Shown here piece by piece: positions 1 through 64,000 of a DNA stretch of 64,000 nucleotides. Positions within the stretch are counted from its first letter, which is position 1, and every line of letters begins with the position of its first letter. This stretch comes from a virus (lineage: Duplodnaviria; Heunggongvirae; Uroviricota; Caudoviricetes). The stretch is taken from the IMG/VR virus record IMGVR_UViG_2562617057_000010, positions 1 through 64,000 of that record, one strand, 5' to 3'. The position numbers were made by a program, and so were the translations under genes. The notes below the pieces were generated by a model. That model was given only the letters and a program-made list of their open reading frames with translations, was not told the DNA's origin and ran no database searches.

Positions 1-50
1 TCGTTTCGGCGCAATTTTCAGCAAACGATCAAAAGTGGTGAAAAATATCG

Positions 51-79
51 TTGACTCATCGCGCCAGGTAAGTAGAATG
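51..79 (+). promoter_or_regulatory. Candidate sigma70 promoter of the tRNA operon
   Basis: -35 TTGACT (51-56), 17-bp spacer, -10 TAGAAT (74-79), A/T-rich upstream, about 70 nt before first tRNA. Confidence 0.5.
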
Positions 80-151
80 CAACGCATCGAACGGCGGCAC
101 TGATTGCCAGACGATAATAAAATCAAGTGATTAACTGATTGCTTGATGAAT

Positions 152-227
<76 letters not shown>

Positions 228-281
228 GTTTAAAAGACATCGGCGTCAAGCGGATGTCTGGCTGAAAGGCCTGAAGAATTT

Positions 282-355
282 GGCGCGTTAACAAAGCGGT
301 TATGTAGCGGATTGCAAATCCGTCTAGTCCGGTTCGACTCCGGAACGCGCCTCCA
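282..355 (+). tRNA. cysT: tRNA-Cys (anticodon GCA)
   Basis: 74-nt tRNA, anticodon loop GATTGCAAATC, T-arm GGTTCGACTCC, 3' CCA. Confidence 0.95.
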
Positions 356-367
356 CTTTTTTCCCGA

Positions 368-454
368 GCCCGGATGGTGGAATCGGTAGACACAAGGGAT
401 TTAAAATCCCTCGGCGTTCGCGCTGTGCGGGTTCAAGTCCCGCTCCGGGTACCA
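368..454 (+). tRNA. leuZ: tRNA-Leu (anticodon TAA), long variable arm
   Basis: 87-nt class II tRNA, anticodon loop TTTAAAATC, T-arm GGTTCAAGTCC, 3' ACCA. Confidence 0.95.
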
Positions 455-497
455 TGGGAAAGATAAGAATAAAATCAAAGCAATAAGCAGTGTCGTG

Positions 498-521
498 AAA
501 CCACCTTCGGGTGGTTTTTTC
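498..521 (+). terminator. Rho-independent terminator of tRNA operon
   Basis: Stem CCACC-TTCG-GGTGG followed by T6. Confidence 0.8.
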
Positions 522-834
522 GTATTTGTATTTTGTGCAATGGCGGTAGAGTGGCGATGGTGTGGCGATATGCAGAAACAATGGTAGTGCACGTGCTGTT
601 TAAACTCTAAGGATGAAGCAGAATTCTTCTGCAGCTCCTCCGTATTTCGCATAGTGAACCAGGACCTCTGTTAAACAAAAATTTTTTTGGGATTTTTCCA
701 CTCGACTTCATTTTTCCTCCTGCAATCCACCAACAGGTACCTGCGCTAATCTATCTTTTTTAATCTGACAACATCTTGGGAAAAGGCAAATTTGAACCGC
801 CCCGGGTTTCCTGGAGAGTGTTTTATCTGTGAAC

Positions 835-1725
835 TCAGGCTGCCAGATCATCGTTTCCGATGGAAGCATAATAAGCTTTTTCTGCTTCTGCCGGAGGAGT
901 ATGGCCCAGCCTTTCCAGCAATCGTCGATTGTTATACCAGTCCACCCACGTGAGTGTGGCCAGTTCCACTTCTGCACGGTTTTTCCAGCTCTTACGGTGT
1001 ATTACCTCCGCTTTGTAAAGACCATTGATGCTCTCCGCCATCGCGTTGTCATACGAGTCGCCTGTACTTCCTGTTGATGCCAGTAATCCGGCTTCCTTAA
1101 GCCGCTGTGTGTAGGCCAGCGATACATACTGAGAACCTTTATCACTGTGATGGACCGTGCCGGACGGTCGACGGGCCCATAACGCCTGCTCCAGTGCATC
1201 CAGCACGAATGTCGTTTCCATGGACGATGAGACCCGCCACCCCACGATGTATCCGGCAAACACATCAATGATGAACGCCACATAGACGAAGCCCTGCCAT
1301 GTGCTGACGTAAGTAAAATCAGCCACCCACAGCTGGTCAGGTCGTTCTGCCACGAACTGACGGTTTACGCGGTCGCCTGCGGCAACGGCTTTCCGGCTGA
1401 TGGTCGTACGGACCTTTTTACCCCGGAGAACACCGGCAAGTCCCATAACCGCCATGAGACGTGCCACAGTGCATCTGGCCACTCTGATGCCTTCCCGTAA
1501 CAACTGACGCCAGACTTTACGCACACCGTATACCTTGTGATTTTCATCGTATACGCGCTGTATCTCTTTCTTCAGCCAGTCATCGCGCTGCGCACGGGCA
1601 CTGCGTTTATCCGGATGATGTCGCTGTTGCTGACAGTGGTAATACGTTGACGGGGCAATATGCAGTTCGCTGCATAGCGGTCCGACCCCGTACTGCTCAC
1701 GCAGCTTATCCAGCAGTGGCATCAT
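835..1725 (-). CDS. IS3-family transposase OrfB (DDE integrase core)
   Basis: 296-aa ORF with rve-type DDE motifs ([22 protein letters not shown]); overlaps orfA by 4 bp. Confidence 0.9.
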
Positions 1726-2048
1726 TTTTTCCAGAGGCGGTCGAACTCCGCCTTCGCAAAATAAGCGGAAGCCTGGCGAAGGATATCGTTACTGCGGCGC
1801 AGTTCACGATTTTCACGCTCCAGCTCTTTCAGACGCTGACGTTCAGCGGTGGTGAGCCCTCCATCACCGCCCCCGGTATCCCGCTCATGCTGGCGAACCC
1901 AGACACGCAGAGTCTCCGGCGTACAGCCAATCTTTGGAGCAATGGAACAAATTGTCGCCCATTGTGAGTCATATTCGCCCTGACTTTCCAGAACCATACG
2001 GACTGCCCGTTGACGGACTTCGGGGGAAAAACGAGTATTTTTAGTCAT
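1722..2048 (-). CDS. IS3-family transposase OrfA (HTH, leucine zipper)
   Basis: 108-aa ORF, N-terminal HTH and C-terminal coiled coil ([13 protein letters not shown]); A-run at overlap with orfB consistent with -1 frameshift site. Confidence 0.9.
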
Positions 2049-2307
2049 CCTGTTTACCTCTTTCTCAGGAAGTTTAGTCTCCAGGATTCCCGGGGCGGTT
2101 CAAATTCGTCAGATTTACTGTTTTTCTGCTGCCTCGAATGCCGATGTCTGAAGCACTGATAAGAGTTCTATCTCTTTGATATAGATCTTTTTTTTGATGA
2201 ATTGCACGACATATTATCGTTATGACACCTTCTTGTTAAAGGTATTGTACTCCTCATCTCGATTTTATGATGTGGGCTATGATTGGTTAGTAATAGAGTG
2301 TATCGGT

Positions 2308-2589
2308 ATGCGATGTGGTTTATTAATGGCAATCTGCCTTTGTTTAGTATCTTTTAGTGGATATGCAGCAACAGGAAAGTCTGATGCTCAGATCAAAAAA
2401 GAAATAATTAAAGAATCCATTGAATCTTATCCAGGCAATTGTGCGTGTCCTTATAATCATGCAAGGAATGGTAGTAGATGTGGTGGACGCAGTGCATATA
2501 GCCGTAATGGAGGGTATGACGTGGTATGTTATGAGGGTGATGTTACCGATGAAATGATCCGGCAATGGAAGCAGGAGAATGCTGAGTAA
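2308..2589 (+). CDS. Small secreted cysteine-rich protein, unknown function
   Basis: Internal ATG of 131-aa ORF gives 93 aa with signal peptide MRCGLLMAICLCLVSFSGYAA and 5 Cys in mature part; own terminator downstream. Confidence 0.45.
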   Translation: MRCGLLMAICLCLVSFSGYAATGKSDAQIKKEIIKESIESYPGNCACPYNHARNGSRCGGRSAYSRNGGYDVVCYEGDVTDEMIRQWKQENAE

Positions 2590-2664
2590 TCTCTTTTAAC
2601 AGGTTTGTTGTGCGAGCATTATGTGCCGTTAACGGTACACTAGCTAGTGATAGTTCCAAAAAGA

Positions 2665-2698
2665 AAACCCGCAGTTCTTACGCTGCGGGTTTGTTGTT
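2665..2698 (+). terminator. Rho-independent terminator
   Basis: Stem CCCGCAG/CTGCGGG followed by TTTGTTGTT. Confidence 0.6.
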
Positions 2699-2777
2699 CA
2701 CGTCTGTGAGATAGGGTGCCACTTCAGCCAACCTTAGCAACCGATTGACGGGGGATTGCTCCCCCGTCGCGGTTTCC

Positions 2778-2918
2778 TTACTGTTTACACTGTAAGAACG
2801 CCGCAAACTCCGCTCCCCAGAAGCTCATCCGTATTTCACACAGCGAACCGTGCAGCATCCAGATGATGAGGATTGCCGTCACGCAGAACGTGATGGCCGT
2901 AAGCGATTTTTGCGACAT
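2778..2918 (-). CDS. Hok/Gef-family type I toxin (46 aa)
   Basis: Hand-translated minus-strand ORF MSQKSLTAITFCVTAILIIWMLHGSLCEIRMSFWGAEFAAFLQCKQ; TM helix plus SLCEIR and AAFLxCK motifs as in Hok/HokA; AAGGAG SD 9 nt upstream; below the 60-aa ORF-track cutoff. Confidence 0.6.
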   Translation of the reverse strand: MSQKSLTAITFCVTAILIIWMLHGSLCEIRMSFWGAEFAAFLQCKQ

Positions 2919-3862
2919 AGCGCTTGCTCCTTTGTTGGAGAGGCGCTAACCTATCACTTGCTTAAGGTAGATATGTTAGGGCCTCGGTTAAACAGAAATG
3001 TTTTCCGGGGCCTTTCCACATCCGGCCTTCGGGTATTCCCTCCGACCATCAGCCGAAAGGCACCCGCGATTATTCTACTGATTTCCCGCTTCTCTGCTAC
3101 GTAAAGTTTCACGTCACCCGTTCGGTTCTCCGCGAAAGTTAAAATTTTGCCGCTTTTGTCGCTGCTTTCGTGAGCGGTTTTTGCTTGCGCCTGAAAATAG
3201 TTACACAGTGAAACTGTGTAACGCTGCGCCAAAACGATCCTTGTCCAATGTTTTGTTTTTACCTTTTATTTCATTGCGTTAAGTGGTTCCTGTGCGTGGC
3301 ACTTTGGCGGCATTCAGATCCTTTAAAATGACGAAAGCAAAAAATAGTTTTGTTTTTCATATGGTTAATTTTTCTGTCAGATCCTTTTTTAACGTTAATC
3401 TGGCAAAGCCTGGCAATCTTTGACACTTTGTGCCAGATGGCTTTTTTGTAAAGCGCCAGTGCTGGCGCGATCTGGAGTGTCGTTTTGCGCAAATTTATTT
3501 GGCAAAAAATTTTTATCGTAAAGAGTGCAAGCGCGGGGGGCTTGCGCCCGTGCCGTGTGTTGGGCTCATCATGCCGTGAAATATCCACGTAGCGTGCGTG
3601 TACGCTTTCAGGCGTTACGAGCTGAATTCAGGGTGACTCGCGCGTTTATTTGCTTAAAGCATGTCGCAGAATGCGATACAGCGCGTCTGGTGGGGGGTGT
3701 TTTTCTGGGGGAATGCCCGTCGCGACGGGCTTTCGTCTGGTTCGATGAATGAAATTTATTGATATATGAATAATTTCACGAAATGCTTATTTGTCTGTAT
3801 TTTGTGGCATGATTCTTGAGTGGTAAACCGGGCTGCCTGTGCACCTCTTCTCATCTGTAAAC

Positions 3863-5551
3863 TTACTGCTTAATCACGGTACTGTACTTCGCTTTCAGGT
3901 TGCCTGCCATTGATGCCACCGTGTCTATGCTGCCGCTGTTGGTGGGCTGTGACGACCCGTTGTTGGTATGAGTGTGTTGTGCGGTGAGCTGCGCCAGTTG
4001 CTGAACGGTGTCGCAAAGATCCAGCATGAGGTTAAGTGTGTTGATGGTATTGCTGCCAAACCAGACCTGCGGGGCGATGATCTGTTGCATCTGGCCAGCG
4101 ACGGATTTTTTAATCCGGCCAATCTTTTCTTCCAGCGTTTTCGCCACATTGTGGGTGGTGCTTTCTGTGCTGGTTTGCCACTGGTGAGTAACGTCGAGTT
4201 TAGCGCTGTCGGCGTGCTGTATCAGTTTCTTCGTGGCGGCTACGGCATAGTCACCGTCTGCGATGTGCTGTATGTGGCCGCTCATCAGCTTATGAGTGCC
4301 GAGCACCGTTATGGTGTTGTTGGCCTTTACGGTAATATTACGAGTGGTACTGGTGCGCGTTTCCGTTGTGTTCTGGATGATGCGGTCGGTGGATTTCTCA
4401 CGAATAACCTGATCGGTTTCACGCTGCCATGTGCCATCTGTATGCACACGCTGGAATACCTCTGCGCGTTGCTGTTGTAGTTGTTCGCCGGGCTTTATTC
4501 CCGGCAGACTCTGGCCGCTGGCGTGAGTGCCGGTGATGATGGGTTTATCCGGCCTGCCGTCAACGTGGGCCAGTGTAACTATGGTTCCTGGGGGCGGGTA
4601 CTGGAATATCCCGGATTCATTGCCGGCCATTGGCACAGGAACGGGGACGGCGTTATATACCGGTGTGTTCTTATCGGGGGTGCCGTTCTCGTCGAGCAAC
4701 TGCACATTGACGGCGTAGCGTGGGCGAAATTCATCATGCAAATCCCCCTGGGTTGTGTTTTCAGTTGGTGAGATCACGCGTCCCATGCGTGGAAGGTGGG
4801 TTTTGTTGCCTATCTCGGGGTAAAGGGTTTCGATCTGGCGTTGTACTGGCGACTGACGGCCATCACTCCAGCTAATGATCATGCTGTCGCCCTGTAGCTG
4901 TACCTGATTTATACGGTGATCGTTCATGACCACGCCGGGGCGCATCATGGGAATCGTCTGTATTGTCCAGCCATTTGCTCCGTGATCACCTCTGGTGATA
5001 TCGACCGGCAATCTGGCAGGGCGTTTTGCAAAACGGCAGTCAGCAAAGCTTCCGGCGTAGATGATGCCGTCAACCGACGGATACCAGACGTAATCCGGGA
5101 TACTGAATATGCGGCCAAGCATGGCCATCAGCTGATAACCGTTGCCATTGTGGGTTAGATGAGGGACCGGAGTGGTGGTGTAGCCTGCCTTCGGGAGTTG
5201 TATGCGTAAACCTGTATTGCCTTCAATGTGTCCTGCGACCTGTTTCAGCGTCGGATGCTGCATGGAGATGTTGAGCGGGTATTGCAGAATAGCAGCAGCT
5301 TCGCGCACCATCAGCTTGTGCAGCCCTCTGCCTGTACAACTGTCACTTTCCACATATCCCGAAAACCACTTTACAGGCTGATCGTTGTAACCGATGGACA
5401 GCTCTACGGGTTTGCCGCGTAGCGGGGGAGTATTGTCGGCGGCGTTAATGGTGATAAAGCCGGTTCCCGCGCCGTTGAGACGCAACATGATGTTTTCTTC
5501 CACGACAGGATAACGCCTGCCGTTAATGCAGAGATCACGAATTGGTTTCAT
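3863..5551 (-). CDS. Putative baseplate hub / central spike fusion (gpD-like N-term, gpV/VgrG-like C-term)
   Basis: 562 aa; N-terminal segment resembles the Mu-like gp44 hub in this window (GKPVELSIGY...GYVESDS vs [10 protein letters not shown]...GYIDS); C-terminal repetitive beta-rich region; last gene of the tail operon. Confidence 0.4.
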   Translation of the reverse strand: MKPIRDLCINGRRYPVVEENIMLRLNGAGTGFITINAADNTPPLRGKPVELSIGYNDQPVKWFSGYVESDSCTGRGLHKLMVREAAAILQYPLNISMQHPTLKQVAGHIEGNTGLRIQLPKAGYTTTPVPHLTHNGNGYQLMAMLGRIFSIPDYVWYPSVDGIIYAGSFADCRFAKRPARLPVDITRGDHGANGWTIQTIPMMRPGVVMNDHRINQVQLQGDSMIISWSDGRQSPVQRQIETLYPEIGNKTHLPRMGRVISPTENTTQGDLHDEFRPRYAVNVQLLDENGTPDKNTPVYNAVPVPVPMAGNESGIFQYPPPGTIVTLAHVDGRPDKPIITGTHASGQSLPGIKPGEQLQQQRAEVFQRVHTDGTWQRETDQVIREKSTDRIIQNTTETRTSTTRNITVKANNTITVLGTHKLMSGHIQHIADGDYAVAATKKLIQHADSAKLDVTHQWQTSTESTTHNVAKTLEEKIGRIKKSVAGQMQQIIAPQVWFGSNTINTLNLMLDLCDTVQQLAQLTAQHTHTNNGSSQPTNSGSIDTVASMAGNLKAKYSTVIKQ

Positions 5552-6101
5552 TGCCTGCCGGGCCTATCCAGTTATTGAGTTTGTCTGACATTTTCCAGAA
5601 CCAGCCATGCTCTTCGTTTTTTTCGCCTTTGCCACCTGATTTGACGGCCTGTGCGTGCTGTTCAGCACTCTGATTGCCAGCCGGGCCGCGTCCTGTCGCC
5701 TTTTCGGCACTGCTGAGTTTTTCTTTCAGAGTGAAGTCAACTTTCCATGCCATCAGGCCTGTTTCAGGAGTTGCGCCCACGGCACCGGAAAAAATCCCTT
5801 GCTTCATATTGACCGCTTTAGCATCCATGTTGGCGATGCGGTAAACCTGTTGTGCACCGTTAGCGGCTCTGGCTTCAGCCAGACGAAATAAGCGTGTGAG
5901 TGCTTCCGGCTGGGTGAACGGAATCAGTCCGGAAATCTGCAGCTCCTTGGCTTTTACACCCTGTTCTGAAGTCGCTGTTGATGAGGATTTTCCGGAAGCG
6001 TCTTTGTCTTTGATGGTCAGCTTCACGCTGACACTTAAGCGTTTTAGCGCGATTATCTGACCATTAAGGGCCAGCAGTGGCGTTGTCGTGTTCTGGCTCA
6101 T
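5535..6101 (-). CDS. Phage protein of unknown function (tail/baseplate operon)
   Basis: 188-aa ORF co-oriented and overlapping neighbours in the tail operon; no recognisable motif. Confidence 0.35.
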   Translation of the reverse strand: MSQNTTTPLLALNGQIIALKRLSVSVKLTIKDKDASGKSSSTATSEQGVKAKELQISGLIPFTQPEALTRLFRLAEARAANGAQQVYRIANMDAKAVNMKQGIFSGAVGATPETGLMAWKVDFTLKEKLSSAEKATGRGPAGNQSAEQHAQAVKSGGKGEKNEEHGWFWKMSDKLNNWIGPAGNETNS

Positions 6102-7002
6102 TTTCTGCCTTCGTTATCCAGTTCAGCATCCCGGAAAGATCGCCTGCGAACAGGTGTGCATACGTCAGTGAAGCTGTGGGGTGCGGAATATTTTTCATCA
6201 TTTCCCGGCGGGCTAAAACGGCGTCGCCGGTATGCACGAACGCAAATGCTTTTGCCACTTTATCGCCTGCTCCTGCCAGTTCAGCGATTATCTGTTGCTG
6301 CAACCGTTGACGTTGTGCCTGAAAACCGGATAACGCGTTTTTCAGTGAGTCGACAGAGTTCAGCCCTTCGGTCTTCATAGCGTTAAGCGCGGTGTGGTTA
6401 CTGATGCTGTTCTGTAGTGTGCTGGCAATAAGTGGTTGTGGAGCGGGCAGTCCGTTCTGTGGTGTCGCCGGGATTTGCATTCTGGTGATTGCCTGGGTGA
6501 GCTGTGTTCTTGCGCGTCTTAGCGTCTGCGTCAGAGTGGGTAAAGGGAGTGTGTCTGCCAGTGCTGACAGTTGACGAATAAAATCGTTATTATTGCTGCC
6601 TGTTACCATTATGATGGCGATATCGCTGTTTTCGGTCAGGCCCGGGAGTTTGTTGTTAAGGTGGTTTATTGCGTTGACAGGGCTTAAATACGCACCGTCT
6701 GGCGTAATGTGCCCCGCTTCAACATCCCACGGATGTACGGCCATAGCTGAACATGTTATGGGGGTGATATTACCTGTCGGAAGCATCAGTTTTGCCGGAA
6801 ACCACATATCTGTACCTCTCTTGTCTGCTGTTTTCTGGAATAGCTGCCCGGTCAGAAATGTGCACGGACTGGTGCGTCGCAATTTGTTTCCACTCTGGCA
6901 TGCCGGTGTATTCGCAAAAGGCCTGGCGTTCGGGCCTTGGTTTTCACCCGGGCTTTTGTGGCCATTCAGGTTTTGCAGTGTCCACACGGCTGACCAGAAC
7001 AC
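6064..7002 (-). CDS. Phage protein of unknown function (start uncertain)
   Basis: 312-aa ORF co-oriented in the tail operon; 5' end overlaps the tail fibre assembly gene so the true start is probably internal. Confidence 0.3.
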
Positions 7003-7471
7003 TGTAGCGTTCCCATGCTTCCAGTCGTGTGCGTTCCTCGTCTGTTGCCATATTCAGCCTGACAGCGCGTTCCAGCGGCTGGATGACTGATTCAGCTTCG
7101 GAAAGTAACGCGGCCTTTTGTGATTCGGCCTGTTGTTGCTGCTCGCCTGCCGTATAAATCCGCTTAACCACAGCTCCGTCCTTAAACATCCACTTCCCGG
7201 AGTCATCAGCACGTCGGTTGGCGGTAATATCAGGAACTTCGACAACGCTGAAACCTTCAGGATTAAGCGTTGAGGTATCTTTGGTAATGGCAACAATAAT
7301 ATTATTTTCGTCGTAAACAATCTTTATTGTATCTGGCTGAAAGTTCTTCACTTCCTCATACCAGTTTTTCCCGTCTTCAGCGTAAAGCCAGATGACTCTG
7401 TGCTTCTTTGTTAACTCATACTGTTCCGGCGTTTTAGCGTTACCCGCTTTTATGTTCTTTAAGTGCATCAT
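6944..7471 (-). CDS. Tail fibre assembly protein (Tfa/U-like)
   Basis: 175 aa; near-identical over about 150 aa to the Mu-like U protein at 52477-53004; directly downstream of tail fibre gene. Confidence 0.85.
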
Positions 7472-7472
7472 A

Positions 7473-9479
7473 TTAAATACTCGCTACGTTATACCAGGTG
7501 CCATTAATCAGTTTTTGCAGCGGTCGGTAATACACACCGTTGACGTTATCCGCTGAGTTACGGCCGGTATCCGATATCGATATCCCTGACAGCCCGTGTC
7601 CCGAAGGTGCGCAAAATCTCCACGAAACGGTGTTACTGCCGGGGCTGTAATACATTTCATGACCATACCGCACATCCTGTACCCCCTCAGTTCGATGTTT
7701 ATAGCGGGCATCGAAGTTTCCGTAATTTAACGGAATTACCTGTCCGTTTACAGCGAATGTGATACTACCATCGGTATTTCTCTGGCTGTAGAAATGCCAG
7801 CCGGAATCATCACCAAGCTCTGCAACAACAGGCCTGGATGGATTACCCCACAAATAAAACGCTGCATTTTTCGTGGAGTTGTTGGCGCTGGATAACGTGA
7901 ATTTTTTAGCATTTCCGGCCTGAATATTCTTAAAAGCAATAGTCACACCATTCTGAAAACGGAATACTCGCTGACCATTTGCATAAACATCAAGCAGACC
8001 ATCGCCATTTTGTTTAAACCCGGTATCGTTATCTCCTAAAACGATTGAACTTCCACCTAACGCATTCGTCGTACCAATTCCAAGACAACCATTAATGACG
8101 GCATTAACCAGAATATTTAGTGTATCCCATTTGAGATTCATCAGGTCTTTAACCCGGCCGCCAGCGAGGCGGTGTCTCCATTTGAAATACTCATTGCCGT
8201 TGTCACCTGTTTCAAACCACATGTATGAATCAGTATCGCTGTCGGCATCATTTTTAAAACCAATCTTTGCCCAGTCAGTATTTCGAATCCAGGCAAGGGT
8301 TGAGTCGTTTTCAAAAGTAAGTCCACCGGACAAGGTATCGCCTGTCTTTTGGACTGCGTTACCAGCCTTGTTTACCGTTTCCTGTAAACCAACGTTCTGG
8401 ATAAACAGCGGTTTATCGGGAATATCTGCTCCGTTCTGATTTTTTTGCAGCGCTCCTGTGATGCGGATGTCGTCACCTGCGGCTACAGTGTCCTGCGCGG
8501 TGCCAACATTAAGGGTGGCGCTGTCGCCGAGGCCCATATGCTTTCTGGCATCAGACTGGGCCTGTTCACCTTTGTCAGCAATTTCTTTCAGGTTCCCGTT
8601 ACGGGTCAGGTATTCGCCATCAAGGCGGTCATTTAATGGTTTGCGGGTTTTTCGTATATCGGTGATCTCGCCACTGTCTGATATTGTGGCGATGGGTTCG
8701 ACATAATGGGCAAATCCTGAACTGTCGGTATAGTCGGCTGTTTTCTGACTCGTCAGGCTGAATATGGCTTTATTTTCCCCGGTCAGGGTACCGGTTAATG
8801 CCGCGTCAACATAAACAGTTTGTGAAATTCCGGTGGCGTATGTCAGTGTGCCTTGTTCATCCAGCTCCACACGTAATCCGCGCAGATAGGCAATACCCGG
8901 CGCGAAGGTCGCCTGCCCGGTAGCCTGAGCGGTGAGTTTAAAGGCGTTATTAAAGAACAGGCCAGGCCCGTAGATATCCAGCGCCGCTTTGCGGGTGGCC
9001 TCGTCCATGCCGTGAAGCCGTGCCGTAAAATCAATCTGCCAGGTGCTTACTGGCGTGGTGATGCCGGTTGCGGCGCTGGCTCCGGCGTATTCCATAATTT
9101 CAGAATAAATCAGGGTATTACCCTGTTTGCCGTCTGCGGTTTTTATTTTTTTCTGAGGGTGAAGATATACCACCATACAAAGTGTATTTGTGGTGCTGCT
9201 TACCAGACCCAGCCAGTTAAAAGTAAAATCACCCGTGGACTCCGGCAGGGTAACGGAGTAGGCGACGGTGTTCTCATTTACCATTCCGTTGCGATCAACG
9301 TTCTGGCGGTGAACTATCTGTGCATCGGGGGGCAATGGTTCGTTTTCAGACGGCGTGTCGGCAATGTTCAGATCCGGGATATTTGCAAATACAAACTGAT
9401 CAATGATGATACGGTTGCCGCCTGCGGCTTCCTGCGCTTTCAGGCGCTCAAATGCTGAAGTGATAGCGCTCTGGGTCAT
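7473..9479 (-). CDS. Tail fibre protein
   Basis: 668 aa; C-terminal [11 protein letters not shown]; about 90-aa block shared with the Mu-like S protein; contains a gix-like site. Confidence 0.85.
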
Positions 9480-10020
9480 TTTTCATCTCCGGTGCATAAA
9501 AATAGTGATAGCTGCCATGCCAGTATCCGTGTCCGATAACACAATCCGTGGATGTGATTATCTGAAGATGGTAACGGCGGCAGGTGCGACCGTACTGGCG
9601 AATTATCTGATTGAGTAATGTTGTATTTTCTGAGATCTGGTTGTCTGTCAGGCGCAAAAGAACAACATCCCAGTCTGTGCCTGGCTGGCGCTCCTGAATC
9701 TCCACATAACCGATCCCCAGTCGTTCAAAAATTGCCCTGAATCCCGCCACGCTGCCCGCGTCCTGTGCGTTGATAAAGGCATATTTGACACGCTTTCTGT
9801 ACAGCGTGAGCGGTTCGCCGTCAAAACGGGCTATATCATATTGCCAGGCTGTCAGGTTCAGAATGGATTCCGCACATGTCAGTGGGTCGGTCTGGCTCAG
9901 TGGCCATGTTACCCAGTCGTGCACCTTTCCCCAGAAACGGATAAAGGTGTTTTTCAGGCGGAGCACATCGCCGCGATTCAGCCATGACGGCAACTTAATG
10001 TCCGGTGATTTATCAGGCAT
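9448..10020 (-). CDS. Baseplate protein (gpI / Mu gp48-like)
   Basis: 190 aa, positioned between J-like baseplate gene and tail fibre. Confidence 0.55.
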   Translation of the reverse strand: MPDKSPDIKLPSWLNRGDVLRLKNTFIRFWGKVHDWVTWPLSQTDPLTCAESILNLTAWQYDIARFDGEPLTLYRKRVKYAFINAQDAGSVAGFRAIFERLGIGYVEIQERQPGTDWDVVLLRLTDNQISENTTLLNQIIRQYGRTCRRYHLQIITSTDCVIGHGYWHGSYHYFYAPEMKNDPERYHFSI

Positions 10021-19677: not shown

Positions 19678-19699
19678 CGGATATCCGACCGGATATCCG
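19678..19699. promoter_or_regulatory. Tandem palindromic operator candidates
   Basis: CGGATATCCG twice (19678-19687, 19690-19699), 30 bp upstream of ner start in the c/ner divergent region. Confidence 0.45.
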
Positions 19700-19728
19700 C
19701 GCGGGTAATTTTGTAGGGTAAAGGAAAG

Positions 19729-19980
19729 ATGAGACAAAGAGAAGATCGCGACCGCGATTGGCCTTCGCTAAAGATTCAGCTGGCGCTCAAAGATAACGGG
19801 TGGTCTTCCTTCCGGGAGCTTTCACTCCATGCTGGTTATGCTCAGGATTCACTGAAAGCGGTGGTTCGTACACCGAACAAAAAATACGAACGCGTAATTT
19901 CTGACGCTATAGGTGTACCGCCAGAAATCATCTGGCCCAGCCGGTATCGTAACGATGGATTTATCAGGAAGGCGTCGTGA
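19729..19980 (+). CDS. ner: Ner-like DNA-binding protein
   Basis: 83 aa with Ner/Nlp signature PEIIWPSRY; first gene of early operon. Confidence 0.8.
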   Translation: MRQREDRDRDWPSLKIQLALKDNGWSSFRELSLHAGYAQDSLKAVVRTPNKKYERVISDAIGVPPEIIWPSRYRNDGFIRKAS

Positions 19981-19981
19981 T

Positions 19982-22087
19982 ATGCAGTCGTACGTTACCG
20001 TAAATGACCTGCTCGGCGTACCAGGAATGCCAGCCACCACAAAAGGCATCCGACAGGCGTTACAGCGTTTTTCTCGTGATCTTGGTGACGTTAGTCGCCG
20101 TCGGGAAGGCACAAAAGCCATTGAGTACCACATTGATTGTCTGCCTGAAATAACACGAAAGGCACTGCGTGAACGCTATGTGGAACAGCTGGTGGCTACA
20201 GAGAACAATGTTTCTGAAGTGAAAGCTGTTACCAGAAAAACACGCAATCCTGACGCTGTCCAGGCAATCGAAGCATATCGCGGTTCTCCACAACTGATGG
20301 AAGAACGCCTGAATGCGCTGACCGAAAACCAGCGCCGGGTATCTGAAGCAAGGGCTGCACTGGTGGTGGAGGTGCTGAAGCTGGAAAGCGACGGTAATCT
20401 CGGGCGACTGAAAGCCATCAACTTTCTTGTTGAAAAAGCCCGTAAAGGTGAATTACCGGAGCGCCTGCAACAAGCCGCAGTTAATGCCAATGCAAAGCGT
20501 GGTGCCAATCGCACCATCAGTCGTGACCCGCTTTATCAGTGGGTGCTGAAATACAACCAGTCGCAGAACGCAGCCGAACGACTGCTGTTACTGGCACCAG
20601 GAAAGCGCGACGAAATAAAACCGGAAGAAATTAGCTGGCTACCTGAATTTCTGGCGCAGTATCGCCAGGCGAATGGCAGACCTATGTCAGAAGCCTACGA
20701 GGATTTTGTCGCGGAATGGCAGCGTCGCCATGCTGACGAACCATACATGCTGGAGGTGATGCCTTCTTACGATGTGGTGCGTTATGCCATGAAGAAATTG
20801 CCGGAAGTGGTGAAACAAAAAGGGCGTGTTACCGGCAGTGAATACCGTCAGCTTGAAGGATTCACCCGCCGCGACTGGACAGCTATGCCGGTGAATTATG
20901 TCTGGATTGGTGACGGTCACGGTATGAAGCTGAAATGTGCGCATCCGGTTCACGGGCGTCCATTTTCGCCGGAAGTTACGTTTGTCATTGATGGTGGAAC
21001 CCGGTTTGTGGTTGGCTGGAGTCTTGATCTTGCTGAAAACGTGTTTGCTGTTGCCGGTGCGATACAGCACGGTATTCGTAATCACGGGAAACCCTTCCTG
21101 TATTACTCGGATAATGGTTCCGGTGAAACGGCAGACATGCTGGATAAAGAGATCGTCGGGATTCTGCCCCGTCTGGGGATTAACCACCCCACCGGTATTG
21201 CCGGAAATCCGCAGGGGCGCGGCATTATTGAGCGCCTGAACCGGACGCTGCCGATGCGTATAGCCAGGAGGTATCGCACCTATTTTGGCAGGGGTGCTGA
21301 CCGGGAATCGTTGCGAGTACTTAATCGTGATCTGCGTTCAGCGTTTAATGCCCTGCAACAGGACAAGCCGCTGAATGCTCGCCAGAAATCTGCAATGCGC
21401 GAGCTGCCGTCCTGGTCAGAACTGATTGAGGCTATTCGCGAAGGCGTGGAATGGTACAACAACCGCCCGCATTCTGAACTGCCGATGAAACCAAACGGGA
21501 AGCATTGCAGCCCGGCTGAGTTCAGGAAAAAACGCCTGGCGGAAGAAAACACCGAAATTGAGTGGCTGAGCGATCTTGAGCTGCGCGACATGTTCCGTCC
21601 GATGGTGGAGCGTCCGGTAAGACGCTGTGAAATCAAATGGCTTGGGAATATTTATTACGCGCCGGAGCTGCGTGATGAACATGGTCGCAAAGTGCTTATC
21701 AGCTATGACATTCATGATGCAGAGCGAATTACAGTGCGCCGTAAGGATGGCAGTTTTATTTGTGAGGCGATATGGAACGGCAATAAACGCGCAGCCTTTC
21801 CTGTCAGTGCGGAATATCACAAACAGCAGCAGCGTATTAAAGGAATGCGCAAACGCGCTGAGGGAAAAATTCGTGATGCTGAAGATGAAGGTATTCAGGT
21901 TATTGAACAAAAAACGACAGAACCCTGGCTGGGGAATGTTTATCGCCCTGTGGGTAATGTGGTGACAGTTCAGCCTCAGGCTCCTGAGGAGACGCTTGAT
22001 AATGCATACAACGCTGAGCGTGATGAATATCTGAATCATTCACTGGATATTCTGGAACAGAAAAGACGTAAAAAGCTGTTTAATTAA
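19982..22087 (+). CDS. A: MuA-like DDE transposase
   Basis: about 702 aa from ATG 19982; integrase-core motifs; C-terminus ERDEYLNHSLDILEQKRRKK resembles the MuA C-terminal tail. Confidence 0.9.
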   Translation: MQSYVTVNDLLGVPGMPATTKGIRQALQRFSRDLGDVSRRREGTKAIEYHIDCLPEITRKALRERYVEQLVATENNVSEVKAVTRKTRNPDAVQAIEAYRGSPQLMEERLNALTENQRRVSEARAALVVEVLKLESDGNLGRLKAINFLVEKARKGELPERLQQAAVNANAKRGANRTISRDPLYQWVLKYNQSQNAAERLLLLAPGKRDEIKPEEISWLPEFLAQYRQANGRPMSEAYEDFVAEWQRRHADEPYMLEVMPSYDVVRYAMKKLPEVVKQKGRVTGSEYRQLEGFTRRDWTAMPVNYVWIGDGHGMKLKCAHPVHGRPFSPEVTFVIDGGTRFVVGWSLDLAENVFAVAGAIQHGIRNHGKPFLYYSDNGSGETADMLDKEIVGILPRLGINHPTGIAGNPQGRGIIERLNRTLPMRIARRYRTYFGRGADRESLRVLNRDLRSAFNALQQDKPLNARQKSAMRELPSWSELIEAIREGVEWYNNRPHSELPMKPNGKHCSPAEFRKKRLAEENTEIEWLSDLELRDMFRPMVERPVRRCEIKWLGNIYYAPELRDEHGRKVLISYDIHDAERITVRRKDGSFICEAIWNGNKRAAFPVSAEYHKQQQRIKGMRKRAEGKIRDAEDEGIQVIEQKTTEPWLGNVYRPVGNVVTVQPQAPEETLDNAYNAERDEYLNHSLDILEQKRRKKLFN

Positions 22088-22121
22088 CGTTTACACAAAA
22101 TTTAATTATGAGGTTACTCCG

Positions 22122-23075
22122 ATGAATATTTCTGATATTCGCGAAGAACTACGCACACTTGTAGAAAGTGAAAAAGTCACTTTTAAACAAATTGCTATTG
22201 AGAGTGATATTTCTACCGGGACTGTCAGTGCGTTTATTAACGATAAATACAGCGGCGATAATGAACGTATCGCACAGGTACTGAAGTGCTGGCTTGACGA
22301 TTATCTTGCTGCCGCAGACCTGCCGGAATTGCCTGGTTTTGTTCAAACGCAGACGGTAAAACAAATCTGGACAAGTATACGCTTTGCCAGCCTGACAGAG
22401 AGTATTGCTGTTATCTGCGGTAATCCTGGTGTGGGTAAATCTGAAGCAGCCAAAGAGTATCGCCGTACCAATAATAACGTCTGGATGATCACCATGGCAC
22501 CATCCCGTGTCAGTGTTCTGGAATGTCTTACGGAACTGGCGTTTGAGCTGGGAATGAACGGTATCCCACGCTGCAAGGGGCCGTTATCCCGTGAATTGCG
22601 CCGTCGTCTTGGGGGAACGCATGGGGTGGTTATTGTAGATGAAGCAGACCATCTTGATATTGCGGCGCTGGAAGAACTTCGTTTGTTACAGGAATCAACC
22701 CGTATTGGCCTGGTATTGATGGGTAATCACCATCTTTACACGAATATGACGGGGGGGAGCAAAACGGTTGAGTTTGCCCGTCTGTTTTCGCGCATAGCAA
22801 AACGCACGGCTATCAAAGCGCCCAAAGTTAACGATGTAAAAGCGATTGCGGAAGCCTGGGATGTTACCGCCAAAAAAGAGCAGGAATTCTTACTGGAGAT
22901 TGCACAGAAACCAGGTGCAATTCGCACCATGACTTACACATTACGTCTTGCTGCCATGAATGCTTACGGTAAAGGCAAACGTGTTAACGAAGATTACCTG
23001 CGTGAGGCTTACGAAGAACTGGATCAGGATGTGGATGTTCAGGAACAGTTGGGTATAAGGAGAGCGAAATCATGA
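22122..23075 (+). CDS. B: MuB-like transposition ATPase
   Basis: 317 aa, Walker A GNPGVGKS, Walker [10 protein letters not shown]. Confidence 0.9.
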
Positions 23076-23299
23076 TGTCACGAAATATAAAAATGGCAAC
23101 GGATGCGCAGAACTGGTTACAGGCGCGCGGGAGTCATGTAAATGAATCATATCTCGGCGTGGCACGTCCGATTCTTGAAATCACTTACCCACCGGTGGAA
23201 CTGGTAAAAAGCGCGGTCAGAATTATGGAGCATAAGTCCGGGGTGGCCCGTTCTGTATGGACGGCCCGTCTTAATGGTTGCCAGATTATCTGGAGATAA
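23072..23299 (+). CDS. Small early protein (Kil-like position)
   Basis: 75 aa, start overlaps B stop (ATGA). Confidence 0.4.
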
Positions 23300-23301
23300 C
23301 G

Positions 23302-23532
23302 ATGTGTACTAAAGCTGAAAAATATATTGAATGGGTTAAACGGGTACAGAATAACAATGTGCCTCTGACTGCATTTAATTGCCCCAAATGCAAAGAGCAA
23401 ATTATGACGCAATGCTCACCAGAAAATGAAGTATGGGACTCCTTTGCATGTTGTCCGTGGTGCAGCGCGGTTTTCTTTAAGCAGGTAAAAGGCGCGAAGG
23501 TAAAAGCCAGCGCAGTTATTCAGAATCAATAA
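23302..23532 (+). CDS. Small zinc-ribbon early protein
   Basis: CPKC...CPWC motifs. Confidence 0.4.
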   Translation: MCTKAEKYIEWVKRVQNNNVPLTAFNCPKCKEQIMTQCSPENEVWDSFACCPWCSAVFFKQVKGAKVKASAVIQNQ

Positions 23533-23543
23533 GGAGAAACAAA

Positions 23544-23807
23544 ATGGCAAAGGTAATTATTGAAATTAAAAATACAGTATCTGGAACTAAAGGACGGCAT
23601 TTGCGCACCAGTATTGCGGTAGGTGGTAGTGTGGAAATGGAAGGGGATGAGGCTACACTTGCAGGTCTGGTGGCGTTATTGGTGCTTAACAAAAGCCAGA
23701 AAATAATTAATGAGTCAGCTCATGAAGCCATTGAGATTTTGAAAAACGATGGTGTCATCACAGGTGGCAGTGTCACTGAAATGGCTGTTGAAAAAACATG
23801 TCACTGA
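23544..23807 (+). CDS. Early protein, unknown function
   Basis: 87 aa, tightly packed in early operon. Confidence 0.4.
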   Translation: MAKVIIEIKNTVSGTKGRHLRTSIAVGGSVEMEGDEATLAGLVALLVLNKSQKIINESAHEAIEILKNDGVITGGSVTEMAVEKTCH

Positions 23808-23821
23808 AAGGAACGCTGACA

Positions 23822-24241
23822 ATGAATGTCAAAATCCGAAATGAAATTCAGGCATTAATCCGAATTCAGGAACGCAATAACAACGGTGGTGAATTACGCG
23901 AGTTTATTTGCGCCCGGAAAGTTGATGATTGTGGTGAAAAGACTTACCTGATTGCCTTTGACCATTACAGCATTTGTGCACGTTACTGTGGTGAATCGAT
24001 ATTCTGTGCCATTGTGTATGGTAATGCGTTTGATGTGGATTTATGGGAGTACGTTATGGACCGTGAATACATCTGCGCATCAGACCCGAAAGCCCGTGAG
24101 ATGTGGCAGCGTATCTGGCGCGATTACCGGTTAATGGCAAAAGGCTGGGCACGCTGCTGTTATTCCTCGCTTGCCCTGAAAGCGGTTCAGTTATCGCTGC
24201 GGCATATTCCGGCATCACTGCGCGAGCCTCTGTTGTACTGA
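23822..24241 (+). CDS. Early protein, unknown function (Cys-rich)
   Basis: about 140 aa from ATG 23822. Confidence 0.4.
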   Translation: MNVKIRNEIQALIRIQERNNNGGELREFICARKVDDCGEKTYLIAFDHYSICARYCGESIFCAIVYGNAFDVDLWEYVMDREYICASDPKAREMWQRIWRDYRLMAKGWARCCYSSLALKAVQLSLRHIPASLREPLLY

Positions 24242-24253
24242 GTGGTGACCGGA

Positions 24254-24541
24254 ATGATGTGTAAGCGTAAACGCTGGTCACGCGAAGACCGGGAATTTAT
24301 CGAAGCCAGTGTCGGGAAAATGACCGTCGAGGAAATGGCGAAAAAACTGAACGTTGCCCCAACAGCCCTACAGGCACATGCCAGAAGGCACGGAATATCG
24401 TTGTGTGCATACCGGGTCAGTGAGCACGACAAATATTTGTGTCGTGAACTTTATAAAGAAGGGCTGGCTATTCATGTCATTGCCCAAAAGATGGAATTAA
24501 GCAATCGTGCTGTATCCGGCATTGTATACAGCGAATATTAA
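24254..24541 (+). CDS. Early protein with HTH-like segment
   Basis: about 95 aa from ATG 24254. Confidence 0.4.
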   Translation: MMCKRKRWSREDREFIEASVGKMTVEEMAKKLNVAPTALQAHARRHGISLCAYRVSEHDKYLCRELYKEGLAIHVIAQKMELSNRAVSGIVYSEY

Positions 24542-24559
24542 TTAACAGGAGCTTTATTT

Positions 24560-25084
24560 ATGGCTAAATCAGCAAAACGAATCAGGAACGCCGCAGCGGC
24601 TTATGTTCCGCAATCCCGCGATGCTGTGGTATGTGATATCCGCCGGATTGGGAACCTGCAACGCGAAGCGGCACGACTTGAAACGGAAATGAATGACGCT
24701 ATCGCTGAGATTACGGAGAAATTTGCAGCCCGGATTGCACCGCTTAAAACCGATATTGAAACCCTTTCAAAAGGCGTTCAGGGATGGTGTGAAGCGAACC
24801 GCGACGAACTGACGAACGGCGGCAAAGTGAAGACGGCAAATCTTGTCACCGGCGATGTATCATGGCGTCAACGCCCGCCGTCAGTGAGCATTCGCGGCGT
24901 GGATGCCGTGATGGAAACGCTGGAGCGTCTTGGCCTGCAACGCTTTATTCGCACGAAGCAGGAAATCAACAGGGAAGCGATTTTACTGGAACCGAAAGCG
25001 GTCGCAGGCGTTGCCGGAATTACGGTTAAATCGGGAATTGAAGATTTTTCCATTATTCCGTTTGAACAGGATGCCGGTATTTAA
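24560..25084 (+). CDS. gam: Gam-like DNA-end-binding protein (Ku-like)
   Basis: 174 aa, same length as Mu Gam, strong recalled similarity; GGAG SD. Confidence 0.8.
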   Translation: MAKSAKRIRNAAAAYVPQSRDAVVCDIRRIGNLQREAARLETEMNDAIAEITEKFAARIAPLKTDIETLSKGVQGWCEANRDELTNGGKVKTANLVTGDVSWRQRPPSVSIRGVDAVMETLERLGLQRFIRTKQEINREAILLEPKAVAGVAGITVKSGIEDFSIIPFEQDAGI

Positions 25085-25182
25085 TACCACCATTAATATT
25101 TAATTAATTCACATTCTTTTAATTATTGGCGCGATGCGTCAGGGGACTACTCGCGCCTGAATCAGAACCGGAGAGAATGAAA

Positions 25183-25731
25183 ATGACAGCATGTGCTTAT
25201 TTTAAACTGAGTGACACAGCCGCTAACGCTTATACGATTCGCTGGCTGAAAGATGTTTCTGTTAAGCGTGACAAAATCATCTGCTCATTGCAGCGTGCGT
25301 TTGGCGCAGACGGTGTTTCCCTTGTCAGTAACAGAGGGTATGAACGGGTTGAATGTATCTGGATGAATCAATTAGCGCCGGAATTATGGCGTGGTAAATC
25401 AGACGGACTGTTTATTGGTGGATTTCCGTTTTATGGCGTTGTACCGGATATAACAACACCGGAAGGCCGAAACAATGCGACGCTTATTCAGGAACATGAA
25501 GAGCAACTCCGGAAATATCCCACATTCCCGGTCTGGTTGTGTAATGAACTCGGGGTTGATGTTGTACCCAACATGTTTGATCTCAAATCAGTCTGGACGA
25601 TGCACCACAGCCGTGACGGATTCGGCATTTTGTTTGAGGTGTGCCTGCTGGATGGTGAGGTTAAGGGACCGGTTCCTGCCGAATGCCAGCGCATTAAACA
25701 TTCTGAATTTGTGGCACTGACGGAGGAATAA
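25183..25731 (+). CDS. Early protein, unknown function
   Basis: about 183 aa from ATG 25183 (GGAGAG SD). Confidence 0.4.
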   Translation: MTACAYFKLSDTAANAYTIRWLKDVSVKRDKIICSLQRAFGADGVSLVSNRGYERVECIWMNQLAPELWRGKSDGLFIGGFPFYGVVPDITTPEGRNNATLIQEHEEQLRKYPTFPVWLCNELGVDVVPNMFDLKSVWTMHHSRDGFGILFEVCLLDGEVKGPVPAECQRIKHSEFVALTEE

Positions 25732-25734
25732 CCG

Positions 25735-26265
25735 GTGATTGATGCAAAAGTTCTGAACGGTGTCAGCACATTATTACGGGCTCACGGGCGTCTGACCTGT
25801 GGGGTTCTGGCAGAGAAAATGCAAATGCCACCCTCTGCAATGGTGTATTTCCTGCGTGATGCAGTTGATGCCGGTGCACTGACTGAGCTGAATGGCTTTT
25901 ACGATGTTCCGCGCCCTCGTCCGACGCTGCCTGTAAGACAAAACGCAACAGAGCAGCCTTCTGTTGATGATGCGGTGTGGTGCAACTGGCGTCGCTCATT
26001 ACCCTGGGTGGAAGGTAATACCATCCCCGCGCTGGCAAAAGAGTTTGCGACGGGCGTGCTGACCTGTGAGTCAGTCCACATTGTTGCTGAGGTGGATAAC
26101 AGAATGTGCGAACAGGGAATGCCCCGTTTTGTGATGGCTTATATCGATATCCGGCTGGGGCGTTTTATTTGCAGTTCAAGCGCCTGGAATATCACCGACC
26201 ATGTACTGCGTTATCTCATTCTTGATTGTTCTCCGGCTCCCGCAGCGGTGCAGGAGGTGGCGTGA
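25735..26265 (+). CDS. Early protein, unknown function
   Basis: 176 aa, stop overlaps next start. Confidence 0.4.
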   Translation: MIDAKVLNGVSTLLRAHGRLTCGVLAEKMQMPPSAMVYFLRDAVDAGALTELNGFYDVPRPRPTLPVRQNATEQPSVDDAVWCNWRRSLPWVEGNTIPALAKEFATGVLTCESVHIVAEVDNRMCEQGMPRFVMAYIDIRLGRFICSSSAWNITDHVLRYLILDCSPAPAAVQEVA

Positions 26266-26795
26266 TGTTTTTTAAAACGTCAAATCCCGCAGCACTGCAG
26301 GCATGGGACCAGTTTATGGCGGACTGCCTGAAACTACGCGAAGAAGCCCGCCATCTTGATAAGGTTCTGGGCTGTGGTTGCCGGTCAGTATTCAGCACAG
26401 GTATTGGTGGGCGTCATTTTCATGGCGTGAATTTTCCGGGGAATGAGCGACCTTTCTCGCCGGAGTTGTGGACTGTACAACGCTCCGCATCAGGTAACAG
26501 TTGCAGGCCCAGAACTTCGCGGATACCTGTTCATCTCAGGGAGCAGGCAAGAGAGCTGGCGAAAATATGGCAGGAGAATATTCCGGTCACTTACGCCCGC
26601 ACAGACGCTCTTTTACCCGCACTGGGACTGGATTTCAGCGCAACAATATTCGGGCCGCTCCGGTGGTTCCGTGTTGGTGATGTGATTTACGTCATGACGG
26701 GGATGACACCCGCACAAGGCCGCATGACTGAAATCCTTTCGGACGAATTTATCCGGGCGCAAAAACAGGCAGAGGTAAACAATGGAAAACAATGA
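26265..26795 (+). CDS. Early protein, unknown function
   Basis: about 176 aa from ATG 26265 (AGGAGG SD). Confidence 0.4.
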   Translation: MFFKTSNPAALQAWDQFMADCLKLREEARHLDKVLGCGCRSVFSTGIGGRHFHGVNFPGNERPFSPELWTVQRSASGNSCRPRTSRIPVHLREQARELAKIWQENIPVTYARTDALLPALGLDFSATIFGPLRWFRVGDVIYVMTGMTPAQGRMTEILSDEFIRAQKQAEVNNGKQ

Positions 26796-26964
26796 AACAT
26801 CGTATTCGTGGCTGGGGAAATTTACCTCGGTGAAACAGGAATGCCCGACCTGCGGGAATGAATCCCCTGAATATCTGAAAGAGTGCCCTCATTGTGGCGG
26901 GCAGAAATGCAACCACTGCGATATGGGCGATGACACGGCGTGCATGAATTGTGAAGGTGAGTGA
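26782..26964 (+). CDS. Small zinc-ribbon protein
   Basis: 60 aa with CPTC...CPHC...CNHC...CMNC. Confidence 0.4.
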   Translation: MENNETSYSWLGKFTSVKQECPTCGNESPEYLKECPHCGGQKCNHCDMGDDTACMNCEGE

Positions 26965-27274
26965 TATGAATAATGGTGTATTTTCAAAATCAGAAGAGCT
27001 TGCCGCCCTGCTGATTGCCGGTGGTTTGCCGAAAAAAGAAGTGCATGACTTTGTGAATTTTGTATATGAGACGTCTCATGAAAAAGCTATTGATGAGGTC
27101 ATGGCGTACCGGTTTGGCATTATTGCTGAGTCACTGAGTCCTCACTGGATTATTGAAAATCTCCGCGCTATTGCTGATGGCAACGATAAATCAGCAGCCG
27201 TTGCTGCACTGGATGTGTTACGGCAAATGAGTCTGAAATTTTATCCTGAATTTATTCTGAGGGCCGCAAAATGA
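26951..27274 (+). CDS. Early protein, unknown function
   Basis: 107 aa. Confidence 0.4.
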   Translation: MKVSDMNNGVFSKSEELAALLIAGGLPKKEVHDFVNFVYETSHEKAIDEVMAYRFGIIAESLSPHWIIENLRAIADGNDKSAAVAALDVLRQMSLKFYPEFILRAAK

Positions 27275-27573
27275 ACAATGAAGATAAATTTACTCCCCTT
27301 AATATTGATAACGTCATGGCTGAAAAAGGGATGCTGGAACGTGTTCGCGCTATCGTTGAATATGGTATTAAGCATAATCTCACCGCCAGAGAAGTCCGTG
27401 ACATTATCAACCGCGAAATGAATCGTCTGGAAACAGTAGTGGCACTGCAAAATGAAACAGCCCGCGAGGAGTACATCCGCCGCAGGCTGGGGTTATCAGA
27501 CCAGGATATTGTTACTGACGCTCATGTGTTTGGGGCTTTTGAGATCCGTCAGCATCTGGGTCTAACGAACTGA
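27271..27573 (+). CDS. Early protein, unknown function
   Basis: 100 aa. Confidence 0.4.
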   Translation: MNNEDKFTPLNIDNVMAEKGMLERVRAIVEYGIKHNLTAREVRDIINREMNRLETVVALQNETAREEYIRRRLGLSDQDIVTDAHVFGAFEIRQHLGLTN

Positions 27574-27778
27574 TAATGTCTTCCATGATCTTTGACAGTT
27601 GCATGTTTTCGCGGCGGCTTGTTCTTATTGCAGGCGCATCTTTTAAAATCTCTGCTGAAGAGCTGAAAATGGCCTGGCCCTCTTCTGCGGTGATGATCGC
27701 CTTCTTCACCAGAAGGCGCACCAGTGCTGATGCAATCGCATAACCTGCAACATCATAAGGTTGTACATTATTTTCCAT
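27512..27778 (-). CDS. Reverse-oriented small protein inside the early region
   Basis: 88 aa on minus strand with GAGAGGA SD 7 nt upstream of ATG; only opposite-strand ORF with a good RBS in the early operon. Confidence 0.4.
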   Translation of the reverse strand: MENNVQPYDVAGYAIASALVRLLVKKAIITAEEGQAIFSSSAEILKDAPAIRTSRRENMQLSKIMEDIISSLDPDADGSQKPQTHERQ

Positions 27779-27847
27779 AAAATCCTCTCTGATTGATGTG
27801 TAAATTCAGGCGGTGTTGCAGCACCGCCTCTTTCCGGAGGTACGATC

Positions 27848-28399
27848 ATGAATCGCACATCCCTGATTAAATTAATCCATGTCGCCCGTCGGGAGCTACA
27901 ACTCGACGACGACACTTACCGCGCTTTTCTGATGCAGAAAACGGGCAAAATCAGTTGCCGCGAGCTGACGGTTACGCAACTGGAACAGGTGCTCAATGCC
28001 ATGAAAGAACGCGGCTTTAAGAAGCTGAATAAATACCCCCGTCGCCGCTTTAAGGAACATGTCACACCCCGTGAGAAGGTGTATAAAATCTGGCAGCAGA
28101 TGGCAGAAGACGGTTTTATTACCGATGGCGGTGATGTGGCGCTGGACAGATATGTTCAACGCCTGACCGCGAAACGCAACGGCGGACAGGGTGTTTCCAC
28201 ACTGGCGTGGTGTCATGGCGACACGCTGCTGACAGTCCTCGAAACACTCAAGCAGTGGCACATCCGCTGTATTCGTGAAGCCTTTTCCCGTCACGGGCTT
28301 CCGTTGCCGGTCAGTCCGTCCGGTCGTGAACTGCGCGGCTATGATGCCATGACGGCGGCTTATGCCCATGCCAGAAAGACACGGAGGATGGCACAATGA
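27848..28399 (+). CDS. gemA: GemA-like early protein
   Basis: 183 aa, GGAGG SD, immediately upstream of mor, matches Mu gemA size and position. Confidence 0.65.
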   Translation: MNRTSLIKLIHVARRELQLDDDTYRAFLMQKTGKISCRELTVTQLEQVLNAMKERGFKKLNKYPRRRFKEHVTPREKVYKIWQQMAEDGFITDGGDVALDRYVQRLTAKRNGGQGVSTLAWCHGDTLLTVLETLKQWHIRCIREAFSRHGLPLPVSPSGRELRGYDAMTAAYAHARKTRRMAQ

Positions 28400-28785
28400 C
28401 GGAAGATTTATTTGGTGATTTGCAGGATGACACCATCCTGGCACATCTTGACAATCCCGCCGAGGATACGTCACGCTTTCCGGCACTGCTGGCGGAGCTG
28501 AACGATTTACTGCGCGGGGAATTGTCCCGGCTGGGTGTTGATCCTGCCCATTCACTGGAGATTGTTGTGGCTATCTGTAAGCATCTGGGCGGCGGTCAGG
28601 TCTACATTCCACGCGGTCAGGTTCTGGACTCGCTGATTCGGGATTTGCGTATCTGGAATGATTTTAACGGTCGCAACGTCAGCGAACTGACCACCCGTTA
28701 TGGTGTCACTTTCAATACGGTTTACAAGGCCATTCGCCGGATGCGACGGCTGAAATACCGCCAGTACCAGCCCTCACTTCTGTAA
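28396..28785 (+). CDS. mor: Mor-like middle-operon transcription activator
   Basis: 129 aa, Mor/C family, C-terminal HTH. Confidence 0.85.
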   Translation: MTEDLFGDLQDDTILAHLDNPAEDTSRFPALLAELNDLLRGELSRLGVDPAHSLEIVVAICKHLGGGQVYIPRGQVLDSLIRDLRIWNDFNGRNVSELTTRYGVTFNTVYKAIRRMRRLKYRQYQPSLL

Positions 28786-28790
28786 ACAGT

Positions 28791-28816
28791 AAAGCCGGTT
28801 AATCCGGCTTTTTTTA
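28791..28816 (+). terminator. Rho-independent terminator after mor
   Basis: GCCGG-TTAAT-CCGGC then T7. Confidence 0.8.
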
Positions 28817-29205
28817 CGTCCTCAATATCCTGTGATGAATTACCGTACCGGGGAAAATCATCATGGGTAAAGGCTGGAATGCATCCTTTCATCTTGGCAG
28901 ACGTGAGCGGCTGCGTCAGGAGGTTTTACACCGTGTCGCCGGTGGGCCACGGCCTTCGCCCCGCGACTATACCGGTCATGATGGCACCCACGGAAGTTAT
29001 TACATGAAAGGCTGGCAGTCGGTTGATATGCCGGAAATTCTTCACCACTGTCAACGTTATAAGGAAAAATATTGTGTACAGAAAATTCAGTGATGAATGT
29101 TTCGGGCCGTCCACGCTGATGAGTGCGATAAAAGTGATTGCCCTTGTGGTTCTGATAACCATCAGTGCCGTGGTGTATCTTTCCGTCTGTTAACCGGGGG
29201 AAAAT

Positions 29206-29628
29206 ATGCAGCATGATTTATTTGAACACGATCCGGCAATTCGCCAGTTAATCGGACATATTGATAACATCCCGGCCCCGGAACTGGAATCACGCTGGCC
29301 CCGTTCGGTGGTTGATCTGATTGATGTTCTGGAAAACGAACTGAAACGCCAGAACATCAGCAATCCCCGTGAGCTTGCCCGTAAACAGGCCGTTGCCCTG
29401 TCCTGTTTTCTGGGGGGGCGGCAGTTTTATATCCCCTGTGGCGATACTATCCTGACCGCGTTACGCGACGATTTGCTTTACTGCCAGTTCAATGGTCGTA
29501 ACATGGAAGAACTGCGTCGCCAGTACCGCCTGTCCCAGCCGCAGATCTACCAGATTATTGCCCGCCAGAGAAAGCTGCATACACGACGTCATCAGCCTGA
29601 TCTGTTCTCACCAGAAAGCCCAAAATAA
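29206..29628 (+). CDS. C: C-like late-gene transcription activator
   Basis: 140 aa, paralogous to Mor in this window (shared NGRN...L motif), preceded by 420-bp Pm-type intergenic region. Confidence 0.85.
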   Translation: MQHDLFEHDPAIRQLIGHIDNIPAPELESRWPRSVVDLIDVLENELKRQNISNPRELARKQAVALSCFLGGRQFYIPCGDTILTALRDDLLYCQFNGRNMEELRRQYRLSQPQIYQIIARQRKLHTRRHQPDLFSPESPK

Positions 29629-29719
29629 CCGGCATCCTGCCGGTTATTTCCTGTCACCATAATCCCGCACCTGCCATCTGATTTTTTAGACTGCCATCAG
29701 AGCATTTTTTCAGGGAAGC

Positions 29720-30238
29720 ATGATGGCGGGGATCCCAAAAAAACTGAAAGCCGCACTGCTGGCTGTAACAATTGCCGGTGGCGGTGTGGGTGGTTATCAG
29801 GAAATGACCCGTCAGTCTCTGATCCACCTGGAAAATATCGCTTATATGCCTTACCGCGATATTGCCGGTGTGCTTACGGTCTGTGTGGGACATACCGGGC
29901 CGGATATCGAAATGCGCCGTTACAGCCATGCGGAGTGTATGGCTCTCCTCGACAGTGATTTAAAACCGGTTTATGCGGCAATCGATCGTCTTGTCAGGGT
30001 GCCGCTGACGCCCTATCAGAAAACGGCGCTGGCAACGTTTATTTTCAACACCGGTGTTACCGCATTCAGTAAATCAACGCTGCTGAAAAAACTCAATGCC
30101 GGTGATTACGCCGGAGCGCGTGACCAGATGGCCCGCTGGGTGTTTGCCGCAGGCCATAAATGGAAAGGACTGATGAACCGTCGCGAAGTGGAAATGGCAA
30201 TCTGGAATATCAGGGGGGCGGATGACCTTCGCCAGTAA
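29720..30238 (+). CDS. lys: Endolysin with N-terminal signal-anchor (SAR-type lysozyme)
   Basis: 172 aa; hydrophobic N-terminus AALLAVTIAGGGVGG then lysozyme-like domain. Confidence 0.8.
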   Translation: MMAGIPKKLKAALLAVTIAGGGVGGYQEMTRQSLIHLENIAYMPYRDIAGVLTVCVGHTGPDIEMRRYSHAECMALLDSDLKPVYAAIDRLVRVPLTPYQKTALATFIFNTGVTAFSKSTLLKKLNAGDYAGARDQMARWVFAAGHKWKGLMNRREVEMAIWNIRGADDLRQ

Positions 30239-30608
30239 AAGTTTACTGCTGGCAGCCGTGTTTGCCGCCGTTCTGTCCGGGGTGTTGTGGCACAGGCTGG
30301 ACAGCACCCGCCACGATAACCAGACGCTGCGCCGTGAATTACAGACGGAGCAACAGGCCCGCCACACTGCTGAATGGTTGTTACACGGTCAGGAACAGAC
30401 GATGCAGGTATTTTCCGCTATCCGTGCCGCAAATCGTGCCGCACGGCTGGCAGATGAGACAGAACATCATGATGCAAAAGAAAAAATTACAACCGCCATT
30501 ACCGGTGACGATTGCAGCACTCGTCCTGTGCCTGCCGTTGCTGCTGACAGGTTGCGGGAACTCGAAAAACGCACCCGTGCCATCGGTGGTGATCCTGCCC
30601 GAAACTGA
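30222..30608 (+). CDS. Spanin inner-membrane subunit (Rz-like)
   Basis: 128 aa, N-terminal TM, coiled coil. Confidence 0.6.
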   Translation: MTFASKSLLLAAVFAAVLSGVLWHRLDSTRHDNQTLRRELQTEQQARHTAEWLLHGQEQTMQVFSAIRAANRAARLADETEHHDAKEKITTAITGDDCSTRPVPAVAADRLRELEKRTRAIGGDPARN

Positions 30609-30810
30609 TGCAGAACTGACGGAAGCAACGCCCGTTCCGCCCATGCCACAGCCCCTGACGTGGGGTGCATCCCTTCTCTGGAATGCTGACCTGCTGATGG
30701 CGCTCGGGCAGTGCAACCGCGACAAGGCATCAGTCCGGGAACAGGAGACCCGGAGGAAAGAAATTTATGAACGAAGACCAGAACCGGGCGGCGGCGCTGC
30801 TGCTCGCTGA
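30469..30810 (+). CDS. Spanin outer-membrane lipoprotein (Rz1-like), overlapping Rz
   Basis: Alternate-frame ORF starting inside Rz and extending past it; lipobox LLLTGC, Pro-rich. Confidence 0.5.
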   Translation: MMQKKKLQPPLPVTIAALVLCLPLLLTGCGNSKNAPVPSVVILPETDAELTEATPVPPMPQPLTWGASLLWNADLLMALGQCNRDKASVREQETRRKEIYERRPEPGGGAAAR

Positions 30811-30961
30811 ACTCTGGCAGGGGGATACCCGTGATATTCCCCGTCCGGCGGCGTATGACCCGCCTGTATTGTGTGCCGGTTGCGGTCGTGAGCTGCGGCC
30901 TGATGTGCTGAGACAGCAGCCAATGGCGAACTACTGTCACTGGTGCCGTGGAGCGGAATAA
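30767..30961 (+). CDS. Small zinc-ribbon protein (CAGC...CHWC)
   Basis: 64 aa, stop overlaps next start (TAATG). Confidence 0.35.
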   Translation: MNEDQNRAAALLLAELWQGDTRDIPRPAAYDPPVLCAGCGRELRPDVLRQQPMANYCHWCRGAE

Positions 30962-31260
30962 TGGATTTGATTTCAGTTTTAGCGTTATGGCCTTACCTGT
31001 TGCCTGTTGTGGCCGGTGGGGCTGTCTGGGCGATGCGTCGTAGTTTTGCCAGCACCGAGCGCGTGGAACGTCTTGAAAACCGGATGACCGAAATGGAAAC
31101 CCGCTACGCCAGCATCCCTGGCACAGAAGATGTACACGAAATGCGCCTGCGTATTGCAGAGCTGTCCGGCGATATCCGGGTGCTGTCCCGGCAGGTGCAG
31201 TCATTTTCCCATCAACTGGAGCTGCTGCTTGAAAACGCAGTAAACCGGAGTAATTCATGA
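30961..31260 (+). CDS. Small membrane protein with coiled coil
   Basis: about 99 aa, N-terminal TM helix. Confidence 0.4.
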   Translation: MDLISVLALWPYLLPVVAGGAVWAMRRSFASTERVERLENRMTEMETRYASIPGTEDVHEMRLRIAELSGDIRVLSRQVQSFSHQLELLLENAVNRSNS

Positions 31261-31547
31261 TTAACGATATTCTGACCGAAGACCGTCGTCTGGTCATCCT
31301 GCGTTCCCTGATGGACTGCAATAACGAAGCAAACGAATCCATCCTTCAGGACTGTCTGGATGCATACGGACACAACGTTTCCCGCGATGTGGTTCGCGGC
31401 CAGATTGACTGGCTGGCAGAGCAGCAACTGGTCACCGTGGAAAACCTGCGCGGCTTTTATGTCGTAACGCTGACCTCCCGTGGTCAGGATGTGGCAGAAG
31501 GTCGTGCCCGCGTTGCCGGTGTCAAGCGTCCGCGTCCCCGTGCATGA
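31257..31547 (+). CDS. Late protein, unknown function
   Basis: 96 aa upstream of terminase genes. Confidence 0.45.
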   Translation: MINDILTEDRRLVILRSLMDCNNEANESILQDCLDAYGHNVSRDVVRGQIDWLAEQQLVTVENLRGFYVVTLTSRGQDVAEGRARVAGVKRPRPRA

Positions 31548-32134
31548 CAGGAGGCGTGATGGACAGGAAAACACGGGGCCGGGCTTCAAAAGTGGATTTA
31601 CTGCCGGAAAACGTACGTAAAACGCTGCATGAAATGCTGCGTGACAAAGCGATTCCACAGGCCCGCATTCTGGAAGAAATTAACGCACTGATTGAAGACG
31701 CTGGCCTGCCGGATGAGATGAAACTCTCCCGTTCCGGTCTGAACCGTTACGCGACGAACGTCGAGCAGGTAGGCCATAACCTGCGACAGATGCGTGAAAT
31801 GACGTCAGCACTGACCGCAGAACTTGGCGACAGGCCAATGGGAGAAACCACAAAGCTGATTCTGGAAATGGCCCGCAGCCAGCTTTTTAAGGCCATGATG
31901 CGGCAAATCGAAAACCCGGAATCTGACGTGGATATTGACCTGCTGAAAAATGCCATGCTGGCGGCACAGCGTCTGGAATCCACGGCAATGTCGAGCCACC
32001 GGCGCGAGAAAGAAATCCGCCAGGCATTCGCAGAAGAAGCAGCAAACGCCGTCAGTGAAGAACTGCGCGGGCAGGATGGCATCAGCGAAGAACTGGAGCA
32101 GCGCATCCGTGATGTACTGCTGGGGAAAGCGTAG
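31544..32134 (+). CDS. Putative terminase small subunit / DNA-binding protein
   Basis: 196 aa, position immediately before large terminase. Confidence 0.5.
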   Translation: MTGGVMDRKTRGRASKVDLLPENVRKTLHEMLRDKAIPQARILEEINALIEDAGLPDEMKLSRSGLNRYATNVEQVGHNLRQMREMTSALTAELGDRPMGETTKLILEMARSQLFKAMMRQIENPESDVDIDLLKNAMLAAQRLESTAMSSHRREKEIRQAFAEEAANAVSEELRGQDGISEELEQRIRDVLLGKA

Positions 32135-32408
32135 GCGTTACGTTATGAAAAATAATTACAAAGCACAGCTAATCAGTGCCCATAAAAAAGCCTTCAGGAT
32201 TGCAACATTGTCTGATGTCCGGTTGATACACCAGATTCGGGATGTGCTTGTTCAGGCCATGGCTTCAGGCAATTCATGGCATACCACCATAAAGCAACTA
32301 AGGATGTTGTCCTGAGGAGATGAAAATGGCGGATGCCCGGCGACGGCAGGTCAGGTGATCGGTTGTTCCTGGATTCGCCGGTAACGTTTTACACCGGATT
32401 TTTCACCC

Positions 32409-34064
32409 ATGAGCACCAGAGAAAGCAAACTTAAAGCCCTTCATGCGCCCCGCAAAATCGACCTGCGTAGGGAAGCCGAACTGCTCGGCGTGAATATCGT
32501 TACCGATATCGGGGAAGCACAGCCCCGCAATGAACCGGTTTTTCTGGGCTATCAGCGCCGCTGGTTTGAGGATGAAAGCCAGATTTGCATCGCTGAAAAA
32601 TCCCGTCGTACCGGTCTGACATGGGCCGAAGCGGGCCGCAATGTCATGACGGCAGCAAAGCCGCGCCGCCGTGGCGGTCGCAACGTCTTTTATGTGGGTT
32701 CCCGTCAGGAAATGGCGCTGGAATACATCGCCGCCTGTGCCCTGTTTGCCCGCGCCTTTAACCAGCTGGCAAAGGCTGACGTATGGGAGCAGACCTTCTG
32801 GGACAGTGACAAAAAAGAAGAAATCCTCACTTATATGATCCGTTTCCCTAACAGCGGATTTAAGGTGCAGGCGCTGTCAAGCCGTCCGTCTAACCTGCGT
32901 GGTTTGCAGGGGGACGTGGTGATTGATGAGGCGGCATTTCATGAAGCCCTGGACGAACTCCTGAAAGCGGCCTTTGCTCTCATCATGTGGGGTGCCCGCG
33001 TGCGGATCATATCGACACATAACGGCGTCGATAACCTGTTTAACCAGTACATTCAGGATGCGCGTGAGGGGCGCAAGGATTACAGCGTTCACCGCATCAC
33101 GCTGGATGATGCCATCGCTGACGGACTGTACCGGCGTATCTGTTACGTCACGAATCAGCCGTGGTCGCCGGAAGCGGAAAAAGCCTGGCGTGATGGCCTG
33201 TACCGGAATGCGCCGAATAAAGAGAGTGCCGACGAGGAATACGGCTGTATTCCAAAAAAATCCGGGGGCGCTTATCTGTCACGCGTGCTGATTGAAGCCG
33301 CCATGACGCCAGCGCGGGATATCCCGGTTCTGCGTTTTGAAGCCCCGGACGATTTTGAATCGCTGACACCACAAATGCGCCACGGCATCGTTCAGGACTG
33401 GTGTGAACAGGAGCTGCTCCCGTTGCTCGATGCGCTGTCGCCGCTCAATAAACACGTACTGGGCGAAGACTTTGCACGCCGTGGCGACCTGACGGTGTTT
33501 GTGCCGCTTGCCATCACTCCTGACTTACGCAAACGCGAATGTTTCCGCGTGGAGCTGCGTAATGTGACCTATGACCAGCAGCGACAAATCCTTTTATTCA
33601 TTCTGTCCCGTTTGCCCCGTTTTACCGGCGCTGCATTTGATGCCACCGGTAACGGCGGTTATCTGGCAGAAGCCGCCCGTCTGATTTATGGCCCGGAGAT
33701 GATCGACTGCATCAGTCTGACCGCCGCCTGGTATCAGGAGTGGATGCCGAAACTGAAAGGCGAGTTTGAAGCGCAGAACATCACGATTGCCCGGCATCAG
33801 ACCACACTCGATGACCTGCTTCATATCAAGGTGGACAAAGGTATTCCGCAGATTGATAAGGGGCGCACAAAAGATGAAAGCGGTAAAGGCCGACGACATG
33901 GTGACTTTGCCGTGGCGCTCTGTATGGCTGTCAGGGCGTCTTATATGAATGGTTTTGTTATCGACGAGGACAGCATACAGGCGCTGCCACCACGCCACCG
34001 TGGTGATGATGTTGATAACGATGATTTTGATGATTATCACCAGTTTGAACGAGGGGGCTGGTAA
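32409..34064 (+). CDS. Terminase large subunit
   Basis: 551 aa, ATPase plus nuclease architecture, Mu gp28 position. Confidence 0.8.
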   Translation: MSTRESKLKALHAPRKIDLRREAELLGVNIVTDIGEAQPRNEPVFLGYQRRWFEDESQICIAEKSRRTGLTWAEAGRNVMTAAKPRRRGGRNVFYVGSRQEMALEYIAACALFARAFNQLAKADVWEQTFWDSDKKEEILTYMIRFPNSGFKVQALSSRPSNLRGLQGDVVIDEAAFHEALDELLKAAFALIMWGARVRIISTHNGVDNLFNQYIQDAREGRKDYSVHRITLDDAIADGLYRRICYVTNQPWSPEAEKAWRDGLYRNAPNKESADEEYGCIPKKSGGAYLSRVLIEAAMTPARDIPVLRFEAPDDFESLTPQMRHGIVQDWCEQELLPLLDALSPLNKHVLGEDFARRGDLTVFVPLAITPDLRKRECFRVELRNVTYDQQRQILLFILSRLPRFTGAAFDATGNGGYLAEAARLIYGPEMIDCISLTAAWYQEWMPKLKGEFEAQNITIARHQTTLDDLLHIKVDKGIPQIDKGRTKDESGKGRRHGDFAVALCMAVRASYMNGFVIDEDSIQALPPRHRGDDVDNDDFDDYHQFERGGW

Positions 34065-35602
34065 TGGGCCGTATTCTGGATATTTCCGGGCAGCCGTTTG
34101 ATTTTGACGATGAAATGCAGACCCGCAGCGATGAGCTGGCAATGGTCATGAAGCGCACGCAGGAGCATCCTTCCAGTGGTGTGACGCCGAACCGGGCCGC
34201 GCAGATGCTGCGTGATGCCGAACGCGGTGATCTGACAGCACAGGCTGACCTGGCCTTTGATATGGAAGAAAAGGACACCCACCTTTTTTCCGAACTGAGC
34301 AAGCGCCGCCTTGCCATTCAGGCGCTGGAATGGCGCATCGCTCCGGCACGTGATGCCAGCGCACAGGAGAAAAAAGACGCCGACATGCTGAATGAATATC
34401 TGCATGATGCGGCGTGGTTTGAAGATGCCCTGTTTGATGCCGGTGATGCCATTCTCAAGGGTTATTCCATGCAGGAGATTGAATGGGGCTGGCTGGGCAA
34501 AATGCGCGTGCCGGTGGCGCTGCATCATCGCGATCCGGCGCTGTTCTGCGCGAACCCCGATAATCTGAACGAATTACGTCTGCGTGATACGTCTTATCAC
34601 GGGCTGGAGCTGCAACCGTTCGGCTGGTTTATGCACCGGGCCAAATCCCGCACCGGGTATGTTGGCACCAATGGCCTTGTGCGCACGCTTATCTGGCCTT
34701 TTATTTTTAAAAACTATTCCGTGCGTGATTTTGCAGAGTTTCTGGAAATTTACGGACTCCCCATGCGCGTCGGTAAATATCCGACCGGCTCCACAAACCG
34801 TGAGAAAGCCACGCTGATGCAGGCCGTGATGGATATCGGGCGACGTGCCGGTGGCATTATTCCGATGGGGATGACGCTGGATTTTCAGAGCGCCGCAGAT
34901 GGTCAGTCAGACCCCTTTATGGCGATGATTGGCTGGGCAGAAAAAGCGATTTCAAAAGCCATTCTGGGCGGCACCCTGACCACAGAGGCTGGCGATAAAG
35001 GTGCACGGTCGCTGGGTGAAGTGCATGATGAGGTTCGCCGGGAAATCCGTAACGCGGATGTGGGCCAGCTTGCCCGCAGTATTAACCGTGACCTGATTTA
35101 TCCCCTGCTGGCACTGAACAGTGACAGCACCATTGATATTAACCGCCTGCCGGGCATTGTATTTGATACCAGTGAAGCGGGTGATATTACGGCACTGTCT
35201 GACGCCATTCCGAAACTGGCGGCGGGAATGCGTATTCCGGTCTCCTGGATACAGGAAAAACTTCATATTCCACAGCCGGTCGGTGATGAAGCCGTGTTTA
35301 CTGCTCAACCGGTTGTCCCGGATAACGGTCCGCAGAAAGAGGCCGCATTATCCGCTGAAGATATCCCGCAGGAGGATGATATCGACCGGATGGGCGTCTC
35401 ACCGGAAGACTGGCAGCGTTCGGTTGATCCCCTGCTGAAACCCGTCATTTTTTCTGTGCTGAAAGATGGCCCGGAAGCCGCCATGAACAAAGCCGCTTCA
35501 TTATATCCGCAGATGGATGATGCAGAACTTATCGACATGCTGACCCGTGCCATTTTTGTTGCCGATATATGGGGGCGTCTGGATGCCGCAGCAGACCATT
35601 GA
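34064..35602 (+). CDS. Portal protein (Mu H-like)
   Basis: 512 aa following terminase. Confidence 0.8.
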   Translation: MGRILDISGQPFDFDDEMQTRSDELAMVMKRTQEHPSSGVTPNRAAQMLRDAERGDLTAQADLAFDMEEKDTHLFSELSKRRLAIQALEWRIAPARDASAQEKKDADMLNEYLHDAAWFEDALFDAGDAILKGYSMQEIEWGWLGKMRVPVALHHRDPALFCANPDNLNELRLRDTSYHGLELQPFGWFMHRAKSRTGYVGTNGLVRTLIWPFIFKNYSVRDFAEFLEIYGLPMRVGKYPTGSTNREKATLMQAVMDIGRRAGGIIPMGMTLDFQSAADGQSDPFMAMIGWAEKAISKAILGGTLTTEAGDKGARSLGEVHDEVRREIRNADVGQLARSINRDLIYPLLALNSDSTIDINRLPGIVFDTSEAGDITALSDAIPKLAAGMRIPVSWIQEKLHIPQPVGDEAVFTAQPVVPDNGPQKEAALSAEDIPQEDDIDRMGVSPEDWQRSVDPLLKPVIFSVLKDGPEAAMNKAASLYPQMDDAELIDMLTRAIFVADIWGRLDAAADH

Positions 35603-36902
35603 TCTGGCGTATGCCGCACGCCTCCCGCCAAAGGAGGCTGTCGCGTATTTCCGCGCCAAAGGCTACAACATCACCTGGAACTGGTACGAACAACTGGCAG
35701 ACGCGCACGCCCGCGCCTTTACCGTTGCCAAAGCCACCCGGATGGATGTCCTGACCACAATCCGTGGGGAAGTGGAGCGGGCTGTCAGTGAAGGCATCAC
35801 CCGTGAAGAATTTACCCGCACACTGGCCCCCCGGCTGCAAAAACTCGGATGGTGGGGAAAACAAATCATCGTGGATGCAGAGGGAAACGCGAAGGTAATC
35901 GAGCTGGGCAGTCCGCGTCGTCTGGCAACCATTTATAACGTCAATACCCGTACAGCGTACGGGGCGGGACGTTATGCACAGATGATGAATACCGCAGATT
36001 TGTATCCGTACTGGCAGTACGTTGCCGTTATGGATGGCAGAACACGCCCGGAACATGCGCGGCTGCACAATATGGTTTTCCGGTATGACGACATTTTCTG
36101 GCAGACGCATTACCCGCCCAATGGCTGGAACTGCCGCTGTCGCGTCCGGGCGCTGTCTGCGGCCCGCATGAAAGAACTGGGGCTACAGGTCAGTTATGGG
36201 GCGTCATTCATGAATACCCGCGAAGTGGATGCCGGTACGGATGAAAGCACCGGAGAGATTTTCCGCACATCGTCAACCACGTTTGACAACGGTCGGGTAA
36301 AAATGACGCCGGATGTGGGCTGGTCATATAACCCCGGTTCGGCGGCATTTGGTACGGATCAGGCACTGATTCGAAAACTGGTGGAAGTTCGTGACGCGCA
36401 GCTGCGTGAGCAGGTTGTTCAGACGCTGAATAACAGCCGGGAGCGTCAGCTTGCTTTTTCCCTCTGGCTTAAACGTCTGGCGAAATCACGCCGGGCCGGA
36501 CATGAGGTCCGTGCGCTGGGGTTTATGACGGAAGCCGTGGCGGAGGCCGTATATCAGCGCACCGGGAATATGCCAGCCCGTCTGCTTGTGATGAACGGAA
36601 AAAGTCTGGCGACCACTGCTGATGCCGCCCTGAAACTGGAGGATTTACAGCGTCTGCCGTCACTGATGGCAAAACCACAGGCGGTATTGTGGGACAGGGA
36701 GAACCACCAGTTGCTGTATGTTGTGGCAACCCGCGACGGCACTGCAAAAGTTGTGGTCAGAACATCGCAGGCTGTCAGCAAACAGAATGACCGGGCGGAT
36801 GTGCTGGTCAGTATCAGCCGCGTATCTGCACAGTCGCTTGAAGCCGCGATTGCTGACGGGATGATTGACATACTGGAGGGGCATGTGGAGGTGAATAAGT
36901 GA
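35583..36902 (+). CDS. Head morphogenesis protein (Mu F-like)
   Basis: about 440 aa after portal. Confidence 0.75.
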   Translation: MPQQTIDLAYAARLPPKEAVAYFRAKGYNITWNWYEQLADAHARAFTVAKATRMDVLTTIRGEVERAVSEGITREEFTRTLAPRLQKLGWWGKQIIVDAEGNAKVIELGSPRRLATIYNVNTRTAYGAGRYAQMMNTADLYPYWQYVAVMDGRTRPEHARLHNMVFRYDDIFWQTHYPPNGWNCRCRVRALSAARMKELGLQVSYGASFMNTREVDAGTDESTGEIFRTSSTTFDNGRVKMTPDVGWSYNPGSAAFGTDQALIRKLVEVRDAQLREQVVQTLNNSRERQLAFSLWLKRLAKSRRAGHEVRALGFMTEAVAEAVYQRTGNMPARLLVMNGKSLATTADAALKLEDLQRLPSLMAKPQAVLWDRENHQLLYVVATRDGTAKVVVRTSQAVSKQNDRADVLVSISRVSAQSLEAAIADGMIDILEGHVEVNK

Positions 36903-37369
36903 GTCTTGATATGAACGTTGCCGTGGATGTGCGACGTATTCAGCTTGCGCTGGATGAACTGGGAACCGTCACACGTGACCGCGTCATTCCCCGTGTGATG
37001 GCTGCGGCGCTGCTGTCATCCACGGAACAGGCATTTGAACGGCAGGCAGACCCGGATACAGGGAAAGGCTGGGAAGCGTGGAGCGATTCGTGGCTGGCAT
37101 GGCGTCAGGATCATGGTTTTGTTCCGGGCAGTATTCTTACCCTGCATGGCGATCTGGCACGCAGCATTACCACCGATTATGGACAGGATTATGCCCTGAT
37201 TGGTTCGCCAAAAATTTATGCTGCCATTCATCAGTGGGGCGGTACACCCGATATGGCCCCCCGCCCGGCAGGCGTTCCTGCGCGTCCTTATATGGGGCTG
37301 GATAAGACCGGGGAACAGGAAATTTTTGATGCCATCAGAAAACGCGTCAGCGCCGCTCTGAGGCAATAA
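36899..37369 (+). CDS. Virion morphogenesis protein (Mu G-like)
   Basis: 156 aa. Confidence 0.65.
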   Translation: MSLDMNVAVDVRRIQLALDELGTVTRDRVIPRVMAAALLSSTEQAFERQADPDTGKGWEAWSDSWLAWRQDHGFVPGSILTLHGDLARSITTDYGQDYALIGSPKIYAAIHQWGGTPDMAPRPAGVPARPYMGLDKTGEQEIFDAIRKRVSAALRQ

Positions 37370-37565
37370 ACAGAATCAGGCATAAAATCAGCCGCACAGA
37401 TTTTTTAAAACGCGCCACGGGATTTTTAAACCGGTATTTAACGGTGTATGAATCCCGTTTTATCTTCCTTCCACTTTCTTTCTCCAGTACTCAAATAGCA
37501 TAACCCCAGATTTTCCCGCACCTCCCGCAAACTGACTGCTCACAAACCATGATGAGCAGCAGGAC

Positions 37566-38651
37566 ATGAAAAAACACGCGATTGGCATTGCCGCACTGAG
37601 TGCGCTGTCCATTGACGATGACGGCTGGTGCCAGCTATTGCCTGCCGGTCATTTCAGTGCCCGTGATGGTCGTCCGTTTGATGTGACAGGCGGTCAGGGG
37701 TGGTTCATCGACGGTGAGATTGCCGGGCGTCTGGTTGAAGGCGTTCGCGCGCTCAACCAGGACGTGCTGATTGATTACGAGCATAACCAGCTACGTAAGG
37801 ACAAAGGATTACCCCCGGAACAACTCGTCGCGGCTGGCTGGTTTAACGCCGATGAAATGCAGTGGCGTGAAGGTGAAGGGTTATTTATCCACCCACGCTG
37901 GACGGCGGCGGCCCAGCAGCGCATCGATGACGGCGAATTTGGTTATCTCTCTGCGGTTTTTCCGTATGACACCGCCACCGGTGCGGTGCTGCAAATCCGC
38001 CTTGCTGCGCTGACCAATGACCCCGGTGCCACCGGCATGAAAAAGCTGACCGCACTGGCGGCAGACCTTCCCGACATCCTTCAACAGGAGAACAAACCCA
38101 TGAATGAAACGCTGCGCAAGCTGCTTGCGCGTCTTGGGGTGACTGTCCCCGAAAATGCAGACATCACCGATGAACAGGCAACAGCGGCACTGACCGCACT
38201 GGACACGCTGGAAAGTAATGCCGGGAAAGTGGCGTCGTTATCCGCCGAACTGGAAAAGGCACAGAACGCCGCCGTTGACCTGACGAAATACGTCCCGGTG
38301 GAAAGCTACAACGCCCTGCGTGATGAACTGGCACAGGCGACTGCACAAAGCGCCACAGCCAGCCTGAGCGCCGTTCTGGACAAGGCGGAACAGGAAGGCC
38401 GCATTTTCAAAAGCGAACGTACCTATCTGGAACAGCTTGGCGGTCAGATTGGCGTGGCGGCACTGTCGGCACAGCTTGAGAAAAAACAGCCCATCGCTGC
38501 GTTATCTGCCATGCAGACCACAACGGTACAAAACCTGTCACAGGAAAAACCGGCAGTGGCGGTGCTGTCTGCTGATGAACAGGCAGCAGTGAAGGCGCTC
38601 GGCATTACTGAGGCTGAGTATCTGAAAATGAAACAGGAACAAGAAAAATGA
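37566..38651 (+). CDS. Head protease / scaffold (Mu I-like)
   Basis: 361 aa, Ala/Gln-rich coiled-coil C-terminal half. Confidence 0.7.
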   Translation: MKKHAIGIAALSALSIDDDGWCQLLPAGHFSARDGRPFDVTGGQGWFIDGEIAGRLVEGVRALNQDVLIDYEHNQLRKDKGLPPEQLVAAGWFNADEMQWREGEGLFIHPRWTAAAQQRIDDGEFGYLSAVFPYDTATGAVLQIRLAALTNDPGATGMKKLTALAADLPDILQQENKPMNETLRKLLARLGVTVPENADITDEQATAALTALDTLESNAGKVASLSAELEKAQNAAVDLTKYVPVESYNALRDELAQATAQSATASLSAVLDKAEQEGRIFKSERTYLEQLGGQIGVAALSAQLEKKQPIAALSAMQTTTVQNLSQEKPAVAVLSADEQAAVKALGITEAEYLKMKQEQEK

Positions 38652-39565
38652 TTGTCACCCCGGCATCCATTAAAGCCCTGATGACCTCCTGGCGTAAGGA
38701 TTTTCAGGGCGGTCTTGAAGACGCCCCGTCGCAGTACAGCAAAATTGCAATGGTGGTGAACTCTTCCACCCGCAGTAATACCTATGGCTGGCTGGGTAAA
38801 TTCCCGACCCTGAAAGAATGGGTGGGTAAGCGAACCATTCAGCAAATGGAAGCGCATGGCTACTCTATCGCCAATAAAACGTTTGAAGGCACCGTGGGTA
38901 TTTCCCGTGATGACTTCGAGGATGACAATCTGGGTATTTATGCGCCGATTTTTCAGGAGATGGGCCGTTCTGCGGCAGTTCAGCCGGATGAGCTGATTTT
39001 TAAACTTCTGAAAGATGGCTTTACCCAGCCCTGCTATGACGGTCAGAACTTCTTCGACAAGGAGCATCCGGTATATCCGAATGTGGACGGCACGGGCAGC
39101 GCGGTTAATACCTCCAACATCGTTGAGCAGGACAGCTTCAGCGGTCTGCCATTCTATCTGCTGGACTGCTCCCGCGCAGTCAAACCGCTGATTTTCCAGG
39201 AGCGCCGCAAACCGGAACTGGTCGCACGTACCCGTATCGATGACGACCACGTTTTTATGGATAACGAGTTCCTGTTTGGTGCCAGCGCCCGCCGTGCTGC
39301 CGGTTACGGCTTCTGGCAGATGGCTGTCGCGGTAAAAGGCGATCTGACGCTGGATAACCTCTGGAAGGGCTGGCAACTGATGCGATCTTTTGAAGGTGAT
39401 GGCGGTAAGAAGCTGGGCCTGAAGCCGACGCATATCGTTGTACCGGTCGGGCTGGAAAAAGCCGCAGAGCAACTGCTTAACCGTGAACTGTTCGCGGATG
39501 GCAATACCACCGTCTCCAACGAGATGAAGGGCAAGCTGCAACTGGTTGTCGCTGACTACCTGTAA
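38648..39565 (+). CDS. Major head subunit (Mu T-like)
   Basis: 305 aa followed by strong terminator. Confidence 0.8.
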   Translation: MIVTPASIKALMTSWRKDFQGGLEDAPSQYSKIAMVVNSSTRSNTYGWLGKFPTLKEWVGKRTIQQMEAHGYSIANKTFEGTVGISRDDFEDDNLGIYAPIFQEMGRSAAVQPDELIFKLLKDGFTQPCYDGQNFFDKEHPVYPNVDGTGSAVNTSNIVEQDSFSGLPFYLLDCSRAVKPLIFQERRKPELVARTRIDDDHVFMDNEFLFGASARRAAGYGFWQMAVAVKGDLTLDNLWKGWQLMRSFEGDGGKKLGLKPTHIVVPVGLEKAAEQLLNRELFADGNTTVSNEMKGKLQLVVADYL

Positions 39566-39572
39566 CCGTCAT

Positions 39573-39598
39573 TAAAAGGCGGTTCAGACCGCCTTTTA
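39573..39598 (+). terminator. Rho-independent terminator after major head gene
   Basis: AGGCGG-TTCAGA-CCGCCT then TTTT. Confidence 0.7.
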
Positions 39599-39631
39599 AC
39601 CTGATTTAAAGGAAAAGGAGGAGCATGTGTT

Positions 39632-40042
39632 ATGTCAGGCACTTCGCTTAATTCACAACGGCTGGACACTTCTCGCATCACTTGCACGGCGATTATTAAA
39701 TGCCTTCGTCCGGTCTACCGCCGCGCCGGAATCGCCTTTACACGTGGCGAAAACACCGTGGAAGTCACCGAAGAACAACTGGCGATCATTCGTGCCGACA
39801 GCGTGCTGTCTGTGGTATCTGCATCGTCAGCAGAAACGCTCGCTGAGGCTGGGGGGCTGGACGTTCTGGGTGTGGGCGATCTGAACGCCCGTATCCGTGC
39901 GACCGTTGCCGGTCTGGATAAGGCAAACCCGGAACACTTTACCGCAGGGGGGGAACCCAAAGTGAAAGCCGTCAGTGCGGCGCTGGGGGAACCGGTAAGC
40001 AGCGCGCAAATCAAAGCGGCGCAGGCTGAGGCGGATGCATGA
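39632..40042 (+). CDS. Head-tail region protein, unknown function
   Basis: 136 aa, AAGGAGGAG SD. Confidence 0.5.
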   Translation: MSGTSLNSQRLDTSRITCTAIIKCLRPVYRRAGIAFTRGENTVEVTEEQLAIIRADSVLSVVSASSAETLAEAGGLDVLGVGDLNARIRATVAGLDKANPEHFTAGGEPKVKAVSAALGEPVSSAQIKAAQAEADA

Positions 40043-40464
40043 ATTACGCGACGGTAAATGACCTGTGCGCCCGCTATACACGTACGCGGCTGGATATTCT
40101 CACCCGCCCTAAAACAGCGGACGGGCAGCCGGATGATGCCGTGGCAGAACAGGCACTGGCAGATGCTTCGGCCTTTATTGATGGCTATCTCGCCGCGCGC
40201 TTTGTTCTGCCGCTTACCGTCGTCCCCTCACTGCTGAAACGGCAGTGTTGCGTGGTGGCCTGGTTTTATCTGAATGAATCACAACCCACCGAGCAGATCA
40301 CCGCTGCCTACAGGGACACAGTGCGCTGGCTGGAACAGGTGCGCGATGGCAAAACAGATCCCGGCGTGGAAAGCAGGACGGCAGCCTCGCCGGATGGTGA
40401 AAACCTTGTGCAGGTGCAGTCTGACGCGCCGGTCTTCTCACGAAAACAGAAGGGGTTTATCTGA
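40039..40464 (+). CDS. Head-tail joining protein (Mu gp36-like)
   Basis: 141 aa. Confidence 0.5.
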   Translation: MNYATVNDLCARYTRTRLDILTRPKTADGQPDDAVAEQALADASAFIDGYLAARFVLPLTVVPSLLKRQCCVVAWFYLNESQPTEQITAAYRDTVRWLEQVRDGKTDPGVESRTAASPDGENLVQVQSDAPVFSRKQKGFI

Positions 40465-41012
40465 TGCTGGAAGAAACCGAAGCCGCACTGCTGGCGCGCG
40501 TTCGTGAGTTGTTTGGGGCAACCCTGCGGCAGGTGGAACCCCTTACCGGCACATGGACTAACGAGGATGTGCACCGTCTCTTTCTGGCCCCGCCATCGGT
40601 ATTTCTGGCATGGATGGGCTGTGGTGAGGGGCGTACGCGTCGGGAAGTTGAAAGTCGCTGGGCATTTTTTGTCGTGGCGGAGTTGCTGAACGGGGAACAG
40701 GTAAACCGGCCCGGTATTTATCAGATTGTGGAGCGACTGATTGCCGGTGTTAACGGTCAGACGTTTGGCCCGACCACCGGGATGAGACTGACGCAGGTCA
40801 GAAATCTTTGTGACGACAACCGTATCAATGCCGGTGTGGTGCTTTACGGTGTTCTGTTCAGTGGCACTACCCCGCTGCCGTCCGTGGTGGACATGGATTC
40901 GCTGGATGATTACGAGCGCCACTGGCAGACCTGGAAATTCCCGGACGAAACCCCGGAATTTGCCGCACATATCAATGTGAATCAGGAAAAGGATCATGAT
41001 GCTGAAAATTAA
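40464..41012 (+). CDS. Head-tail joining protein (Mu gp37-like)
   Basis: 182 aa. Confidence 0.5.
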   Translation: MLEETEAALLARVRELFGATLRQVEPLTGTWTNEDVHRLFLAPPSVFLAWMGCGEGRTRREVESRWAFFVVAELLNGEQVNRPGIYQIVERLIAGVNGQTFGPTTGMRLTQVRNLCDDNRINAGVVLYGVLFSGTTPLPSVVDMDSLDDYERHWQTWKFPDETPEFAAHINVNQEKDHDAEN

Positions 41013-41202
41013 ACCCGCAGCGGGAAAAGCCATCCGTGACCCGCTCACGATGAAATTACTGGCGTCTGAGGGAGAAGAAAAGCCCCGTAACAGTTTCTGG
41101 ATACGTCGCCTTGCAGCCGGTGATGTGGTTGAAGTCGGGAGCACCGAAAACACGGCGGATGATACCGACACTGCGCCGAAAAAACGGAGTAAATCGAAAT
41201 GA
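40996..41202 (+). CDS. Small structural-region protein
   Basis: 68 aa. Confidence 0.4.
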
Positions 41203-42686
41203 GCGATATTTCATTTAACGCGATCCCGTCAGATGTTCGCGTTCCTCTGACGTATATCGAATTTGATAACAGTAATGCCGTCAGCGGAACACCGGCACCC
41301 CGTCAGCGCGTGCTGATGTTCGGGCAAAGCGGAAGTAAAGCCAGTGCGGCACCAGACGTGCCTGTCCGTATCCGTTCCGGCTCACAGGCCAGTGCGGCGT
41401 TTGGTCAGGGTTCCATGCTGGCACTGATGGCAGATGCATTCCTGAACGCTAACCGCGTGGCGGAGCTGTGGTGTATCCCGCAGGGGAACGGCACCGGTAA
41501 TGCTGCTGTCGGTGAAATCTCACTGTCCGGAACGGCAGGCGAAAACGGCTCGCTTGTGACTTACATTGCCGGTCAGCGACTGGCGGTATCTGTCGCAGCA
41601 GGTGCAACGGGAGCGGCGCTGGCTGACCTGCTGGTTGCCCGAATCAAAGGCCAGCCGGATTTACCGGTGACGGCAGAAGTTCGCGCAGACAGCGGAGATG
41701 ATGACACCCATGCAGATGTGGTTCTGAGTGCAAAATTTATTGGTGCATTATCTGCCGTGGACGTGCGCTGGAACTATTACGCGGGTGAAACCACCCCTTA
41801 CGGGATTATTACGGCATTCAAAGCCGCCACCGGGAAAAACGGCAACCCGGATATCAGCGCCAGTATCGCGGGGATGGGCGATCTGCAATACAAATACATT
41901 GTGATGCCCTATACCGATGAACCGAACCTGAACCTGTTACGCACGGAATTACAGGAACGCTGGGGACCGGTCAATCAGGCTGATGGCTTTGCCGTGACAG
42001 TGCTGTCCGGCACGTATGGCGATATTTCCACGTTTGGTGTCAGCCGTAATGACCATCTGATCTCCTGTATGGGGATTGCCGGTGCACCGGAACCGTCATA
42101 TCTGTACGCCGCCACACTGTGTGCCGTTGCCAGCCAGGCGCTTTCCATCGACCCGGCACGTCCGCTCCAGACGCTGACGCTGCCCGGCAGGCTACCGCCT
42201 GCGGTGGGCGATCGTTTCACCTGGTCAGAACGTAATGCGCTGCTGTTTGACGGCATCTCCACGTTTAACGTGAATGATGGCGGTGAAATGCAGATTGAAC
42301 GCATGATCACAATGTACCGCACGAACAGGTACGGCGACAGTGACCCGTCTTATCTGAATGTGAACACCATCGCCACGCTGAGTTATCTGCGTTATTCGCT
42401 GCGAACCCGTATCACACAGAAATTCCCGCGCCACAAACTGGCAAGTGATGGCACCCGCTTTGCCACCGGTCAGGCGGTGGTGACACCTTCCGTGATCCGG
42501 ACCGAGTTGCTGGCACTGTTTGAAGAATGGGAAAACGACGGGCTGGTTGAAGACTTCGACACGTTCAAAGAGGAGCTGTATGTCGTGCGTAATACAGCCG
42601 ATCAGGATCGTCTTGATGTGTTGTGCGGCCCGAACCTGATTAACCAGTTCCGCATCTTTGCGGCACAGATCCAGTTCATTCTGTAA
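41199..42686 (+). CDS. L: Tail sheath protein (Mu L-like)
   Basis: 495 aa directly upstream of tube gene. Confidence 0.85.
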
Positions 42687-42695
42687 GGAGCATTT

Positions 42696-43052
42696 ATGGC
42701 AGGAAATCAGCGTCAGGGGGTGGCGTACATCCGTGTCAATGGCATGGAGCTTGAATCAATGGAAGGTGCTTCCTTCACGCCGTCCGGCACCACCCGTGAA
42801 GAAGTGACCGGCTCGCGGGTTTACGGCTGGAAAGGGAAACCCCGCGCCGCAAAGCTGGAATGCAAAATTCCGGGCGGTGGTGATATCGGTCTGGATGAAA
42901 TCATCGGCTGGGAAAACATCACGGCAGAGTTTCAGGCAGACACCGGTGAAACCTGGATGATGGCGAATGCCTGGCAGGCAGATGAACCGAAAAACGACGG
43001 CGGCGAAATTTCGCTGGTACTGATGGCAAAACAAAGCAAACGCATTGCATAA
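42696..43052 (+). CDS. M: Tail tube protein (Mu M-like)
   Basis: 118 aa. Confidence 0.8.
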   Translation: MAGNQRQGVAYIRVNGMELESMEGASFTPSGTTREEVTGSRVYGWKGKPRAAKLECKIPGGGDIGLDEIIGWENITAEFQADTGETWMMANAWQADEPKNDGGEISLVLMAKQSKRIA

Positions 43053-43061
43053 GGGGAAACA

Positions 43062-43496
43062 ATGGACGAAATGAATTTAAGTCCTGAAGCACAGGAACTG
43101 CATGACAGCATTGTGGCAGAACTTCAGTCCGGCGGGCTGAAACTGAAAGACGGCCTGCCGTTCGGCACCGGTGACGAGACTGAAATGCAGTATGACGTGA
43201 CGCTGCGTGAACTGACCGCAGGCGATCTGATTGATGCCCAGATGGCGGCTGAAAAAGTGGTAATGAGCAAGGAAGGCCCGGTGCTGGTCAGTTCCCCGTC
43301 CCTGATGGGACTGGAAATGCTGCGCCGTCAGATTGCCGGTGTGGGCTGCCTCAAAGGCCCGTTATCACTGGCGCTGATGCGTAAGCTGTCCGTCGATGAC
43401 TTCCAGCGTCTGTCGCTGGCAGTGGAGCTGCGCGACATGGCGGTGGCGGCATCGCTGACGCAAGAACGGGGGCGAGTGGCTGCGGTGCCGGAATGA
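43062..43496 (+). CDS. Tail assembly chaperone, putative
   Basis: 144 aa between tube and tape measure. Confidence 0.5.
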   Translation: MDEMNLSPEAQELHDSIVAELQSGGLKLKDGLPFGTGDETEMQYDVTLRELTAGDLIDAQMAAEKVVMSKEGPVLVSSPSLMGLEMLRRQIAGVGCLKGPLSLALMRKLSVDDFQRLSLAVELRDMAVAASLTQERGRVAAVPE

Positions 43497-43640
43497 TATT
43501 GAGAAAGCGGCGACAGCGATTGGCATCATTCTGAAAAGTGGCCCGGAATGGGCCTTGTCCCTCCCGCTGTCCCGCTTTTTCCGGCACTGCCAGCAGGCGA
43601 AAACCCTCTCTCAATATCACCGTTAAATCAGGAGATTTCT

Positions 43641-45713
43641 GTGACCGGGAAACGCTTAAAAGCGTCTGTCATTATTGATCTTAATGGCAATCTTTCCCGG
43701 CGTTCCCGCCAGTATTCGAACCAGATAAACGCCCTGTCCCGCAGCGGGCAGAGTTCCCTGCGTGCCCTGCGTATGGAGGTTGTGCGCGTTTCTGGTGCCA
43801 TTGACAGAATGGGTTCTCTGTCAACCCGTACATTCCGAATGCTGTCAGCCGGGGCGCTGGGTATCGCTGGCGTGGGTTACACCGCCAATAAACTGTTTAT
43901 TGGTGCAGCCGCCCAGCGTGAGCAGCAGATTATCGCCATGAACTCGCTCTATCACGGCGATAAGGCCAGAGCACAGGCCATGATGGCGTGGGCGAAGCAG
44001 AACGCAAAAGAAACCACCTGGGGGCTGGGTGGTGTTCTGCAGGAGATCCGCACATCAACTGCGTTTGGCATGACTGATGCCCAGGTAAAACAGTTCATCA
44101 CCATGCTACAGAACCAGGGCGCGATGCATGGCTGGGATTTACCCACTGCACAGGGGGCTTCGTTACAGTTCAAACAGATGTTTGCCCGTCAGCAAATCAC
44201 GGCGGCGGATGCCAACCTGCTGACCGGTTACGGTATCAACGTTTACAAGGTGCTGGCAGATGCAACGGGTGAGGATGAGAAAAAAATCCGTAAGCTGGGT
44301 GAAAAAGGCAAACTGGGCCTGAAATCCATCCTGACGGTGTTCAGAATCTTACTGGAACAGTCAAAAGGCGCACAGGCGGCGGCCATGAACTCCTGGGACG
44401 GGATGATGGCCCAGATGGAGGGCAATCTGCTTGAGTTTCGTACAAAGGTGGCAAACAGCGGCCCCTTTGAAGAAATCAAGAACGAGATGCGCCGGGTACT
44501 TAACTGGCACGACATGGCGGATAAATCCGGGGAACTTGACGCACTGGCAGAAAACATTGGTCAGAAATTTCTGACCACGTTCAGAACGGTAAAAATCGCG
44601 GCGCAGGAATTATGGCGCTGGCTGAAACCGGGTAAAGATGCGCTGGCATGGGTTGACCAGAATATTGCCAGCCTGAAAAAACTGGCTGCTGTTCTGGTGT
44701 CTGTCTGGCTTGCCAATAAAGCCCTGAGAGCAGGCTGGGCCGTGGCAAAACCTTCGTGGCAGGTTGCCAGTTACCCGTTTAAAACCGGGCGTCGTATGTG
44801 GCGCTGGATGCGGAACCGCAAACGTGGGCGGGCAGGTCTGCCGGTGCCGGATGCCATGACGTCTGAGACGCTGTTGCAGGGCACCGGCATTCAGCGTGTG
44901 TTTGTCATCAACTGGCCCCGTGGATTTGGTGGCTACGGGAGTGGCGGCGGTCGTCGCGGACGGAGCGGCGGAAGAATGGCCCCGCTGTTACCCCGCCAGC
45001 CGTTATTGCTGTCCGGGCCACAGCCGCTGGCATTACCTGCACCACGCCCTGTACTGGCATTACCCCCACCCGGCGTACCGGTAACGGCACGGCCTGCACC
45101 ATTACCTTTACCCGGTAAATCCGGTCTTCTGAGCAGGCTTGCAGGCAGTGCTGCCGGGCAACTGGTTACGGGAACGGTCGGAAAGCTGGCTGATGCCGGG
45201 CGTGCTGTTGGCGGGTGGTTTTCCGGTATCGGAAACAAACTTGCAGGCAGTGCGATCGGTCGGGTTGTGACAAAAGGTGCCGGGGCGCTGGGCTGGATGG
45301 GGAAAGGTGCCGGTCGTGCGTTGTCATGTCTGGGTGGCCCGGTAATGGGGGCACTCCAGCTTGCCCCCGTCCTGATGGATGAGCAGGCGTCAACCCATGA
45401 AAAAGCAGGCGCAATTGGCAGTACAGCCGGTGCATGGCTCGGCGGTGCCGTTGGCAGCCTTGCCGGACCGCTGGGTACGGTTGCCGGTGCCACGCTGGGC
45501 AGTGTCGCCGGGGAGTATCTGGGCGGTTTTGTAACCGACCTGTATCAGAAATGGACGGCCCCGGATAAGGAACCGCAGGAACAAAAAGTGAATGCGGAAG
45601 CCTCGCTGCGCGTCGAACTTGGCGAGGGGTTACGCCTGACCAGTTCCCGTGTCACCGAGGATGGTATGGGGCTGAATATTTACGCGGGCGATAACTACAT
45701 TACGGGCTGGTAA
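43641..45713 (+). CDS. Tail tape measure protein
   Basis: about 690 aa from GTG 43641 (AGGAG SD); Gly/Pro-rich repetitive segment. Confidence 0.8.
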
Positions 45714-45717
45714 AACC

Positions 45718-47205
45718 ATGTTTGAAGATGCTTTAAATGCCGTTAATGCTGTCCGGGATAAAACCGGTGGAGGCAGGAAAACAACCGGCAAAGGCACGTT
45801 CCGTAACGTGCCGTTTCTCGTCATCGAGGAGCAAAAACAGGCTGGCGGACGTCGCCTGGTTAAACGCGAGTACCCGTTACGTGATACCGGCGGCGTCAAT
45901 GACCTGGGGAAAAAGCTTCGCTCCCGTACATTCAGCGCCTGCATTCTGAACAGTAACGCAGAAACAGCCAGAGATGAAGCGGATGCGCTGATGGATGCTC
46001 TTGATGCTCCGGGCAGCGGTGAGCTGGTACATCCTGATTTCGGCACTGTGGACGTCATGGTGGATTCATGGGAATGCCGCACTAAAGCGGATGAACTGAA
46101 TTATTACGCGTTCACCGTTACCGTTTATCCGTCGTTGCAGGATACTGCCCCGGACGCAGAAACAGACACCAGTGCAGCCGTACCGGCACAGGCTGTTGCT
46201 GTAACCGGTTCTCTGGGGGATACGCTGTCCTCTGTCTGGCAGACCGTAAAAGATGGCACTGCGGCGGCAACCGCCGTGATGGAAGCTGTAACCGGTGTCA
46301 TCGATGATATCAGTGATGCGGTGGACAATCTGGGGGTTACGCAGACTGTCAGCGGTCTGATGGGATCGCTTTCTGCGATGAAAGGCTCTGTGACCAGCCT
46401 GATTAACCAGCCTGCCATGCTGGCCTCCTCGCTGATGGGGGCGCTGTCCGGCGTTTCATCGTTATGCGATACCCGGACAGCATTTTCCACATGGAACCGT
46501 CTGGCGCAGCGATTCGAACGTCGCCATGCCGCCACCGCAGGCAGACAGGGGGCAATCACAACCTCGTACAACAGTCCGGTTGCAGAAAAAAATATTGCCA
46601 CACTGAACTACGTCATGCTGGCAGCGGCGCAGACATACCGGGCAGAAGCTGCCAGCCAGGCACTGACTGCGGCACTGGATTTCAGTCGCCGGATGGATAA
46701 TGCCGCCCGTACACCTGTACTGGATGCCCCGTCCACCACAACCGGCACAGCCAGCGGGGCCAGCAGCACATCTGCTACCGTCACACAGGGACAGTTACAG
46801 TTAACTACCATAACCCCGAACGGCGGCTTTTCACAGGTATCCTTTTCAGACAGTGGTACAGCCACGCCCCCGGTATTTGAAAGTGTGTCCGATATCGGAA
46901 AAACAGCCGCCATGCTGGGGGCTGCACTGGATACCGTCATTCTGACGGCATCTGAGCAGGGCTTTTCGACAGACAGCGTTCAGCTTACGCAACTGCGTCT
47001 GCTGGTTGTTGCCGATCTGGAAAAACGCGGGCTGCAACTGGCGGGCAGTGAAACGCACCGCCTGCCGGAGACGATGCCTGCAATGGTGGCCCTGTACCGT
47101 TACACAGGAAACAGCCGGAACTGGCAACGGCTGGCCCGCAGGAACGGTATCAGCAACCCGTTGTTTGTTCCCGGTGGCGTCAGTATTGAGGTGATTAATG
47201 AGTAA
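45718..47205 (+). CDS. N: DNA circularisation protein (Mu N-like)
   Basis: 495 aa after tape measure. Confidence 0.75.
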
Positions 47206-48331
47206 TACCGTCACGCTGCGAACGGATGGCAGGCTTTTTACCGGCTGGACGTCAGTCTCTGTCACCCGCTCGATTGAATCCGTAGCCGGATATTTTGAGC
47301 TGGGGGTGAACGTGCCACCGGATACGGATTTATCCGGGCTGGCACCGGGGAAGGCGTTCACGCTGGAAATCGAGGGGCAGATTGTCTGCACCGGTTATAT
47401 CGATTCACGGCGACGCCAGATGACCGCTGACAGTATAAAAATCACTGTCGCCGGACGTGACAAAACGGCTGACCTGATTGACTGTGCTGCCGTTTACAGT
47501 GGCGGACAGTGGAAAAACCGCACACTGGAGCAGATTGCGCGTGACCTGTGCGCCCCTTATGGCGTTACCGTTCGCTGGGAGCTTTCCGATAAGGAAAGTT
47601 CGGCAGTTTTTCCCGGCTTCACGCTGGACCATTCAGAAACCGTTTATGAGGCGCTGGTGCGCGCCTCCCGCGCACGCGGTGTACTGATGACCAGCAATGC
47701 CGCCGGAGAGCTGGTATTCAGCCGGGCTGCCAGCACAGCCACTGATGAGCTGGTTCTCGGAGAAAATCTGCTGACACTGGATTTTGATGAAGATTTCCGC
47801 GACCGGTTCAGCGAATACATTGTTAAGGGATATGCACGCGCGAACGGCGCTGACGGGGATGATATTGATGCGGAAAGTATTGTCTCCCGGAAAGGAACCG
47901 CCACTGACAGTGATGTGACCCGTTACAGACCGATGATCATCATTGCTGACAGCAAAATTACGGCGAAGGATGCACAGGCCCGCGCCCTGCGTGAGCAACG
48001 CCGCAGACTGGCAAAATCCATCACTTTTGAGGCAGAAATTGACGGATGGACACGCAGGGACGGGCAACTCTGGATGCCGAATCTGCTGGTCACTATTGAT
48101 GCCTCGAAATATGCCATCAAAACCACGGAATTACTGGTCAGCAAAGTCACCCTGATACTGAATGACCAGGACGGGCTGAAAACCCGCGTCAGCCTTGCAC
48201 CACGCGAAGGCTTTCTGGTGCCGGTTGAAAGCGACCGCAAATCCAGAGGGGATGGTAATGATGGCGTTGATGATCTGGTTGAGGCTTATTTCCGCAGACA
48301 CCCGGAGAAAACACCACCATGGAAAGAGTAA
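47198..48331 (+). CDS. P: Baseplate hub protein (Mu P/gp44-like)
   Basis: 377 aa. Confidence 0.75.
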
Positions 48332-48912
48332 ATGATTCCGCCCTGAACCGCCTGCTGATGCCGTTGATGCGTCGTGTACGGCTGATGGTGGCCCGCGCCG
48401 TTGTTAACGTGATTCACGACGGGCGAAAGGTTCAGAACCTGCAGGTCGGTCTGCTGGATGATGAGGAATCTGATGATGTGGAGCGCCTGCAAAATTACGG
48501 GCATTTCAGCGTTCCCCTGCCGGGCGCAGAAGCGCTGATTGCCTGTGTGGGCGCACAACGTGATCAGGGGATTGCCGTTGTGGTGGAAGACCGCCGCTAC
48601 CGCCCGACAAATCTTGAACCGGGAGATGCAGGCATTTACCACCACGAGGGGCATCGTATCAGGCTGACAAAGGACGGACGCTGCATCATTACCTGTAAAA
48701 CGGTTGAGGTTTACGCTGATGAAAGTATGACCGTTGACACCCCGAAAACCACGTTTACCGGCGATGTTGAAATTCTGAAAGGCCTCAGCGTTAAAGGTGA
48801 AAGTGACTTTGCAGGCAATATCAGCGCCCCGGATGCCATCATCAATGGCAAATCGACGGATAAGCATATCCACCGTGGCGACAGCGGCGGAACCACGGGG
48901 CCGATGCAATGA
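48319..48912 (+). CDS. Baseplate spike protein (gpV/gp45-like)
   Basis: 197 aa, C-terminal HRGDSGGTTGP spike-apex motif. Confidence 0.8.
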   Translation: MERVNDSALNRLLMPLMRRVRLMVARAVVNVIHDGRKVQNLQVGLLDDEESDDVERLQNYGHFSVPLPGAEALIACVGAQRDQGIAVVVEDRRYRPTNLEPGDAGIYHHEGHRIRLTKDGRCIITCKTVEVYADESMTVDTPKTTFTGDVEILKGLSVKGESDFAGNISAPDAIINGKSTDKHIHRGDSGGTTGPMQ

Positions 48913-49346
48913 CCGATTTAGCCATTATCTGGACGAACGGACGCGGCGATATTGCACAGGATGGCATTGATATGCTGACCGACGACAGCCTGACAACCGA
49001 TGTGACAATCTCCCTGTTTACCGACCGGCGCGCGCTGGATTCTGACACCCTGCCGGATGGTTCAGATGATCGCCGTGGATGGTGGGGTGACAGTTACCGC
49101 GACCGCCCCATCGGTTCGCGGTTGTGGCTGTTATCACGTGAAAAAGCCACACCGGATACGCTGGAACGCGCCAGAGGGTATGCCGAAGAGGCGCTGGAAT
49201 GGCTGAAAACAGCGGGCCGGGTAAGTGCGGTTAACGTCAGAGCGGAACAGTTACATCAGGGCTGGTTATACCTCTACATTGCACTGACATTACCGGATGG
49301 TTCCGTTATTCCTTATGAGTTTAAAGCAGCATTTAACGGGGTTTAA
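48909..49346 (+). CDS. Baseplate wedge protein (gpW/gp25-like)
   Basis: 145 aa. Confidence 0.7.
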   Translation: MTDLAIIWTNGRGDIAQDGIDMLTDDSLTTDVTISLFTDRRALDSDTLPDGSDDRRGWWGDSYRDRPIGSRLWLLSREKATPDTLERARGYAEEALEWLKTAGRVSAVNVRAEQLHQGWLYLYIALTLPDGSVIPYEFKAAFNGV

Positions 49347-50429
49347 ATGGCTTATTCACCACCGACATTATCATCGCTGATTGCCCGTACAGAACAGAAT
49401 ATTGAACAGCGCCTGCCGGGTAGCTGGCCTCAGGCCCGTGAAAAAACGCTGAGTGCCATTGCTTATGCTCAGGCGGGCCTTGCTGCCGGTTGTTACGAGC
49501 ATATTTCATGGGTTGGACGGCAGATTATCCCGTCGACAGCAGATGAAGATGAGTTGCTGGAGCACTGCCGGTTCTGGGGCGTGCGCCGCAAACAGGCGAC
49601 AGCCGCCAGCGGCCCGCTGACTGTCACCACATCGGCAGCGACCACCATTCCTGCCGGTACACGCTGGCAGCGTGCTGATGGTGTGGTTTACAGCCTGGCT
49701 GATGCCATTGTGATTGACCGTGCAGGAACGACGGAAATTACCGTTACCGCACTGGCTGCCGGTGAGGCAGGAAATACCGGTGAGAATACCCTTTTAACGT
49801 TGATTACTCCGGTTGCCTGTGTTGTTTCCGATGCCATCACTGTAAAAGGGTTTTCCGGTGGAGCTGATATTGAGAGTGCAGCGGAGCTGCTGTCACGGCT
49901 GGAATATCGTGTCCAGTATCCTCCGTTCGGCGGTAATCAGTTTGATTATGTTCGCTGGGCGCGTGAAGTCAGCGGCGTTACCCGTGCCTGGTGTTTTCCG
50001 ACATGGAAAGGCGGTGGCACAGTCGGGGTGACGTTTGTTATGGATAACCGGAGCAATATTTTTCCACAACCGGCAGATGTGGAACGTGTGGCGGATTATA
50101 TCGCCGGTCATACTGACCCGATAACCGGCCTGATTGTCGGGCAGCCTGATGGTGTAAATGTCACGGTATTTGCGCCAGAGTCAAAGCCGGTAAATCCACG
50201 GATTTATATATCACCGAAGACTGCCGAACTGAAACAGGCCATTACCCACGCCATTAATACCATGTTTTTTAATGAGGTGACGCCGGGCGGTGCACTTGCC
50301 CCCTCCCGTATTATCCGTGCGGTGGCAGGTGTTACCGGTCTGGATGATTTTGAAGTGCGTTTCCCGACAGAGATCCAGCGTTCGGAGAATACGGAACTGT
50401 TAACACCGGGGACAATTGAATGGCTGTAA
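49347..50429 (+). CDS. Baseplate J-like protein
   Basis: 360 aa. Confidence 0.8.
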   Translation: MAYSPPTLSSLIARTEQNIEQRLPGSWPQAREKTLSAIAYAQAGLAAGCYEHISWVGRQIIPSTADEDELLEHCRFWGVRRKQATAASGPLTVTTSAATTIPAGTRWQRADGVVYSLADAIVIDRAGTTEITVTALAAGEAGNTGENTLLTLITPVACVVSDAITVKGFSGGADIESAAELLSRLEYRVQYPPFGGNQFDYVRWAREVSGVTRAWCFPTWKGGGTVGVTFVMDNRSNIFPQPADVERVADYIAGHTDPITGLIVGQPDGVNVTVFAPESKPVNPRIYISPKTAELKQAITHAINTMFFNEVTPGGALAPSRIIRAVAGVTGLDDFEVRFPTEIQRSENTELLTPGTIEWL

Positions 50430-50962
50430 CACCCTGGCAGACGGCCTTTCTGCAATTACTGCCGTCAGGGCTTGCCTGGAATAAAAGCCCCGACAGCAAA
50501 TTATCTGCGCTGGCGCAGGCCATCAGCGACGTGATTGCCACTGCGGCGGATGATGCGCGGCAAATACTGCGGGAGCGTTTCCCGTCCACATCCCGCTGGT
50601 ATCTGGGTGAGTGGGAATCACTTCTGGGGTTGCCGGACTGTACAAGCGAAAACGGCACCCTGTCCGAACGCCAGCGGGCTGCCGCGAATAAAATGCGTAT
50701 GACCGGCAATCTGAGTCGGCGCTTTTATGAATGGCTGGCTGCGCAGTACGGTTTTACCGTCAGGCTGACGGATTCCACAGAAGGCCAGTGGGTTACGCAG
50801 GTCAATATTTACGGTATTAAAAATTATCGCAACGCAACGGTGCTGGATAATGTTCTGACGCCGTTACGTGTTTATGAATCGGGTGCGCTGGAATGTTTAC
50901 TGGAGAAATATAAACCCGCGCATCAGATTTATAAATTTGTTTACCATGACGGAGATAACTAA
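50420..50962 (+). CDS. Baseplate protein (gpI/gp48-like)
   Basis: 180 aa. Confidence 0.7.
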   Translation: MAVTPWQTAFLQLLPSGLAWNKSPDSKLSALAQAISDVIATAADDARQILRERFPSTSRWYLGEWESLLGLPDCTSENGTLSERQRAAANKMRMTGNLSRRFYEWLAAQYGFTVRLTDSTEGQWVTQVNIYGIKNYRNATVLDNVLTPLRVYESGALECLLEKYKPAHQIYKFVYHDGDN

Positions 50963-52473
50963 TGTTTTATATTGATAACGACAGCGGCGTAACCGTCATG
51001 CCGCCCGTATCCGCCCAGCGTAGTGCTATCGTTCGCTGGTTTTCAGAAGGTGACGGGAATAATGTTATCACATGGCCCGGCATGGACTGGTTTAATATTG
51101 TGCAGGCGGAGTTATTAAACACGCTGGAAGAAGCCGGTATTCAACCGGATAAAACAAAATTAAACCAGCTTGCACTGTCCATTAAAGCCATTATGAGCAA
51201 TAACGCGCTGCTGATAAAAAATAACCTCAGCGAAATTAAAACTGCCGGGGCATCAGCACAGCGTACAGCACGTGAAAATCTGGATATCTATGATGCCAGC
51301 CTGAACAAAAAAGGACTCGTTCAGCTAACCAGTGCCACTGACAGCCCCAGTGAAACGCTGGCAGCCACCGCAAAAGCGGTGAAAATTGCGATGGATAATG
51401 CCAGTGCCCGTCTGGCAAAAGACCGGAACGGAGCAGATATTCCCAATAAGCCGCTGTTTATCCAAAACGTCGGTTTACAGGAAACGGTAAACCGGGCCAG
51501 GAACGCTGTGCAAAAAAATGGCGATACCTTGTCCGGCGGACTTACTTTTGAAAACAACTCAATCCTTGCCTGGATTCGGAATACTGACTGGGCAAAGATT
51601 GGTTTTAAAAATGATGCCGACAGCGATACTGATTCCTACATGTGGTTTGAAACAGGCGACAACGGCAATGAATATTTCAAATGGAGACACCGCATCATTG
51701 GCACCCGGCCTAAAGACCTGATGAATCTTAAATGGAATGCTTTGTCTGTTCTTGTTAAAGCCCTTTTCAGCAGTGAAGTGAAAATATCGACAGTCAATGC
51801 ACTGAGGATATTTAATTCATCTTTTGGTGCCATTTTTCGCCGTTCTGAAGAATGCCTGCATATCATCCCTACACGAGAGAATGAGGGAGAAAATGGTAAT
51901 ATAGGGCCATTACGCCCCTTTACGCTTAATCTCAGAACTGGCCGGATAAGCATGGGGCATGGTCTGGTTGTTACAGGAGATATATTTGCAAACCGTTTTG
52001 CAATTAACAGTAGTACCGGCATGTGGATTCATATGCGTGACCAGAATGTTATTCTGGGCCGTAATGCGGTATCCAACGATGGTGCGCAGGCATTGCTTCG
52101 CCAGGACCATACCGACCGTAAATTCGTAATTGGTGGGCTGGGGAATAAGCAATTTGGCATCTACATGATTAATAACTCAAGGACAGCCAATGGCACCGAT
52201 GGTCAGGCGTACATGGATAATAACGGTAACTGGCTTTGTGGTGCGCAAGTTATTCCCGGCAACTATGGCAATTTTGATTCCAGATATGTGAAAGATGTTC
52301 GACTTGGTACTCGTGTTGTTCAGGTCATGCAAAGAGGCGTGATGTATGAAAAATCAGGTCATGTAATAACAGGGCTTGGCATTATTGGCTCTGTTGATGG
52401 TGATGACCCAGCAGTATTCAGACCAATACAAAAATACATCAATGGCACATGGTATAACGTCGCACAGGTATAA
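50962..52473 (+). CDS. S: Tail fibre protein S (constant plus variable part)
   Basis: 503 aa, C-terminal [11 protein letters not shown]; contains gix-like site at 51458-51483. Confidence 0.85.
   Translation: MFYIDNDSGVTVMPPVSAQRSAIVRWFSEGDGNNVITWPGMDWFNIVQAELLNTLEEAGIQPDKTKLNQLALSIKAIMSNNALLIKNNLSEIKTAGASAQRTARENLDIYDASLNKKGLVQLTSATDSPSETLAATAKAVKIAMDNASARLAKDRNGADIPNKPLFIQNVGLQETVNRARNAVQKNGDTLSGGLTFENNSILAWIRNTDWAKIGFKNDADSDTDSYMWFETGDNGNEYFKWRHRIIGTRPKDLMNLKWNALSVLVKALFSSEVKISTVNALRIFNSSFGAIFRRSEECLHIIPTRENEGENGNIGPLRPFTLNLRTGRISMGHGLVVTGDIFANRFAINSSTGMWIHMRDQNVILGRNAVSNDGAQALLRQDHTDRKFVIGGLGNKQFGIYMINNSRTANGTDGQAYMDNNGNWLCGAQVIPGNYGNFDSRYVKDVRLGTRVVQVMQRGVMYEKSGHVITGLGIIGSVDGDDPAVFRPIQKYINGTWYNVAQV
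51458..51483. other. gix/hix-type invertase crossover site
   Basis: TTATCCAAAACGTCGGTTTACAGGAA, one mismatch from the recalled Mu gix sequence. Confidence 0.65.
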
Positions 52474-52476
52474 ATC

Positions 52477-53004
52477 ATGCAGCATTTAAAAAACATCAGG
52501 TCAGGAAACCCAAAGATAAAAGAGCAATACCAATTAACAAAGAATTTTGACGTAATCTGGTTGTGGACAGAAGACGGAAAAAACTGGTATGAGGAAGTGA
52601 AGAACTTTCAGCCAGATACAATAAAGATTGTTTACGATGAAAATAATATTATTGTCGCCATCACTAAAGATGCCTCCACGCTTAATCCTGAAGGCTTTAG
52701 CGTCGTTGAGGTCCCCGATATAACAGCAAATCGTCGTGCCGATGATTCCGGGAAGTGGATGTTTAAGGACGGAGCTGTGGTTAAGCGGATTTATACGGCA
52801 GACGAACAGCAGCAACAGGCCGAATCACAAAAGGCCGCATTGCTTTCCGAAGCTGAATCAGTCATCCAGCCGCTGGAGCGCTCTGTCAGGCTGAATATGG
52901 CGACGGATGAGGAACGCGCACGACTGGAGTCATGGGAACACTATAGTGTTCTGGTCAGCCGTGTGGATACGGCAAATCCTGAATGGCCACAAAAGCCTGA
53001 ATAA
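52477..53004 (+). CDS. U: Tail fibre assembly protein U
   Basis: 175 aa. Confidence 0.85.
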
Positions 53005-53032
53005 AAATTAAGGCCCGATAGCGGGCCTTGTT

Positions 53033-53566
53033 TCATTCTGGTTGTTCTGGAAACGTTACTGGCAGGCTGGAGGTGTCTGTGGATTCGACCTTCTGCGCAT
53101 AGAGCATCCACTCGGTTAATTTTTGTTTATTCTCGTCGGAAATGATGCCCAGCCGTAGCTGTGAGTCCCATAGCTGAGTTTTATCCCTGACAAGTTGCAA
53201 CAGACTTTGCTTTTCATTTTCCGCCTGTTGCCTCTGTTCTTCCCCGGTATAAGTTCGCTTTATCACTACGCCATCTTTGAACATCCATTTACCCGAAATA
53301 TCAGCCCGGCGATTTGCTGTAATATCAGGTAATTCAATGACGCTTGCGCCTTCCGGATTAATTGCTGAAACATCCTTTTCAATACAAATAATAACGCCGT
53401 TGTGGTCATAGACCATTTTCAACGTATCAGGCTGAAAGTTCTTTTGCTCCTCATACCAGTTTTTCCCATCCTCTGTATAAAGCCATTTGATGTTAAATTG
53501 CTTTGTTAGCTGGTATTGCTCTTTTGTTTCAGGATTACCAGCAGAAATGTTTTTTAAGTGCATCAT
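53033..53566 (-). CDS. Alternative tail fibre assembly protein U' (inverted copy)
   Basis: 177 aa on opposite strand, convergent with U, same fold family. Confidence 0.8.
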   Translation of the reverse strand: MMHLKNISAGNPETKEQYQLTKQFNIKWLYTEDGKNWYEEQKNFQPDTLKMVYDHNGVIICIEKDVSAINPEGASVIELPDITANRRADISGKWMFKDGVVIKRTYTGEEQRQQAENEKQSLLQLVRDKTQLWDSQLRLGIISDENKQKLTEWMLYAQKVESTDTSSLPVTFPEQPE

Positions 53567-53568
53567 CG

Positions 53569-54081
53569 TTAAATACTCCCCGCGTTATACCACGTTCCAT
53601 TAATGCAATACTGAACTGGCCTTGCCTGAGTTGTATCAATTAGTGCATCTCTGTTTGAGTTAACGGAACCGGTAACAACATAACCTGACCTGTCAGACCA
53701 GCCGGGACCATTCCATGTCTGAACAGATGACAGACCACCAAGGCGAATACCTGTAATAAACCTTGAGTTACATTCTGCCTGCGTATATGCGCCAACATCT
53801 CTCGCTGATGGCTTGCGTGTTGTGGTGTAAAACTCTGACCAGCCAGCCTCAAATCCATAACCATCACGCGCTGAACGATAAAAAATACCGCCGTTCTTAT
53901 AATTCACACGGAACTGTACAGCAGGGCAACTCCCCGTATTCATATTGAAGTGGAGTATTAATGCTGTTGCGCCTTTGATATCTGCATCATAAACACCGCT
54001 AATCAATGCAATATAGAAAACGACGATCGAATCAATTGAATCGATCGGTAATACAGATCGATTATGTCCTGATAACCACAC
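53569..54081 (-). pseudogene. Alternative tail fibre variable segment Sv' (no constant region, no adjacent gix or gin)
   Basis: ORF with tail-fibre C-terminus YCINGTWYNAGSI; 5' part overlaps the GATC cluster of the mom regulatory region, so coding extent is uncertain. Confidence 0.5.
54020..54062 (+). promoter_or_regulatory. mom upstream regulatory region with clustered Dam (GATC) sites
   Basis: GATC at 54025, 54043, 54056 within 35 bp, about 75 bp upstream of com. Confidence 0.6.
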
Positions 54082-54133
54082 TCACCCCATGATGTTTTTT
54101 AAGATAGTGGCGAATTGATGCAAAGGAGGTGAG

Positions 54134-54322
54134 ATGAAATCAATTCGCTGTAAGAACTGCAACAAACTGTTATTTAAGGCGGGTTCCTTTGATCACATTG
54201 AAATCAGGTGTCCGCGTTGCAAACGTCACATCATAATGCTGAATGCCTGCGAGCATCCCACGGAGAAACATTGTGGGAAAAGAGAAGAAATCACGCATTC
54301 TGACGAAACCGTGCGTTATTGA
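54134..54322 (+). CDS. com: Com zinc-finger translational activator
   Basis: 62 aa, CKNC...CPRC zinc finger, overlaps mom start. Confidence 0.85.
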
Positions 54323-54968
54323 GTATGAAGGCCAGATTGTTGGCTATGGTTCAAAGGAGCTGCGCGTTGAAACCATATCCTGCTGGCTGGCCCGCACAAT
54401 CATTCAGACAAAACATTACTCCCGCCGTTTTGTGAATAACTCTTACCTTCACCTGGGAGTATTCAGCGGACGTGAGCTGGTTGGCGTTCTCCAGTGGGGA
54501 TATGCCCTTAACCCCAACTCAGGTCGTCGTGTCGTGCTTGAAACGGATAACCGGGGTTATATGGAGCTGAACCGCATGTGGCTACACGACGACATGCCCC
54601 GCAACTCTGAATCACGGGCCATCAGTTATGCGCTGAAAACCATCAGATTACTGTATCCATCAGTGGAATGGGTACAGTCCTTTGCAGACGAACGCTGCGG
54701 ACGTGCTGGCGTTGTGTATCAGGCGTCAAATTTTGATTTTATTGGCGGCCATGAAAGCACGTTCTACGAGCTGGATGGCGAGTGGTATCACGAGATAACG
54801 ATGAACGCGATTAAGCGCGGTGGACAACGAGGCGTGTATTTACGGGCTAATAAAGAGCGTGCCGTGGTGCATAAATTTAATCAGTATCGCTACATCAGGT
54901 TCCTGAACAAGCGAGCAAAGAAGCGGCTAAATACTAAGCTATTCAGGATTCAGCCATATCCGAAATGA
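54243..54968 (+). CDS. mom: Mom DNA-modification protein
   Basis: ORF overlapping com 3' end, last gene before the right end; true start probably internal. Confidence 0.75.
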
Positions 54969-54983
54969 TCCCATTTAATGAAT

Positions 54984-55014
54984 AAAAAAACAGCGGTTAA
55001 TGCCGCTGTTTTAT
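54984..55014. terminator. Hairpin terminator after mom
   Basis: A-run, CAGCGG-TTAAT-GCCGCTG, T-run. Confidence 0.65.
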
Positions 55015-55089
55015 CTTGAATAACTTCCATATGCGCGCTTCTGGCTTATCTTGAATGATTTCCATATCTATCTTGAATAATTTTCCGCG
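55011..55089. repeat. Right-end transposase-binding repeats (3x TTATCTTGAAT)
   Basis: Copies at 55011-55020, 55046-55055, 55068-55077; reverse complement of the left-end motif, closely packed. Confidence 0.6.
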
Positions 55090-55100
55090 CTTTACTTTCG

Positions 55101-55802
55101 TTATACCGCCCGTAATGCGCGCAGACGGGCGGCTATTTTGTTTCGTATGGCGCGAACACCTGCTTTGGGAGTGGTGCTGTGCGCACGGGCCATCCACTCA
55201 TCGGCGCTACGTAGTTTCGCCACGTCGTAAATGGCGGCCGGGGTTGTCGGTTTGCCATCGCTGTCCCGTAACAGGTTAAGACCGGCGAATTTGTACCATC
55301 TGGCAACTATCTCTTCGTGCAGTGTCCAGTCTTTTTCGATATGGCTCATCACGCGGCTGAAATAGGGCTCGACGGAAAGGCCTTTATCAAACTGAATCTG
55401 TGCCCACTGCATGACCTCATCGGCGACGAACGTTGGCAAATCACGGTCAAAGCGTGGTGGCATGGGTTGATTCTGTCCGATGGCGATATCGGCCCATTCC
55501 AGAGCTTTGTCCATTTCGCCGGTATCAAACAGCCAGACGATGCACCAGGTAAACGGGATGTATTTGTACTCCTCGCCGCTTTGCAGCCACGCCTCAATCG
55601 TCGGCATCCAGCGCGGCAGCAGGGATTCACGCTTGAATGCCACACGATCGGCGTTGGTGGCGCAACTGCTCACAGCCCTGCAGTCGATTTCCAGTTGCGC
55701 CAGTTGCAGATGAAGACTGTCGCGTACGGTCAGTGCCTCGCGGTGTTCCATTGCCTGCTGCGCGGCCAGTCTGGCTCTGAACTTTTGCGCCGGAGTCTGC
55801 AT
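55101..55802 (-). CDS. M: Terminase small (endonuclease) subunit, P2 gpM-like
   Basis: 233 aa; stop lies 7-12 bp from the Mu-like right end. Confidence 0.7.
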   Translation of the reverse strand: MQTPAQKFRARLAAQQAMEHREALTVRDSLHLQLAQLEIDCRAVSSCATNADRVAFKRESLLPRWMPTIEAWLQSGEEYKYIPFTWCIVWLFDTGEMDKALEWADIAIGQNQPMPPRFDRDLPTFVADEVMQWAQIQFDKGLSVEPYFSRVMSHIEKDWTLHEEIVARWYKFAGLNLLRDSDGKPTTPAAIYDVAKLRSADEWMARAHSTTPKAGVRAIRNKIAARLRALRAV

Positions 55803-55813
55803 ACGTCAGTCCG

Positions 55814-56863
55814 TTACGCTGCCTGGTTTGGTTTCGCATGTTCAGGTGATGGCAGTCCTGCCAGTTCAATGTTGTCAAACGAACCGTAGAGTGCGTCATA
55901 TTCCACGGCGCAACCCTGCATACGCAGCCAGTTGTTTTCGAAGCGTTTGCGGTCATCAATCCATTCGGCACGGCGTTGCTGTGTTCCGCGCTGGAAGTAC
56001 ATATGCAGATTCCAGAGCGTGGTGACAACCAGGCGGTTATCCGGCATAAATGGCGGACTGAATGACTTGCGTCCGGCGATCTCACGGTTGATAAGCTGGG
56101 CGGCGACTTTTTCTGTCGGGCGGTCGATGCGGTTCAGCATACTGACCGTATCTGCTGCGATAATGTTCTGTGATACCAGTACAACCAGATCCGGGTGTTG
56201 ACGGAATTCGGGTGGAATGCAGGTATTGATTACATCGGCGGCAATAGCATCAACAGACGTAAAATCAGCCCCGGTTCCTGTACGGTTCAATACGACCTTG
56301 TCAGTAATGATCTGTTTTGGTGTGCGCGCTTTAACAATCTGATGCCATCCCGGGTGAATATCTTCCCCGTTCGGGCAGGTATCAGGATTGGTTTCATCTG
56401 CGGCATGTGTACCGTTCAGTGCCACGCGTAACAGGTCGTTGGTGACTGACTTGTAAAAGAACGCCTGAAGACGGTTATAGAACTCGTTTTCGGTGCCTGC
56501 GTTTGCCCAGTTGGTCAGGGTGGTGTAGTCCAGGAATGAACCGGAATCCACTTCGTAAAGCTTGTACTCGTTGCCTTCACTCCCCAGCGCTTTATTGAAG
56601 CGTCCGTCTTTCTTGCGCCCGGTATACAACCCCGGAATTCCGGTACTGACTACCTGGCCGACAAGCTGTTCGACCAGCATGACGGTGATCTTGCCCATGA
56701 ACGGGTCGGCATTCTCAATCAGGGCATCGCGTAGCAGGGTTTCACGCGGTGGGCTGATGGTAAAAAACTGTTGTGCTGTAAATACGCCATTGGCTTTTGC
56801 CATCGAAATGGCGTAATTACGCAAAAACTTTTGCGCCTGTGGTGATAACATCTGTGCGGCCAT
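55814..56863 (-). CDS. N: Major capsid protein, P2 gpN-like
   Basis: 349 aa. Confidence 0.8.
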   Translation of the reverse strand: MAAQMLSPQAQKFLRNYAISMAKANGVFTAQQFFTISPPRETLLRDALIENADPFMGKITVMLVEQLVGQVVSTGIPGLYTGRKKDGRFNKALGSEGNEYKLYEVDSGSFLDYTTLTNWANAGTENEFYNRLQAFFYKSVTNDLLRVALNGTHAADETNPDTCPNGEDIHPGWHQIVKARTPKQIITDKVVLNRTGTGADFTSVDAIAADVINTCIPPEFRQHPDLVVLVSQNIIAADTVSMLNRIDRPTEKVAAQLINREIAGRKSFSPPFMPDNRLVVTTLWNLHMYFQRGTQQRRAEWIDDRKRFENNWLRMQGCAVEYDALYGSFDNIELAGLPSPEHAKPNQAA

Positions 56864-56911
56864 TGGTTTTTTCTCCGGTTGGTCCTTTTGTCTGTTTTTC
56901 TCAACGACCGC

Positions 56912-58024
56912 TTACAGCGGCTCAAACTGTGCGGGTTGTCCGCCGGGTGCTACGCCCGGCATCGGTGTGCGCCGGGCTTCAATGGCCGAAAAACGCTGGC
57001 TCAGATTTTCGATTGCACTGGTAAGCGTTGTCAGTGTGGCGGCGTCGGCCTCATCATCTTTTTCCGTCTTTCGGGTACTGAAATTCTGCGCTGCGGCTGG
57101 TGCTGGCTGTTGTCCGCCATTACGGGCGGCGATACGTGCCTGGAGTTTTGCGGTTTCAGCATCCTGTGGCTGCACCGTAAAGGTGTTAAGTGCGGTCTGT
57201 AGCTCCGTCACGGCGGTGGTGTAGTTCTGGCGTGCCGTGTCGTCTTTCGGGTTGATGGCCAGTGTGTCAGTGGCAACGGAAAGCTTTTCACTCAGCTCCG
57301 CAACGTGATTAGCGTGAGCGCTGAAATCCCCGGTTACTGGCTGTGTGTCTGCTGTTGCGGATGCCGTGGGCTGCGCCGGTGCGGGTTGCTGTGCCTGTGG
57401 TTGCGTGTTCGCCTGCGCGTCAATTTTTGCCGTCAGAGTGACAATCTGGGCTAGCAACTGGTTCGCCTGTTCTTTAGTCATGGATTTATCCTCATGATGG
57501 TTTGTTGGGGTGTCAGCGACCAGCGTCAGACGCCCAAGACTGAACATTTCAATATTTCCAGCGGCGGCATACTGCGGACGTGAGCCCTGTGTGTTGTTTT
57601 CCACTGATTTGATTTCCATGCGCTGGGTTCCCAGACTTGCCGGACTGTCGGTTGCTGCCAGCCCGTACAGATAGGTTTGCCCGGTGTTGGCATAGTTCTC
57701 CCAGAACTCGCACGAGGTAAAGAGCTTCTGGCCGCGATCGTTAAGGTTAACCAGCGCCTGGTTAGGCTCCAGCTTCGCCATAAGGCGCAGTCTTCCGGCG
57801 TCTTCTTTAGCCGCCAGCTCGGAAACAAGCCCCAGATTGGGGGTAAATTCTCGCTCCTGAAGACTGTATACGGGGTGATTAGGCCAGATCATCGCTGTGT
57901 ATCTGGCGGTGCTGTAGTTGTCAGCGGCCTGCTGGATCATTTCGCGGGTAATGGGGCGACCGTCGATGGCGTAGCCTTCGGTTGCTATGCATATCCAGTC
58001 AGTGGTGTATTTCTGCTTTGCCAT
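56912..58024 (-). CDS. O: Capsid scaffolding protein, P2 gpO-like
   Basis: about 370 aa from ATG 58024; Ala/Gln-rich C-terminal half. Confidence 0.7.
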   Translation of the reverse strand: MAKQKYTTDWICIATEGYAIDGRPITREMIQQAADNYSTARYTAMIWPNHPVYSLQEREFTPNLGLVSELAAKEDAGRLRLMAKLEPNQALVNLNDRGQKLFTSCEFWENYANTGQTYLYGLAATDSPASLGTQRMEIKSVENNTQGSRPQYAAAGNIEMFSLGRLTLVADTPTNHHEDKSMTKEQANQLLAQIVTLTAKIDAQANTQPQAQQPAPAQPTASATADTQPVTGDFSAHANHVAELSEKLSVATDTLAINPKDDTARQNYTTAVTELQTALNTFTVQPQDAETAKLQARIAARNGGQQPAPAAAQNFSTRKTEKDDEADAATLTTLTSAIENLSQRFSAIEARRTPMPGVAPGGQPAQFEPL

Positions 58025-58181
58025 TTCATTACCGCTTTTTGATGTATCTGGCGGTATTATTGCGGCTGTTTTCGCGGGTTTCATTCGTTCTGAATCCGGG
58101 CTTTTCGTATATGATTTTATGTGCGAAAAATGCCAAAATTTAACGATATTTCAGAGTGTTATTGCTCTTTATGATGGGCGA

Positions 58182-60005
58182 ATGAAATATACCGAAGAAG
58201 TCAGGGACGCTGCCCGCGCCCTGTATCTGAAATTCAGTACACCAAAAGAGATAGCGGCCACGCTGGGGCTTCCTGTGCGTACCGTTTATAACTGGGCTGT
58301 CCGGGGGCAATGGAATGAAATGTTACCAGCCGAGTCGGTGGAAGTGGCTGTCGCTCGGCGAGTGGAACGACTGACCTGCAAGGATGGTAAAAGCGAGCTT
58401 GAGCTTGAAGAGCTGCGCTTCCTGATATCCCAGCACGTCAGGCTGATGGCGCAGAAGAACAAACATGCTGAACGGATGGAAGAGATCCGGGCGATGGTCA
58501 ATACCGGCGTGGTGGTCAATGATGGCCGACAGGGTAGCAGTGAAGAAGGGAATGACGAAGGTGGTAAAAAAAGGAAGCGACTACGTAAAAATGATGTCGG
58601 CGGACTGACAAAAGAAATATTTGATGAAAAAGCGAATGGTCATCTGTTTGAATATCAGCAATATGTGCGTGAGCACGGCGACGAACTGTTCCGCTTCATT
58701 CTGAAAGGGCGACAGGAAGGATTTACCTACTATTTTGCATGGGAAGGGTTTGAAAAGGCCGTTCTCACGGGCAAGAATCAGATATTCTTTTCCGCCAGTA
58801 AACCCCAGGCGGAAGTTTTCCGTTTCTATATTCTCAGTATTGCGCAGCAATTCTTTGGTGTCGAGCTTAAAGGCAACCCGATTCGCCTCAGCAATGGTGC
58901 GATACTGCGTTTTCTGGCGACCAATCCCAATACGGCGCAGTCCTACAGTGGCGACCTGTACGGGGATGAGGTCTTCTGGATATCGAAATTTGCCCGCCTG
59001 CATGAAGTGGCGTCAGCGATGGCGACGCATGACGAATTCCGTATTACCTATTTTTCAACCCCCAGCACTAAAACGCACCAGGCTTACAGGCTGTGGACAG
59101 GGGATGAATGGAAGGGCGACGATCCGAAACGTAAGGCGGCGGAGTTCCCGACCAGCAAGGAATTGCGTAAAGGTGGACAGGTCTGCCCTGACGGGATCTG
59201 GCGCTATGTCATCACAATGGAGGATGCGTGCGCTAAGGGACTCAGTGCCAGAGTTAACATTGAGAAGCTGCGTAACCGCTACAGCGCCACGGCGTTTGCC
59301 ATGCTGTACATGTGTGAGTTCACTGACTCCCGCGACACAGTATTTAAATTCTCAGACCTTGAAAAATGTGAGGTTGAGTTCGGCATCTGGCAGGACTTCG
59401 ACCCCTCCGCATTACGGCCTTTTGGTAATCGTGAGGTGTGGGGTGGTTTTGATCCGTCACGAACGGGTGATAACTCAACATTTGTTATTGTGGCCCCGCC
59501 TGTTGAGCCTAAAGAAAAATTTCGCGTGCTGGCTGTCTACCAGTGGGTGGGGCTTAACTTCACCTGGCAGGTTAAGCAGATTGAAGAATTAATGAAACGC
59601 TACCGGTTTACGCATATCGGGGTGGATATCACGGGTATTGGCCGGGGTGTTTATGATCAACTGGTACGCTCCGCACCGCGTGAGGTGATGGGGATTAACT
59701 ACAGTGTTGATAATAAAAATAAACTGGTGCTTAAGATGATTGACCTCATTGAGCGGCGACGTATCCAGTGGGTGAAAGATGCGGTTGATGAGGTGACAAA
59801 AGAACGTGCCGATATCCCGCTGGCATTTATGGCCATCCGCCGTGTAATGACTGCCAGTCAGAACGCAATGACGTTCGCCGCCGAACGCAGCGAAACGACC
59901 GGTCACGCGGACGTATTTTTTGCCATATCGCACGCGGTCTGTAATGAACCGCTCGACTATGAATATGACCGCCCCTCGGTGTGGGCATTCGGGAAGGCTG
60001 CATGA
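58182..60005 (+). CDS. P: Terminase ATPase (large) subunit, P2 gpP-like
   Basis: about 607 aa from ATG 58182; divergent from O. Confidence 0.75.
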   Translation: MKYTEEVRDAARALYLKFSTPKEIAATLGLPVRTVYNWAVRGQWNEMLPAESVEVAVARRVERLTCKDGKSELELEELRFLISQHVRLMAQKNKHAERMEEIRAMVNTGVVVNDGRQGSSEEGNDEGGKKRKRLRKNDVGGLTKEIFDEKANGHLFEYQQYVREHGDELFRFILKGRQEGFTYYFAWEGFEKAVLTGKNQIFFSASKPQAEVFRFYILSIAQQFFGVELKGNPIRLSNGAILRFLATNPNTAQSYSGDLYGDEVFWISKFARLHEVASAMATHDEFRITYFSTPSTKTHQAYRLWTGDEWKGDDPKRKAAEFPTSKELRKGGQVCPDGIWRYVITMEDACAKGLSARVNIEKLRNRYSATAFAMLYMCEFTDSRDTVFKFSDLEKCEVEFGIWQDFDPSALRPFGNREVWGGFDPSRTGDNSTFVIVAPPVEPKEKFRVLAVYQWVGLNFTWQVKQIEELMKRYRFTHIGVDITGIGRGVYDQLVRSAPREVMGINYSVDNKNKLVLKMIDLIERRRIQWVKDAVDEVTKERADIPLAFMAIRRVMTASQNAMTFAAERSETTGHADVFFAISHAVCNEPLDYEYDRPSVWAFGKAA

Positions 60006-61057
60006 GTAAACGTAAAAGCGCACGCCTGCGTAAACGGGCACAGACAGAAAATTTTACTCCCGGACGCGGCAATATTATCACTTTTGGGGAGCCGGAACCG
60101 ATACTGACTACCGGCACGGAATACATCAACGTCTGGTATAACGGTAGCTACAACTACTGGACACTACCAATAGACAGACTTGCGCTCGCGCAGTTGCCGA
60201 ACCTTAACGCCCAGCATGGCGGCGTACTGTATGCACGCAAAAATATGGTGTGTGCCAGCTACCAGGGGGGTGGACTGACGACCGATCAGATGGAAATGGC
60301 TGTCTTTGACTACCTGCTGTTTGGTGATGTGGCCATTCTGAAGGTCCGTAACGGGTGGGGACGGGTGGTGGCGCTGGCACCATTACCGTCTTTGTATCTG
60401 CGTCGCAGCAAGCAACTTGATTTTATCGTGTTACAGGAGGGCGAGCCGCTGGTCTATTCGCCGTCTGATGTTGTGTTTTTACGTATGCATGATCCGCGAC
60501 AGCAGATTTATGGACTGCCTGATTATATCGGTGGTATTCATTCAGCGTTACTGAACAGTGAGGCGACCATTTTCAGACGTCGCTACTATCACAACGGTGC
60601 GCATATGGGGTTCATCATGTACGCGTCCGACCCGAATATGTCTGTTGAGGCTGAAGAAGCTATACGTAAAAAAATAGAGAGCGGTAACGGGCTTGGGAAT
60701 TTCCGTAACATGTTTATCAGTATCCCAAAAGGGCAACCGGACGGGATTAAAATTATTCCGGTTGGGGATATTCAGCAAAAAGATGAGTTTTCAAATGTGA
60801 AGAATATCAGCGCTCAGGATGTTCTTACGGCGCACCGCTTTCCGGCTGGTCTTGCCGGTATTATCCCGCAAAATGCGAGCGGACTTGGCGATCCCGATAA
60901 GGCAAGGACAACCTATGGACGGGATGAAGTGACACCTGTCTGCCGTAAATTCATGCAGGCTGTGAACAGCGATCCCGAAATCCCCCCGTCGTTACACCTT
61001 AATTTTACGCTGGAAGATGTGGAAAATGTGGTGTCTGCGCTGGCTGATGAAAAATAA
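60002..61057 (+). CDS. Q: Portal protein, P2 gpQ-like
   Basis: about 351 aa, start overlaps P stop. Confidence 0.75.
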   Translation: MSKRKSARLRKRAQTENFTPGRGNIITFGEPEPILTTGTEYINVWYNGSYNYWTLPIDRLALAQLPNLNAQHGGVLYARKNMVCASYQGGGLTTDQMEMAVFDYLLFGDVAILKVRNGWGRVVALAPLPSLYLRRSKQLDFIVLQEGEPLVYSPSDVVFLRMHDPRQQIYGLPDYIGGIHSALLNSEATIFRRRYYHNGAHMGFIMYASDPNMSVEAEEAIRKKIESGNGLGNFRNMFISIPKGQPDGIKIIPVGDIQQKDEFSNVKNISAQDVLTAHRFPAGLAGIIPQNASGLGDPDKARTTYGRDEVTPVCRKFMQAVNSDPEIPPSLHLNFTLEDVENVVSALADEK

Positions 61058-61119
61058 CCCGAAAAAGACTATATTACCCCTGCAACCGGTCAGATTGTGG
61101 GGGGGTTATGGCGGGTGTG

Positions 61120-61383
61120 ATGAAAATTGAATGTCCGGCGTGTCACTGCCGGGCGGCTATACGCAAAACTGCATGGCAGGATGACGCAAAAACGCTGGCG
61201 GTAGTTTATTGCACCTGCACTAATTCTGACTGTAATATGCGTTTTTCGCTCAATCTTTCCGATCTTCGCGTGATTTCACCCAGTGACCTGCAAACTGATG
61301 GTGTCGTTAAAGCATTGCTCCAGCGCCTTAAACCAGACGAAAGGCAAATGGCACTGGATATTCTGCTCAGTGATGGCGCGTAA
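61120..61383 (+). CDS. Ogr/Delta-like zinc-finger transcription factor, putative
   Basis: about 87 aa with CPAC...(23)...CTCTNSDC zinc-finger spacing. Confidence 0.5.
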   Translation: MKIECPACHCRAAIRKTAWQDDAKTLAVVYCTCTNSDCNMRFSLNLSDLRVISPSDLQTDGVVKALLQRLKPDERQMALDILLSDGA

Positions 61384-61438
61384 GTGCCATTCTGTGGGGC
61401 GGTGGATCTTCCGCTTCCTCGCCCTGACAGACTCACCG

Positions 61439-61687
61439 CTATGCGGTTCGCCCGGCATTTCTGAAATCAATGTGCAATAGCTCCAGTGCGGCTTCTTTAT
61501 CAGCACCCGTTAATTCGAGATAATCCCAGAGGCTGGCGCATAAACCACAGTTTCGCGAAAATATTCCGTCTGGATTTGCTCCGTTTTTCAGCCACAAATC
61601 ATAAGTAATATAAAATCCGTGAAGTTGTTGCCTGATATTTTCTTTGATTTCCTGTACTGGCACGGTGTCTGGTAATTGCTCTCTCAT
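61439..61687 (-). CDS. Hypothetical protein downstream of replication gene
   Basis: 82 aa. Confidence 0.35.
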   Translation of the reverse strand: MREQLPDTVPVQEIKENIRQQLHGFYITYDLWLKNGANPDGIFSRNCGLCASLWDYLELTGADKEAALELLHIDFRNAGRTA

Positions 61688-62115
61688 TGTGGATCTCTCC
61701 TGTGTTGTGCCGGTCTGGCGAATGAAGGGTGCTGCGATGAAAAGACCCTTCGCGCCAGTGCGGCCTTGCGATTGACGGCAGTCAGTGTTCTGGCCAGCGC
61801 GACATTGTGTTTGCGGGCCTGCTCTTCGTGGTACTTCTGCATGATTTTTCCGGCCGGGGTGAGCGGCTCCGGTTCTTCCGGCGAACGGCGTGGGCGAACG
61901 GCAATGGTCCAGCTCTGATATTCACTGCCCGGTCGCCTGTTAAGTATGTCGGTGATGGTGGTTGTGGTGGTGCGATCGGGGCTGGCCACCGTGATTTCCA
62001 GTTCGTCCCCGGGCTGTGGTCTTGTGGCTACGCCTCTCAGTGTCATGGCTGGCGTGCGCTGGCGCATAACGGCGTCGAACTGCTGACGCTGCATGGTGCA
62101 GTGAAATCGCGTCAT
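61684..62115 (-). CDS. Hypothetical protein downstream of replication gene
   Basis: 143 aa, start overlaps stop of upstream gene. Confidence 0.35.
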   Translation of the reverse strand: MTRFHCTMQRQQFDAVMRQRTPAMTLRGVATRPQPGDELEITVASPDRTTTTTITDILNRRPGSEYQSWTIAVRPRRSPEEPEPLTPAGKIMQKYHEEQARKHNVALARTLTAVNRKAALARRVFSSQHPSFARPAQHRRDPQ

Positions 62116-64000
62116 GATCTTACCTCCGCTGACGACTCCTGTGTGATGACGATACGGCGGGTTGTGGCGCTCCAGTACGCGATACGCCCGTCGCCCGGGC
62201 GAACGCGGGCACCGTTACTCACGGAAATAATGGCTGCGTCAGGCAGCTGCACACCCAGCGCGTCGAGTTCGCGGGTGATTTGTGCGATGGTCGTGGTGTC
62301 GACAGGCACGACAACCTCCACCCTGACAGGGGTGTCTGATGCTGGTCTGGTGTTATTTTGTCCGGTATCCGTGGTGGGCGGCTGATTTTTAAGCTGTCTG
62401 ATGAGCTGTTTCCGCTCGTGACGGGTTAACGTCTGCAACCAGTGCGCCAGGCCGCTTTCCGGAAGCGTCAGCCGCGACCCACGCTGCCTGTTTTCTGTGC
62501 CGGTTCCGGCTGTTTTTTCGTCACCGGGACAGTTATTGCCACGAGTCCAAGGGGCGGCAGGGCCGCCCTGAAGGTCAAAACCATTTTCGCGGGCGCTGTC
62601 TTCCGCTTCCGGTTTACGTCTTACCAGCTTCCAGTTGTCCGGATGCGTGCACACACGGGAGGATTCCCCGATGAGTGGCGACCAGATCCCGTAAATCTGT
62701 ACGCTCTGTTCGCCGTAATCGTTCAGCTCATCTGCGAGGTCGTAGGCGGTGCGAATCAGGTAGTCCTTACGTGGAACAAGTACGCCGCCCTGTTTCTCTA
62801 TGTAGGTGGCAAAACACCCGGCATCAGCGGCAGCAAGAACCGCATCCATTGCGTCATCCTTCAGCCGTTGCGGACCTTCTGGGTTGCGTGCCATCTGGCT
62901 GGCAAGGCGGCGCAGTTCACGCCATACCTGACGGGAGGGGATGCCAAAGAACTGGAACTGGCGGACCCGGTGAAGGCGCGCCCAGCCGATGGCGCGTTCC
63001 ACGCTTTCTGCCATCGTCTTTCCTGATTCGTCGTCGATGCGCGGTTTGCCTGTTTTCGGGTCAATGCCATCCACGGCGTGGCTGTCCAGGTTCTTTCCGA
63101 TGTAGGTGGCGATATAGCTGGTCGGCGTACCTTTCGAACCGTCGACGTACTCCGCCTTAAAGCGCGGAGTTATGTCATCGCCCAGCTCGTGGCGGTCTTC
63201 ACGAATGGCAATATCGCGGGCGATGGTCACGATGCTGTCGATTTCTTCAGGATGTGCAAAGACCATCATATGCCAGTGCACCGTGCCGTCATGGTGAGGC
63301 TCCACCGTGCGGATGCCATACCAGCGCAGGCCCTTGCGGTCCAGTCTGTTACGAACGGCTTTAAAAAAAGTGTTAACCAGATAATCACTGGAATCGCGCA
63401 TGGTAGCCCCGTTCCATTTGGGGTTCGGATGACCGTTCTCCGTTGTTGCGTGGTATTTTGACGGGCAGGTGACAGTCAGAAACACCGCTTTGTCGCCACG
63501 GGATTCGGCTATAAGTTCCGCCCCTTTCATGGTGGCCATCATTTCTGCCTTACGGTGAACCGGGTTACTTACTCCCGCGTAATACACTGTCTCGAGATCA
63601 ATCGTGAACCCGTCTTCATTTTCCAGCATGAAACTTTTCAGAAAATCGCGTGTTTTCTCGCGCTGTGCGCGAAACTCACTTAACGCGTCCTGGCTCAGAT
63701 AGGGCGATGTTTTTCTGGAAACCAGACAGGCGGCGCGGAGTTGTTCTTCTCTCCACTCGCAACGTAAAAGCCACAGTTTGCGTTTCCACCAGTCCGCACA
63801 GGTCAGGCGAAGGATTGCGCTCGGCAGCAGTTCCGTGTCCGGTTCGTTCTTGCGGTCTTTGTCTGTTGTCAGCGCGTCATAATGTGGAGGCATGGCGTGC
63901 AGGTGTAGCGCCATGCGGGCCAGCATCTGATACGCCTTCAGTGCCACCTCCATGGTCAGCTCGCCATCTCTGGCACCGAAACCATCACAGAGTGTTTCAA
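62112..64000 (-). CDS. A: Rolling-circle replication initiator (HUH endonuclease, P2 gpA-like); N-terminus may lie beyond window
   Basis: HUH motif GTVHWHMMVF and catalytic Y-x3-Y (TSYIATYIGK); over 613 aa. Confidence 0.7.
   Translation of the reverse strand, partial: ETLCDGFGARDGELTMEVALKAYQMLARMALHLHAMPPHYDALTTDKDRKNEPDTELLPSAILRLTCADWWKRKLWLLRCEWREEQLRAACLVSRKTSPYLSQDALSEFRAQREKTRDFLKSFMLENEDGFTIDLETVYYAGVSNPVHRKAEMMATMKGAELIAESRGDKAVFLTVTCPSKYHATTENGHPNPKWNGATMRDSSDYLVNTFFKAVRNRLDRKGLRWYGIRTVEPHHDGTVHWHMMVFAHPEEIDSIVTIARDIAIREDRHELGDDITPRFKAEYVDGSKGTPTSYIATYIGKNLDSHAVDGIDPKTGKPRIDDESGKTMAESVERAIGWARLHRVRQFQFFGIPSRQVWRELRRLASQMARNPEGPQRLKDDAMDAVLAAADAGCFATYIEKQGGVLVPRKDYLIRTAYDLADELNDYGEQSVQIYGIWSPLIGESSRVCTHPDNWKLVRRKPEAEDSARENGFDLQGGPAAPWTRGNNCPGDEKTAGTGTENRQRGSRLTLPESGLAHWLQTLTRHERKQLIRQLKNQPPTTDTGQNNTRPASDTPVRVEVVVPVDTTTIAQITRELDALGVQLPDAAIISVSNGARVRPGDGRIAYWSATTRRIVITQESSAEVRS

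Follow-up and report, generated by a model that had tools for sequence, protein, structure and literature searches.

A predicted hok/Sok-type toxin–antitoxin cassette of phage origin, with no mok frame overlapping hok, in an Escherichia coli-like chromosome

The 64,000 nucleotides analysed here (positions 1 to 64,000 of the IMG/VR virus record IMGVR_UViG_2562617057_000010, henceforth the window) probably carry, between positions 3077 and 2658 of the minus strand, a complete type I toxin–antitoxin cassette of the hok/Sok type, of phage origin and with a mechanism similar to that of plasmid R1. Judged by its sequence, the toxin gene is a genuine member of the Hok family. This gene is already known: it is annotated in RefSeq and frequent in E. 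coli as well as in phages of this species, and the peptide that it encodes has been catalogued. What is added here is a map of the regulatory RNA elements of the cassette, which the published catalogue, by its own text, left aside. A second point is that about two-thirds of the alleles of the clade are devoid of the mok overlap that is considered essential in R1, yet keep their toxin under purifying selection. If borne out, this would mean that translation of hok can be gated without mok. The features discussed below are collected in Table 1.

The initial annotation had singled out a minus-strand frame of 46 codons and assigned its product to the Hok/Gef family. The frame is indeed present, with the motifs SLCEIR and AAFLQCK and a single hydrophobic stretch spanning residues ~6–22, and the AAGGAG Shine–Dalgarno sequence, which had been described as strong, does precede its ATG (Table 1). 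The Pfam comparison that had been proposed as a check agrees with the assignment. Profile PF01848 (HOK_GEF) is matched with 29.9 bits for a cut-off of 22 (E-value 4.1e-7), residues 7–44 of the peptide being aligned on profile positions 5–42 of 42. Likewise, the profile of PHROG 251, ‘MokW-like host killing’, is matched by residues 1–46 on its positions 2–49 of 50 (80.6 bits, E-value 1.3e-22). When the peptide is aligned with Hok(R1), HokA-E, PndA and SrnB, residues C12, T14, L26, C27 and E28 occupy columns that vary little or not at all, and E37, just before AAF, is aligned with the glutamate of the ‘EVAAF’ segment present in most classical Hok proteins. As given in a recent preprint, the positions of the Hok logo are M1, C16, T18, L30, C31, E32 and E41 (bioRxiv 10.1101/2025.08.07.668861). 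Furthermore, the frame is intact, with 46–47 residues, in all 71 unique related loci that we collected from IMG/VR, GTDB genomes and annotated records, a sample gathered by an exact 23-nt DNA pattern inside hok and hence biased towards copies that keep this pattern; crude NG86 dN/dS values against the window range from 0.13 to 0.28. Assignment to a subfamily is another matter. The HokA equivalog model of NCBIfam (NF007290) gives 34 bits for a cut-off of 89, so that this identity was rejected, and the Hok subfamily model (NF007279) is not reached either, with 21.6 for a cut-off of 73. As both scores are far below their cut-offs, the gene is a hok but not hokA.

That the gene was unannotated, as had been stated, is true only of the list of open reading frames, limited to 60 residues, from which the initial annotation was made. 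The RefSeq entry WP_000078916.1, a ‘Hok/Gef family protein’, is identical to the translation of the window frame, letter for letter, and phage records label its relatives ‘MokW-like host killing’. The 701-bp region used as a query (2600–3300) is found at 99.3% identity in 6 complete E. coli genomes, and a related locus exists in 1,539–1,622 of 5,426 such genomes. Phage P88 (Xuanwuvirus, Peduoviridae) carries a relative with 97.6% identity, further P2-type phages have one too, and Stx2 phages carry a paralogue that is 82% identical. The peptide itself appears in Table S2 of Escalera-Maurer et al. (bioRxiv 10.1101/2025.08.07.668861) as 72_1621, a member of cluster 72 (a ‘high-abundance cluster’) listed with plasmid LRP137; the sequence listed there is identical to that of the window. 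According to this preprint of 2025–26, 42 of 45 homologues were toxic upon induction with arabinose, and three non-toxic exceptions are named, 19_179, 60_1482 and 69_1540. Since 72_1621 was among the peptides tested and is absent from these three named constructs, the identical peptide would be toxic when induced, as deduced from the preprint's text. In prophages, according to the same source, hok genes show an enrichment of about four-fold; the authors also state that mok, Sok and the structure of the mRNA were deliberately left unanalysed.

Exploration of the relatives brought two further observations. The reference phage 933W (NC_000924) has a second intact hok gene of 46 codons, MSQKSLITVTICMTVIFTIWMLHGSLCEFRLNLWGAEFAAFLQCKQ, at ~45,660–45,800, between lom and ST933Wp67. 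This gene is distinct from hokW, located at 58.4 kb, and its product is identical to peptide 72_1589 of the preprint. As a point of annotation, the 933W record misses it altogether, and many records of Stx2a phages likewise have ‘none’ annotated under the hok match. Besides, the exact 23-nt hok pattern is present in GTDB assemblies labelled Xanthomonas pisi, a Planococcaceae MAG and Vagococcus sp. (L126, L128, L130). L128 and L130 display hok cassettes that are nearly those of E. coli, and L126 is a mere 857-bp contig; rather than pointing to true hosts, this suggests that the assemblies are contaminated with enterobacterial or phage DNA.

The window is E. coli-like chromosome, with three tRNA genes on the plus strand at 152–451 that correspond to tRNA-Gly, tRNA-Cys and tRNA-Leu beside pgsA-uvrC-uvrY in the matching RefSeq locus. 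The locus of E. coli CFSAN029787 lacks the IS3-family insertion that follows the last of them, but is otherwise nearly identical. It had been proposed that hok lies at a prophage/IS boundary, and this is loosely right; the insertion sequence, however, stands ~560 nt past the hok terminator, with a small open reading frame in between, and the hok unit is untouched. Disruption of the unit by this element is thus ruled out, its span being outside the unit. The intervening frame, coding for a cysteine-rich protein of 93 residues, matches PHROG 27544 (unknown function; E-value 7e-58). It stands outside the region of homology with P88, with the hok terminator on one side and the tRNA-Leu gene on the other. 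On the other side of hok, a gap of 786 nt (3078–3862) is void of annotated genes in the RefSeq counterpart, which is nearly identical, and beyond it come a baseplate gene of the HP1/P2 type (3863–5551, minus strand) and then tail-fibre genes, also on the minus strand. The window does not have the ogr-like gene that precedes the hok of O157 and that of phage Chuche. Two longer minus-strand frames upstream of hok were discarded: one of 105 codons (3271–3588) has no Pfam match and no support, and one of 92 codons (2954–3232) merely crosses the leader in another frame.

The limits of the cassette can be read from its homologues. Homology with P88 is restricted to positions 3077–2658 of the window, a span that begins with the -10 box and finishes where the terminator does. 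In the diverse phage contexts considered (P88, Chuche, and Stx phages, where the unit comes after lom), homology stops at the hok promoter on one side and at the terminator on the other, except that the 3' limit in Stx phages is just past the fold-back element. Because homology with P88 is confined in this way, the unit behaves as a discrete cassette of ~420 bp found in varied phage contexts, and it appears to travel as one module.

Table 1. Features of the hok region and of its surroundings in the window (positions in the window).
Feature	Positions	Strand	Remarks
hok -10 box (predicted), TAGAAT	3072–3077	-	TAGATT in relatives, whose homology ends exactly here
hok mRNA leader	2908–3065	-	Begins at predicted 5' end G3065, ends shortly after the hok ATG
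5'-terminal element (tac-like), GGGUGCCUUUCGGCU	3051–3065	-	Partner 2729–2714 in the full-length RNA, 3017–3007 in the isolated leader
Short leader ORF, MWKGPGKHFCLTEALTYLP then stop	2962–3021	-	In the frame of R1 mok; TAA 2964–2962, 43 nt before the hok ATG
ucb-like box, GGAAAGGCCCC	3007–3017	-	Other partner of the 5' end, in the consensus fold of the leaders
Leader hairpin, GAGGCCCUAAC...GGUUAGCGCCUC	2940–2985	-	At the position of the Sok-target hairpin of R1-type loci
hok Shine–Dalgarno sequence, AAGGAG	2927–2932	-	8 nt from the ATG; partner in helix 9 is CUCUCC 2942–2937
hok coding sequence, MSQKSLTAITFCVTAILIIWMLHGSLCEIRMSFWGAEFAAFLQCKQ	2778–2918	-	46 aa; ATG at 2918, TAA 2780–2778
Post-stop hairpin, GACGGGGGAGCAAUCCCCCGUC	2747–2768	-	99.8% of cells paired (helix 16)
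3' fold-back element (fbi-like), GGCUGAAGUGGCACCC	2714–2729	-	Pairs with 3065–3051 in MFE and centroid folds
Intrinsic terminator	2658–2692	-	Stem then U-run; P88 homology stops here
Sok-like promoter (predicted), TTGCTC-17-TAACCT	2924–2952	+	-35 at 2924–2929, -10 at 2947–2952
Sok-like RNA (predicted), ~60 nt	2959–3017	+	Single-stranded 5' tail, hairpin 2979–3012, UUUCC; ends approximate
Cysteine-rich 93-aa ORF	2308–2589	+	Apparent N-terminal hydrophobic segment; RefSeq hypothetical protein WP_001303543.1
IS3-family insertion, ~1.3 kb	~793–2100		Between the tRNA-Leu gene and ORF 2308–2589
IS transposase ORFs	1722–2048 and 835–1725	-	
ALIL frameshift pseudoknot of the IS3-family element	1651–1767	-	

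The transcript that would be made from this cassette has the architecture of a hok messenger. The Rfam model RF01794 (‘sok’) is matched over all its 157 positions at 3065–2908, with a score of 44.8 bits (E 1e-8) that is under the gathering score of 59. To know what strand this model describes, it was calibrated on the hokW/mokW/sokW locus of phage 933W, which it matches with 113.5 bits in the hok sense, from the 5' end of the mRNA to past the hok ATG. As a consequence, the match in the window would define the leader of hok, with G3065 as its predicted 5' end. The predicted full-length RNA (3065–2657, 409 nt) folds with -182 kcal/mol, z = -8.3 as compared with shuffled sequences. Its structure was then mapped onto an alignment of 70 relatives: 92.2% of cells are paired, versus ~40% with slid partners, a paired fraction that is inflated by the use of a fold derived from the window. 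In the same alignment, the two fold-back helices (helices 1 and 2) reach 98.6% and 89.2%, with one-sided switches between G-C and G-U on the 3' side, and helix 9, which holds the Shine–Dalgarno sequence, reaches 93.9%. Compensatory changes are found in the post-stop hairpin (2768–2747) and in inner helices; in this hairpin, one pair goes from G-C to A-U in 25 sequences, and the next one displays double changes in 20.

The leader was also considered in isolation. In the RNAalifold consensus of 47 distinct leaders, the 5' end of the mRNA pairs with 3017–3007, in a stem kept in 46–47 of the 47, and every pair of the hairpin 2985–2940 is standard in all of them. The layout of this fold is that of the Rfam consensus structure. 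The 5' end of the messenger thus has two partners, and the pairings of 3065–3051 with 2729–2714 and of the end at 3065 with 3017–3007 would correspond to the tac/fbi and tac/ucb alternatives described in R1 (PMC9841398). Since both helices are nearly invariant, their support comes from conservation, not from covariation.

It had been considered that a Sok-like antisense RNA could not be placed with confidence. This can be amended, as the leader delineated by RF01794, together with a promoter and a hairpin that are conserved, allows one to propose a predicted location. A generic promoter scan of both strands of 2600–3300 found no sigma-70-like site on either, and the promoters of hok and of the antisense RNA were therefore placed by conservation and by position with respect to annotated loci. 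The pattern TTGnnn-17/18-TAACCT and the hairpin that follows are kept in 70 of the 71 loci, where TAACCT is invariant. The corresponding RNA would match leader nucleotides ~49–107, to be compared with nucleotides 51–121 of the leader for the annotated sokW of 933W. Its predicted fold has an energy of -25.2 kcal/mol, and compensatory changes are found in helices 6 and 7 of the sense strand. To be sure, the hexamers of the promoter are weak, each with 3/6 matches to the consensus, and the U-tract is short. Synthesis of a Sok-like antisense RNA from the promoter at 2924–2952 is put forward as a prediction.

The predicted promoter of hok stands apart in this copy. In relatives belonging to both phage types it reads TTGCC[G/C]-17-TAGATT. 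In the window, the family -35 box TTGCC[G/C] is replaced by GTAGCA at 3100–3095, and the promoter is a poor match to the sigma-70 consensus. The 835 bp upstream of hok (3066–3900) are found in 6 of the 5,426 complete E. coli genomes, and the junction at 3077 is rare. Transcription of hok may be altered in this copy; the antisense promoter is untouched.

In R1, translation of hok depends on mok: the mok start codon is at nucleotides 116–118 and that of hok at 174–176, hok being in the +1 frame relative to mok, and mutations of the mok start codon, or premature stops upstream of hok, abolish toxicity (PMC9841398). The initial annotation had found no overlapping mok-like frame in the window, and this is correct for the present allele, where no frame of the three crosses the start of hok. 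In the frame of R1 mok, the only ORF with an ATG start is the short leader ORF of Table 1, and this ATG (3021) is nearly invariant among the relatives examined. Another solution would have been an in-frame N-terminal extension of Hok, such as mokW in 933W, which shares the stop codon of hokW. It was rejected: this frame is shut by a TAG ten codons upstream, which is part of an invariant AGGTTAG. The situation is not particular to the window. An ORF that starts with ATG, at leader nucleotide ~17 or ~45, reads into hok in 22 of the 71 loci, and 4 more have only GTG or TTG as a start for such an ORF. This leaves 45 loci without mok-frame overlap, with P88, the O157 allele and most Stx-phage alleles as cases in point. 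Open and closed mok alleles are interleaved at 87–98.6% identity, and it is in the hairpin loop that they differ, by small indels and by stop codons. It had been suggested that regulation of hok was altered or decayed. As most alleles of this Hok clade are without mok, its absence is not a decay of this copy; the copy did, however, lose the -35 box, and together with the R1 rule on mok this makes decayed regulation a possible, though unlikely, reading for it.

Is the toxin made at all in such alleles? Among pairs of the 45 mok-less alleles the median dN/dS is 0.20. With Hok under purifying selection in these alleles, the peptide would still be selected and hence made, and synthesis without an overlapping mok is the simplest reading, as we infer it from these comparisons. 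Translation of hok in the cluster-72 clade is thus probably independent of a canonical overlapping mok. It is more tentatively, with somewhat less than even confidence, that we see cluster 72 as a natural variant of hok/Sok without overlapping mok, in which Hok, the fold-back RNA and the antisense promoter are constrained. Were this true, hok would be translated directly, or via the short non-overlapping leader ORF or a standby-type mechanism. Sok would then target the leader hairpin, not the ribosome-binding site of mok, in contradiction with the R1 rule that makes translation of mok up to the hok Shine–Dalgarno sequence obligatory.

These features can be assembled into a scenario. A stable mRNA of ~409 nt would start near G3065 and end at the terminator (2692–2658). 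As suggested by folding and by conservation, its 5' end (3065–3051) and the element 2729–2714 would close the molecule, with the Shine–Dalgarno sequence of hok kept paired. Trimming of the 3' end would free the fold-back partner, and the 5' end could then pair again, with 3017–3007 according to the computed fold. A short, unstable antisense RNA (~2959–3017, plus strand) would bind the region of the leader hairpin, and this binding would either block expression or trigger cleavage by RNase III. Finally, when synthesis of the antisense RNA stops, because the element is lost or the prophage is induced, the 46-residue peptide would be made and the inner membrane damaged.

Several other explanations must be weighed against a working R1-like cassette. 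That the frame is open by chance, its resemblance to Hok being fortuitous, has practically no likelihood. It is short, with 46 codons, and the HokA and Hok subfamily models of NCBIfam are far under their cut-offs; but the Pfam score is above its own, PHROG 251 is matched with an E-value of the order of 1e-22, the frame is intact in 71 loci under purifying selection, and the architecture of the flanking mRNA is typical of hok. A more serious view is that this copy, and perhaps most mok-less alleles, never makes Hok and is a silent remnant of intact appearance, a regulatory dead end. The rule established in R1, where mutated mok starts or premature stops suppress toxicity (PMC9841398), would, if applied to this allele, make it silent: 43 nt separate the end of the mok-frame ORF from the hok ATG, which no frame crosses. 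Changes upstream go in the same direction, with homology broken at 3077, GTAGCA in place of the -35 box, and a junction shared by no more than 6 of the 5,426 complete E. coli genomes. However, a silent gene would not be expected to stay intact in 71 of 71 loci, nor to have the low median dN/dS (0.20) of the mok-less alleles, and these alleles include deposited genomes of P88 and of Stx2a-converting phages. Moreover, the -10 box is nearer to consensus here (TAGAAT versus TAGATT), and the Sok-like promoter and all the RNA helices are the same as in the relatives. On balance, we consider silence of this kind unlikely.

The cassette could also be active while serving the phage, in lysis and release upon induction or in superinfection exclusion, rather than in post-segregational stabilisation. 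In line with this idea, it is carried as a moron by Peduoviridae and by Stx phages, two groups of temperate phages that are unrelated to each other, PHROG 251 is classified under ‘moron, auxiliary metabolic gene and host takeover’, and the prophage enrichment reported in the preprint (bioRxiv 10.1101/2025.08.07.668861) fits as well. There is even a functional precedent, as hokW-sokW of phage Sp5 raises phage release about two-fold after mitomycin C (PMC8621323). Yet hokW is a different Hok locus (51 residues, at 58.4 kb in 933W), and the cassette sits at the edge of the prophage in the window. We regard a role of this sort as possible but somewhat unlikely, and keep the R1-like hok/Sok cassette as the probable interpretation.

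How does this cassette compare with known systems? At the protein level nothing separates it from peptide 72_1621 (cluster 72) of Escalera-Maurer et al. and from WP_000078916.1. The cassette of P88 has 97.6% DNA identity over 3077–2658, its peptide differs by A15V, and it is also without a mok-frame ORF. The contexts diverge: the unit follows tail gene D in P88 and an ogr-like regulator in Chuche, both with a TTGCCG -35 box, whereas in the window it comes 786 nt after the HP1/P2-type baseplate gene and has another sequence in place of the -35 box. The hokW-sokW system of 933W and Sp5 is similar in being a phage-borne hok/Sok locus with a leader that matches RF01794. Orthology with hokW was nevertheless rejected: this gene codes for 51 residues and is located at 58,460–58,615 of 933W, where mokW and sokW are annotated too. 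It is the second, 46-codon hok of this phage that is truly related to the window gene. Among classical Hok proteins, HokA of E. coli K-12 is the closest, with 38–41% identity and shared MxQK...WM..SLCE...AAFL.C motifs, and it provides the best NCBIfam model for the window peptide, yet below cut-off and with a different genomic site. Comparison with hok/sok of plasmid R1 reveals a balance of differences and likenesses. The peptides are only 28% identical (46 residues in the window, 52 in R1), the leader has ~150 nt instead of ~173, and there is no mok overlapping hok, whereas R1 needs translation of mok to the hok Shine–Dalgarno sequence (PMC9841398). In both systems, however, a Hok with a single transmembrane segment and conserved C, T, LCE and E residues goes with a similar leader layout, a 5'–3' fold-back, an alternative pairing of the 5' end and, as predicted for the window, an antisense promoter inside the leader.

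Follow-up and report, generated by a model that had tools for sequence, protein, structure and literature searches.

A conserved orf33-orf34-orf35 tail block follows the fibre-assembly gene of a probable HP1-type prophage

Within a 64,000-nucleotide stretch of viral DNA (the window, by which we mean the whole stretch analysed), the two minus-strand genes at 5535-7002 and the adjoining gene for a predicted hub/spike protein make up the orf33-orf34-orf35 block of HP1-like phages, an ordinary conserved tail-baseplate block. The region is likely to encode two genes at the core of tail morphogenesis in an HP1-type (Peduoviridae) prophage, coupled with the hub/spike gene. That both genes, here called ORF33 and ORF34 after their HP1 counterparts, are structural or morphogenetic tail genes and not cargo we hold with high confidence, and two 'hypothetical' genes of this prophage can be named tail genes.

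Gene boundaries and purifying selection

The region and its immediate flanks contain the following features.

3863..5551, minus strand: ORF35 homologue, 562 aa, predicted fused hub/spike protein; last gene of the tail operon
5535..6101, minus strand: ORF34 homologue, 188 aa, ATG start; PF25759 match and predicted tail-tube fold
6064..6807, minus strand: ORF33 homologue, 247 aa, ATG at 6807; HP1 orf33 / PHROG 1677 family
6064..7002, minus strand: 312-aa ORF call with GTG start; an over-extended version of ORF33
6808..7002, minus strand: non-genuine 65-codon N-terminal extension of the 312-aa call; not conserved
6944..7471, minus strand: tail-fibre assembly (Tfa) gene of P2/Mu/P1 type; Caudo_TAP E 7e-37 (Pfam)

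A sequence-only reading of this DNA had described two ORFs, of 312 and 188 aa, between the Tfa and hub/spike genes. Two long ORFs do lie there on the minus strand, and the length of the shorter one holds, to which a 188-aa protein on record is 99% identical (P0049) and whose homologues align from the N-terminus, but the longer frame is over-extended. We place the start of ORF33 at ATG 6807 because all ORF33 homologues begin at a conserved 'MW' at this position, because a GAGAGG Shine-Dalgarno sequence lies at 6820-6815, 7 nt 5' of the ATG, because a 247-aa protein on record is 100% identical to ORF33 from this codon onwards (P0001), and because the 65 codons upstream are not conserved: they contain a stop codon in a 99%-identical relative (L013), and are interrupted by stops or swapped for other sequence in close relatives (L016-L018). 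The extension is made up of the 136-nt spacer between the Tfa gene and ORF33 (6808-6943) together with an out-of-frame overlap with the 3' end of the Tfa gene. On these sequence features, the true gene is 6064-6807, encoding 247 aa, and the 312-aa call should be cut to that length.

Consecutive reading frames overlap, by 38 nt between ORF33 and ORF34 and by 17 nt between ORF34 and ORF35. Compared with a Salmonella relative that is 82-88% identical, ORF33 and ORF34 have dN/dS values of 0.205 and 0.088, respectively, against 0.085-0.105 for the neighbouring baseplate genes. Given these values and the hundreds of homologues found for each, ORF33 and ORF34 are genuine genes under purifying selection, beyond anything expected of chance ORFs.

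The HP1-type block and the slot behind the fibre genes

The orf33-orf34-orf35 block occupies the post-fibre slot in HP1, K139, phiO18P, phi3, F108, SI7, YenM324, ESSI-2 and ACA1 (the counterpart blocks being orf37-39 in K139, Orf42-44 in F108 and gp46-49 in ACA1), and the order Tfa/fibre, orf33, orf34, orf35 is common to reference phages of nine genera. Among 91 related loci, ORF34 neighbours the hub gene in the same orientation in every one, and in 90 the trio is complete, with a co-oriented ORF33 homologue adjoining ORF34 and ORF35 following downstream. Salinivibrio phage SMHB1 carries ORF34 and ORF35 in a genome devoid of any ORF33 homologue, so that ORF33 may be dispensable or replaceable.

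In the Haemophilus phage HP1 (Hpunavirus), the three genes agree with those of the window in order, strand, overlapping ends and position at the end of the tail operon. By tblastn, ORF34 and HP1 orf34 share 45% identity across residues 1-133; over their full lengths ORF35 and ORF33 are 34% (E 4e-116) and 25% (BLASTP E 9e-17) identical to HP1 orf35 and orf33. The prophage in the window adjoins a tRNA-Leu gene, as the HP1 prophage does. It differs from HP1 in its fibre C-terminus and Tfa, which are of the P2/Mu/P1 type where those of HP1 are of the HP1 type, and in being broken up by a nested Mu-like prophage; the left end of Mu found no match in this element, whose ends are unlike those of Mu. 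ORF35 belongs to PHROG 2258 ('baseplate protein', E 6e-196), with Phage_base_V and vgr_GE matches at residues ~254-355, and reads from its sequence as a fusion of a gpD-like hub with a spike carrying a gpV/VgrG-like OB domain; a fusion of the gpD and gpV homologues in HP1 has been noted in a supplement (PMC10612066).

The sequence-only reading had equated the slot behind Tfa with the Z/fun locus of P2, a variable slot after the Tfa gene G, and had proposed that the two ORFs might be accessory cargo. The positional argument fails because the prophage has HP1-type, not P2, gene order, and the likeness to Z/fun extends to the position right downstream of Tfa only. Cargo serving exclusion, defence or lysogenic conversion in a Z/fun-equivalent slot would be in keeping with that superficial resemblance, with the want of a known domain in ORF33 and with public annotation, which labels all three genes 'hypothetical'. 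We nevertheless regard it as very improbable: the block is conserved across the loci and genera described above, and it is co-oriented and, through its overlapping frames, translationally coupled with the hub gene. ORF33 and ORF34 have a GC content of 0.51-0.52, which falls among the values for the structural genes around them (0.50-0.56), and no minus-strand promoter-like or terminator-like site was found inside the region, so that neither ORF has the variable occupancy, atypical composition or own promoter and terminator of a moron locus. Neither shows similarity to P2 Z or Fun, and PADLOC-DB returned no family at E<=0.1 for ORF33 (as 247 or 312 aa), ORF34 or ORF35. The two kinds of evidence that the same reading had named as contradicting cargo were both obtained, namely baseplate homology, in the form of a curated baseplate family and a tube fold for ORF34, and presence in virions, seen for the ORF33 homologue ACA1 gp46 (PMC10612066). 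Its other proposal, that the ORFs encode baseplate components, is supported. As a defence or exclusion candidate, the locus is not worth chasing.

The Tfa region (6930-7500) has ~90% nucleotide identity to P1 and SfMu (from query position 3131), the Tfa protein shares 89% amino-acid identity with U from the nested Mu-like prophage, and the GC content here is 0.44-0.47. Tfa and the fibre C-terminus thus form an exchangeable cassette with its boundary at ~6931, just past the Tfa stop codon and upstream of ORF33. This bears on whether ORF33, which comes straight after Tfa both here and in the majority of enteric relatives, could itself be fibre-related, either as a second fibre chaperone or as an adaptor docking the fibre to the wedge. 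We consider such a role most unlikely: the exchanged cassette ends before ORF33, and relatives with unrelated Tfa genes retain the same ORF33; a retroelement cassette in ACA1 and three small ORFs in F108 part orf33 from the fibre genes, with orf34 still adjoining it; and ORF33 has no Caudo_TAP or fibre domains.

ORF34, a probable tube initiator

ORF34 matches the Pfam family PF25759, 'HP1 ORF34 baseplate complex protein', with 167.3 bits against a cut-off of 27 (E 3.6e-49), its residues 10-173 aligning with positions 3-169 of the 180-position model, and the family is carried by all 31 of its database homologues. Structure prediction, one of the checks proposed with the sequence-only reading, yielded for ORF34 an AF2 model composed of a beta-sandwich and helix (core pLDDT 74-90), in which we recognize the tail-tube beta-sandwich with inserted hairpin that characterizes tube initiators; in the predicted layout, a low-complexity linker joins the tube-fold core (~9-127) to a conserved C-terminal helix (~167-179). 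The earlier statement that the two ORFs show no recognisable structural motif is therefore corrected for ORF34, whereas it stands for ORF33, which has neither a Pfam family nor a fold match.

From this family membership and predicted fold, ORF34 is very likely the tube initiator, a functional counterpart of P2 gpU (PF06995), whose relatives include pyocin R2 PA0626, Mu gp43 (N), Pam3 gp17 and XM1 gp11. Beyond the tail-tube fold, the likeness extends to size (188 versus 159 aa), to a C-terminal helix that follows a flexible linker and resembles the wedge-contacting helix of gpU, and to gene order, ORF34 coming immediately before the hub gene just as gpU precedes gpD in P2 and N precedes P in the Mu-like prophage of the window. 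By contrast, sequence homology to gpU could not be demonstrated: BLASTP gave E 0.15, hhalign of an ORF34 profile (n=14) against a gpU profile (n=7) gave E 0.13 and a negligible probability with co-linear aligned segments, and Pfam returned no PF06995 match. A scan of viral contigs with P2 gpU returned only matches at least 98% identical to it, which were of no use for a profile. ORF34 further lacks any LysM, helix-rich or ripcord domain, and the wedge and fibre genes stand between its gene and that of the tape measure, a departure from the T-U-D order of P2. For gp47, the ORF34 homologue of ACA1, an HHpred link to gpU has been called 'uncertain', and the protein was not detected by virion mass spectrometry (PMC10612066).

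A different function is implied by the names that many public records give to ORF34 homologues, among them 'DNA-binding protein', 'nucleoid DNA-binding protein' and 'adenine glycosylase'. Such labels seem to have spread from record to record through automatic annotation. We find no DNA-binding or glycosylase domain in ORF34 with Pfam or NCBIfam, its only significant family is that of the baseplate complex protein, and its predicted fold is that of a tail tube, which together make a DNA-binding protein or glycosylase barely credible and the homologues in those records mislabelled.

Taking ORF34 as a tube initiator, its ring, stoichiometry and contacts can be modelled on P2 gpU, Mu gp43 and pyocin PA0626. 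By this analogy, six copies of ORF34 would form a ring atop the trimeric ORF35 hub and nucleate the tube, whose protein (15353-15814) would polymerise around the tape measure, and the C-terminal helix of ORF34 would probably contact the (gpJ)2-gpI wedges, as the gpU helix does in P2; the P2 roles of gpU, gpX and gpD have been described (bioRxiv 10.64898/2026.09.14.750843). The products of ORF33, ORF34 and ORF35 would assemble with the remaining baseplate proteins, encoded at 9448..11519.

9448-10020, minus strand: gpI-like wedge protein; Tail_P2_I E 8e-7
10013-11191, minus strand: gpJ-like wedge protein; Baseplate_J E 7e-27
11181-11519, minus strand: DUF2590 protein in the gpW position (HP1 orf28); Pfam DUF2590 E 1e-38

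The DUF2590 protein is taken to be the sheath initiator, a role assigned from its position and the literature.

ORF33, a lineage-specific tail protein

ORF33 belongs to PHROG 1677 (E 3.7e-41) and has both the family and the position of HP1 orf33. The family has a variable central helical segment and two length classes, ORF33 falling in the short one (~247 aa) as against 297-306 aa in K139 and phi3 and 293 aa in phiO18P. No Pfam family was found for it, and Pfam searches with 13 diverse members at E<=10 gave scattered chance matches, none common to more than two members; NCBIfam has no family for either ORF33 or ORF34, and comparison of both with the sequences of solved structures, as single sequences and as family profiles, gave nothing significant. 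A literature search returned no functional study of HP1 orf33 or orf34 or of vB_YenM_324. The structure model of ORF33 is poor (pLDDT 59.7) and matches the fold of none of the solved baseplate proteins, BH1a and LysM proteins included. The only invariant residues are G, L and P, with no conserved residue of catalytic type, and we regard ORF33 as a non-enzymatic, HP1-lineage-specific tail protein.

Its homologue in ACA1, gp46, is a distant relative that was detected in virions by mass spectrometry with 2 spectra, a level similar to that of the ACA1 hub and spike proteins (5 and 2 spectra; PMC10612066). Simple baseplates are held to need a glue element, the LysM and BH1a types being mutually exclusive (PMC11915804). 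No LysM domain occurs in any of the 18 proteins of the tail module, and phmmer found no gpX homologue. The HP1 lineage seems to make do with a minimal contractile baseplate that lacks a LysM glue protein, and the most obvious candidate to take its place is the orf33 family.

Because of its synteny, the detection of its homologue in ACA1 virions and the lack of a LysM or gpX alternative, ORF33 may be the protein that fills the gap between the hub and initiator on one side and the wedges on the other. We put forward this assignment, as a baseplate hub-wedge connector, tentatively. Its equivalents would be the LysM protein gpX in P2, BH1a in Pam3, XM1 and E217, and helix-rich or ripcord domains in Mu, Milano and pyocin R2; if it is a glue protein, ORF33 would help to keep the baseplate in its pre-contraction state. 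Its resemblance to gpX and the BH1a glue proteins would lie in the low copy number at which a relative carries it in virions, and in the lack of LysM and gpX from this lineage, which fits the mutual exclusivity of glue types (PMC11915804). ORF33 is, however, larger than gpX (247 versus 67 aa), its profile gave no significant match to gpX or to the N proteins of Mu and the Mu-like prophage, and it has neither a LysM domain nor any sequence or fold similarity to gpX or the solved BH1a chains (Pam3, XM1 gp12 and E217), which places it outside both of these glue types. More tentative still is the idea that ORF33 represents a new class of proteins that glue or trigger the baseplate, its fold being new to solved contractile injection systems; it would have taken the place of gpX in the HP1 lineage of Peduoviridae, would join the hub and tube initiator to the wedges, and would be released on contraction.

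The same features admit another reading, in which ORF33 is a morphogenetic factor, a chaperone or scaffold for hub or baseplate assembly, and not a stoichiometric load-bearing part. Its want of any fold or sequence match to solved baseplate components would suit such a factor, as would a dN/dS more relaxed than that of its structural neighbours (~0.09-0.10), the variable helical segment and length classes of the family, the complete lack of the gene in SMHB1 and the mere 2 spectra of its homologue in ACA1. We think this unlikely, since gp46 was detected in purified ACA1 virions about as strongly as the hub and spike proteins, and since HP1-type modules would otherwise be left without any glue element. 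Once the orf33 protein is placed, the inventory of HP1-type tail parts would be complete, and hub-wedge coupling would have one more solution.

To look for fusions that might reveal a partner domain, an ORF33 profile was searched against 1.84 billion cluster representatives; it gave 331 matches, and among the 150 of these that were listed all are free-standing proteins of 103-314 aa, with no fusions.

The tail module and its gene limits

The two genes under study lie in a complete contractile-tail module that runs 5' to 3' along the minus strand, on which all genes of interest are encoded. Its signature families (the HP1 Orf24 tube, the DUF2586 sheath, DUF2590 and HP1_ORF34), together with gene order, assign this tightly packed module to the HP1 branch of the Peduoviridae, not to P2 itself. 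The pair is real but ordinary: these are the homologues of HP1 orf33 and orf34 (hereafter ORF33 and ORF34) in an HP1-type prophage, followed by the homologue of orf35, the hub/spike gene ORF35.

Genes of the HP1-type tail module, in minus-strand order (assignments from Pfam)
18154-18699 (-), head-completion protein gpL
17678-18157 (-), gpR
16946-17674 (-), gpS-like protein
15818-16942 (-), sheath (DUF2586)
15353-15814 (-), tube (Phage_HP1_Orf24)
15006-15344 (-), holin
14566-15009 (-), lysozyme
14095-14559 (-), Rz
13792-14091 (-), tail chaperone
11523-13604 (-), tape measure
11181-11519 (-), DUF2590 in the gpW position, putative sheath initiator by position and literature
10013-11191 (-), gpJ
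9448-10020 (-), gpI
7473-9479 (-), tail fibre
6944-7471 (-), tail-fibre assembly protein (Tfa)
5535-7002 (-), ORF33 and ORF34 as originally called
3863-5551 (-), hub/spike protein, 562 aa

The two ORFs that the sequence-only reading had noted in 5535-7002 were confirmed, one of 188 aa (5535..6101, ATG start) and one of 312 aa (6064..7002, GTG start). The first, ORF34, has correct limits, with a 99%-identical 188-aa protein in the database and homologues that align from residue 1. The second is an over-call: the Met-Trp corresponding to the ATG at 6807 is the conserved start of every ORF33 homologue, GAGAGG precedes that ATG at a spacing of 7 nt, the database holds a 100% identical protein of 247 aa, and the 65 codons upstream are not conserved, containing a stop in a 99%-identical relative and giving way to a different Tfa gene or stop-rich sequence in Salmonella relatives. 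The true ORF33 gene is 6064-6807, and the 312-aa gene model should become one of 247 aa. In strain CFSAN029787, PGAP calls ORF33 still shorter, at 226 aa, with loss of the conserved N-terminus. In the Pseudomonas phage phi3 (NC_030940.1; our locus L006), the orf33 homologue (1578-2498, 306 aa, starting MTWAPV...) is missing from the RefSeq annotation, and the first 232 codons of the hub gene appear unannotated, since annotation of the ORF at 3015-4688 starts only at 3717.

Purifying selection acts on both genes: measured against one relative 82-88% identical, dN/dS is 0.205 for ORF33 and 0.088 for ORF34, with the hub, gpJ, gpI and DUF2590 genes at 0.085-0.105. The stop codon of the hub/spike gene is followed, about 130 nt further on, by a perfect GC-rich palindrome, GCCCGTCGCGACGGGC (3715-3730), a possible terminator of the tail operon by analogy with terminator T39 after orf39 in K139.

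Conserved block or variable cargo

One option in the sequence-only reading was accessory cargo (exclusion or defence) occupying, after Tfa, the slot of Z/fun. That slot is true of the P2 order (G, Z/fun, FI), whereas in the HP1 type the fibre genes are followed by the orf33-orf34-orf35 block. Fibre genes, a protein of ~200-310 aa, a protein of ~160-190 aa and the hub/spike protein succeed one another in nine phages: HP1 (orf33-35), K139 (orf37-39), phiO18P, phi3, F108, SI7, vB_YenM_324, ESSI-2 and ACA1. Across 91 loci with an ORF34 homologue (from 80 of 480 IMG/VR contigs, ten reference phages and one E. coli genome; the 80 are the best-scoring of the 480, so that the sample is biased towards enteric relatives), ORF34 has an ORF33 homologue as its immediate same-strand neighbour in 90, and an ORF35 homologue lies downstream in every one.

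Local sequence features agree with this arrangement. The GC content of both ORFs (0.51-0.52) lies within that of the neighbouring structural genes (0.50-0.56), while the fibre C-terminus and Tfa are lower (0.44-0.47); nucleotide similarity to the fibre-Tfa cassette of P1, Mu and P2 breaks off at ~6931, immediately after the stop codon of Tfa, so the exchangeable cassette ends before ORF33. Reading frames overlap by 38 nt (ORF33/34) and 17 nt (ORF34/35), and no promoter-like or terminator-like sites were found on the minus strand inside the two-ORF region. PADLOC matched neither ORF, and comparison with the Z/Fun protein of P2 gave no similarity. The conserved block, GC content, cassette boundary, overlaps, lack of an own promoter or terminator and lack of a PADLOC match rule against variable cargo or defence, a reading of the two genes that is not supported.

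ORF34, ORF33 and a proposed hub-wedge connection

The other option, that the genes encode baseplate components, fared better. By sequence ORF34 is assigned to Pfam PF25759, 'Bacteriophage HP1 ORF34 baseplate complex protein' (167 bits against a cut-off of 27; E 3.6e-49), and it matches PHROG 1398 (E 1.7e-54). Homologues were recovered by tblastn in 75 phage records, the hosts being Haemophilus, Pasteurella, Vibrio, Aeromonas, Pseudomonas, Pseudoalteromonas, Salinivibrio and enteric bacteria, and an alignment of 14 (10 of them from phages of 10 genera) has sixteen invariant columns. In the AF2 model (24 sequences, mean pLDDT 64), a confident core at residues 9-127 (pLDDT 74-90), which combines a beta-sandwich with a single helix and a long hairpin that is poorly ordered, is followed by a low-complexity linker and a conserved C-terminal helix. 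The comparison list for ORF34 contains Pa193 ripcord-1 (9.1) and ripcord-2 (8.5), Milano gp25 (8.9), Pam3 tube initiator gp17 (8.8), Mu DNA-circularisation protein N (8.3), the phiCD508 LysM protein (8.1), the PVC and AlgoCIS initiators (7.9-8.0), pyocin R2 PA0626 (7.9), XM1 gp11 (7.4) and P1 PmgG (7.4).

In the P2 virion structure, the tube initiator consists of six gpU copies seated on the hub trimer of gpD, and gpU contacts the wedge through a C-terminal helix (bioRxiv 10.64898/2026.09.14.750843). ORF34 resembles gpU in its place relative to the hub gene, its size and its analogous C-terminal helix, and by this analogy is very probably a tube initiator that works like gpU. Comparison of ORF34 with gpU did not show sequence homology (BLASTP E 0.15; profile-profile E 0.13), for which reason ORF34 is not filed in PF06995; the authors of the ACA1 genome paper call the gpU link uncertain (PMC10612066). 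The names 'DNA-binding protein', 'nucleoid DNA-binding protein' and 'adenine glycosylase', widespread on ORF34 homologues (for example at loci L001 9710-10255, L006 2495-3034 and L009 2504-3049, and on database proteins P0049-P0076), have no domain evidence in support and were rejected.

ORF33 matches PHROG 1677, of unknown function (E 3.7e-41), aligns over its full length with HP1 orf33 (25% identity, E 9e-17) and also aligns, in the conserved N-terminal part, with K139 orf37. When 1.84 billion cluster representatives were scanned in full with HMMER, the family came to 331 members, of which the 150 listed are 103-314 aa long and all free-standing, so that no informative fusion is found among them. 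No ORF33 database homologue carries a Pfam domain or name, and 13 diverse members gave no consistent Pfam match even at E<=10. Gly, Leu, Pro, Trp and Ala make up most of the invariant or near-invariant positions, and the alignment shows no catalytic-site-like pattern, which speaks for a structural protein and against an enzyme. The AF2 model is weak (62 sequences, pLDDT 59.7, pTM 0.60), with an alpha/beta domain from residues 1-105 and 188-228 (pLDDT 65-84) split by a low-confidence helical insert, residues 106-185, the most variable part of the family. In virion mass spectrometry of ACA1, the homologue gp46 ('HHpred match to HP1 orf33') gave 2 spectra, the hub 5 and the spike 2 (PMC10612066). 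ORF33 is a conserved tail protein, virion-associated in this relative, and the gp46 spectra are direct published evidence on where the protein is located.

In simple contractile baseplates, the gap between hub/initiator and wedges has to be filled by an element that also keeps the wedges in place until triggering (PMC11915804). This 'glue' is the LysM protein gpX in P2 (bioRxiv 10.64898/2026.09.14.750843), small BH1a proteins in Pam3, XM1 and E217, a helix-rich or LysM domain of the initiator in Mu and Milano, and the ripcord in pyocin R2, LysM and BH1a being reported as mutually exclusive (PMC11915804). None of the 18 proteins of the window's HP1-type module has a LysM domain; a phmmer search for gpX homologues found none in the window, in SMHB1 or in the HP1, ESSI-2 and YenM324 tail regions, a negative of little weight given the low sensitivity of a single-sequence query; and ORF34, the putative initiator, has only a short helix at its C-terminus. 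Directly upstream of the initiator and hub genes and coupled to them, in the position that glue genes occupy in pyocin R2 and XM1, ORF33 is the best candidate for the glue, an assignment we make tentatively; it would fill the hub/initiator-wedge gap and hold the wedges until triggering. Two results restrain the glue model most: no fold match was found for ORF33, and Salinivibrio phage SMHB1 (NC_047775.1; loci L009 and L093), which has an ORF34 homologue and a split ORF35, has no ORF33 homologue in the whole of its 32.8-kb genome, the only exception in the 91 loci. The main alternative, which we consider unlikely, is that ORF33 is an assembly factor loosely retained in the particle; SMHB1 is a natural test case for the dispensability of ORF33.

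Fibre cassette and prophage context

A complete Mu-like prophage (about 18,730-55,095) is nested in the HP1-type prophage, at an intergenic site between the genes for small terminase gpM (55101-55802) and gpL. The HP1-type genome resumes at ~55.1 kb with small terminase, P2-family capsid, terminase and replication gene A. Motifs TTCAAGATAA and TTATCTTGAA, repeated near both ends of the Mu-like prophage, look like putative transposase binding sites.

Features of the nested Mu-like prophage
19001-19621 (-), repressor
19913-22087, transposase A
22122-23075, MuB
45718-47205, N
50962-54081, invertible fibre segment
54243-54968, Mom

In the fibre regions of the two prophages (6931-9479 and 50962-53004), Tfa of the HP1-type prophage and U of the Mu-like prophage share 89% amino-acid identity, Tfa is ~90% identical in nucleotides to P1 and SfMu, and shared segments of the two fibre C-termini are 62% identical. 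With the lower GC content and the boundary past the Tfa stop, these identities point to a host-range cassette exchanged horizontally between unrelated tail types.

The HP1-type prophage adjoins tRNA-Gly, -Cys and -Leu(taa) genes (152-454), as it does in E. coli CFSAN029787. Between tRNA-Leu (368-454) and the prophage right end lies an IS3-family insertion sequence (835-2048; orfA 1722-2048, orfB 835-1725), which we take to be IS629-like and which is absent from the corresponding stretch of CFSAN029787. The prophage is rare in E. coli, where 6 of 5,426 complete genomes carry at least 80% of the region at at least 99% identity, and common in Salmonella.

Follow-up and report, generated by a model that had tools for sequence, protein, structure and literature searches.

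The closest described systems to the locus analyzed here are the invertible tail-fibre segments of Mu (G segment, Gin), P1 (C segment, Cin), P7, e14 (P segment, Pin) and P88 (Xuanwuvirus, Peduoviridae). P88, P1, P7 and e14 carry the same fibre hinge block and tail-fibre assembly (Tfa) genes as this locus, and each combines two crossover sites of the same core with two opposed cassettes and an adjacent invertase. P88 is a P2-family phage with a complete switch, and a P2-family chassis can therefore carry a full switch. Haggard-Ljungquist and colleagues reportedly described in 1992 the homology of P2 H and G to S and U of Mu and P1, and read it as a sign that fibre genes move horizontally between unrelated phages. 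Kahmann and colleagues are said to have located the recombinational enhancer of Mu in the 5' part of gin in 1985. Invertases can also act in trans: PinQ of the Qin prophage inverts the e14 P segment, making StfE2 (PMC12529663). De Paepe et al. 2014 (PMC3945230) showed that Rad52-like recombinases drive the exchange of diverged DNA between temperate phages and defective prophages; they also reported recent mosaics within a 'P1-P2-Mu group' and discussed fibre exchange linked to invertases.

The DNA analyzed, called the window, is a stretch of 64,000 nucleotides from enteroinvasive E. coli EIEC 53638 in which a P2-family prophage hosts a Mu-like prophage. The two had been taken for adjacent prophages in an earlier note on this DNA, but they are nested, the Mu-like element occupying 18727-55094 within the L-M spacer of the other. 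The main parts are:

2101..18726, minus strand: left part of the P2-family prophage (head completion, tail, lysis, baseplate and fibre genes)
18727..55094, plus strand: whole Mu-like transposable prophage, 36.4 kb, with boundaries set by alignment with E. coli VL40, whose P2-family prophage is uninterrupted
54134..54968, plus strand: com and mom of the Mu-like prophage (Pfam Mom, E 4e-75; Zn_ribbon_Com gene call)
55095..64000: right part of the P2-family prophage (M, N and O on the minus strand, P and Q on the plus strand, and early genes), extending past the end of the window

The outer prophage has the Q-P / O-N-M-L head block, capsid, terminase, baseplate J and I, and fibre plus tfa genes of the P2 family (Peduoviridae). 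Its left part is 99.46% identical to VL40 over 16,626 bp and has Pfam matches to Baseplate_J, Tail_P2_I, HP1_ORF34 and DUF2590; its right part is 99.4% identical and matches Phage_term_smal, Phage_cap_P2 and Phage_GPO. Matches to portal, terminase, GPL, GpR and GPA were also found in loci L004 and L005. Unlike P2, this prophage has HP1-type tail genes (HP1_ORF34, DUF2590). The inner element has the features of a Mu-like transposable phage: com and mom, terminal repeats, a short target duplication and, by PHROG annotation, a repressor and transposases A and B (matches to transposase, E 3e-194, and to DNA transposition protein). Each of its ends bears three TTCAAGATAA motifs, in inverted orientation at the two ends. 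Alignment to VL40 places both junctions of the insert in the 104-bp L-M spacer, and CTTT is duplicated at 18723-18726 and 55095-55098, flanking the insert. This duplication is perfect over 4 bp only; the target duplication of Mu is 5 bp. E. coli VL40 and CFSAN029787 carry the same P2-family prophage, uninterrupted, at the same tRNA locus.

These features show that the insert arose by transposition of a Mu-like phage into the P2-family prophage residing at the leuZ tRNA locus of EIEC 53638, with the L-M spacer as target. Because of this insertion between L and M, the fibre gene copies of the two prophages lie 43 kb apart and inverted, and the two late operons read in opposite directions. A Mu-like element nested in another prophage is likewise found in the Stx-converting phage records LC727881 and LC727895 ('region of the inserted Bacteriophage Mu-like phage'), although there the host prophage is a lambdoid Stx phage and here it belongs to the P2 family.

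The fibre genes, the two repeat blocks that they share (A and B) and the crossover sites are as follows:

6930..7533, minus strand: P2-like copy of block B, which takes in the final ~20 codons of the fibre gene, all of tfa and the start/half of the downstream terminator hairpin
6944..7471, minus strand: G/U-like Tfa (tail-fibre assembly chaperone) of the P2-family prophage, 175 aa (Pfam Caudo_TAP, E 7e-37)
7473..9479, minus strand: H-like tail-fibre gene of the P2-family prophage, 668 aa (Pfam Phage_tail_fib N-terminal domain and Gp34_trimer; PHROG tail-fibre families)
8100..8445, minus strand: P2-like copy of block A, the 'hinge' of the fibre at H residues ~345-460, whose homologue in Mu is the beginning of the Sv part
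8379..8404, minus strand: P2-like gix-like site, TTATCCAGAACG TT GGTTTACAGGAA, encoding FIQNVGLQE, with 3 mismatches to Mu gixL
50962..52473, plus strand: Mu-like tail-fibre gene S, 503 aa, fixed in the G(+)-like expressed orientation (Pfam Phage_fiber_2)
51417..51762, plus strand: block A, Mu-like copy (inverted-repeat search and blastn)
51458..51483, plus strand: Mu-like gixL, TTATCCAAAACG TC GGTTTACAGGAA, with 1 mismatch to Mu gixL at the annotated Mu G-segment boundary
52414..53018, plus strand: block B, Mu-like copy (inverted-repeat search and blastn)
52477..53004, plus strand: Mu-like U (Tfa), 175 aa (Pfam Caudo_TAP)
53033..53566, minus strand: Mu-like U' (alternative Tfa), 177 aa, silent (Pfam Caudo_TAP)
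53569..54004, minus strand: Sv' remnant, C-terminal ~145 codons only, aligning to the Mu locus (L003) up to 3707 (PHROG tail-fibre matches)
53981..54036, plus strand: deletion junction and last ~9 codons of gin (IENDDRIN*)

The Mu-like element thus has S-U, U' and a truncated Sv', and the P2-like prophage has one cassette. From gp48 through S, U, U', Sv' and com to mom the Mu-like element can be aligned with Mu and D108; identity is 88.5% by blastn over the S-to-Sv' stretch and ~93% by megablast. It shares with Mu a gixL at the same codons and an inverted U/U' pair (57% amino-acid identity; recovered as inverted repeat I3, 70%). It differs in lacking gixR, the N-terminal part of Sv' and all but ~9 gin codons, in having G at position 12 of the site, where Mu has C, and in its early region and ends. 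The H-like gene is 99% identical in E. coli VL40 and CFSAN029787.

Pairwise nucleotide alignment, the check that had been proposed for the similarity between the two prophages, shows that the blocks are homologous at the DNA level and not merely at the protein level. Block A, first estimated as ~270 bp at 85-90% identity, extends over 346 nt (8445-8100 versus 51417-51762) at 87.9%, ungapped, by blastn, and over 351 nt at 87% by inverted-repeat search (arms 8100-8450 and 51412-51762). Both genes are in the same reading frame across the ungapped block, its copies have 85% amino-acid identity, and it contains one perfect run of 56 bp, at 8227-8282. The Tfa genes, credited with ~450 bp in common, share a core of 467 nt at 89% (arms 6930-7396 and 52552-53018; inverted-repeat search) that extends at lower identity to 606 nt (7533-6930 versus 52414-53018; 83%, blastn). 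Block B has perfect runs of 59 bp (7311-7369), 55 bp (7147-7201) and 35 bp, and 39 of the 52 mismatches in its core fall in third codon positions. The P2-like Tfa and U are 89% identical in amino-acid sequence over their full length, and both match Caudo_TAP at about E 1e-36. The earlier note was also right that the blocks are inverted about 43 kb apart, the inverted arms being recovered by the repeat search, and that they are mirrored by out-of-frame ORFs (8141-8326, minus strand; 51518-51721, plus strand), both of which are present. Its statement that the C-termini differ needs qualification: the tips have diverged, but 40% amino-acid identity is retained over the last ~100 residues (H 569-668 versus S 412-503).

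The Mu gixL 26-mer, searched with up to 3 mismatches, has two matches in the window, one per prophage, at exactly the coordinates previously proposed (8379-8404 and 51458-51483); none is expected in shuffled sequence. The two resident sites differ at two positions, both synonymous. Their crossover cores are unlike, TC at 51470-51471 in the Mu-like prophage versus TT in the P2-like prophage. A scan of the window revealed no gixR after Sv' and no partner near the P2-like tfa; the degenerate pattern AAACCNNGGTTT with 1 mismatch occurs in the window at chance level (3 found versus 2.5 expected). No invertase was found in the window by tblastn with Mu Gin and the P88 invertase, which matched only the terminal gin remnant, or among the neighbouring genes by Pfam and PHROG annotation. 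About 1.1 kb of Mu is missing, comprising the N-terminal part of Sv', gixR and nearly all of gin (blastn versus Mu AF083977; L003 ~3708-4817 unmatched). The 5' part of gin, within L003 4297-4817, is absent from the window, and the enhancer within gin was presumably removed by the same deletion. The loss of gin and gixR and the unlike crossover cores had been overlooked in the earlier note.

The Mu-like G segment has thus lost both the partner gixR and nearly all of gin to a deletion of ~1.1 kb. With gixR and gin deleted the G segment is therefore frozen: it cannot invert and is locked in S-U expression. Positions 51458-51483 are the true left crossover site of this segment, now partnerless. 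What lies at 8379-8404 is a relic within codons, an orphan with no partner, no cognate invertase and a TT core incompatible with TC, and it has probably been kept solely as coding sequence. Three marks of a Din-invertase segment, namely an inverted site pair, an adjacent serine invertase and identical 2-bp cores, are absent from this locus.

Comparison with relatives points the same way. All eight Mu-like viral contigs that have both sites carry them as inverted TC/TC pairs, with Gin adjacent in seven, and the site pairs of Mu, SfMu, P88 and JNEC-KY180 are TC/TC as well; cores were identical in every paired system examined. In the P2-like lineage the same single TT site, without a partner, is present in 6/6 contigs, and no invertase lies within 4-5.6 kb downstream of it in the two contigs reaching that far. 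Unlike the Din switches, the P2-like prophage has one site, one cassette and no invertase. A TT core is not necessarily a dead site, as two Mu-like viral contigs (L009 and L017) use it. Inheritance of the core from such a TT-core Mu lineage was considered and found unsupported: both contigs have the G(-) orientation, and upstream they match no better than all the others do (87.8%). P2 itself offers a parallel, since its H gene has a comparable relic, TTATCGAATATC TC GGTTTACAGGAA. As here, the distal part of a P2-family fibre is of the Mu/P1 type, the gene retains an orphan relic and tfa follows immediately; P2 H is 85% identical to the P2-like block A. In P2, however, the relic core is TC rather than TT and the block A homology starts just after the site core (query position 111), whereas here the Mu-type sequence reaches ~41-50 bp beyond the site on its upstream side.

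Identities of the P2-like block A to Mu, D108, P1, P7, P2, Wphi, SfMu (89%) and P88 range from 83 to 89%, and the 87.9% identity to the co-resident copy lies within this range. Its first 120 nt are 95.8% identical to the Mu-like contig L021. The hinge and tfa are homologous at the DNA level to S/U of Mu, S/U of P1 and H/G of P2. The P2-like tip is present at 84% in the Mu-like S gene of another strain, and at 92-95% on a third chassis, an ipaH-linked myovirus. The modular exchange between unrelated phages claimed before is borne out by these DNA-level homologues in two unrelated chassis and by the occurrence of the tip on another chassis. Within the P2-like lineage block A is a mosaic of two haplotypes and an intermediate. 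In VL40, whose prophage is uninterrupted, the block A allele is shared apart from 3 differences. Of the 90 differences from VL40, 38 fall within 925 bp of tip and hinge (4.1% versus 0.33% elsewhere). De Paepe et al. 2014 (PMC3945230) likewise found conserved flanks around a divergent insert; here the tip and hinge form the divergence hot spot, with mosaic haplotypes.

Taken together, these comparisons suggest, with a probability of roughly 85%, that the blocks are vertically inherited, diverged copies of a standard Mu/P1/P2 fibre cassette without an active inversion switch. This cassette, which circulates among Mu-, P1- and P2-type myoviruses, combines a hinge that is conserved, a receptor-binding tip that varies and the gene of the Tfa chaperone. 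Its conserved flanks serve as homology arms, across which homologous recombination or gene conversion occasionally swaps tips between phages. The footprints of recombination are visible between lineages and not between these two residents. Genuine as the repeats are, they amount to ordinary phage mosaicism, a feature already known in kind.

The alternative most directly suggested by the gix-like sites is that both are live and that a trans-acting Din-family invertase (Gin, Pin or Cin type) flips the 43 kb to produce chimeric fibres. The sites are inverted relative to each other and both closely match Mu gixL, some Mu-like phages use TT cores, and a modelled crossover in block A, with its junction ~120 bp downstream of the core, gives in-frame chimeras of 475 and 696 aa. 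The window covers 64 kb of the genome, and the remainder of the EIEC 53638 genome may hold a Din-family invertase gene together with an enhancer of its own; in a related EIEC-type strain, an invertase fragment lies next to an ipaH prophage. PinQ and e14 provide a precedent for a prophage invertase acting on the fibre-gene sites of another prophage, but there two cognate sites bound a single 1.8-kb segment (PMC12529663), whereas here the sites lie in two prophages, their cores are unlike and the window has no invertase. The cores differ (TC versus TT), and in the Hin system one altered base in the hix core is enough to block ligation in the inverted orientation (PMC4817059). Wild-type Hin moreover requires Fis/enhancer and supercoiling (PMC3798978), and the deleted part of gin should hold the enhancer. 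None of the relatives examined has a partner for the P2-like site, and all paired systems examined have identical cores. The product would also put the Mu-like ends in direct orientation, which would disable transposition. The invertase-mediated inversion proposed earlier is therefore not supported: with unlike cores, no invertase in the window, gixR lost and the P2-like site an orphan, it is highly improbable. A second route to inversion would be RecA-dependent recombination between the inverted blocks. The homology of 346-467 nt, with perfect runs of 56, 59, 55 and 35 bp, includes runs of 56-59 bp that exceed the 31-34 bp minimal pairing segment of RecA (PMC3945230), and both junctions would be in frame; the view that the blocks are an adequate RecA substrate thus holds in principle, as does the possibility of a RecA-driven 43-kb inversion. 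That it occurs at appreciable frequency, making the strain a mixture of isomers, is nevertheless unlikely. The blocks are 11-12% diverged, and a divergence of 4% already lowers recombination 10,000-fold in E. coli plasmid assays (PMC3945230). The inversion would split the Mu-like element, and no conversion tract points toward the co-resident copy. For the exact H and S proteins only one arrangement is on record. Low-frequency isomers are compatible with a single assembly, and the exact H and S proteins each occur on the source contig alone, which is uninformative for isomers. Searches with chassis and tip indicate that, among 5,426 complete E. coli genomes, there is no chimera of the P2-like chassis: neither this chassis with another tip nor the P2-like tip, at 95% or more, on a Mu chassis was found. 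The predicted isomer or chimera thus did not appear.

The similarity might instead stem from recent direct transfer or gene conversion between the co-resident prophages. The two copies are physically close, and at two of the three block A positions that differ from VL40 the window matches the Mu-like copy. One of these two, however, is a change private to VL40 and contig L020 and not to the window, and the identity is only 87-89%. The same H allele is found in VL40 and in a viral contig, neither of which shows a nested Mu-like element, and other phages, such as contig L021 (95.8% over 120 nt) and SfMu (89%), are as close or closer. A site-by-site comparison with the uninterrupted relatives revealed no tract pointing to the neighbour, and this origin, which has hardly any likelihood left, was rejected. 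The nested arrangement itself might be an artefact of collapse or misjoining at the repeated fibre blocks, as short-read assemblers can be misled by repeats of 350-600 bp. Yet the phage-phage junctions lie outside the repeats, in the L-M spacer, with Mu-type ends that each have three terminal binding-site motifs and with the CTTT duplication, and both flanks are colinear with the uninterrupted relative at 99.4-99.5%; an assembly error is extremely improbable. The inherited, diverged fibre cassette remains the preferred reading.

There is a slim chance that relics in P2-family fibre genes, the TT-core site at 8379-8404 among them, still serve as secondary targets of trans-acting Din-family invertases from other prophages. 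If so, a cell with another TT-core site could form inter-prophage inversions that yield chimeric fibres or fibre-derived decoy proteins, and the PinQ/e14 precedent would be extended from one segment to prophage pairs.

The locus is a worked example rather than a discovery: it illustrates host-range cassettes bounded by conserved 'linkers', the fibre hinge and the chaperone gene, and these linker sequences recur in Mu-, P1- and P2-type phages and on the third, ipaH-linked myovirus chassis. Look-alikes of crossover sites within fibre genes are often relics, and for annotation a gix-like 26-mer is no proof of an inversion switch without a same-core partner and an invertase. The strain-specific additions are modest. 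The Mu-like element is nested in the late operon of the P2-family prophage, which probably cripples its host prophage, and the Mu-like phage is gin-less and locked to one fibre. These observations may help studies of the prophage content or phage susceptibility of EIEC 53638.

The two prophages do not lie apart, as the earlier note had it; the Mu-like element is nested inside a P2-family prophage. The window comes from contig AAKB02000001.1 of EIEC strain 53638 (serotype O144). Minus-strand P2-family genes for head completion, tail, lysis, baseplate, fibre and Tfa lie left of the Mu-like repressor, and right of mom are P2-type small terminase, capsid and scaffold genes. At the same glyW-cysT-leuZ locus, E. 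coli VL40 and CFSAN029787 have uninterrupted copies of this prophage (99% identical), in which gene M directly follows gene L. Alignment to the uninterrupted junction places 36.4 kb of foreign DNA (18727-55094) within the 104-bp L-M spacer. CTTT is present on both flanks (18723-18726 and 55095-55098), a duplication that is perfect for just 4 bp, against the 5 bp made by Mu. The insert contains genes for a repressor, transposase A, transposition protein B, Com and Mom, and each of its ends bears three TTCAAGATAA motifs, which are in inverted orientation and unlike the end motifs of Mu. None of 50,697 phage records gives a megablast match to its first ~1.8 kb (18727-20560; left end, repressor and 5' part of transposase A), and the remainder of A and B reaches only 79-87% identity to Mu and Yersinia Mu-like phages. 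The host is a P2-family prophage, and 18727-55094 is a transposition insertion of a Mu-like transposable phage, which explains the facing orientation of the two fibre operons and the 43 kb between them. The insertion doubles the length of the host prophage and probably leaves L, with every tail gene downstream of it, cut off from the O-N-M-L late promoter.

Other features of the P2-like flank are:
793-2100: IS3-family insertion sequence, with HTH_Tnp_1 and rve ORFs at 835-2048 and ends TGAACCGC...GCGGTTCA
6064-6807, minus strand: 247-aa gene directly downstream of tfa, matching only PHROGs of unknown function (phrog_1677, E 2e-41)

The insertion sequence lies between tRNA-Leu and the P2-like prophage end, has a short AATT-like flanking duplication, and is absent from VL40 and CFSAN029787. 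Positions 3001-3500, between the prophage end genes and a hok/gef-like gene, hold ten differences from VL40; the neighbouring 500-bp bins hold 0-3. The 247-aa gene has no Pfam match. Next come an HP1_ORF34-type baseplate protein gene and a 562-aa baseplate/Vgr-like gene, a gene order 3' of tfa that is like that of HP1-type tails and unlike that of P2.

Inverted DNA-level homology of the fibre and Tfa blocks, as claimed in the earlier note, was recovered by both a repeat search and blastn. The repeat search of the whole window returned two long inverted pairs at the places given there, 6930-7396/52552-53018 (467 nt, 89%) and 8100-8450/51412-51762 (351 nt, 87%). By blastn, the fibre hinge repeat (block A) is 8445-8100 versus 51417-51762, 346 nt at 87.9% and ungapped, and the repeat of the last fibre codons and tfa (block B) is 7533-6930 versus 52414-53018, 606 nt at 83% with a core of 467 nt at 89%. 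Residues 296-474 of the P2-like fibre H are 62% identical to residues 88-281 of the Mu-like fibre S, and 85% inside block A; the tips (H 569-668, S 412-503) are only 40% identical. The two Tfa chaperones are 89% identical over their whole length. The mirrored out-of-frame ORFs are present, as is one gix-like 26-mer per block (8379-8404, minus strand; 51458-51483, plus strand). These are the sole matches in 64 kb to Mu gix at ≤3 mismatches, against 0 expected from shuffles; the reference, TTATCCAAAACCTCGGTTTACAGGAA, was taken from Mu AF083977, where it occurs at both annotated G-segment boundaries.

The P2-like site encodes FIQNVGLQE, and the Mu-like site lies in the same codons. The two differ at CAA/CAG and GTC/GTT, both synonymous, and the latter turns the crossover core (the central 2 bp) from TC to TT in the P2-like site. 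Homologous sites were gathered from viral contigs, those of the P2-like lineage having a baseplate protein I 99-100% identical. All eight Mu-like contigs that hold both sites have them inverted with TC/TC cores, and in seven a Gin homologue lies beside the segment; TC/TC pairs also occur in Mu, SfMu, P88 and the JNEC-KY180 Mu-like prophage. The P2-like lineage contigs (6/6) carry exactly the TT site of the window and nothing else, and the two that reach 4-5.6 kb beyond tfa contain neither a partner site nor an invertase. The H gene of P2 likewise has a lone relic, TTATCGAATATC TC GGTTTACAGGAA, whereas the core here is TT. The same left site occurs in the P2-family phage P88, together with a right site and an invertase, the latter two of which the P2-like prophage lacks. 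A TT core, TTATCCAAAACC TT GGTTTACAGGAA, is found in two IMG/VR Mu-like contigs (L009, 14115-14140; L017, 11-36), known from one site each as the partner sites fall outside the stored DNA. The P2-like site is best read as a relic, which coding constraint would have kept.

The Mu-like inversion system is itself defective. Between gp48 and mom the element is ~1.1 kb shorter than Mu, D108 and PhiR68_1, with which it aligns at 88.5% by blastn over the S-to-Sv' stretch and at about 93% by megablast.

53981-54036: deletion junction, ~1.1 kb missing relative to Mu

Positions ~3708-4817 of L003, a locus of Mu (AF083977), comprising the N-terminal part of Sv', gixR and gin except its extreme 3' end, have no counterpart in the window. 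Searches by tblastn with Mu Gin and the P88 invertase found the last ~9 codons of gin (IENDDRIN*, about 54011-54036); the window yielded no further serine invertase. The deletion end points share a short ATAAACACCGC-like motif, which suggests that a microhomology-mediated deletion may have caused the loss. Among complete E. coli genomes, every close Mu-like relative that was listed keeps a recombinase gene at the gin position; here it is deleted. With gixR and nearly all of gin gone, S-U is locked in its expressed orientation; U' and the Sv' stump stay silent, and S retains a partnerless gixL. One viral contig (L012, IMGVR_UViG_2690316161_000025) has two Gin genes, two U/U' sets ~8 kb apart and three gix sites, which could be a duplicated G region, a concatemer or an assembly repeat.

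Invertase-driven inversion between the two gix-like sites, as the earlier note proposed, did not hold up, and the locus is not an invertible segment: there is no site pair and no invertase in the window, the cores are unlike (TC versus TT), and the deleted part of gin is the one which we take to contain the Mu enhancer. In the Hin system one base change in the hix core is enough to stop ligation in the inverted orientation (PMC4817059), and wild-type Hin needs Fis and the enhancer on supercoiled DNA (PMC4817059; PMC3798978). An invertase encoded elsewhere in the genome could conceivably act on the two sites, and PinQ acting on e14 is a precedent for such action in trans between prophages (PMC12529663), but the TC × TT mismatch would still block productive inversion. 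That the orphan sites serve as secondary targets of trans-acting invertases is regarded as very improbable.

RecA could in principle invert the 43-kb interval through the blocks. The perfect runs (56 bp in block A, 8227-8282; 59, 55 and 35 bp in block B) exceed the minimal pairing segment, quoted as 31-34 bp (PMC3945230), and both hypothetical junctions are in frame, giving chimeras of 475 aa and 696 aa. Against this, the blocks diverge by 11-12%, and 4% divergence alone lowered recombination 10,000-fold in E. coli plasmid assays (PMC3945230); inversion would also set the Mu-like ends in direct orientation, which would be expected to disable the element. No inversion isomer is on record, the exact H and S proteins occurring on the source contig alone. 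The N-terminal part of the P2-like fibre is present in 6 of 5,426 complete E. coli genomes, with its own tip every time, and none of the 5,426 has the P2-like tip at ≥95% on a Mu chassis.

Exchange between the two resident prophages was rejected as the source of the similarity, since other phages are equally close and the uninterrupted VL40 prophage has the same block A allele (3 differences). Mu, D108, P1, P7, P2, Wphi, SfMu, P88 and several Yersinia phages match P2-like block A at 83-89% identity, a range within which the neighbouring Mu-like copy (87.9%) is not special; another Mu-like contig, L021, reaches 95.8% over the first 120 nt past the site.

Modules have moved between lineages. The tip and hinge form a sharp divergence hot spot among P2-like prophages otherwise 99.5% identical: over the 16.6 kb compared with VL40, 38 of 90 differences fall in 925 bp (7438-8362), 4.1% versus 0.33% elsewhere. 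A block A patch (8190-8246) has two haplotypes in nine P2-like lineage copies, one agreeing with the Mu-like consensus, and viral contig L011 is a recombinant intermediate between them. In the Mu-like prophage of JNEC-KY180, the S gene carries homology to the P2-like tip that reaches 676 nt (84%). A third myovirus chassis, that of ipaH-linked prophages whose baseplate genes are a different set, carries the tip in its fibre genes at 92-95% DNA identity:
L034, 5001-5628 (E. coli RMDEC465): tip with baseplate J and DUF2612, beside ipaH effector genes; tfa split by IS4
L035, 5005-5628 (FDAARGOS_944): tip with baseplate J and DUF2612, beside ipaH effector genes

The annotation of FDAARGOS_944 splits the fibre gene into two fragments and includes a partial DNA invertase gene at a distance of ~5 kb. 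Where other phages stop matching P2-like block A, the break coincides with the crossover site or adjoins it (query positions 97, 111 and 115), in keeping with an old proposal that invertases had a part in ancient exchanges (mentioned in PMC3945230). In H itself, Mu-type sequence runs on for about 41-50 bp on the upstream side of the site, so the junction in H did not arise at the core. Distal parts of P2 H have been swapped experimentally for those of P1 S (PMC9942202). The locus belongs to the shared fibre cassettes and is the classical P1-P2-Mu tail-fibre mosaic, ordinary and already known in kind; the facts added here, namely the nesting, the loss of gin and the orphan TT-core site of this P2-like lineage, are strain-level details.

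What the first reader, a model, noticed from the sequence alone, without database searches (positions are those of the whole stretch)
23072..27573. Dense array of about 12 small early proteins including zinc-ribbon and HTH proteins with no assignable function
Between B and gemA lie tightly packed, often overlapping ORFs (60-185 aa), including two Cys4 zinc-ribbon proteins (23302-23532, 26782-26964) and three mid-size unknowns (25183-26795). Only gam is recognisable. This is the semi-essential early region where Mu-type phages keep host-takeover and anti-defence functions, making it the most likely place for uncharacterised anti-restriction or anti-defence activities.
Basis: inference. Interest (0 to 1): 0.4.

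Follow-up and report, generated by a model that had tools for sequence, protein, structure and literature searches.

The report
Phage Mu semi-essential early gene block
This stretch is the well-known "semi-essential" early gene block of a Mu-type prophage in E. coli, almost identical to that of Shigella phage SfMu. Most of its small proteins still have no known function, but the block itself is ordinary and already described.

Summary
The ORF array is real. Twelve tightly packed + strand genes lie between transposition gene B and gemA. All but gp9 have a clear Shine-Dalgarno-like motif, 96.6% of the stretch is coding, and dN/dS is 0.06-0.49 wherever divergence allows a measurement.

It is not new. 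The stretch is 96.3% identical over its full length to phage SfMu and 92.6% identical over 81% to phage Mu. Ten ORFs are orthologues of Mu gp5 (kil) to gp14. The other two are SfMu gp11 and gp14.

The second "Cys4" protein actually has four CxxC pairs (Cys8).

For the ten uncharacterised ORFs, Pfam, NCBIfam, PHROGs, PADLOC and PDB sequence searches assigned no function and showed no similarity to any known defence or anti-defence family. AlphaFold models of two of them also gave no assignment.

One small new result: the SfMu-gp11-like protein (distant DUF5420) and Mu gp12 are remote paralogues with a fold that has no solved relative.

The anti-defence reading remains a reasonable but untested guess. 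Only Gam is an established nuclease inhibitor. Interest is low.

The parts
23072..23299 (+). kil (Mu gp5), 75 aa. Host-killing and septation-inhibition protein.
   Evidence: 97% protein identity to Mu, 99% to SfMu. phrog_2743 'Kil protein for bacterial septation inhibition', E 7e-43. Annotated as kil in M64097 and NC_000929. Start overlaps the B stop by 4 nt.
23302..23532 (+). Mu gp6 (E5), 76 aa. Zinc-ribbon protein (C27-x2-C30 ... C51-x2-C54). SfMu-type allele.
   Evidence: 99% to SfMu and 79% to Mu. The cysteines are invariant. Weak zinc-ribbon Pfam hits, E 0.01-0.03, below cut-off. phrog_3786, unknown function. An orthologue carries the newer Pfam family PF26833 Phage_Mu_gp6. dN/dS 0.31 against Mu.
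23544..23807 (+). Mu gp7 (E6), 87 aa, function unknown. Mu-type allele; D108, vB_YpM_5 and PhiR68_1 carry a different 89-aa allele.
   Evidence: 89% to Mu and 100% to vB_YpM_3, with no match in D108, YpM_5 or PhiR68_1. phrog_10252, unknown function. No Pfam, NCBIfam or PDB match. dN/dS 0.13-0.20.
23822..24241 (+). Mu gp8 (E7), 139 aa, cysteine-rich (8 Cys), function unknown.
   Evidence: 90-95% to all Muvirus compared and 76% in a Salmonella Mu-like prophage. phrog_3690, unknown function. No Pfam, NCBIfam, PADLOC or PDB match. dN/dS 0.11-0.16.
24254..24541 (+). Mu gp9 (E8), 95 aa. Tandem helix-turn-helix, putative DNA-binding regulator. An alternative GTG start lies at 24242.
   Evidence: phrog_323 'transcriptional regulator, D5-like', E 4e-27. 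Pfam HTH_Tnp_1 E 4.5e-5 (24.0 bits, cut-off 24.1) plus many weak HTH hits at residues 22-45 and 65-88. NCBIfam HTH_Cbp1 E 7e-4, below cut-off.
24560..25084 (+). gam (Mu gp10), 174 aa. Binds double-stranded DNA ends and inhibits host nuclease.
   Evidence: Pfam Phage_Mu_Gam E 2e-41. phrog_491 'Mu Gam-like end protection', E 1e-71. 92% to Mu and 98% to SfMu.
25177..25731 (+). SfMu gp11 homologue, 184 aa. Distant member of the DUF5420 superfamily. Accessory cassette absent from Mu and D108.
   Evidence: - **Similarity and insertion:** 97% to SfMu, none in Mu. It is a clean 553-bp insertion relative to Mu, at 25167-25719.
- **Family size:** only 14 cluster representatives at E<=1e-3 among 1.84 billion proteins. 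Eight of the ten representatives scanned hit PF17457 DUF5420 at E<=0.01, seven above its cut-off.
- **Conserved motif:** a nearly invariant C-terminal IKHSEF(V/I)ALTEE.
- **Frequency:** present in 6 of 5426 complete E. coli genomes.
25735..26265 (+). Mu gp11 (E10-E12), 176 aa, GTG start. N-terminal domain that also occurs as a stand-alone gene, plus a Gp11_C domain. Function unknown.
   Evidence: 93% to Mu. Pfam PF25754 Gp11_C E 1.5e-40 at residues 90-167. A Salmonella Mu-like prophage encodes only residues 1-74, as a separate 75-aa gene. No PDB match.
26265..26795 (+). Mu gp12 (E13), 176 aa, Pfam PF26885. Remote paralogue of the DUF5420-like protein. Intact here, frameshifted and unannotated in the SfMu record.
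   Evidence: - **Similarity:** 96% to Mu. Split over two frames in SfMu. Homologues carry PF26885.
- **Paralogy:** hhalign against the DUF5420-like alignment gives E 7.7e-5 over 150 columns. The score of 33.9 compares with 13.0 +/- 1.9 (maximum 18.4) in 100 column-shuffled controls.
26782..26964 (+). Mu gp13 (E14), 60 aa, acidic (pI 4.5). Four CxxC pairs (Cys8), probably two zinc sites.
   Evidence: 95-98% to Mu, D108 and SfMu, with all 8 Cys invariant. Weak DnaJ_CXXCXGXG and zinc-ribbon hits below cut-off. Lar family TIGR03655 at 14.1 bits against a cut-off of 39.6. phrog_5584. The same domain forms the C-terminus of the 231-residue phrog_6418 family profile.
26966..27274 (+). SfMu gp14 homologue, 102 aa, function unknown. 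Accessory cassette absent from Mu and D108.
   Evidence: 98% to SfMu, 99% to vB_YpM_5, none in Mu. It is a 292-bp insertion relative to Mu (26976-27267), bounded by the repeated start-codon sequence ATGAAYAATG. phrog_1988, unknown function. No Pfam or PDB match. Present in 20 of 5426 complete E. coli genomes.
27271..27573 (+). Mu gp14 (E15), 100 aa, function unknown.
   Evidence: 98% to Mu and 33% to the D108 allele. phrog_6075, unknown function. No significant Pfam or PDB match.
27512..27778 (-). Mu gp15, 88 aa, antisense. Overlaps the 3' end of gp14 by 62 nt. Lies just outside or at the edge of the finding.
   Evidence: 95% to Mu and 100% to SfMu. phrog_8747 E 1e-60. Absent from D108 and PhiR68_1. 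Too few substitutions to test selection.
27848..28399 (+). gemA (Mu gp16), the right-hand landmark.
   Evidence: Pfam GemA E 9e-31. 97% to Mu.
28791..28811 (+). Intrinsic terminator after mor, the probable end of the early transcript.
   Evidence: 8-bp stem with 5 G-C pairs followed by TTTTT. A rho-independent terminator is annotated at the same place in D108.

Best explanation
**What it is.** The region is the semi-essential early (SE/SEE) segment of the early operon of a transposable Muvirus prophage, inserted in an E. coli chromosome.

**How it is expressed.** By analogy with Mu, it is transcribed from the early promoter Pe as part of one long transcript (ner-A-B-kil ... gemA-mor). That transcript ends at the terminator after mor. 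The tight spacing and overlapping stop/start codons give coupled translation.

**Gene content (shown).**
- A conserved proximal half: kil, gp6, gp7, gp8, gp9, gam.
- A mosaic distal half: SfMu-gp11-like/DUF5420, Mu gp11, Mu gp12, gp13, SfMu-gp14-like, Mu gp14. Here whole genes are swapped in and out between related phages at gene boundaries.

**Function (established for Mu, inferred here by 92-97% protein identity).**
- Kil arrests host cell division.
- Gam binds double-stranded DNA ends and protects phage DNA from host exonuclease.

**Function (inferred only).** The other ten are small soluble cytoplasmic proteins that probably act stoichiometrically by binding nucleic acid or host proteins:
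- a tandem-HTH protein (gp9);
- two zinc-ribbon proteins (gp6, gp13);
- a two-domain protein (Mu gp11);
- two paralogous alpha/beta proteins with no solved relative (DUF5420-like and gp12);
- four proteins with no recognisable features (gp7, gp8, SfMu-gp14-like, Mu gp14).

They most likely modulate host DNA metabolism, phage replication and immunity. These are the genetically mapped but unassigned arm, cim and sot-type functions. They also contribute to the host toxicity of the region. They are dispensable for plaque formation.
For: **Identity and synteny.**
- 96.3% nucleotide identity over 100% of the stretch to SfMu, and 92.6% over 81% to Mu.
- ORF-by-ORF orthology in the same order.
- The flanking landmarks B, gemA, mor and C are present.

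**Real genes.** Shine-Dalgarno-like motifs for 11 of 12 and overlapping starts. dN/dS is 0.06-0.49.

**One operon.** There are no more promoter-like sites than in shuffled sequence. The only long G+C-rich + strand terminator follows mor.

**Kil and Gam.**

**Mosaic distal half.**. Cassette frequencies are 6 and 20 of 5426 E. coli genomes, against 90 genomes with the region.

**Soluble proteins.** The maximum 19-residue hydropathy is below 1.5 for all of them.

**Paralogy of DUF5420-like and gp12.**

**Literature.**
- The SE region holds about 14 ORFs, largely uncharacterised. Deleting it restores host viability after MuBam infection (PMC3325207).
- SE functions are 'largely unknown' (PMC3820752).
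- 'Small proteins with uncharacterized functions' (PMC8705779).
Against: - Nothing contradicts the identification of the region.
- The functional part is weak for ten of the twelve ORFs. No family, fold or context assigns an activity.
- The HTH and zinc-ribbon matches are below curated cut-offs.
- Transcription from Pe, dispensability and toxicity are carried over from Mu and were not tested on this prophage.
- This prophage has a different immunity and transposition module (B is only 78% identical in nucleotides). Regulation of the early operon could therefore differ in detail.
Confidence: 0.85

Rival explanations
1. This is an anti-defence island. One or more of the ten uncharacterised ORFs inhibits a host immune system (restriction-modification, RecBCD-linked, abortive infection or other). 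The variable distal cassettes would then be the arms-race component.
For: - Gam in the same block is a bona fide nuclease inhibitor.
- The genes are early, small, dispensable in Mu and mosaic between close relatives. That profile is typical of counter-defence genes.
- gp13 gives a sub-threshold hit to the Lar restriction-alleviation family.
Against: - No ORF reaches the cut-off of any anti-restriction, anti-CRISPR or other host-takeover family in Pfam, NCBIfam or PHROGs.
- The R-M specificity-subunit resemblance is not reproduced by the paralogue gp12.
- No protein is strongly acidic in the way DNA mimics are.
- dN/dS of 0.06-0.49 shows no diversifying selection.
- The proximal half is conserved across phages that infect E. 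coli, Shigella, Yersinia and Salmonella. That fits a role in the phage's own development better than host-specific counter-defence.
Confidence: 0.3
2. These are lysogen-benefit or superinfection-exclusion genes. Some of the ORFs would be expressed at a low level in the lysogen and protect it against other phages or otherwise benefit the host.
For: - Low-level transcription from Pe across the SE genes was detected in Mu lysogens, and a host benefit was suggested (PMC3820752).
- In the Pseudomonas transposable phage Fc02, the gene that follows ner in the lytic-cycle operon shows superinfection exclusion (PMC9936078).
- The two accessory cassettes are rare and patchy.
Against: - No match to any PADLOC defence model except a meaningless 14-bit hit.
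- There are no membrane proteins, which are the usual exclusion effectors.
- The SE region as a whole is toxic to the host (PMC3325207).
- No internal promoter stands out.
Confidence: 0.12
3. Some of the small ORFs are not genes but chance reading frames in a transcribed spacer.
For: Several are very short (60-100 aa) and have no family with a known function. The old Mu annotation (M64097) lists many spurious overlapping ORFs on both strands.
Against: - All 12 are conserved as intact frames in several phages and have dN/dS well below 1 wherever it can be measured.
- Eleven of the 12 have a clear Shine-Dalgarno-like motif.
- Two give confident AF2 models.
- The cysteine ligands are invariant.
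- Only the antisense gp15 could not be tested, for lack of substitutions.
Confidence: 0.03

Closest known systems
Semi-essential early region of Shigella phage SfMu (NC_027382, gp5-gp16)
   Same: 96.3% nucleotide identity over the whole 4.5 kb, with the same genes in the same order. This includes the two genes that Mu lacks, SfMu gp11 and gp14.
   Different: - The Mu gp12 homologue is intact here. In the SfMu record it is split by a frameshift and left unannotated.
- The prophage here has a different repressor, ner, A, B and ends.
Semi-essential early (SE/SEE) region of phage Mu (NC_000929, gp5 kil to gp14; old names E5-E15)
   Same: Ten of the 12 ORFs are orthologues at 79-98% protein identity, in the same order and with the same overlaps. 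They lie between B and gemA on the early transcript.
   Different: There are two extra genes, as insertions of 553 bp and 292 bp. gp6 is a diverged allele at 79%.
Pfam DUF5420 (PF17457) and Pfam PF26885 (Mu gp12 family)
   Same: - The 184-aa protein is linked to DUF5420 through intermediate sequences and shares its C-terminal motif.
- gp12 homologues carry PF26885.
- The two families align over nearly their full length.
   Different: The window protein does not itself reach PF17457 at E<=0.1. Neither family has a known function or a solved structure.
Small accessory proteins encoded with the early genes of Pseudomonas transposable phages (for example Aqs1 of DMS3, which binds PilB, and gene 10 of Fc02)
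   Same: They work in the same general way. They are small proteins encoded alongside the transposition genes that act on host processes or exclude other phages. The Aqs1-PilB interaction is used as a control in PMC10884400, and Fc02 exclusion is reported in PMC9936078. The position of Aqs1 in the DMS3 genome is from my own knowledge.
   Different: Sequence similarity was neither expected nor tested. The hosts and targets differ. This is an analogy, not membership.
Lambda pL-operon accessory genes (kil, gam, ral, cIII)
   Same: The logic is analogous: a dispensable early block combining a cell-division inhibitor, a RecBCD inhibitor and a restriction-alleviation protein. This is from my own knowledge and was not tested here.
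   Different: The proteins are unrelated. Mu Gam is Ku-like (PMC3820752) and is not a homologue of lambda Gam (my own knowledge). No Ral or Lar homologue was found here.

Membership tests
Mu-type semi-essential early region | Located between transposition gene B and gemA/mor, same strand, on the early operon | tested here: met
   B is at 22122-23075, gemA at 27848-28399 and mor at 28396-28785, followed by a terminator at 28791-28811.
Mu-type semi-essential early region | Contains kil and gam | tested here: met
   kil: phrog_2743 E 7e-43, 97% to Mu. gam: PF07352 E 2e-41.
Mu-type semi-essential early region | Gene-by-gene orthology and synteny with Mu gp5-gp14 | tested here: met
   Ten of 12 ORFs are 79-98% identical in protein to Mu, in the same order. 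The other two are 97-98% identical to SfMu gp11 and gp14.
Mu-type semi-essential early region | Dispensable for lytic growth, and toxic to the host when expressed | not testable with these tools
   Known for Mu (PMC3325207). Carried over here by homology only.
Zinc ribbon (gp6 and gp13) | Two CxxC pairs conserved across homologues | tested here: met
   In gp6, C27, C30, C51 and C54 are invariant. In gp13, four CxxC pairs are invariant.
Zinc ribbon (gp6 and gp13) | Score above the curated cut-off of a Pfam zinc-ribbon family | tested here: not met
   The best hits are zf-LITAF-like at 16.2 bits (cut-off 23.8) and DnaJ_CXXCXGXG at 19.3 bits (cut-off 32.7).
Lar family restriction alleviation protein (TIGR03655) | Score above the NCBIfam cut-off (39.6 bits) | tested here: not met
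   gp13 scores 14.1 bits, E 0.043, over 21 residues only. gp6 has no hit.
Known anti-defence or host-takeover families (PHROGs category 'moron, auxiliary metabolic gene and host takeover'; Pfam and NCBIfam anti-restriction and anti-CRISPR models) | Significant profile match | tested here: not met
   Only Gam matches such a family (phrog_18351). The ten unknown ORFs match PHROGs of unknown function, except gp9, which matches a regulator family.
Known anti-phage defence systems (PADLOC-DB 2.0) | Significant match to a defence protein model | tested here: not met
   Nine of the 10 ORFs scanned have no hit. gp9 gives a 14-bit GajB hit at E 0.004, which is noise from its HTH.
DUF5420 (PF17457), for the 25177-25731 product | Direct match above the Pfam gathering score (26 bits) | tested here: not met
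   There is no Pfam hit at E<=0.1 for the window protein. RefSeq nevertheless names the SfMu orthologue 'DUF5420 family protein'.
DUF5420 (PF17457), for the 25177-25731 product | Transitive homology and shared motifs with bona fide members | tested here: met
   A profile built from the window family finds proteins that score 31-98 bits on PF17457. They share the PD..EG, P.F..W and C-terminal IKHSEFxALTEE motifs.
Helix-turn-helix DNA-binding protein (gp9) | Match to HTH profiles | tested here: inconclusive
   HTH_Tnp_1 scores 24.0 bits against a cut-off of 24.1, with about 15 other HTH families at E 5e-4 to 0.08 on two segments. phrog_323 'transcriptional regulator, D5-like' gives E 4e-27. There is no PDB match.

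The most novel reading that the evidence does not exclude
The DUF5420-like protein and its remote paralogue Mu gp12 belong to one phage-specific alpha/beta family that has no solved relative. The DUF5420 side ends in a near-invariant IKHSEFxALTEE tail (gp12: EILSDEF). The most novel reading not excluded is that this family is a swappable set of early effectors, each blocking a different host factor or immune system. Together with the zinc-ribbon proteins gp6 and gp13, that would make the variable gam-to-gemA half of the region a counter-defence cassette array.
Probability: 0.2. Interest if true: 0.5.

Novelty: already known. Interest (0 to 1): 0.2.

Why it matters
As found, it matters little. 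The block is a near-copy of a region described in Mu decades ago and sequenced in SfMu, and nothing in it is unexpected.

Its residual value is as a reminder that ten conserved early genes of one of the best-studied phages still lack any assigned function. This copy carries the fullest complement among the sequences compared here. It has all Mu genes, an intact gp12 and both SfMu-specific cassettes.

The paralogy between DUF5420-like proteins and Mu gp12, and the split into a conserved kil-to-gam half and a mosaic gam-to-gemA half, give a rational order for deletion and expression experiments.

Tried and rejected
**Searches that assigned nothing.**
- Pfam, NCBIfam, PHROGs and PADLOC scans of the ORFs (PADLOC on the ten uncharacterised ones only). 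Beyond kil, gam, Gp11_C and GemA there were only sub-threshold HTH and zinc-ribbon hits.
- PDB sequence searches, with single sequences or profiles, for all ten uncharacterised ORFs. Every E-value was at or above 0.019, and only generic zinc-finger or repeat segments matched.
- Rfam on 18.7-30 kb: no hit.
- Literature searches for any characterisation of Mu gp6-gp14. Nothing was found beyond 'uncharacterised'.

**Leads considered and dropped.**
- The AFDB50 fold library was not available.
- The Lar-like idea for gp13 is rejected as membership.
- The DNA-mimic idea is not supported by charge.
- Paralogy of SfMu-gp14-like with Mu gp14, and of gp12 with Mu gp11, was tested and not found (E 0.55 and 0.38).
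- The first hhalign between the narrow DUF5420-like alignment and gp12 was not significant (E 0.089). It became significant only after adding remote members.
- P0089, an apparent Mor-gp12 fusion, is a deletion joining gp12 residues 1-87 to the late activator C. It is not functional evidence.

**A failed shortcut.** Searching for Mu end sequences recalled from memory found nothing. This prophage has different ends.

Full report
**1. The observation**

The window between 23072 and 27573 holds twelve + strand ORFs of 60-184 aa. On the left is a MuB-type gene (22122-23075). On the right are gemA (27848-28399; Pfam GemA E 9e-31) and mor.

The genes are packed tightly:
- kil starts 4 nt inside the end of B.
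- One stop and one start share base 26265.
- Two further pairs overlap by 14 and 4 nt.
- Apart from 92 nt after gam, the gaps are 1-18 nt, so only 153 of 4502 nt are non-coding.
- Eleven of the 12 starts have a clear GGAG/AGGAG/GAGG motif within 20 nt. gp9 has only a weak one.

I compared the region with Mu, SfMu, D108, two Yersinia phages and PhiR68_1. Every ORF with enough substitutions has dN/dS of 0.06-0.49, like the neighbouring B gene at 0.2. These are real, selected genes and not chance frames.

**2. What it is**

Megablast against phage records gives 96.3% identity over 100% of the stretch to Shigella phage SfMu. It gives 92.6% over 81% to phage Mu, with D108 and Mu-like Yersinia phages also matching. 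The annotation of those records, combined with tblastn of each window protein, gives a one-to-one map:

| Window coordinates | Identity |
|---|---|
| 23072-23299 | kil (Mu gp5) |
| 23302-23532 | gp6 / E5 |
| 23544-23807 | gp7 / E6 |
| 23822-24241 | gp8 / E7 |
| 24254-24541 | gp9 / E8 |
| 24560-25084 | gam |
| 25177-25731 | SfMu gp11 (no Mu counterpart) |
| 25735-26265 | Mu gp11 / E10-12 |
| 26265-26795 | Mu gp12 / E13 |
| 26782-26964 | Mu gp13 / E14 |
| 26966-27274 | SfMu gp14 (no Mu counterpart) |
| 27271-27573 | Mu gp14 / E15 |

Mu gp15 lies antisense at 27512-27778.

This is the semi-essential early (SE or SEE) region of Mu. [quoted passage not shown] It is said to contain about 14 ORFs, few of which have an assigned phenotype. 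Its deletion restores host viability after infection with a replication-defective Mu (PMC3325207). Its functions are described as 'largely unknown' (PMC3820752) and its products as 'small proteins with uncharacterized functions' (PMC8705779).

The SfMu paper already noted that its ORF11 and ORF14 have no Mu counterpart (PMC4406740).

**3.

- The first ORF is kil (phrog_2743 E 7e-43), so gam is not the only recognisable gene.
- The 60-aa protein has four invariant CxxC pairs (Cys8), not Cys4.
- gp6 is a Cys4 zinc ribbon with invariant ligands.
- gp9 is the only supported HTH protein, with two HTH segments. Its Pfam hits lie just below cut-off and phrog_323 'transcriptional regulator, D5-like' gives E 4e-27.

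**4. Attempts to assign functions**

Pfam, NCBIfam, PHROGs and PADLOC gave nothing above curated cut-offs for the ten uncharacterised ORFs, apart from the Gp11_C domain of unknown function.

The only hint towards anti-restriction is a Lar-family hit for gp13 at 14.1 bits against a cut-off of 39.6. That fails the membership test.

PDB sequence searches were negative for all ten. None of the proteins has a membrane-like segment, and none is strongly acidic.

I modelled the two proteins for which I could build alignments:

No solved fold can therefore be named for either.

**5. A small new result: two of the mid-size proteins are paralogues**

The SfMu-gp11-like family is tiny. Only 14 cluster representatives reach E<=1e-3 among 1.84 billion proteins. 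Most of its remote members match Pfam DUF5420. They share a nearly invariant C-terminal IKHSEF(V/I)ALTEE motif.

An alignment that includes those members aligns with the Mu gp12 family (PF26885) over 150 columns at E 7.7e-5. In my own control the real hhalign score was 33.9. One hundred column-shuffled versions gave 13.0 +/- 1.9, with a maximum of 18.4.

The two AF2 models also have the same order of secondary-structure elements: strand, long helix, hairpin, variable insert, two helices, three strands, C-terminal helix.

The SfMu authors guessed that the proteins unique to SfMu and those unique to Mu might be 'divergent homologues' (PMC4406740). For SfMu ORF11 and Mu gp12 this now has support. 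SfMu also carries a frameshifted gp12, and this prophage carries both genes intact.

Negative controls behaved as expected. SfMu-gp14-like against Mu gp14 gave E 0.55, and gp12 against Mu gp11 gave E 0.38.

**6. Architecture of the region**

The proximal half, kil to gam, is conserved. It is present in all Muvirus compared and, at 60-93% protein identity, in a Salmonella Mu-like prophage. gp7 exists as two alleles.

The distal half, gam to gemA, is mosaic:
- The DUF5420-like gene is present in SfMu and vB_YpM_3 only.
- gp12 is missing from vB_YpM_3.
- The SfMu-gp14-like gene is present in three of the six phages compared.
- PhiR68_1 replaces gp13-gp15 with other ORFs.
- The Salmonella prophage keeps only the N-terminal 74 residues of Mu gp11, as a separate gene.

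Relative to Mu, the two extra genes are clean insertions of 553 bp (25167-25719) and 292 bp (26976-27267). The second is bounded by the repeated start sequence ATGAAYAATG. The first preserves the ribosome-binding site of the next gene inside its own last codons.

Among 5426 complete E. coli genomes, 90 carry a match to the region. Only 6 carry the DUF5420-like cassette and 20 carry the SfMu-gp14-like cassette.

There is no internal promoter or terminator of note. The only long G+C-rich + strand terminator follows mor, at 28791-28811. No Rfam family matches.

**7. Mechanism**

- **Shown:** identity, synteny, coding status, and the domains listed above.
- **Established for Mu and inferred here by 92-97% protein identity:** Kil blocks cell division, and Gam binds DNA ends and inhibits host exonuclease.
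- **Inferred only:** the other ten are small soluble binders of nucleic acid or host proteins, expressed from the early transcript. They modulate replication, immunity and host physiology, and together they account for the toxicity and semi-essential phenotype of the region.

The anti-defence reading is plausible in general terms, because the genes are early, small, dispensable and mosaic. It has no positive evidence beyond Gam. Purifying selection and conservation of the proximal half across phages of four host genera argue mildly against a host-specific arms race for that half.

**8. Verdict**

The finding is a correct description of a region that is already known and catalogued. Newer Pfam releases even have families for Kil, gp6, gp11_C, gp12 and gp18. 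Interest is low.

The most novel reading left open is that the DUF5420/gp12 family and the zinc-ribbon proteins are swappable early effectors against host factors or defences. I put this at about 0.2.

Noticed in passing
window 18727-55094: The Mu-like prophage (about 36.4 kb) sits inside a P2-family prophage of E. coli, between the head completion/stabilization gene (gpL) and the terminase small subunit gene (gpM).

The two flanks (17000-18726 and 55095-57000) are contiguous at 99.6-99.9% identity in E. coli FDAARGOS_943, which has the empty site. The insertion is flanked by an exact 4-bp repeat, CTTT, which becomes 5 bp only if one mismatch is allowed.
   Followed up: partly
window 18727-23066 and 54990-55094: The prophage is a hybrid. 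From kil to mom it is 94-98% SfMu-like. The repressor, ner, A, B and both ends come from another Mu-like lineage:
- SfMu positions 1-3166 and its last ~94 bp have no match.
- B is only 78% identical in nucleotides to every Muvirus B compared.
- The ends carry a different repeated motif, ATCTTGAATAAYTTYC. It occurs three times at the right end and once, inverted, at the left end, 16 nt from each terminus.

The junction is at the B/kil boundary. The same left arm, at 98.9%, is in E. coli FDAARGOS_943.
   Followed up: partly
window 51458-54243: The invertible G segment is flipped relative to SfMu, and the gin invertase gene is missing. SfMu positions 35467-36073 have no match anywhere in the window. 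S' is truncated (53569-54081, minus strand), and com/mom follows directly. Tail-fibre choice is probably locked.
   Followed up: partly
L001 (SfMu NC_027382) 5693-6218, equivalent to window 26265-26795: The SfMu record contains a Mu gp12 homologue split over two reading frames and left unannotated. The published statement that Mu orf12 has no homologue in SfMu (PMC4406740) therefore reflects a frameshift, whether a pseudogene or a sequencing error, and not absence.
   Followed up: yes
window 6930-8445: Sequences 88-89% identical to parts of the SfMu tail-fibre/G-segment genes lie upstream. They probably belong to the tail-fibre genes of the surrounding P2-like prophage.
   Followed up: no
window 25413-25439 and 26402-26428: A 27-nt direct repeat (78% identical) lies inside the DUF5420-like gene and inside Mu gp12. 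It encodes IGGFPFYGV and IGGRHFHGV. It may be a remnant of their common origin, although the profile alignment puts these segments out of register.
   Followed up: no
window 26782-26964 (gp13): PHROG phrog_6418 matches gp13 over positions 175-231 of its 231-residue profile. In some phages, therefore, this Cys8 module forms the C-terminal domain of a larger protein. The N-terminal part was not identified.
   Followed up: no
P0089 (public protein, homologue of window 26265-26795): A 212-aa protein joins residues 1-87 of Mu gp12 to the late activator C. It looks like a deletion derivative of a Mu-like prophage that has lost everything from gp13 to C.
   Followed up: partly
window 32130-32409 and 40042-40587: Two further differences from SfMu lie in the late region. 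There are about 280 extra bases between the gp27 and gp28 equivalents. The segment corresponding to SfMu gp36/gp37 (SfMu 20953-21495) has been replaced.
   Followed up: no

Follow-up and report, generated by a model that had tools for sequence, protein, structure and literature searches.

An 88-codon ORF lies on the minus strand, at 27512-27778, among the early genes of a Mu-type prophage contained in the window (the whole stretch of DNA analysed here, 64,000 nucleotides long). We favour, with a probability of about 0.72, the explanation that this ORF is a true leftward gene whose protein is made, that it represents gene 15 of phage Mu (hereafter gp15) in its SfMu version, that it forms an antisense cassette complete in itself within the variable slot from gp14 to gemA, and that it can be read as a conflict-type accessory gene. 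Gene reality, conservation, terminator, dispensability and slot variability are shown in silico, and we infer the expression timing, the binding mode and the biological role. In the textbook phage Mu this 270-bp segment is annotated in two ways, as gp15 on the minus strand in RefSeq and as Mu_54 on the plus strand in GenBank. The elements considered are the following.

27271-27573, plus strand: homologue of Mu gp14 (100 aa, PHROG 6075), overlapped convergently at its 3' end by gp15 and containing the minus-strand terminator
27448-27489, minus strand: predicted intrinsic terminator within the gp14 coding sequence, made up of a hairpin (27458-27489) followed by UUUCAUUUUG (27448-27457)
27512-27778, minus strand: gp15-family CDS (88 aa), the equivalent of Mu Mup15 and SfMu_16; PHROG 8747
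27576-27743, plus strand: 'Mu_54' ORF (55 aa) of the AF083977 annotation, read here as the shadow of gp15
27783-27789, minus strand: Shine-Dalgarno sequence GAGAGGA, read from the sequence, 4 nt upstream of the gp15 ATG
27809-27828, no strand assigned: palindrome or hairpin GGCGGTG-TTGCAG-CACCGCC, which occurs once in the window and separates the gp15 start from the gemA Shine-Dalgarno sequence
27848-28399, plus strand: gemA (Pfam GemA, E = 9.1e-31), the right-hand neighbour, transcribed away from gp15

Identity and annotation history of the minus-strand ORF

The ORF begins with ATG and encodes 88 aa before a TAA stop codon at 27512-27514. The window contains a Mu prophage of the SfMu type, the region 27200-27900 sharing 99.9% identity with Shigella phage SfMu and 97.8% with Mu. 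By tblastn, the encoded protein showed 100% aa identity with SfMu_16 and 95.5% with Mup15, and it matched PHROG 8747 over residues 1-88 of 88 (E = 1.3e-60). Mup15, SfMu_16 and the window ORF agree in strand and length, are located alike between gp14 and gemA and overlap gp14 in the same way; no material difference was observed, and no record assigns a function to the gene. Judged by these matches, the window carries gene 15 of phage Mu in its SfMu version.

The gene is present in the RefSeq genome of Mu as Mup15 (NP_050619.1; UniProt Q38493; NC_000929, complement of 7896-8162), and a longer version, named 'F-134', was listed in 1991 in the left-end record M64097. PGAP annotates the same minus-strand ORF in E. 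coli prophages. In the current GenBank record of Mu (AF083977), which also carries a 'semi-early promoter' annotation, gp15 has been removed and the plus-strand 55-aa Mu_54 has been annotated instead. Hence, gp15 is a previously catalogued and uncharacterised hypothetical gene rather than a new type of element and, since it has long been catalogued as a Mu gene, its novelty is low. Because the RefSeq and GenBank annotations of Mu disagree, the real question is which strand is the coding one.

In the window, the repressor gene c is located at 19001-19621 on the minus strand, and ner (19729), A and B follow on the plus strand; beyond gemA lies mor (28396-28785, plus strand), the activator of Mu middle transcription. 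A preliminary description of this DNA had reported an 88-aa minus-strand ORF at 27512-27778, flanked by plus-strand early genes and convergent with the gene upstream. Each of these points held, the 3' end of gp15 overlapping that of the gp14 homologue by 62 nt. The same description assumed that Mu has no opposite-strand gene here, and this premise was wrong because the ORF is annotated as Mup15 and SfMu_16.

Distribution and conservation of the gp15 family

Word-indexed and exhaustive protein searches retrieved gp15 relatives that fall into three lineages, all of them belonging to Mu-like prophages. Group 1 comprises Mu/SfMu (93-100% identity), group 2 is found in E. coli (about 50% aa and 71% nt identity, 27 complete genomes) and group 3 in Salmonella (43-45% aa identity; protein P0009, seen in 56 index blocks). 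In all three lineages an ORF of 86-88 aa occupies the same position; it is oriented opposite to gemA and shares DNA with the end of the gp14 homologue, and the N-terminal motif QxYDVAGYx[IV]AS..L..LLV.K..IT..EG is common to the three. No homologues were found outside the Mu-like prophages of E. coli, Shigella and Salmonella, and a scan of genome contigs confirmed none. A 1438-aa D/T-rich repeat protein (P0006, 12 stretches), retrieved by exhaustive HMMER search, was rejected as a homologue and regarded as a low-complexity artefact.

A query of 411 nt matched 59 E. coli genomes, and the gp15 DNA was full length in 54 of them. For the same pair of genomes, dN was 0.37-0.41 in gp15, 0.12 in gemA and 0.18 in gp14, so that gp15 evolves about three times faster than gemA at the protein level. 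Between lineages, the dN/dS of gp15 was 0.18-0.47, with dS values of 0.9-2.1 that are near saturation. Polymorphism within lineages was confined to 8 variant sites, a number too small to separate the reading frames or to test selection.

Translation, termination and promoter signals

The Shine-Dalgarno sequence GAGAGGA of the preliminary description is indeed present (TCCTCTC on the plus strand), and a sequence of this kind precedes the start codon by 4-9 nt in every gp15 lineage, as well as in the genes that occupy the same position in phages D108 and Kp4866-3 (see below).

On the minus strand, the predicted terminator begins 23 nt beyond the gp15 stop codon and its hairpin folds at -21.3 kcal/mol (z = -1.7). 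The corresponding position of Mu (7839-7873) is annotated as 'TransTermHP terminator', without specification of strand. Groups 2 and 3 and D108 have an equivalent hairpin followed by a T-run on the same strand, with different stem sequences. When the stems of four sequences were compared, 40 of 40 cells were paired, two of the ten pairs being changed in both partners and four in one, whereas slid alignments used as controls paired at 38-48%. This supports a minus-strand terminator conserved with compensatory changes, a support that is not conclusive because it comes from four sequences located inside a coding region.

Folding also recovered, at 27809-27828, the stable hairpin that had been described before the gemA ribosome-binding site. 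It folds at -18.0 kcal/mol on the plus strand (z = -2.5, with 2 of 200 shuffled sequences as good) and at -15.2 kcal/mol on the minus strand (z = -2.7). On the plus strand it is followed by the T-rich sequence TCTTTCC (27829-27835), the gemA Shine-Dalgarno sequence GGAGG and the gemA ATG at 27848. In Mu, SfMu, YpM_3, D108, groups 2 and 3 and Kp4866-3 the arms of GGCGGTG-N6-CACCGCC are invariant and the loop is variable, and on the plus strand the palindrome always precedes a T-rich run and the gemA Shine-Dalgarno sequence; three E. coli prophages without gp15 have it as well. The element reads best as a plus-strand attenuator or terminator before gemA, or possibly as an operator-like site. As a terminator of gp15 it was rejected, given that, read on the minus strand, it precedes the gene and that the T-run is found only on the plus strand.

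A search for minus-strand sigma-70 promoters up to 700 nt upstream of gp15, carried out in all lineages with the consensus and a weight matrix, found none, the best scores (7.1-7.6) being below the median best score of shuffled sequences (7.9). One candidate, TTAATC-17-TATCGT of group 2, was discarded, because group 3 does not keep the -35 element and Mu/SfMu have GATCGT as the second element. The gene may have a weak or activator-dependent promoter. The absence of a recognisable promoter is the main gap in the model of gp15 as a transcription unit. No Rfam family matched the gp15 region.

A variable slot between gp14 and gemA

In the plaque-forming Yersinia phages YpM_3/23, and also in E. coli JCKP02, gp15 has been removed by a clean 223-bp deletion between TGAT repeats; larger deletions of the gene were found in two other E. 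coli prophages (FDAARGOS_1058 and elppa5). An IS disrupts one Salmonella copy; in E. coli, one copy encodes only 76 aa and diverges after residue 58. On this genomic evidence gp15 is dispensable for plaque formation. The preliminary description had named absence or interruption of the ORF in close relatives as evidence against its reading. Such cases do exist, but the ORF is kept by three divergent lineages and, as indicated above, by most of the matching E. coli genomes. At the level of the genomes compared, this pattern of presence and absence is that of a dispensable accessory gene rather than of a spurious ORF.

In other phages the position is occupied by different genes. In D108 and Mu_3F6, gp15 is replaced by an unannotated minus-strand ORF of 119 aa, which has its own Shine-Dalgarno sequence and overlaps the end of gp14. 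The D108 protein matches PHROG 32893 (E = 5e-7) in a region aligned with the gp15 motif, and the gp15 family matches the same PHROG with E values of 2e-4 to 5e-8; a direct comparison of the D108 protein with the gp15 family by hhalign was weak. Because both match PHROG 32893, they are probably distant homologues. In the Klebsiella phage Kp4866-3 the slot contains a different minus-strand ORF (about 130 aa) with a weak match to DUF2513. The content of the slot thus varies between phages and, where it is filled, it is always antisense. In the sequences compared, the palindrome at 27809-27828 marks the right boundary of this slot. No compositional anomaly of gp15 was detected with respect to its left neighbours, its GC content being 0.46 against 0.45 in the 600 nt to the left, and lower only than that of gemA (0.54).

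The preliminary interpretation is supported insofar as the gene is real, conserved, on the opposite strand and accessory-like, being missing or replaced in relatives and fast evolving; the part that denied Mu such a gene is not. For the functions that it suggested (a moron, an anti-defence or immunity factor, a regulator expressed in the lysogen), the promoter scan and the domain, defence and structure searches reported below and above provided no lead.

Coding strand and alternative explanations

The frames of gp15 and Mu_54 have their third codon positions in the same phase, so that each is the shadow of the other, and it is because of this coincidence that Mu_54 is read as the shadow of gp15. 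Several comparisons separate the two. Over the same DNA, BLOSUM62 scores between the window and group 2 were 114 and 110 for the minus frame versus 76 and 64 for the plus frame, and dN/dS was 0.24-0.39 for the minus frame versus 0.35-0.51 for the plus frame. The log-likelihood ratio (LLR) of codon usage under a coding versus a shadow model was +18.2 for gp15 codons 1-67 and +22.8 for all 88 codons, as compared with -2.8 for Mu_54. As reference, 67-codon windows of the real genes of this prophage gave a median of 22.6 and a 5th percentile of 5.7, with 97% above zero; the codon usage of gp15 is typical of the genes of this phage. GC and AT skew are reversed across 27500-27900. AlphaFold returned mean pLDDT values of 67.9 for gp15 and 66.2 for Mu_54, which are nearly equal, and structure prediction therefore does not discriminate between the strands. 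Taken on comparative sequence evidence, gp15 on the minus strand is very probably a real translated gene.

With respect to the 71%-identical relative of group 2, 15, 23 and 35 of 54 sites were substituted at minus-frame codon positions 2, 1 and 3, respectively. This three-periodic pattern follows the usual coding order for the minus frame.

The opposite assignment, in which the 55-aa Mu_54 would be the real gene, translationally coupled to gp14, and the 88-aa minus-strand ORF would be its shadow, was chosen by the curators of the current GenBank record of Mu. The ATG of Mu_54 is located 2 nt past the gp14 stop codon, so that the operon would stay unidirectional, and the 71%-identical E. coli lineage also has an in-frame start by the gp14 stop and an open frame. 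We nevertheless consider this assignment very unlikely. In the Salmonella lineage the minus-strand ORF is intact (86 aa), whereas the Mu_54 frame contains an internal stop and lacks a start codon; in group 2 the stop of the Mu_54 frame is shifted by six codons and falls within the most conserved part of gp15. Its lower BLOSUM62 scores and negative LLR point in the same direction, and searches with the Mu_54 protein found near-identical homologues only. When Mu_54 was tested for a start and an open frame in divergent relatives together with coding-type codon usage, this combination was not found. An open frame of such length is expected by chance, since 53 stop-free shadow runs of at least 55 codons occur in 35 genes of this phage (P about 0.2 per position); long shadow runs being ordinary here, the openness of the Mu_54 frame carries no weight. 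Furthermore, the minus-strand Shine-Dalgarno sequence and terminator would be left unexplained. Coding on both strands in Mu/SfMu and E. coli group 2, as a true antisense overlapping pair, would agree with the two lineages in which both frames are open with plausible starts, and antisense overlapping genes with exclusion activity occur in transposable phages of Pseudomonas (PMC9936078). The loss of the plus frame in the Salmonella lineage, its shadow-like codon usage, its weaker conservation and the chance-expected open frame make such a pair most improbable.

Two further explanations dispense with a translated gene as the main product of the segment. One of them, a spacer or a remnant in decay that separates gp14 from the gemA hairpin and in which neither ORF is expressed, would account for a segment that is dispensable and often deleted and for the negative result of the minus-strand promoter search. 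We give it scarcely any weight, in view of the full-length DNA retained by 54 of the 59 E. coli genomes, of an ORF that is intact in every translated copy of three lineages at dS values of 0.9-2.1, and of periodic substitutions and phage-typical codon usage. Alternatively, the functional product might be a cis-antisense RNA, a leftward transcript that reaches the gp14-internal terminator and pairs with the gp14-gemA early mRNA, tuning gemA/mor expression or mRNA processing, in which case the ORF would be incidental or secondary. The terminator placed 23 nt past the ORF, which is conserved with compensatory changes whichever gene occupies the slot, would suit such an RNA, as would the convergent 62-nt overlap with gp14 and the location just upstream of mor. 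This explanation is unlikely, because constraint acts on the protein (dN/dS 0.2-0.5), the N-terminal motif, Shine-Dalgarno sequence, start and length are kept, viable phages without the entire segment exist, and the promoter and Rfam searches were negative.

Searches for the function of the gp15 protein

The preliminary description had suggested homology searches with the 88-aa protein; these yielded relatives in Mu-like prophages and no function-bearing match. The window protein had no match in Pfam or NCBIfam, three members of the family gave no hits with the PADLOC-DB defence models at E values up to 1, and no PDB sequence reached an E value under 0.1 in a profile search. The PHROGs matched by gp15 (8747 and 32893) are families of unknown function only. 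Residues 22-40 of gp15 (LLVKKAIITAEEGQAIF) resemble the L..L...G.IT.EE motif of SHOCT and SHOCT-like domains (Pfam PF22746 and PF20612), with weak matches in group 2 (residues 23-40, E = 0.0014, 18.6 bits for a cut-off of 27) and group 3 (E = 0.16, 12.6 bits for a cut-off of 24), all of which score below the curated cut-offs; as stated, the window protein itself has no Pfam hit. The identification of gp15 with Mu 'cim' was rejected on the genetic map, on which we take cim to adjoin B/kil rather than gemA. A search of the literature for expression, phenotype, transcript, ribosome-footprint or proteomic data on gp15 found no paper in the searchable library.

The AlphaFold model of gp15 is of moderate confidence (mean pLDDT 68), with helices at residues 10-25, 31-47 and 61-72, and resembles generic helical bundles only. 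From this model and its sequence, gp15 is predicted to be a small, acidic, soluble and mostly helical protein that lacks a catalytic motif and therefore probably works by binding another protein.

Proposed working and role of the cassette

In the arrangement that we favour, a translated leftward gp15 unit, transcription would arrive from the gemA side through the conserved hairpin, ribosomes would initiate at GAGAGGA-N4-ATG (27778) and finish at the TAA 27512-27514 within gp14, and RNA polymerase would be released inside gp14, at the intrinsic terminator (27448-27489). Polymerases that start at the early promoter Pe move rightward and would collide head-on with this unit, and hence gp15 is expected mainly when Pe is silent; its product would be made mainly with Pe repressed, that is, in the prophage, or with Pe barely active.

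Since gp15 appears dispensable, evolves fast and is replaced in D108 and Kp4866-3, it is read as a conflict-type (moron-like) accessory with a part in the interaction of the phage with its host or with other phages. That it serves as an accessory or in conflict during the prophage state is put forward tentatively, and each of the specific roles that might be proposed (exclusion or defence, anti-defence, immunity tuning) is, when taken singly, unlikely.

[quoted passage not shown] The Mu-type gp15 is similar to them in that it is small, dispensable, variably present among close relatives, provided with its own predicted terminator, and oriented independently of the lytic operon, which would antagonise it. 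It differs in that its own promoter was not found, in that its composition equals that of its left neighbours, and in that the cassette is placed antisense within an operon and not between operons. As regards the features that define a moron, variable presence and, in silico, an own terminator were thus observed, whereas an own promoter and a distinct composition were not. The OOP RNA of lambda, which tunes cII, offers another comparison, as a leftward unit that is closed by an intrinsic terminator and overlaps a rightward early gene at the 3' end of the latter. The gp15 unit differs in being filled by a conserved and constrained 88-codon ORF with a Shine-Dalgarno sequence; an OOP-like RNA would have an unconstrained ORF and both a promoter and a terminator, whereas the gp15 ORF is under purifying selection, its Shine-Dalgarno sequence is conserved and a promoter was not found.

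In the Pseudomonas transposable phage Fc02 (B3-like), olg1 (sie1) / gene 10 are encoded opposite the early lytic operon, are transcribed in the lysogen and confer superinfection exclusion (PMC9936078). Both this locus and gp15 are antisense to the early operon of a transposable phage, which makes the former a precedent and no evidence for gp15. The Fc02 locus is located by the repressor and ner, whereas gp15 adjoins gemA, and sequence similarity between the two is not expected.

The present analysis adds comparative support for restoring the original minus-strand gp15 call in Mu, and describes a conserved slot for antisense accessory genes, with a terminator embedded in it. It is conceivable, although we regard it as doubtful, that Muvirus early operons hold a fixed antisense accessory slot, limited on the right by the invariant palindrome/attenuator before gemA and on the left by the leftward terminator within gp14, in which small, fast-evolving genes such as those of the gp15 family, of D108 and of Kp4866-3 are swapped, with products made in the lysogen while Pe is silent and serving exclusion/defence or anti-defence/immunity tuning. 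If this were true, the slot would be an unrecognised lysogenic-conversion locus of the paradigm phage Mu, and should its products turn out to act in exclusion, defence or anti-defence, it would represent a useful but incremental addition to prophage biology.

Antisense ORFs between gp14 and gemA in related phages

The gp14-gemA gap of phages D108 and Mu_3F6 was found to contain an antisense ORF of 119 amino acids that is unannotated, and in the Klebsiella phage Kp4866-3 the same slot is occupied by an antisense ORF that differs from the others and lies immediately left of the conserved GGCGGTG...CACCGCC hairpin.

1111-1470 of the D108 locus (L006, GQ357916; 7853-8212 of the record), minus strand: 119-aa ORF with the Shine-Dalgarno sequence AAGGAA
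about 1066-1460 of the Kp4866-3 locus (L031, OK490420), minus strand: ORF of ~130 aa with a weak DUF2513 match (E 0.014)

Comparison of the D108 ORF with PHROG gave matches to 38610 (E 8e-83) and 32893 (E 5e-7). This ORF and Mu gp15 are probably distant homologues, and the D108 annotation leaves the ORF out.

A metagenomic protein of 1438 aa (P0006), built of D/T-rich tandem repeats, matched gp15 with an E-value of 1e-23 in HMMER. This score was the sum of 12 repeated weak matches to the acidic LDPDADG tail, and the protein was rejected as a gp15 relative, being a low-complexity artefact. This case calls for caution when summed HMMER scores are interpreted.

Disrupted and deleted copies of gp15

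Altered copies of the gene include the following.

3236-4444 of L029 (Salmonella Aberdeen contig): IS256-family transposase (Transposase_mut), inserted into the gp15 homologue within its 3' part
about 880-945 of L036 (E. coli FDAARGOS_1058): deletion joining the first few codons of gp14 with those of gp15

The IS256-family insertion accounts for the aberrant 90-aa protein P0008 of L029. In L036 both convergent genes, gp14 and gp15, are lost, and the Shine-Dalgarno sequence and start of gp15 are retained together with the hairpin.

Palindrome upstream of gemA and surrounding features

27809-27835 of the window, upstream of gemA: palindrome and T-run
28791-28811, plus strand, directly downstream of mor: AAAGCCGGTTAATCCGGCTTT, a strong terminator-like hairpin with a T-run behind it
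18154-18699, minus strand: 181-aa ORF near the left end of the prophage, with the Mu repressor gene c about 300 bp to the right of the ORF

The palindrome has invariant 7-bp arms and a variable 6-nt loop, with counterparts in the relatives' loci L001, L005-L008, L025, L027, L029, L031 and L035-L037. Its plus-strand T-run is of uneven quality, reaching T8 in the IS-disrupted Salmonella copy, and in the Mu record a 'semi-early promoter' is annotated across it. Candidate roles are an attenuator of the early transcript, a 5' structure of the gem mRNA or a protein operator. The hairpin behind mor matches in position the terminator/middle-promoter region annotated right after mor in the Mu record.

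At 152-451 (+) and 1651-1767 (-), upstream of the prophage, lie three tRNA genes together with an ALIL pseudoknot (120 bits), the frameshift element of IS3-family insertion sequences. Since the 181-aa ORF presumably resembles a P2-type head-completion protein, the Mu-like prophage may have inserted within another prophage.

Follow-up and report, generated by a model that had tools for sequence, protein, structure and literature searches.

The question raised by this locus is whether a Mu-like prophage that carries the cassette of an invertible host-range segment (the G segment) is still able to switch its tail fibres and, if it is not, how this ability was lost. The initial annotation had noticed a crossover site (gix) in the tail-fibre gene S, followed by an inverted cassette, but neither a gene for the invertase (gin) nor a right-hand gix, and had proposed that the orientation of the segment is now fixed. 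Our analysis of the window (the whole stretch of 64,000 nucleotides) points to the same conclusion and to its cause: the G-segment switch of this Mu-like prophage has very probably been disabled by a single deletion of ~1.13 kb.

The segment belongs to a Mu-like transposable prophage that occupies positions 18727-55093 of the window, with the G segment region on the plus strand, and that originates from a draft-level assembly of E. coli (GCA_000167915.2, contig AAKB02000001.1). Its late genes share ~95% DNA identity with those of Mu, SfMu and D108 over ~21 kb. As in other Mu-like phages, the set and the order of these genes are of the Mu type, ending with S-U-(G)-com-mom, and Pfam matches were obtained for Mu Gp45, Gp46, Gp48, Com and Mom. 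Furthermore, the prophage encodes a transposase of 724 aa that harbors the Mu-transpos_C and HTH_Tnp_Mu_1 domains of Mu-type DDE transposases. The remaining ORFs are Mu-sized and densely packed, and the rest of the prophage, outside the G segment, looks intact. Neither the ends of the element nor its first ~1.9 kb, which contain the repressor/ner region and the beginning of the transposase gene, are of the Mu type. Megablast found no match to Mu for the first ~1.9 kb, and TG...CA ends with the MuA-binding sites of Mu L/R are lacking. The ends of this element are TATGAC...GCGCTTT (TATGACTAGG on the left, CCGCGCTTT on the right), with ATTCAAGATA motifs in repeats. The insertions are nevertheless those of a transposable phage: 5-bp target duplications are found (GCTTT/ACTTT for the copy in the window) and insertion sites are varied, with six different left flanks seen.

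The right end (55020-55093) terminates with ...CCGCGCTTT at 55093, where homology with a second copy found in IMG/VR (see below) stops, and is directly followed by the ACTTT copy of the target duplication (55094-55098). On this side of the prophage, com (54134-54322, plus strand, Pfam Zn_ribbon_Com) and mom (54243-54968, plus strand, Pfam Mom) are both intact ORFs. The element terminates 125 bp after the end of mom; therefore, no space is left for an invertase gene that would have been relocated past mom.

The left half of the G segment is complete. S (50962-52473, plus strand) is an intact gene encoding a tail fibre of 503 aa with Pfam Phage_fiber_2 and Gp34_trimer domains. It consists of a constant part, Sc, that extends up to the centre of the gix site (51470/51471) and of a variable part, Sv, beyond it. 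The near-perfect gix reported in S by the initial annotation is confirmed: this site, gixL (51458-51483, plus strand), reads TTATCCAAAACGTCGGTTTACAGGAA, i.e. TTATCCAAAACG-TC-GGTTTACAGGAA, and is the only gix of the element. In the Mu record, gixL and gixR, read directly, are both TTATCCAAAACCTCGGTTTACAGGAA. The site of the window differs from them by a single mismatch, C12>G, located beside the central TC and leading to a replacement of Leu by Val in S, and no match was obtained in 100 shuffles of the window. S is followed by U (52477-53004, plus strand), an intact gene encoding a tail-fibre assembly chaperone of 175 aa (Pfam Caudo_TAP) with 94% identity to U of Mu, and then by a terminator-like, bidirectional hairpin (53009-53030) that separates U from U'. 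S, U and U' are collinear with those of Mu in its G(+) arrangement. The S protein shows 92% amino acid identity with S of PhiR68_1 and 78.6% with S of Mu. Its receptor-binding end is divergent from that of Mu, with 18 of the 50 residues at positions 451-500 being identical; therefore, the host range fixed here need not be the one of Mu G(+).

The right half of the segment was described as an inverted U' and Sv' cassette. The order S, U, inverted U' and S'v holds, but S'v is not complete. The alternative chaperone gene U' (53033-53566, minus strand) is an intact ORF of 177 codons whose product is 96.6% identical to U' of Mu. By contrast, the alternative fibre tip is reduced to an S'v remnant (53569-54006, minus strand) that retains only the C-terminal ~145 of 332 codons. 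This truncation was mapped by alignment of the protein with S' of the prophages of E. coli W and RMDEC465 and by DNA alignments. The homology of the protein begins at ...SGVYDADIKGATALILHF, and S'v is cut in the middle of a domain. An ORF of 170 aa can be read at 53569-54081, its first ~27 codons being antisense of the sequence upstream of mom. According to these alignments, this 'tail fibre' ORF (53569-54081, 145-170 aa) is a pseudogene fragment. No promoter-like site (sigma-70-like) was found on the minus strand upstream of U' or of the S'v fragment, and U', which can no longer be placed behind Sc, is presumed to be silent.

As noticed previously, S'v adjoins the GATC-rich region of mom: its homology ends at ~54004-54009 and the first of three GATC sites lies at 54025. 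These three sites of the upstream regulatory region of mom (54025-54059) are retained and their surroundings are near-identical to positions 4460-4500 of Mu L001. Between S'v and mom, positions 54010-54039 (plus strand) read AAT ATA GAA AAC GAC GAT CGA ATC AAT TGA and match the 3' end of Mu gin, i.e. its last nine codons (N-I-E-N-D-D-R-I-N) and its stop codon. The overlap between this gin remnant and the first GATC of the mom control region is precisely the one seen in Mu. It bears directly on the proposal that the lineage never had gin and that the inverted U' and S'v are relics of a different origin. Many P2-like fibre genes do carry a single relic gix without invertase, but the last codons and the stop of gin occupy here their usual place with respect to the GATC sites of mom, S'v is cut mid-domain and gin is present at this place in every other close relative. 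Such an ancestral architecture is therefore vanishingly unlikely, and the loss of a gin gene formerly present is retained.

Apart from this remnant, the absence of an invertase gene is borne out by our searches. When the whole window was searched by tblastn with Mu Gin as the query, at E values up to 100, no Gin-family coding sequence other than the C-terminal remnant was detected; the only signal was weak (53914-54036, E = 0.05) and reflects the last nine codons of gin. The lack of a second inverted gix is confirmed as well. A scan of both strands of the 64 kb, tolerating up to 8 mismatches over the 24 non-central positions, found none in or near the segment. At this tolerance, at which shuffled sequences give ~1-2 chance hits per window, only two sites were obtained, gixL and a relic at 8379-8404. 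Moreover, a search for inverted repeats revealed nothing beyond the coding homologies of U with U' and of S with S'. Two intact Mu-like loci of IMG/VR (L009 and L010) do carry two inverted gix sites and Gin.

The segment thus lacks each of the four features examined that define a functional invertible segment. It has neither two inverted crossover sites (gix, cix or pix) nor an adjacent gene for a serine invertase (Gin, Cin, Pin or Hin). It does not have two complete sets of fibre tip and chaperone, Sv, U and U' being intact and S'v being reduced to ~145 of its 332 codons. The fourth feature is the cis enhancer. A Fis-dependent recombinational enhancer was reportedly located within the 5' part of Mu gin by Kahmann et al. 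in 1985; given this position, which is taken from the literature, and the deletion of the 5' 95% of gin, the enhancer was probably lost along with the gene. Yet, the organization described above clearly points to descent from a functional invertible segment.

The initial annotation had left one escape route, an invertase supplied in trans and acting at a different site. Only one further gix-like site exists in the 64 kb, and it does not support this route. This relic (8379-8404, minus strand; TTATCCAGAACG-TT-GGTTTACAGGAA) is located 43 kb away from gixL, outside the G segment and in inverted orientation relative to gixL. It lies in a gene encoding an H-like tail fibre of 668 aa that belongs to a neighbouring HP1/P2-like prophage, and is embedded in a 346-bp stretch of 88% identity. 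Its central dinucleotide is TT, whereas that of gixL is TC. In reactions catalysed by Gin or Hin, sites with different central dinucleotides cannot be religated after one rotation of 180 degrees, and productive inversion is thereby blocked. One could imagine that a Pin- or Gin-type invertase encoded elsewhere joins gixL to this relic and swaps the fibre tips by a 43-kb inversion, the two sites being inverted and located within homologous stretches of fibre genes, and invertases being able to act across prophages, as PinQ does when it inverts a segment of another prophage, e14 (PMC12529663). But the cores are different, neither an invertase nor an enhancer is found within the 64 kb, and an inversion of 43 kb would split both prophages. 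A switch working in trans is thus very unlikely. We give equally little credit to the idea that gixL at 51458, the relic at 8379 and an invertase encoded elsewhere form a 43-kb invertible unit exchanging the receptor-binding tips of two nested prophages.

The cause of the locked state appears when the locus is compared, as the initial annotation had suggested, with the G-gin regions of Mu and D108. The Mu-type relatives, which display 87-93% DNA identity with the window over the G region and ~95% over the late genes, keep the 5' half of S'v, gixR and gin; the ~1.13 kb with these sequences is missing here, most probably as a result of one deletion. The junction (54003-54012) was defined by comparison with Mu, D108, PhiR68_1 and the prophage of E. 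coli W. By BLAST, positions 50900-54004 of the window correspond to positions 31396-34502 of Mu (AF083977) and positions 53981-55020 to positions 35613-36653. The break is found at the same place in comparisons with PhiR68_1 and with the Mu-like prophage of E. coli W. Hence, the 5' ~187 codons of S'v, gixR, the promoter of gin and 184 of the 193 codons of gin have been lost. Homology extends to ~54004-54009 on the left side of the junction and resumes at ~54008-54011 on its right side, the deletion ending ~14 bp before the first GATC. The breakpoint is ambiguous over ~10 bp since the sequences beside the junction diverge from every intact relative available, and no intact parent closer than ~94-96% identity was found among the relatives searched.

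Serine invertases occasionally use pseudo-sites, and Gin itself might thus have made the deletion, by site-specific recombination between gixR and such a pseudo-site. Nevertheless, both breakpoints are located hundreds of bases away from gixR, no gix-like sequence (within 8 mismatches out of 24) is found at the junction, and the flanks carry short, imperfect direct homology instead. An origin of this type is very improbable. In Mu, a direct repeat of 7 bp, ACCCCGC, is present near both breakpoints. Since the junction has no gix-like sequence and only short imperfect homology, illegitimate recombination (microhomology or slippage), and not the action of Gin, is the most likely origin of the deletion.

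The same junction exists in a second prophage. The 24-mer spanning it occurs once in IMG/VR, in IMGVR_UViG_2850808358_000012, an E. coli prophage. Over 10.1 kb, this contig shares 99.4% identity with the window, with 61 differences. More than half of them (33) cluster in the 3' end of U and in U', a pattern suggestive of a conversion patch, and not a single one is found from position 53803 to the right end, i.e. over the last 1.29 kb. The second copy is inserted in an E. coli locus related to Rhs/DcrB with a perfect target duplication (AAGGA/AAGGA), whereas the copy of the window is flanked by a prophage.

This second copy has a bearing on the possibility of an assembly artefact, in which ~1.1 kb would have been collapsed or skipped and the real prophage would harbor gixR and gin. 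The source assembly is a draft, and assemblers are known to have difficulties with invertible segments. However, the junction lies in unique sequence, outside the gix repeats, and is found again, without any difference over the last 1.29 kb, in an independent contig from another E. coli and at another site. An artefact is therefore extremely unlikely. The identical junction at two different insertion sites also suggests that the element remained mobile without gin, and at least one transposition or infection event most likely took place once the deletion had occurred. The presence of the deletion at two sites could, in principle, also stem from recombination between prophages instead of transposition of an element already deleted.

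Outside these two prophages, the deletion was not encountered. Of 5,426 complete E. coli genomes, 25 cover the query extending from S'v to mom: none has the junction and all of them contain a further ~1.1 kb with a recombinase annotation. Likewise, a recombinase gene is found beside com in all 42 complete E. coli genomes that cover com-mom. The 24-mer of the junction is absent from the GTDB species representatives and from the JGI metagenomes, and a search of IMG/VR for the pattern of the right end retrieved only the contig carrying the second copy. Exact matches of the S and Mom proteins were limited to the source genome. No published description of the gin deletion in this prophage was found in the literature searched.

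These data fit the following scenario. A single deletion, from the middle of S'v to the last codons of gin, has removed gixR, gin and half of S'v. The segment is thus locked in a G(+)-type arrangement, the partner site and the invertase having been removed. Late transcription proceeding from Sc would read Sv and U, leading to one type of fibre and to one host range. U' would be an intact but silent passenger. S'v is a fragment, and com and mom have been kept with their Dam/GATC control region. Since there is no second site and S'v is truncated, inversion is not expected to yield a G(-) fibre, even if an invertase were provided in trans. Judging from its sequence, the segment is a degenerate version of the Mu G/Gin system, resulting from the ordinary decay of a textbook switch. 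A gin-less Mu-like phage locked in G(+) might conceivably be a viable lineage that circulates without host-range switching.

In terms of annotation, this segment should not be labelled as invertible. More generally, the host-range switch of Mu can apparently be lost by one small deletion that does not halt the movement of the element, since the same deletion is found at two insertion sites. This provides a small data point on when a phase-variable host range is dispensable. Beyond annotation, the significance is slight and no long-standing question is opened.

Comparison with known systems helps to place this case. The G segment of Mu, as well as those of D108, PhiR68_1, SfMu and the E. coli W prophage, has the order Sc-gixL-Sv-U-U'-S'v-(gin)-com-mom, which is shared up to the deletion by the element described here. 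The C segment of P1 and P7 (Cin) and the P segment of e14 (Pin) are made of homologous Sv/U/U'/S'v modules (89% DNA identity) and are switches of the same type; unlike the present segment, they still possess the invertase as well as two crossover sites. In SfMu, switching was apparently lost by another route, a change of 1 bp in one inverted repeat beside the core (PMC4406740). Fibre genes of the P2 H type and decayed e14-like segments likewise carry a lone gix-like site and no functional invertase. In our survey of IMG/VR, many P2-like loci harbor one relic site without invertase and several harbor fragments of an invertase; in E. coli RMDEC465, all that is left of the invertase is a pseudogene of 122 bp. 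In contrast with these relics, U' and part of S'v persist here, and so little time has passed since the event that it can be mapped to a single deletion.

The closest parallel comes from the laboratory. Mu phages with a fixed G segment, including gin mutants and non-defective G-beta deletions such as Mu 445-5, as well as Mu pAp1, were reportedly described by Chow, Kahmann and Kamp in 1977 and in related studies. Laboratory Mu devoid of gin, with or without loss of a part of G, is viable, has one orientation and displays a single host range. The lock is the same in the element described here, and a fixed G segment is therefore of a known kind. What is new is a natural example, carried by prophages of two E. 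coli strains, that can be viewed as the counterpart in nature of the laboratory fixed-G mutants of Mu.

The HP1/P2-like prophage of the window is interrupted by the entire 36.4-kb Mu-like element (18727-55093; flanks 18154-18726 and 55094-55802), which is inserted between gpM, the terminase small-subunit gene, and the head-completion gene, with a target duplication of GCTTT/ACTTT. This prophage is unbroken at the insertion point in six complete E. coli genomes. The insertion has probably crippled the late operon of the outer prophage. An IS3-family insertion sequence (835-2048, minus strand), made up of an HTH_Tnp_1 ORF and an rve integrase-core ORF, lies close to the left-hand boundary of the outer prophage region.

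The termini of the Mu-like element (18727-18900 and 54990-55093) are not of the Mu type: the left end starts with TATGACTAGG, the right end finishes with CCGCGCTTT, and the motif ATTCAAGATA is found in three copies at either end. The transposase is 724 aa long, and megablast of the first ~1.9 kb of the element against phage records returned no match. This left end recurs in five IMG/VR contigs (L088-L092), and the flanking sequence differs in every one of them. The element seems to join Mu late genes to a transposition module of a distinct kind.

A 170-aa ORF (53569-54081, minus strand) crosses the deletion junction that locks the G segment: its first ~27 codons derive from antisense mom-upstream/gin-3' sequence and are fused to the C-terminal domain of S'v. 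Gene callers' version of this ORF is a 145-aa tail-fibre-like protein, and no promoter-like site was found upstream of the 170-aa ORF. The window and its twin contig in IMG/VR (L008), which has the same deletion junction, show 61 differences, 33 of which are packed into ~630 bp (52878-53504) covering the 3' end of U, the intergenic hairpin and U'. This cluster suggests a gene-conversion patch whose donor would be another fibre-assembly gene.

The neighbouring prophage carries a relic gix-like site with a TT core (8379-8404, minus strand) inside its H-like tail-fibre gene (ORF 7473-9479). This site is 43 kb from gixL and in the opposite orientation, and is accompanied by neither an invertase nor a second site. 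It also has a G at the position matching the C12>G substitution of gixL (51469), which directly adjoins the crossover dinucleotide and changes a Leu to a Val in S. In SfMu, a 1-bp change in the inverted repeat beside the core was described, with no host-range switching observed (PMC4406740). The nearest relative of the S'v remnant (96%) is the S'v of an e14-like prophage from E. coli RMDEC465 (L005; NZ_CM177019.1, 2471650-2478354). There, the S/U/U'/S' segment is complete and the invertase is only a 122-bp frameshifted pseudogene. This is a further example of a naturally locked segment.
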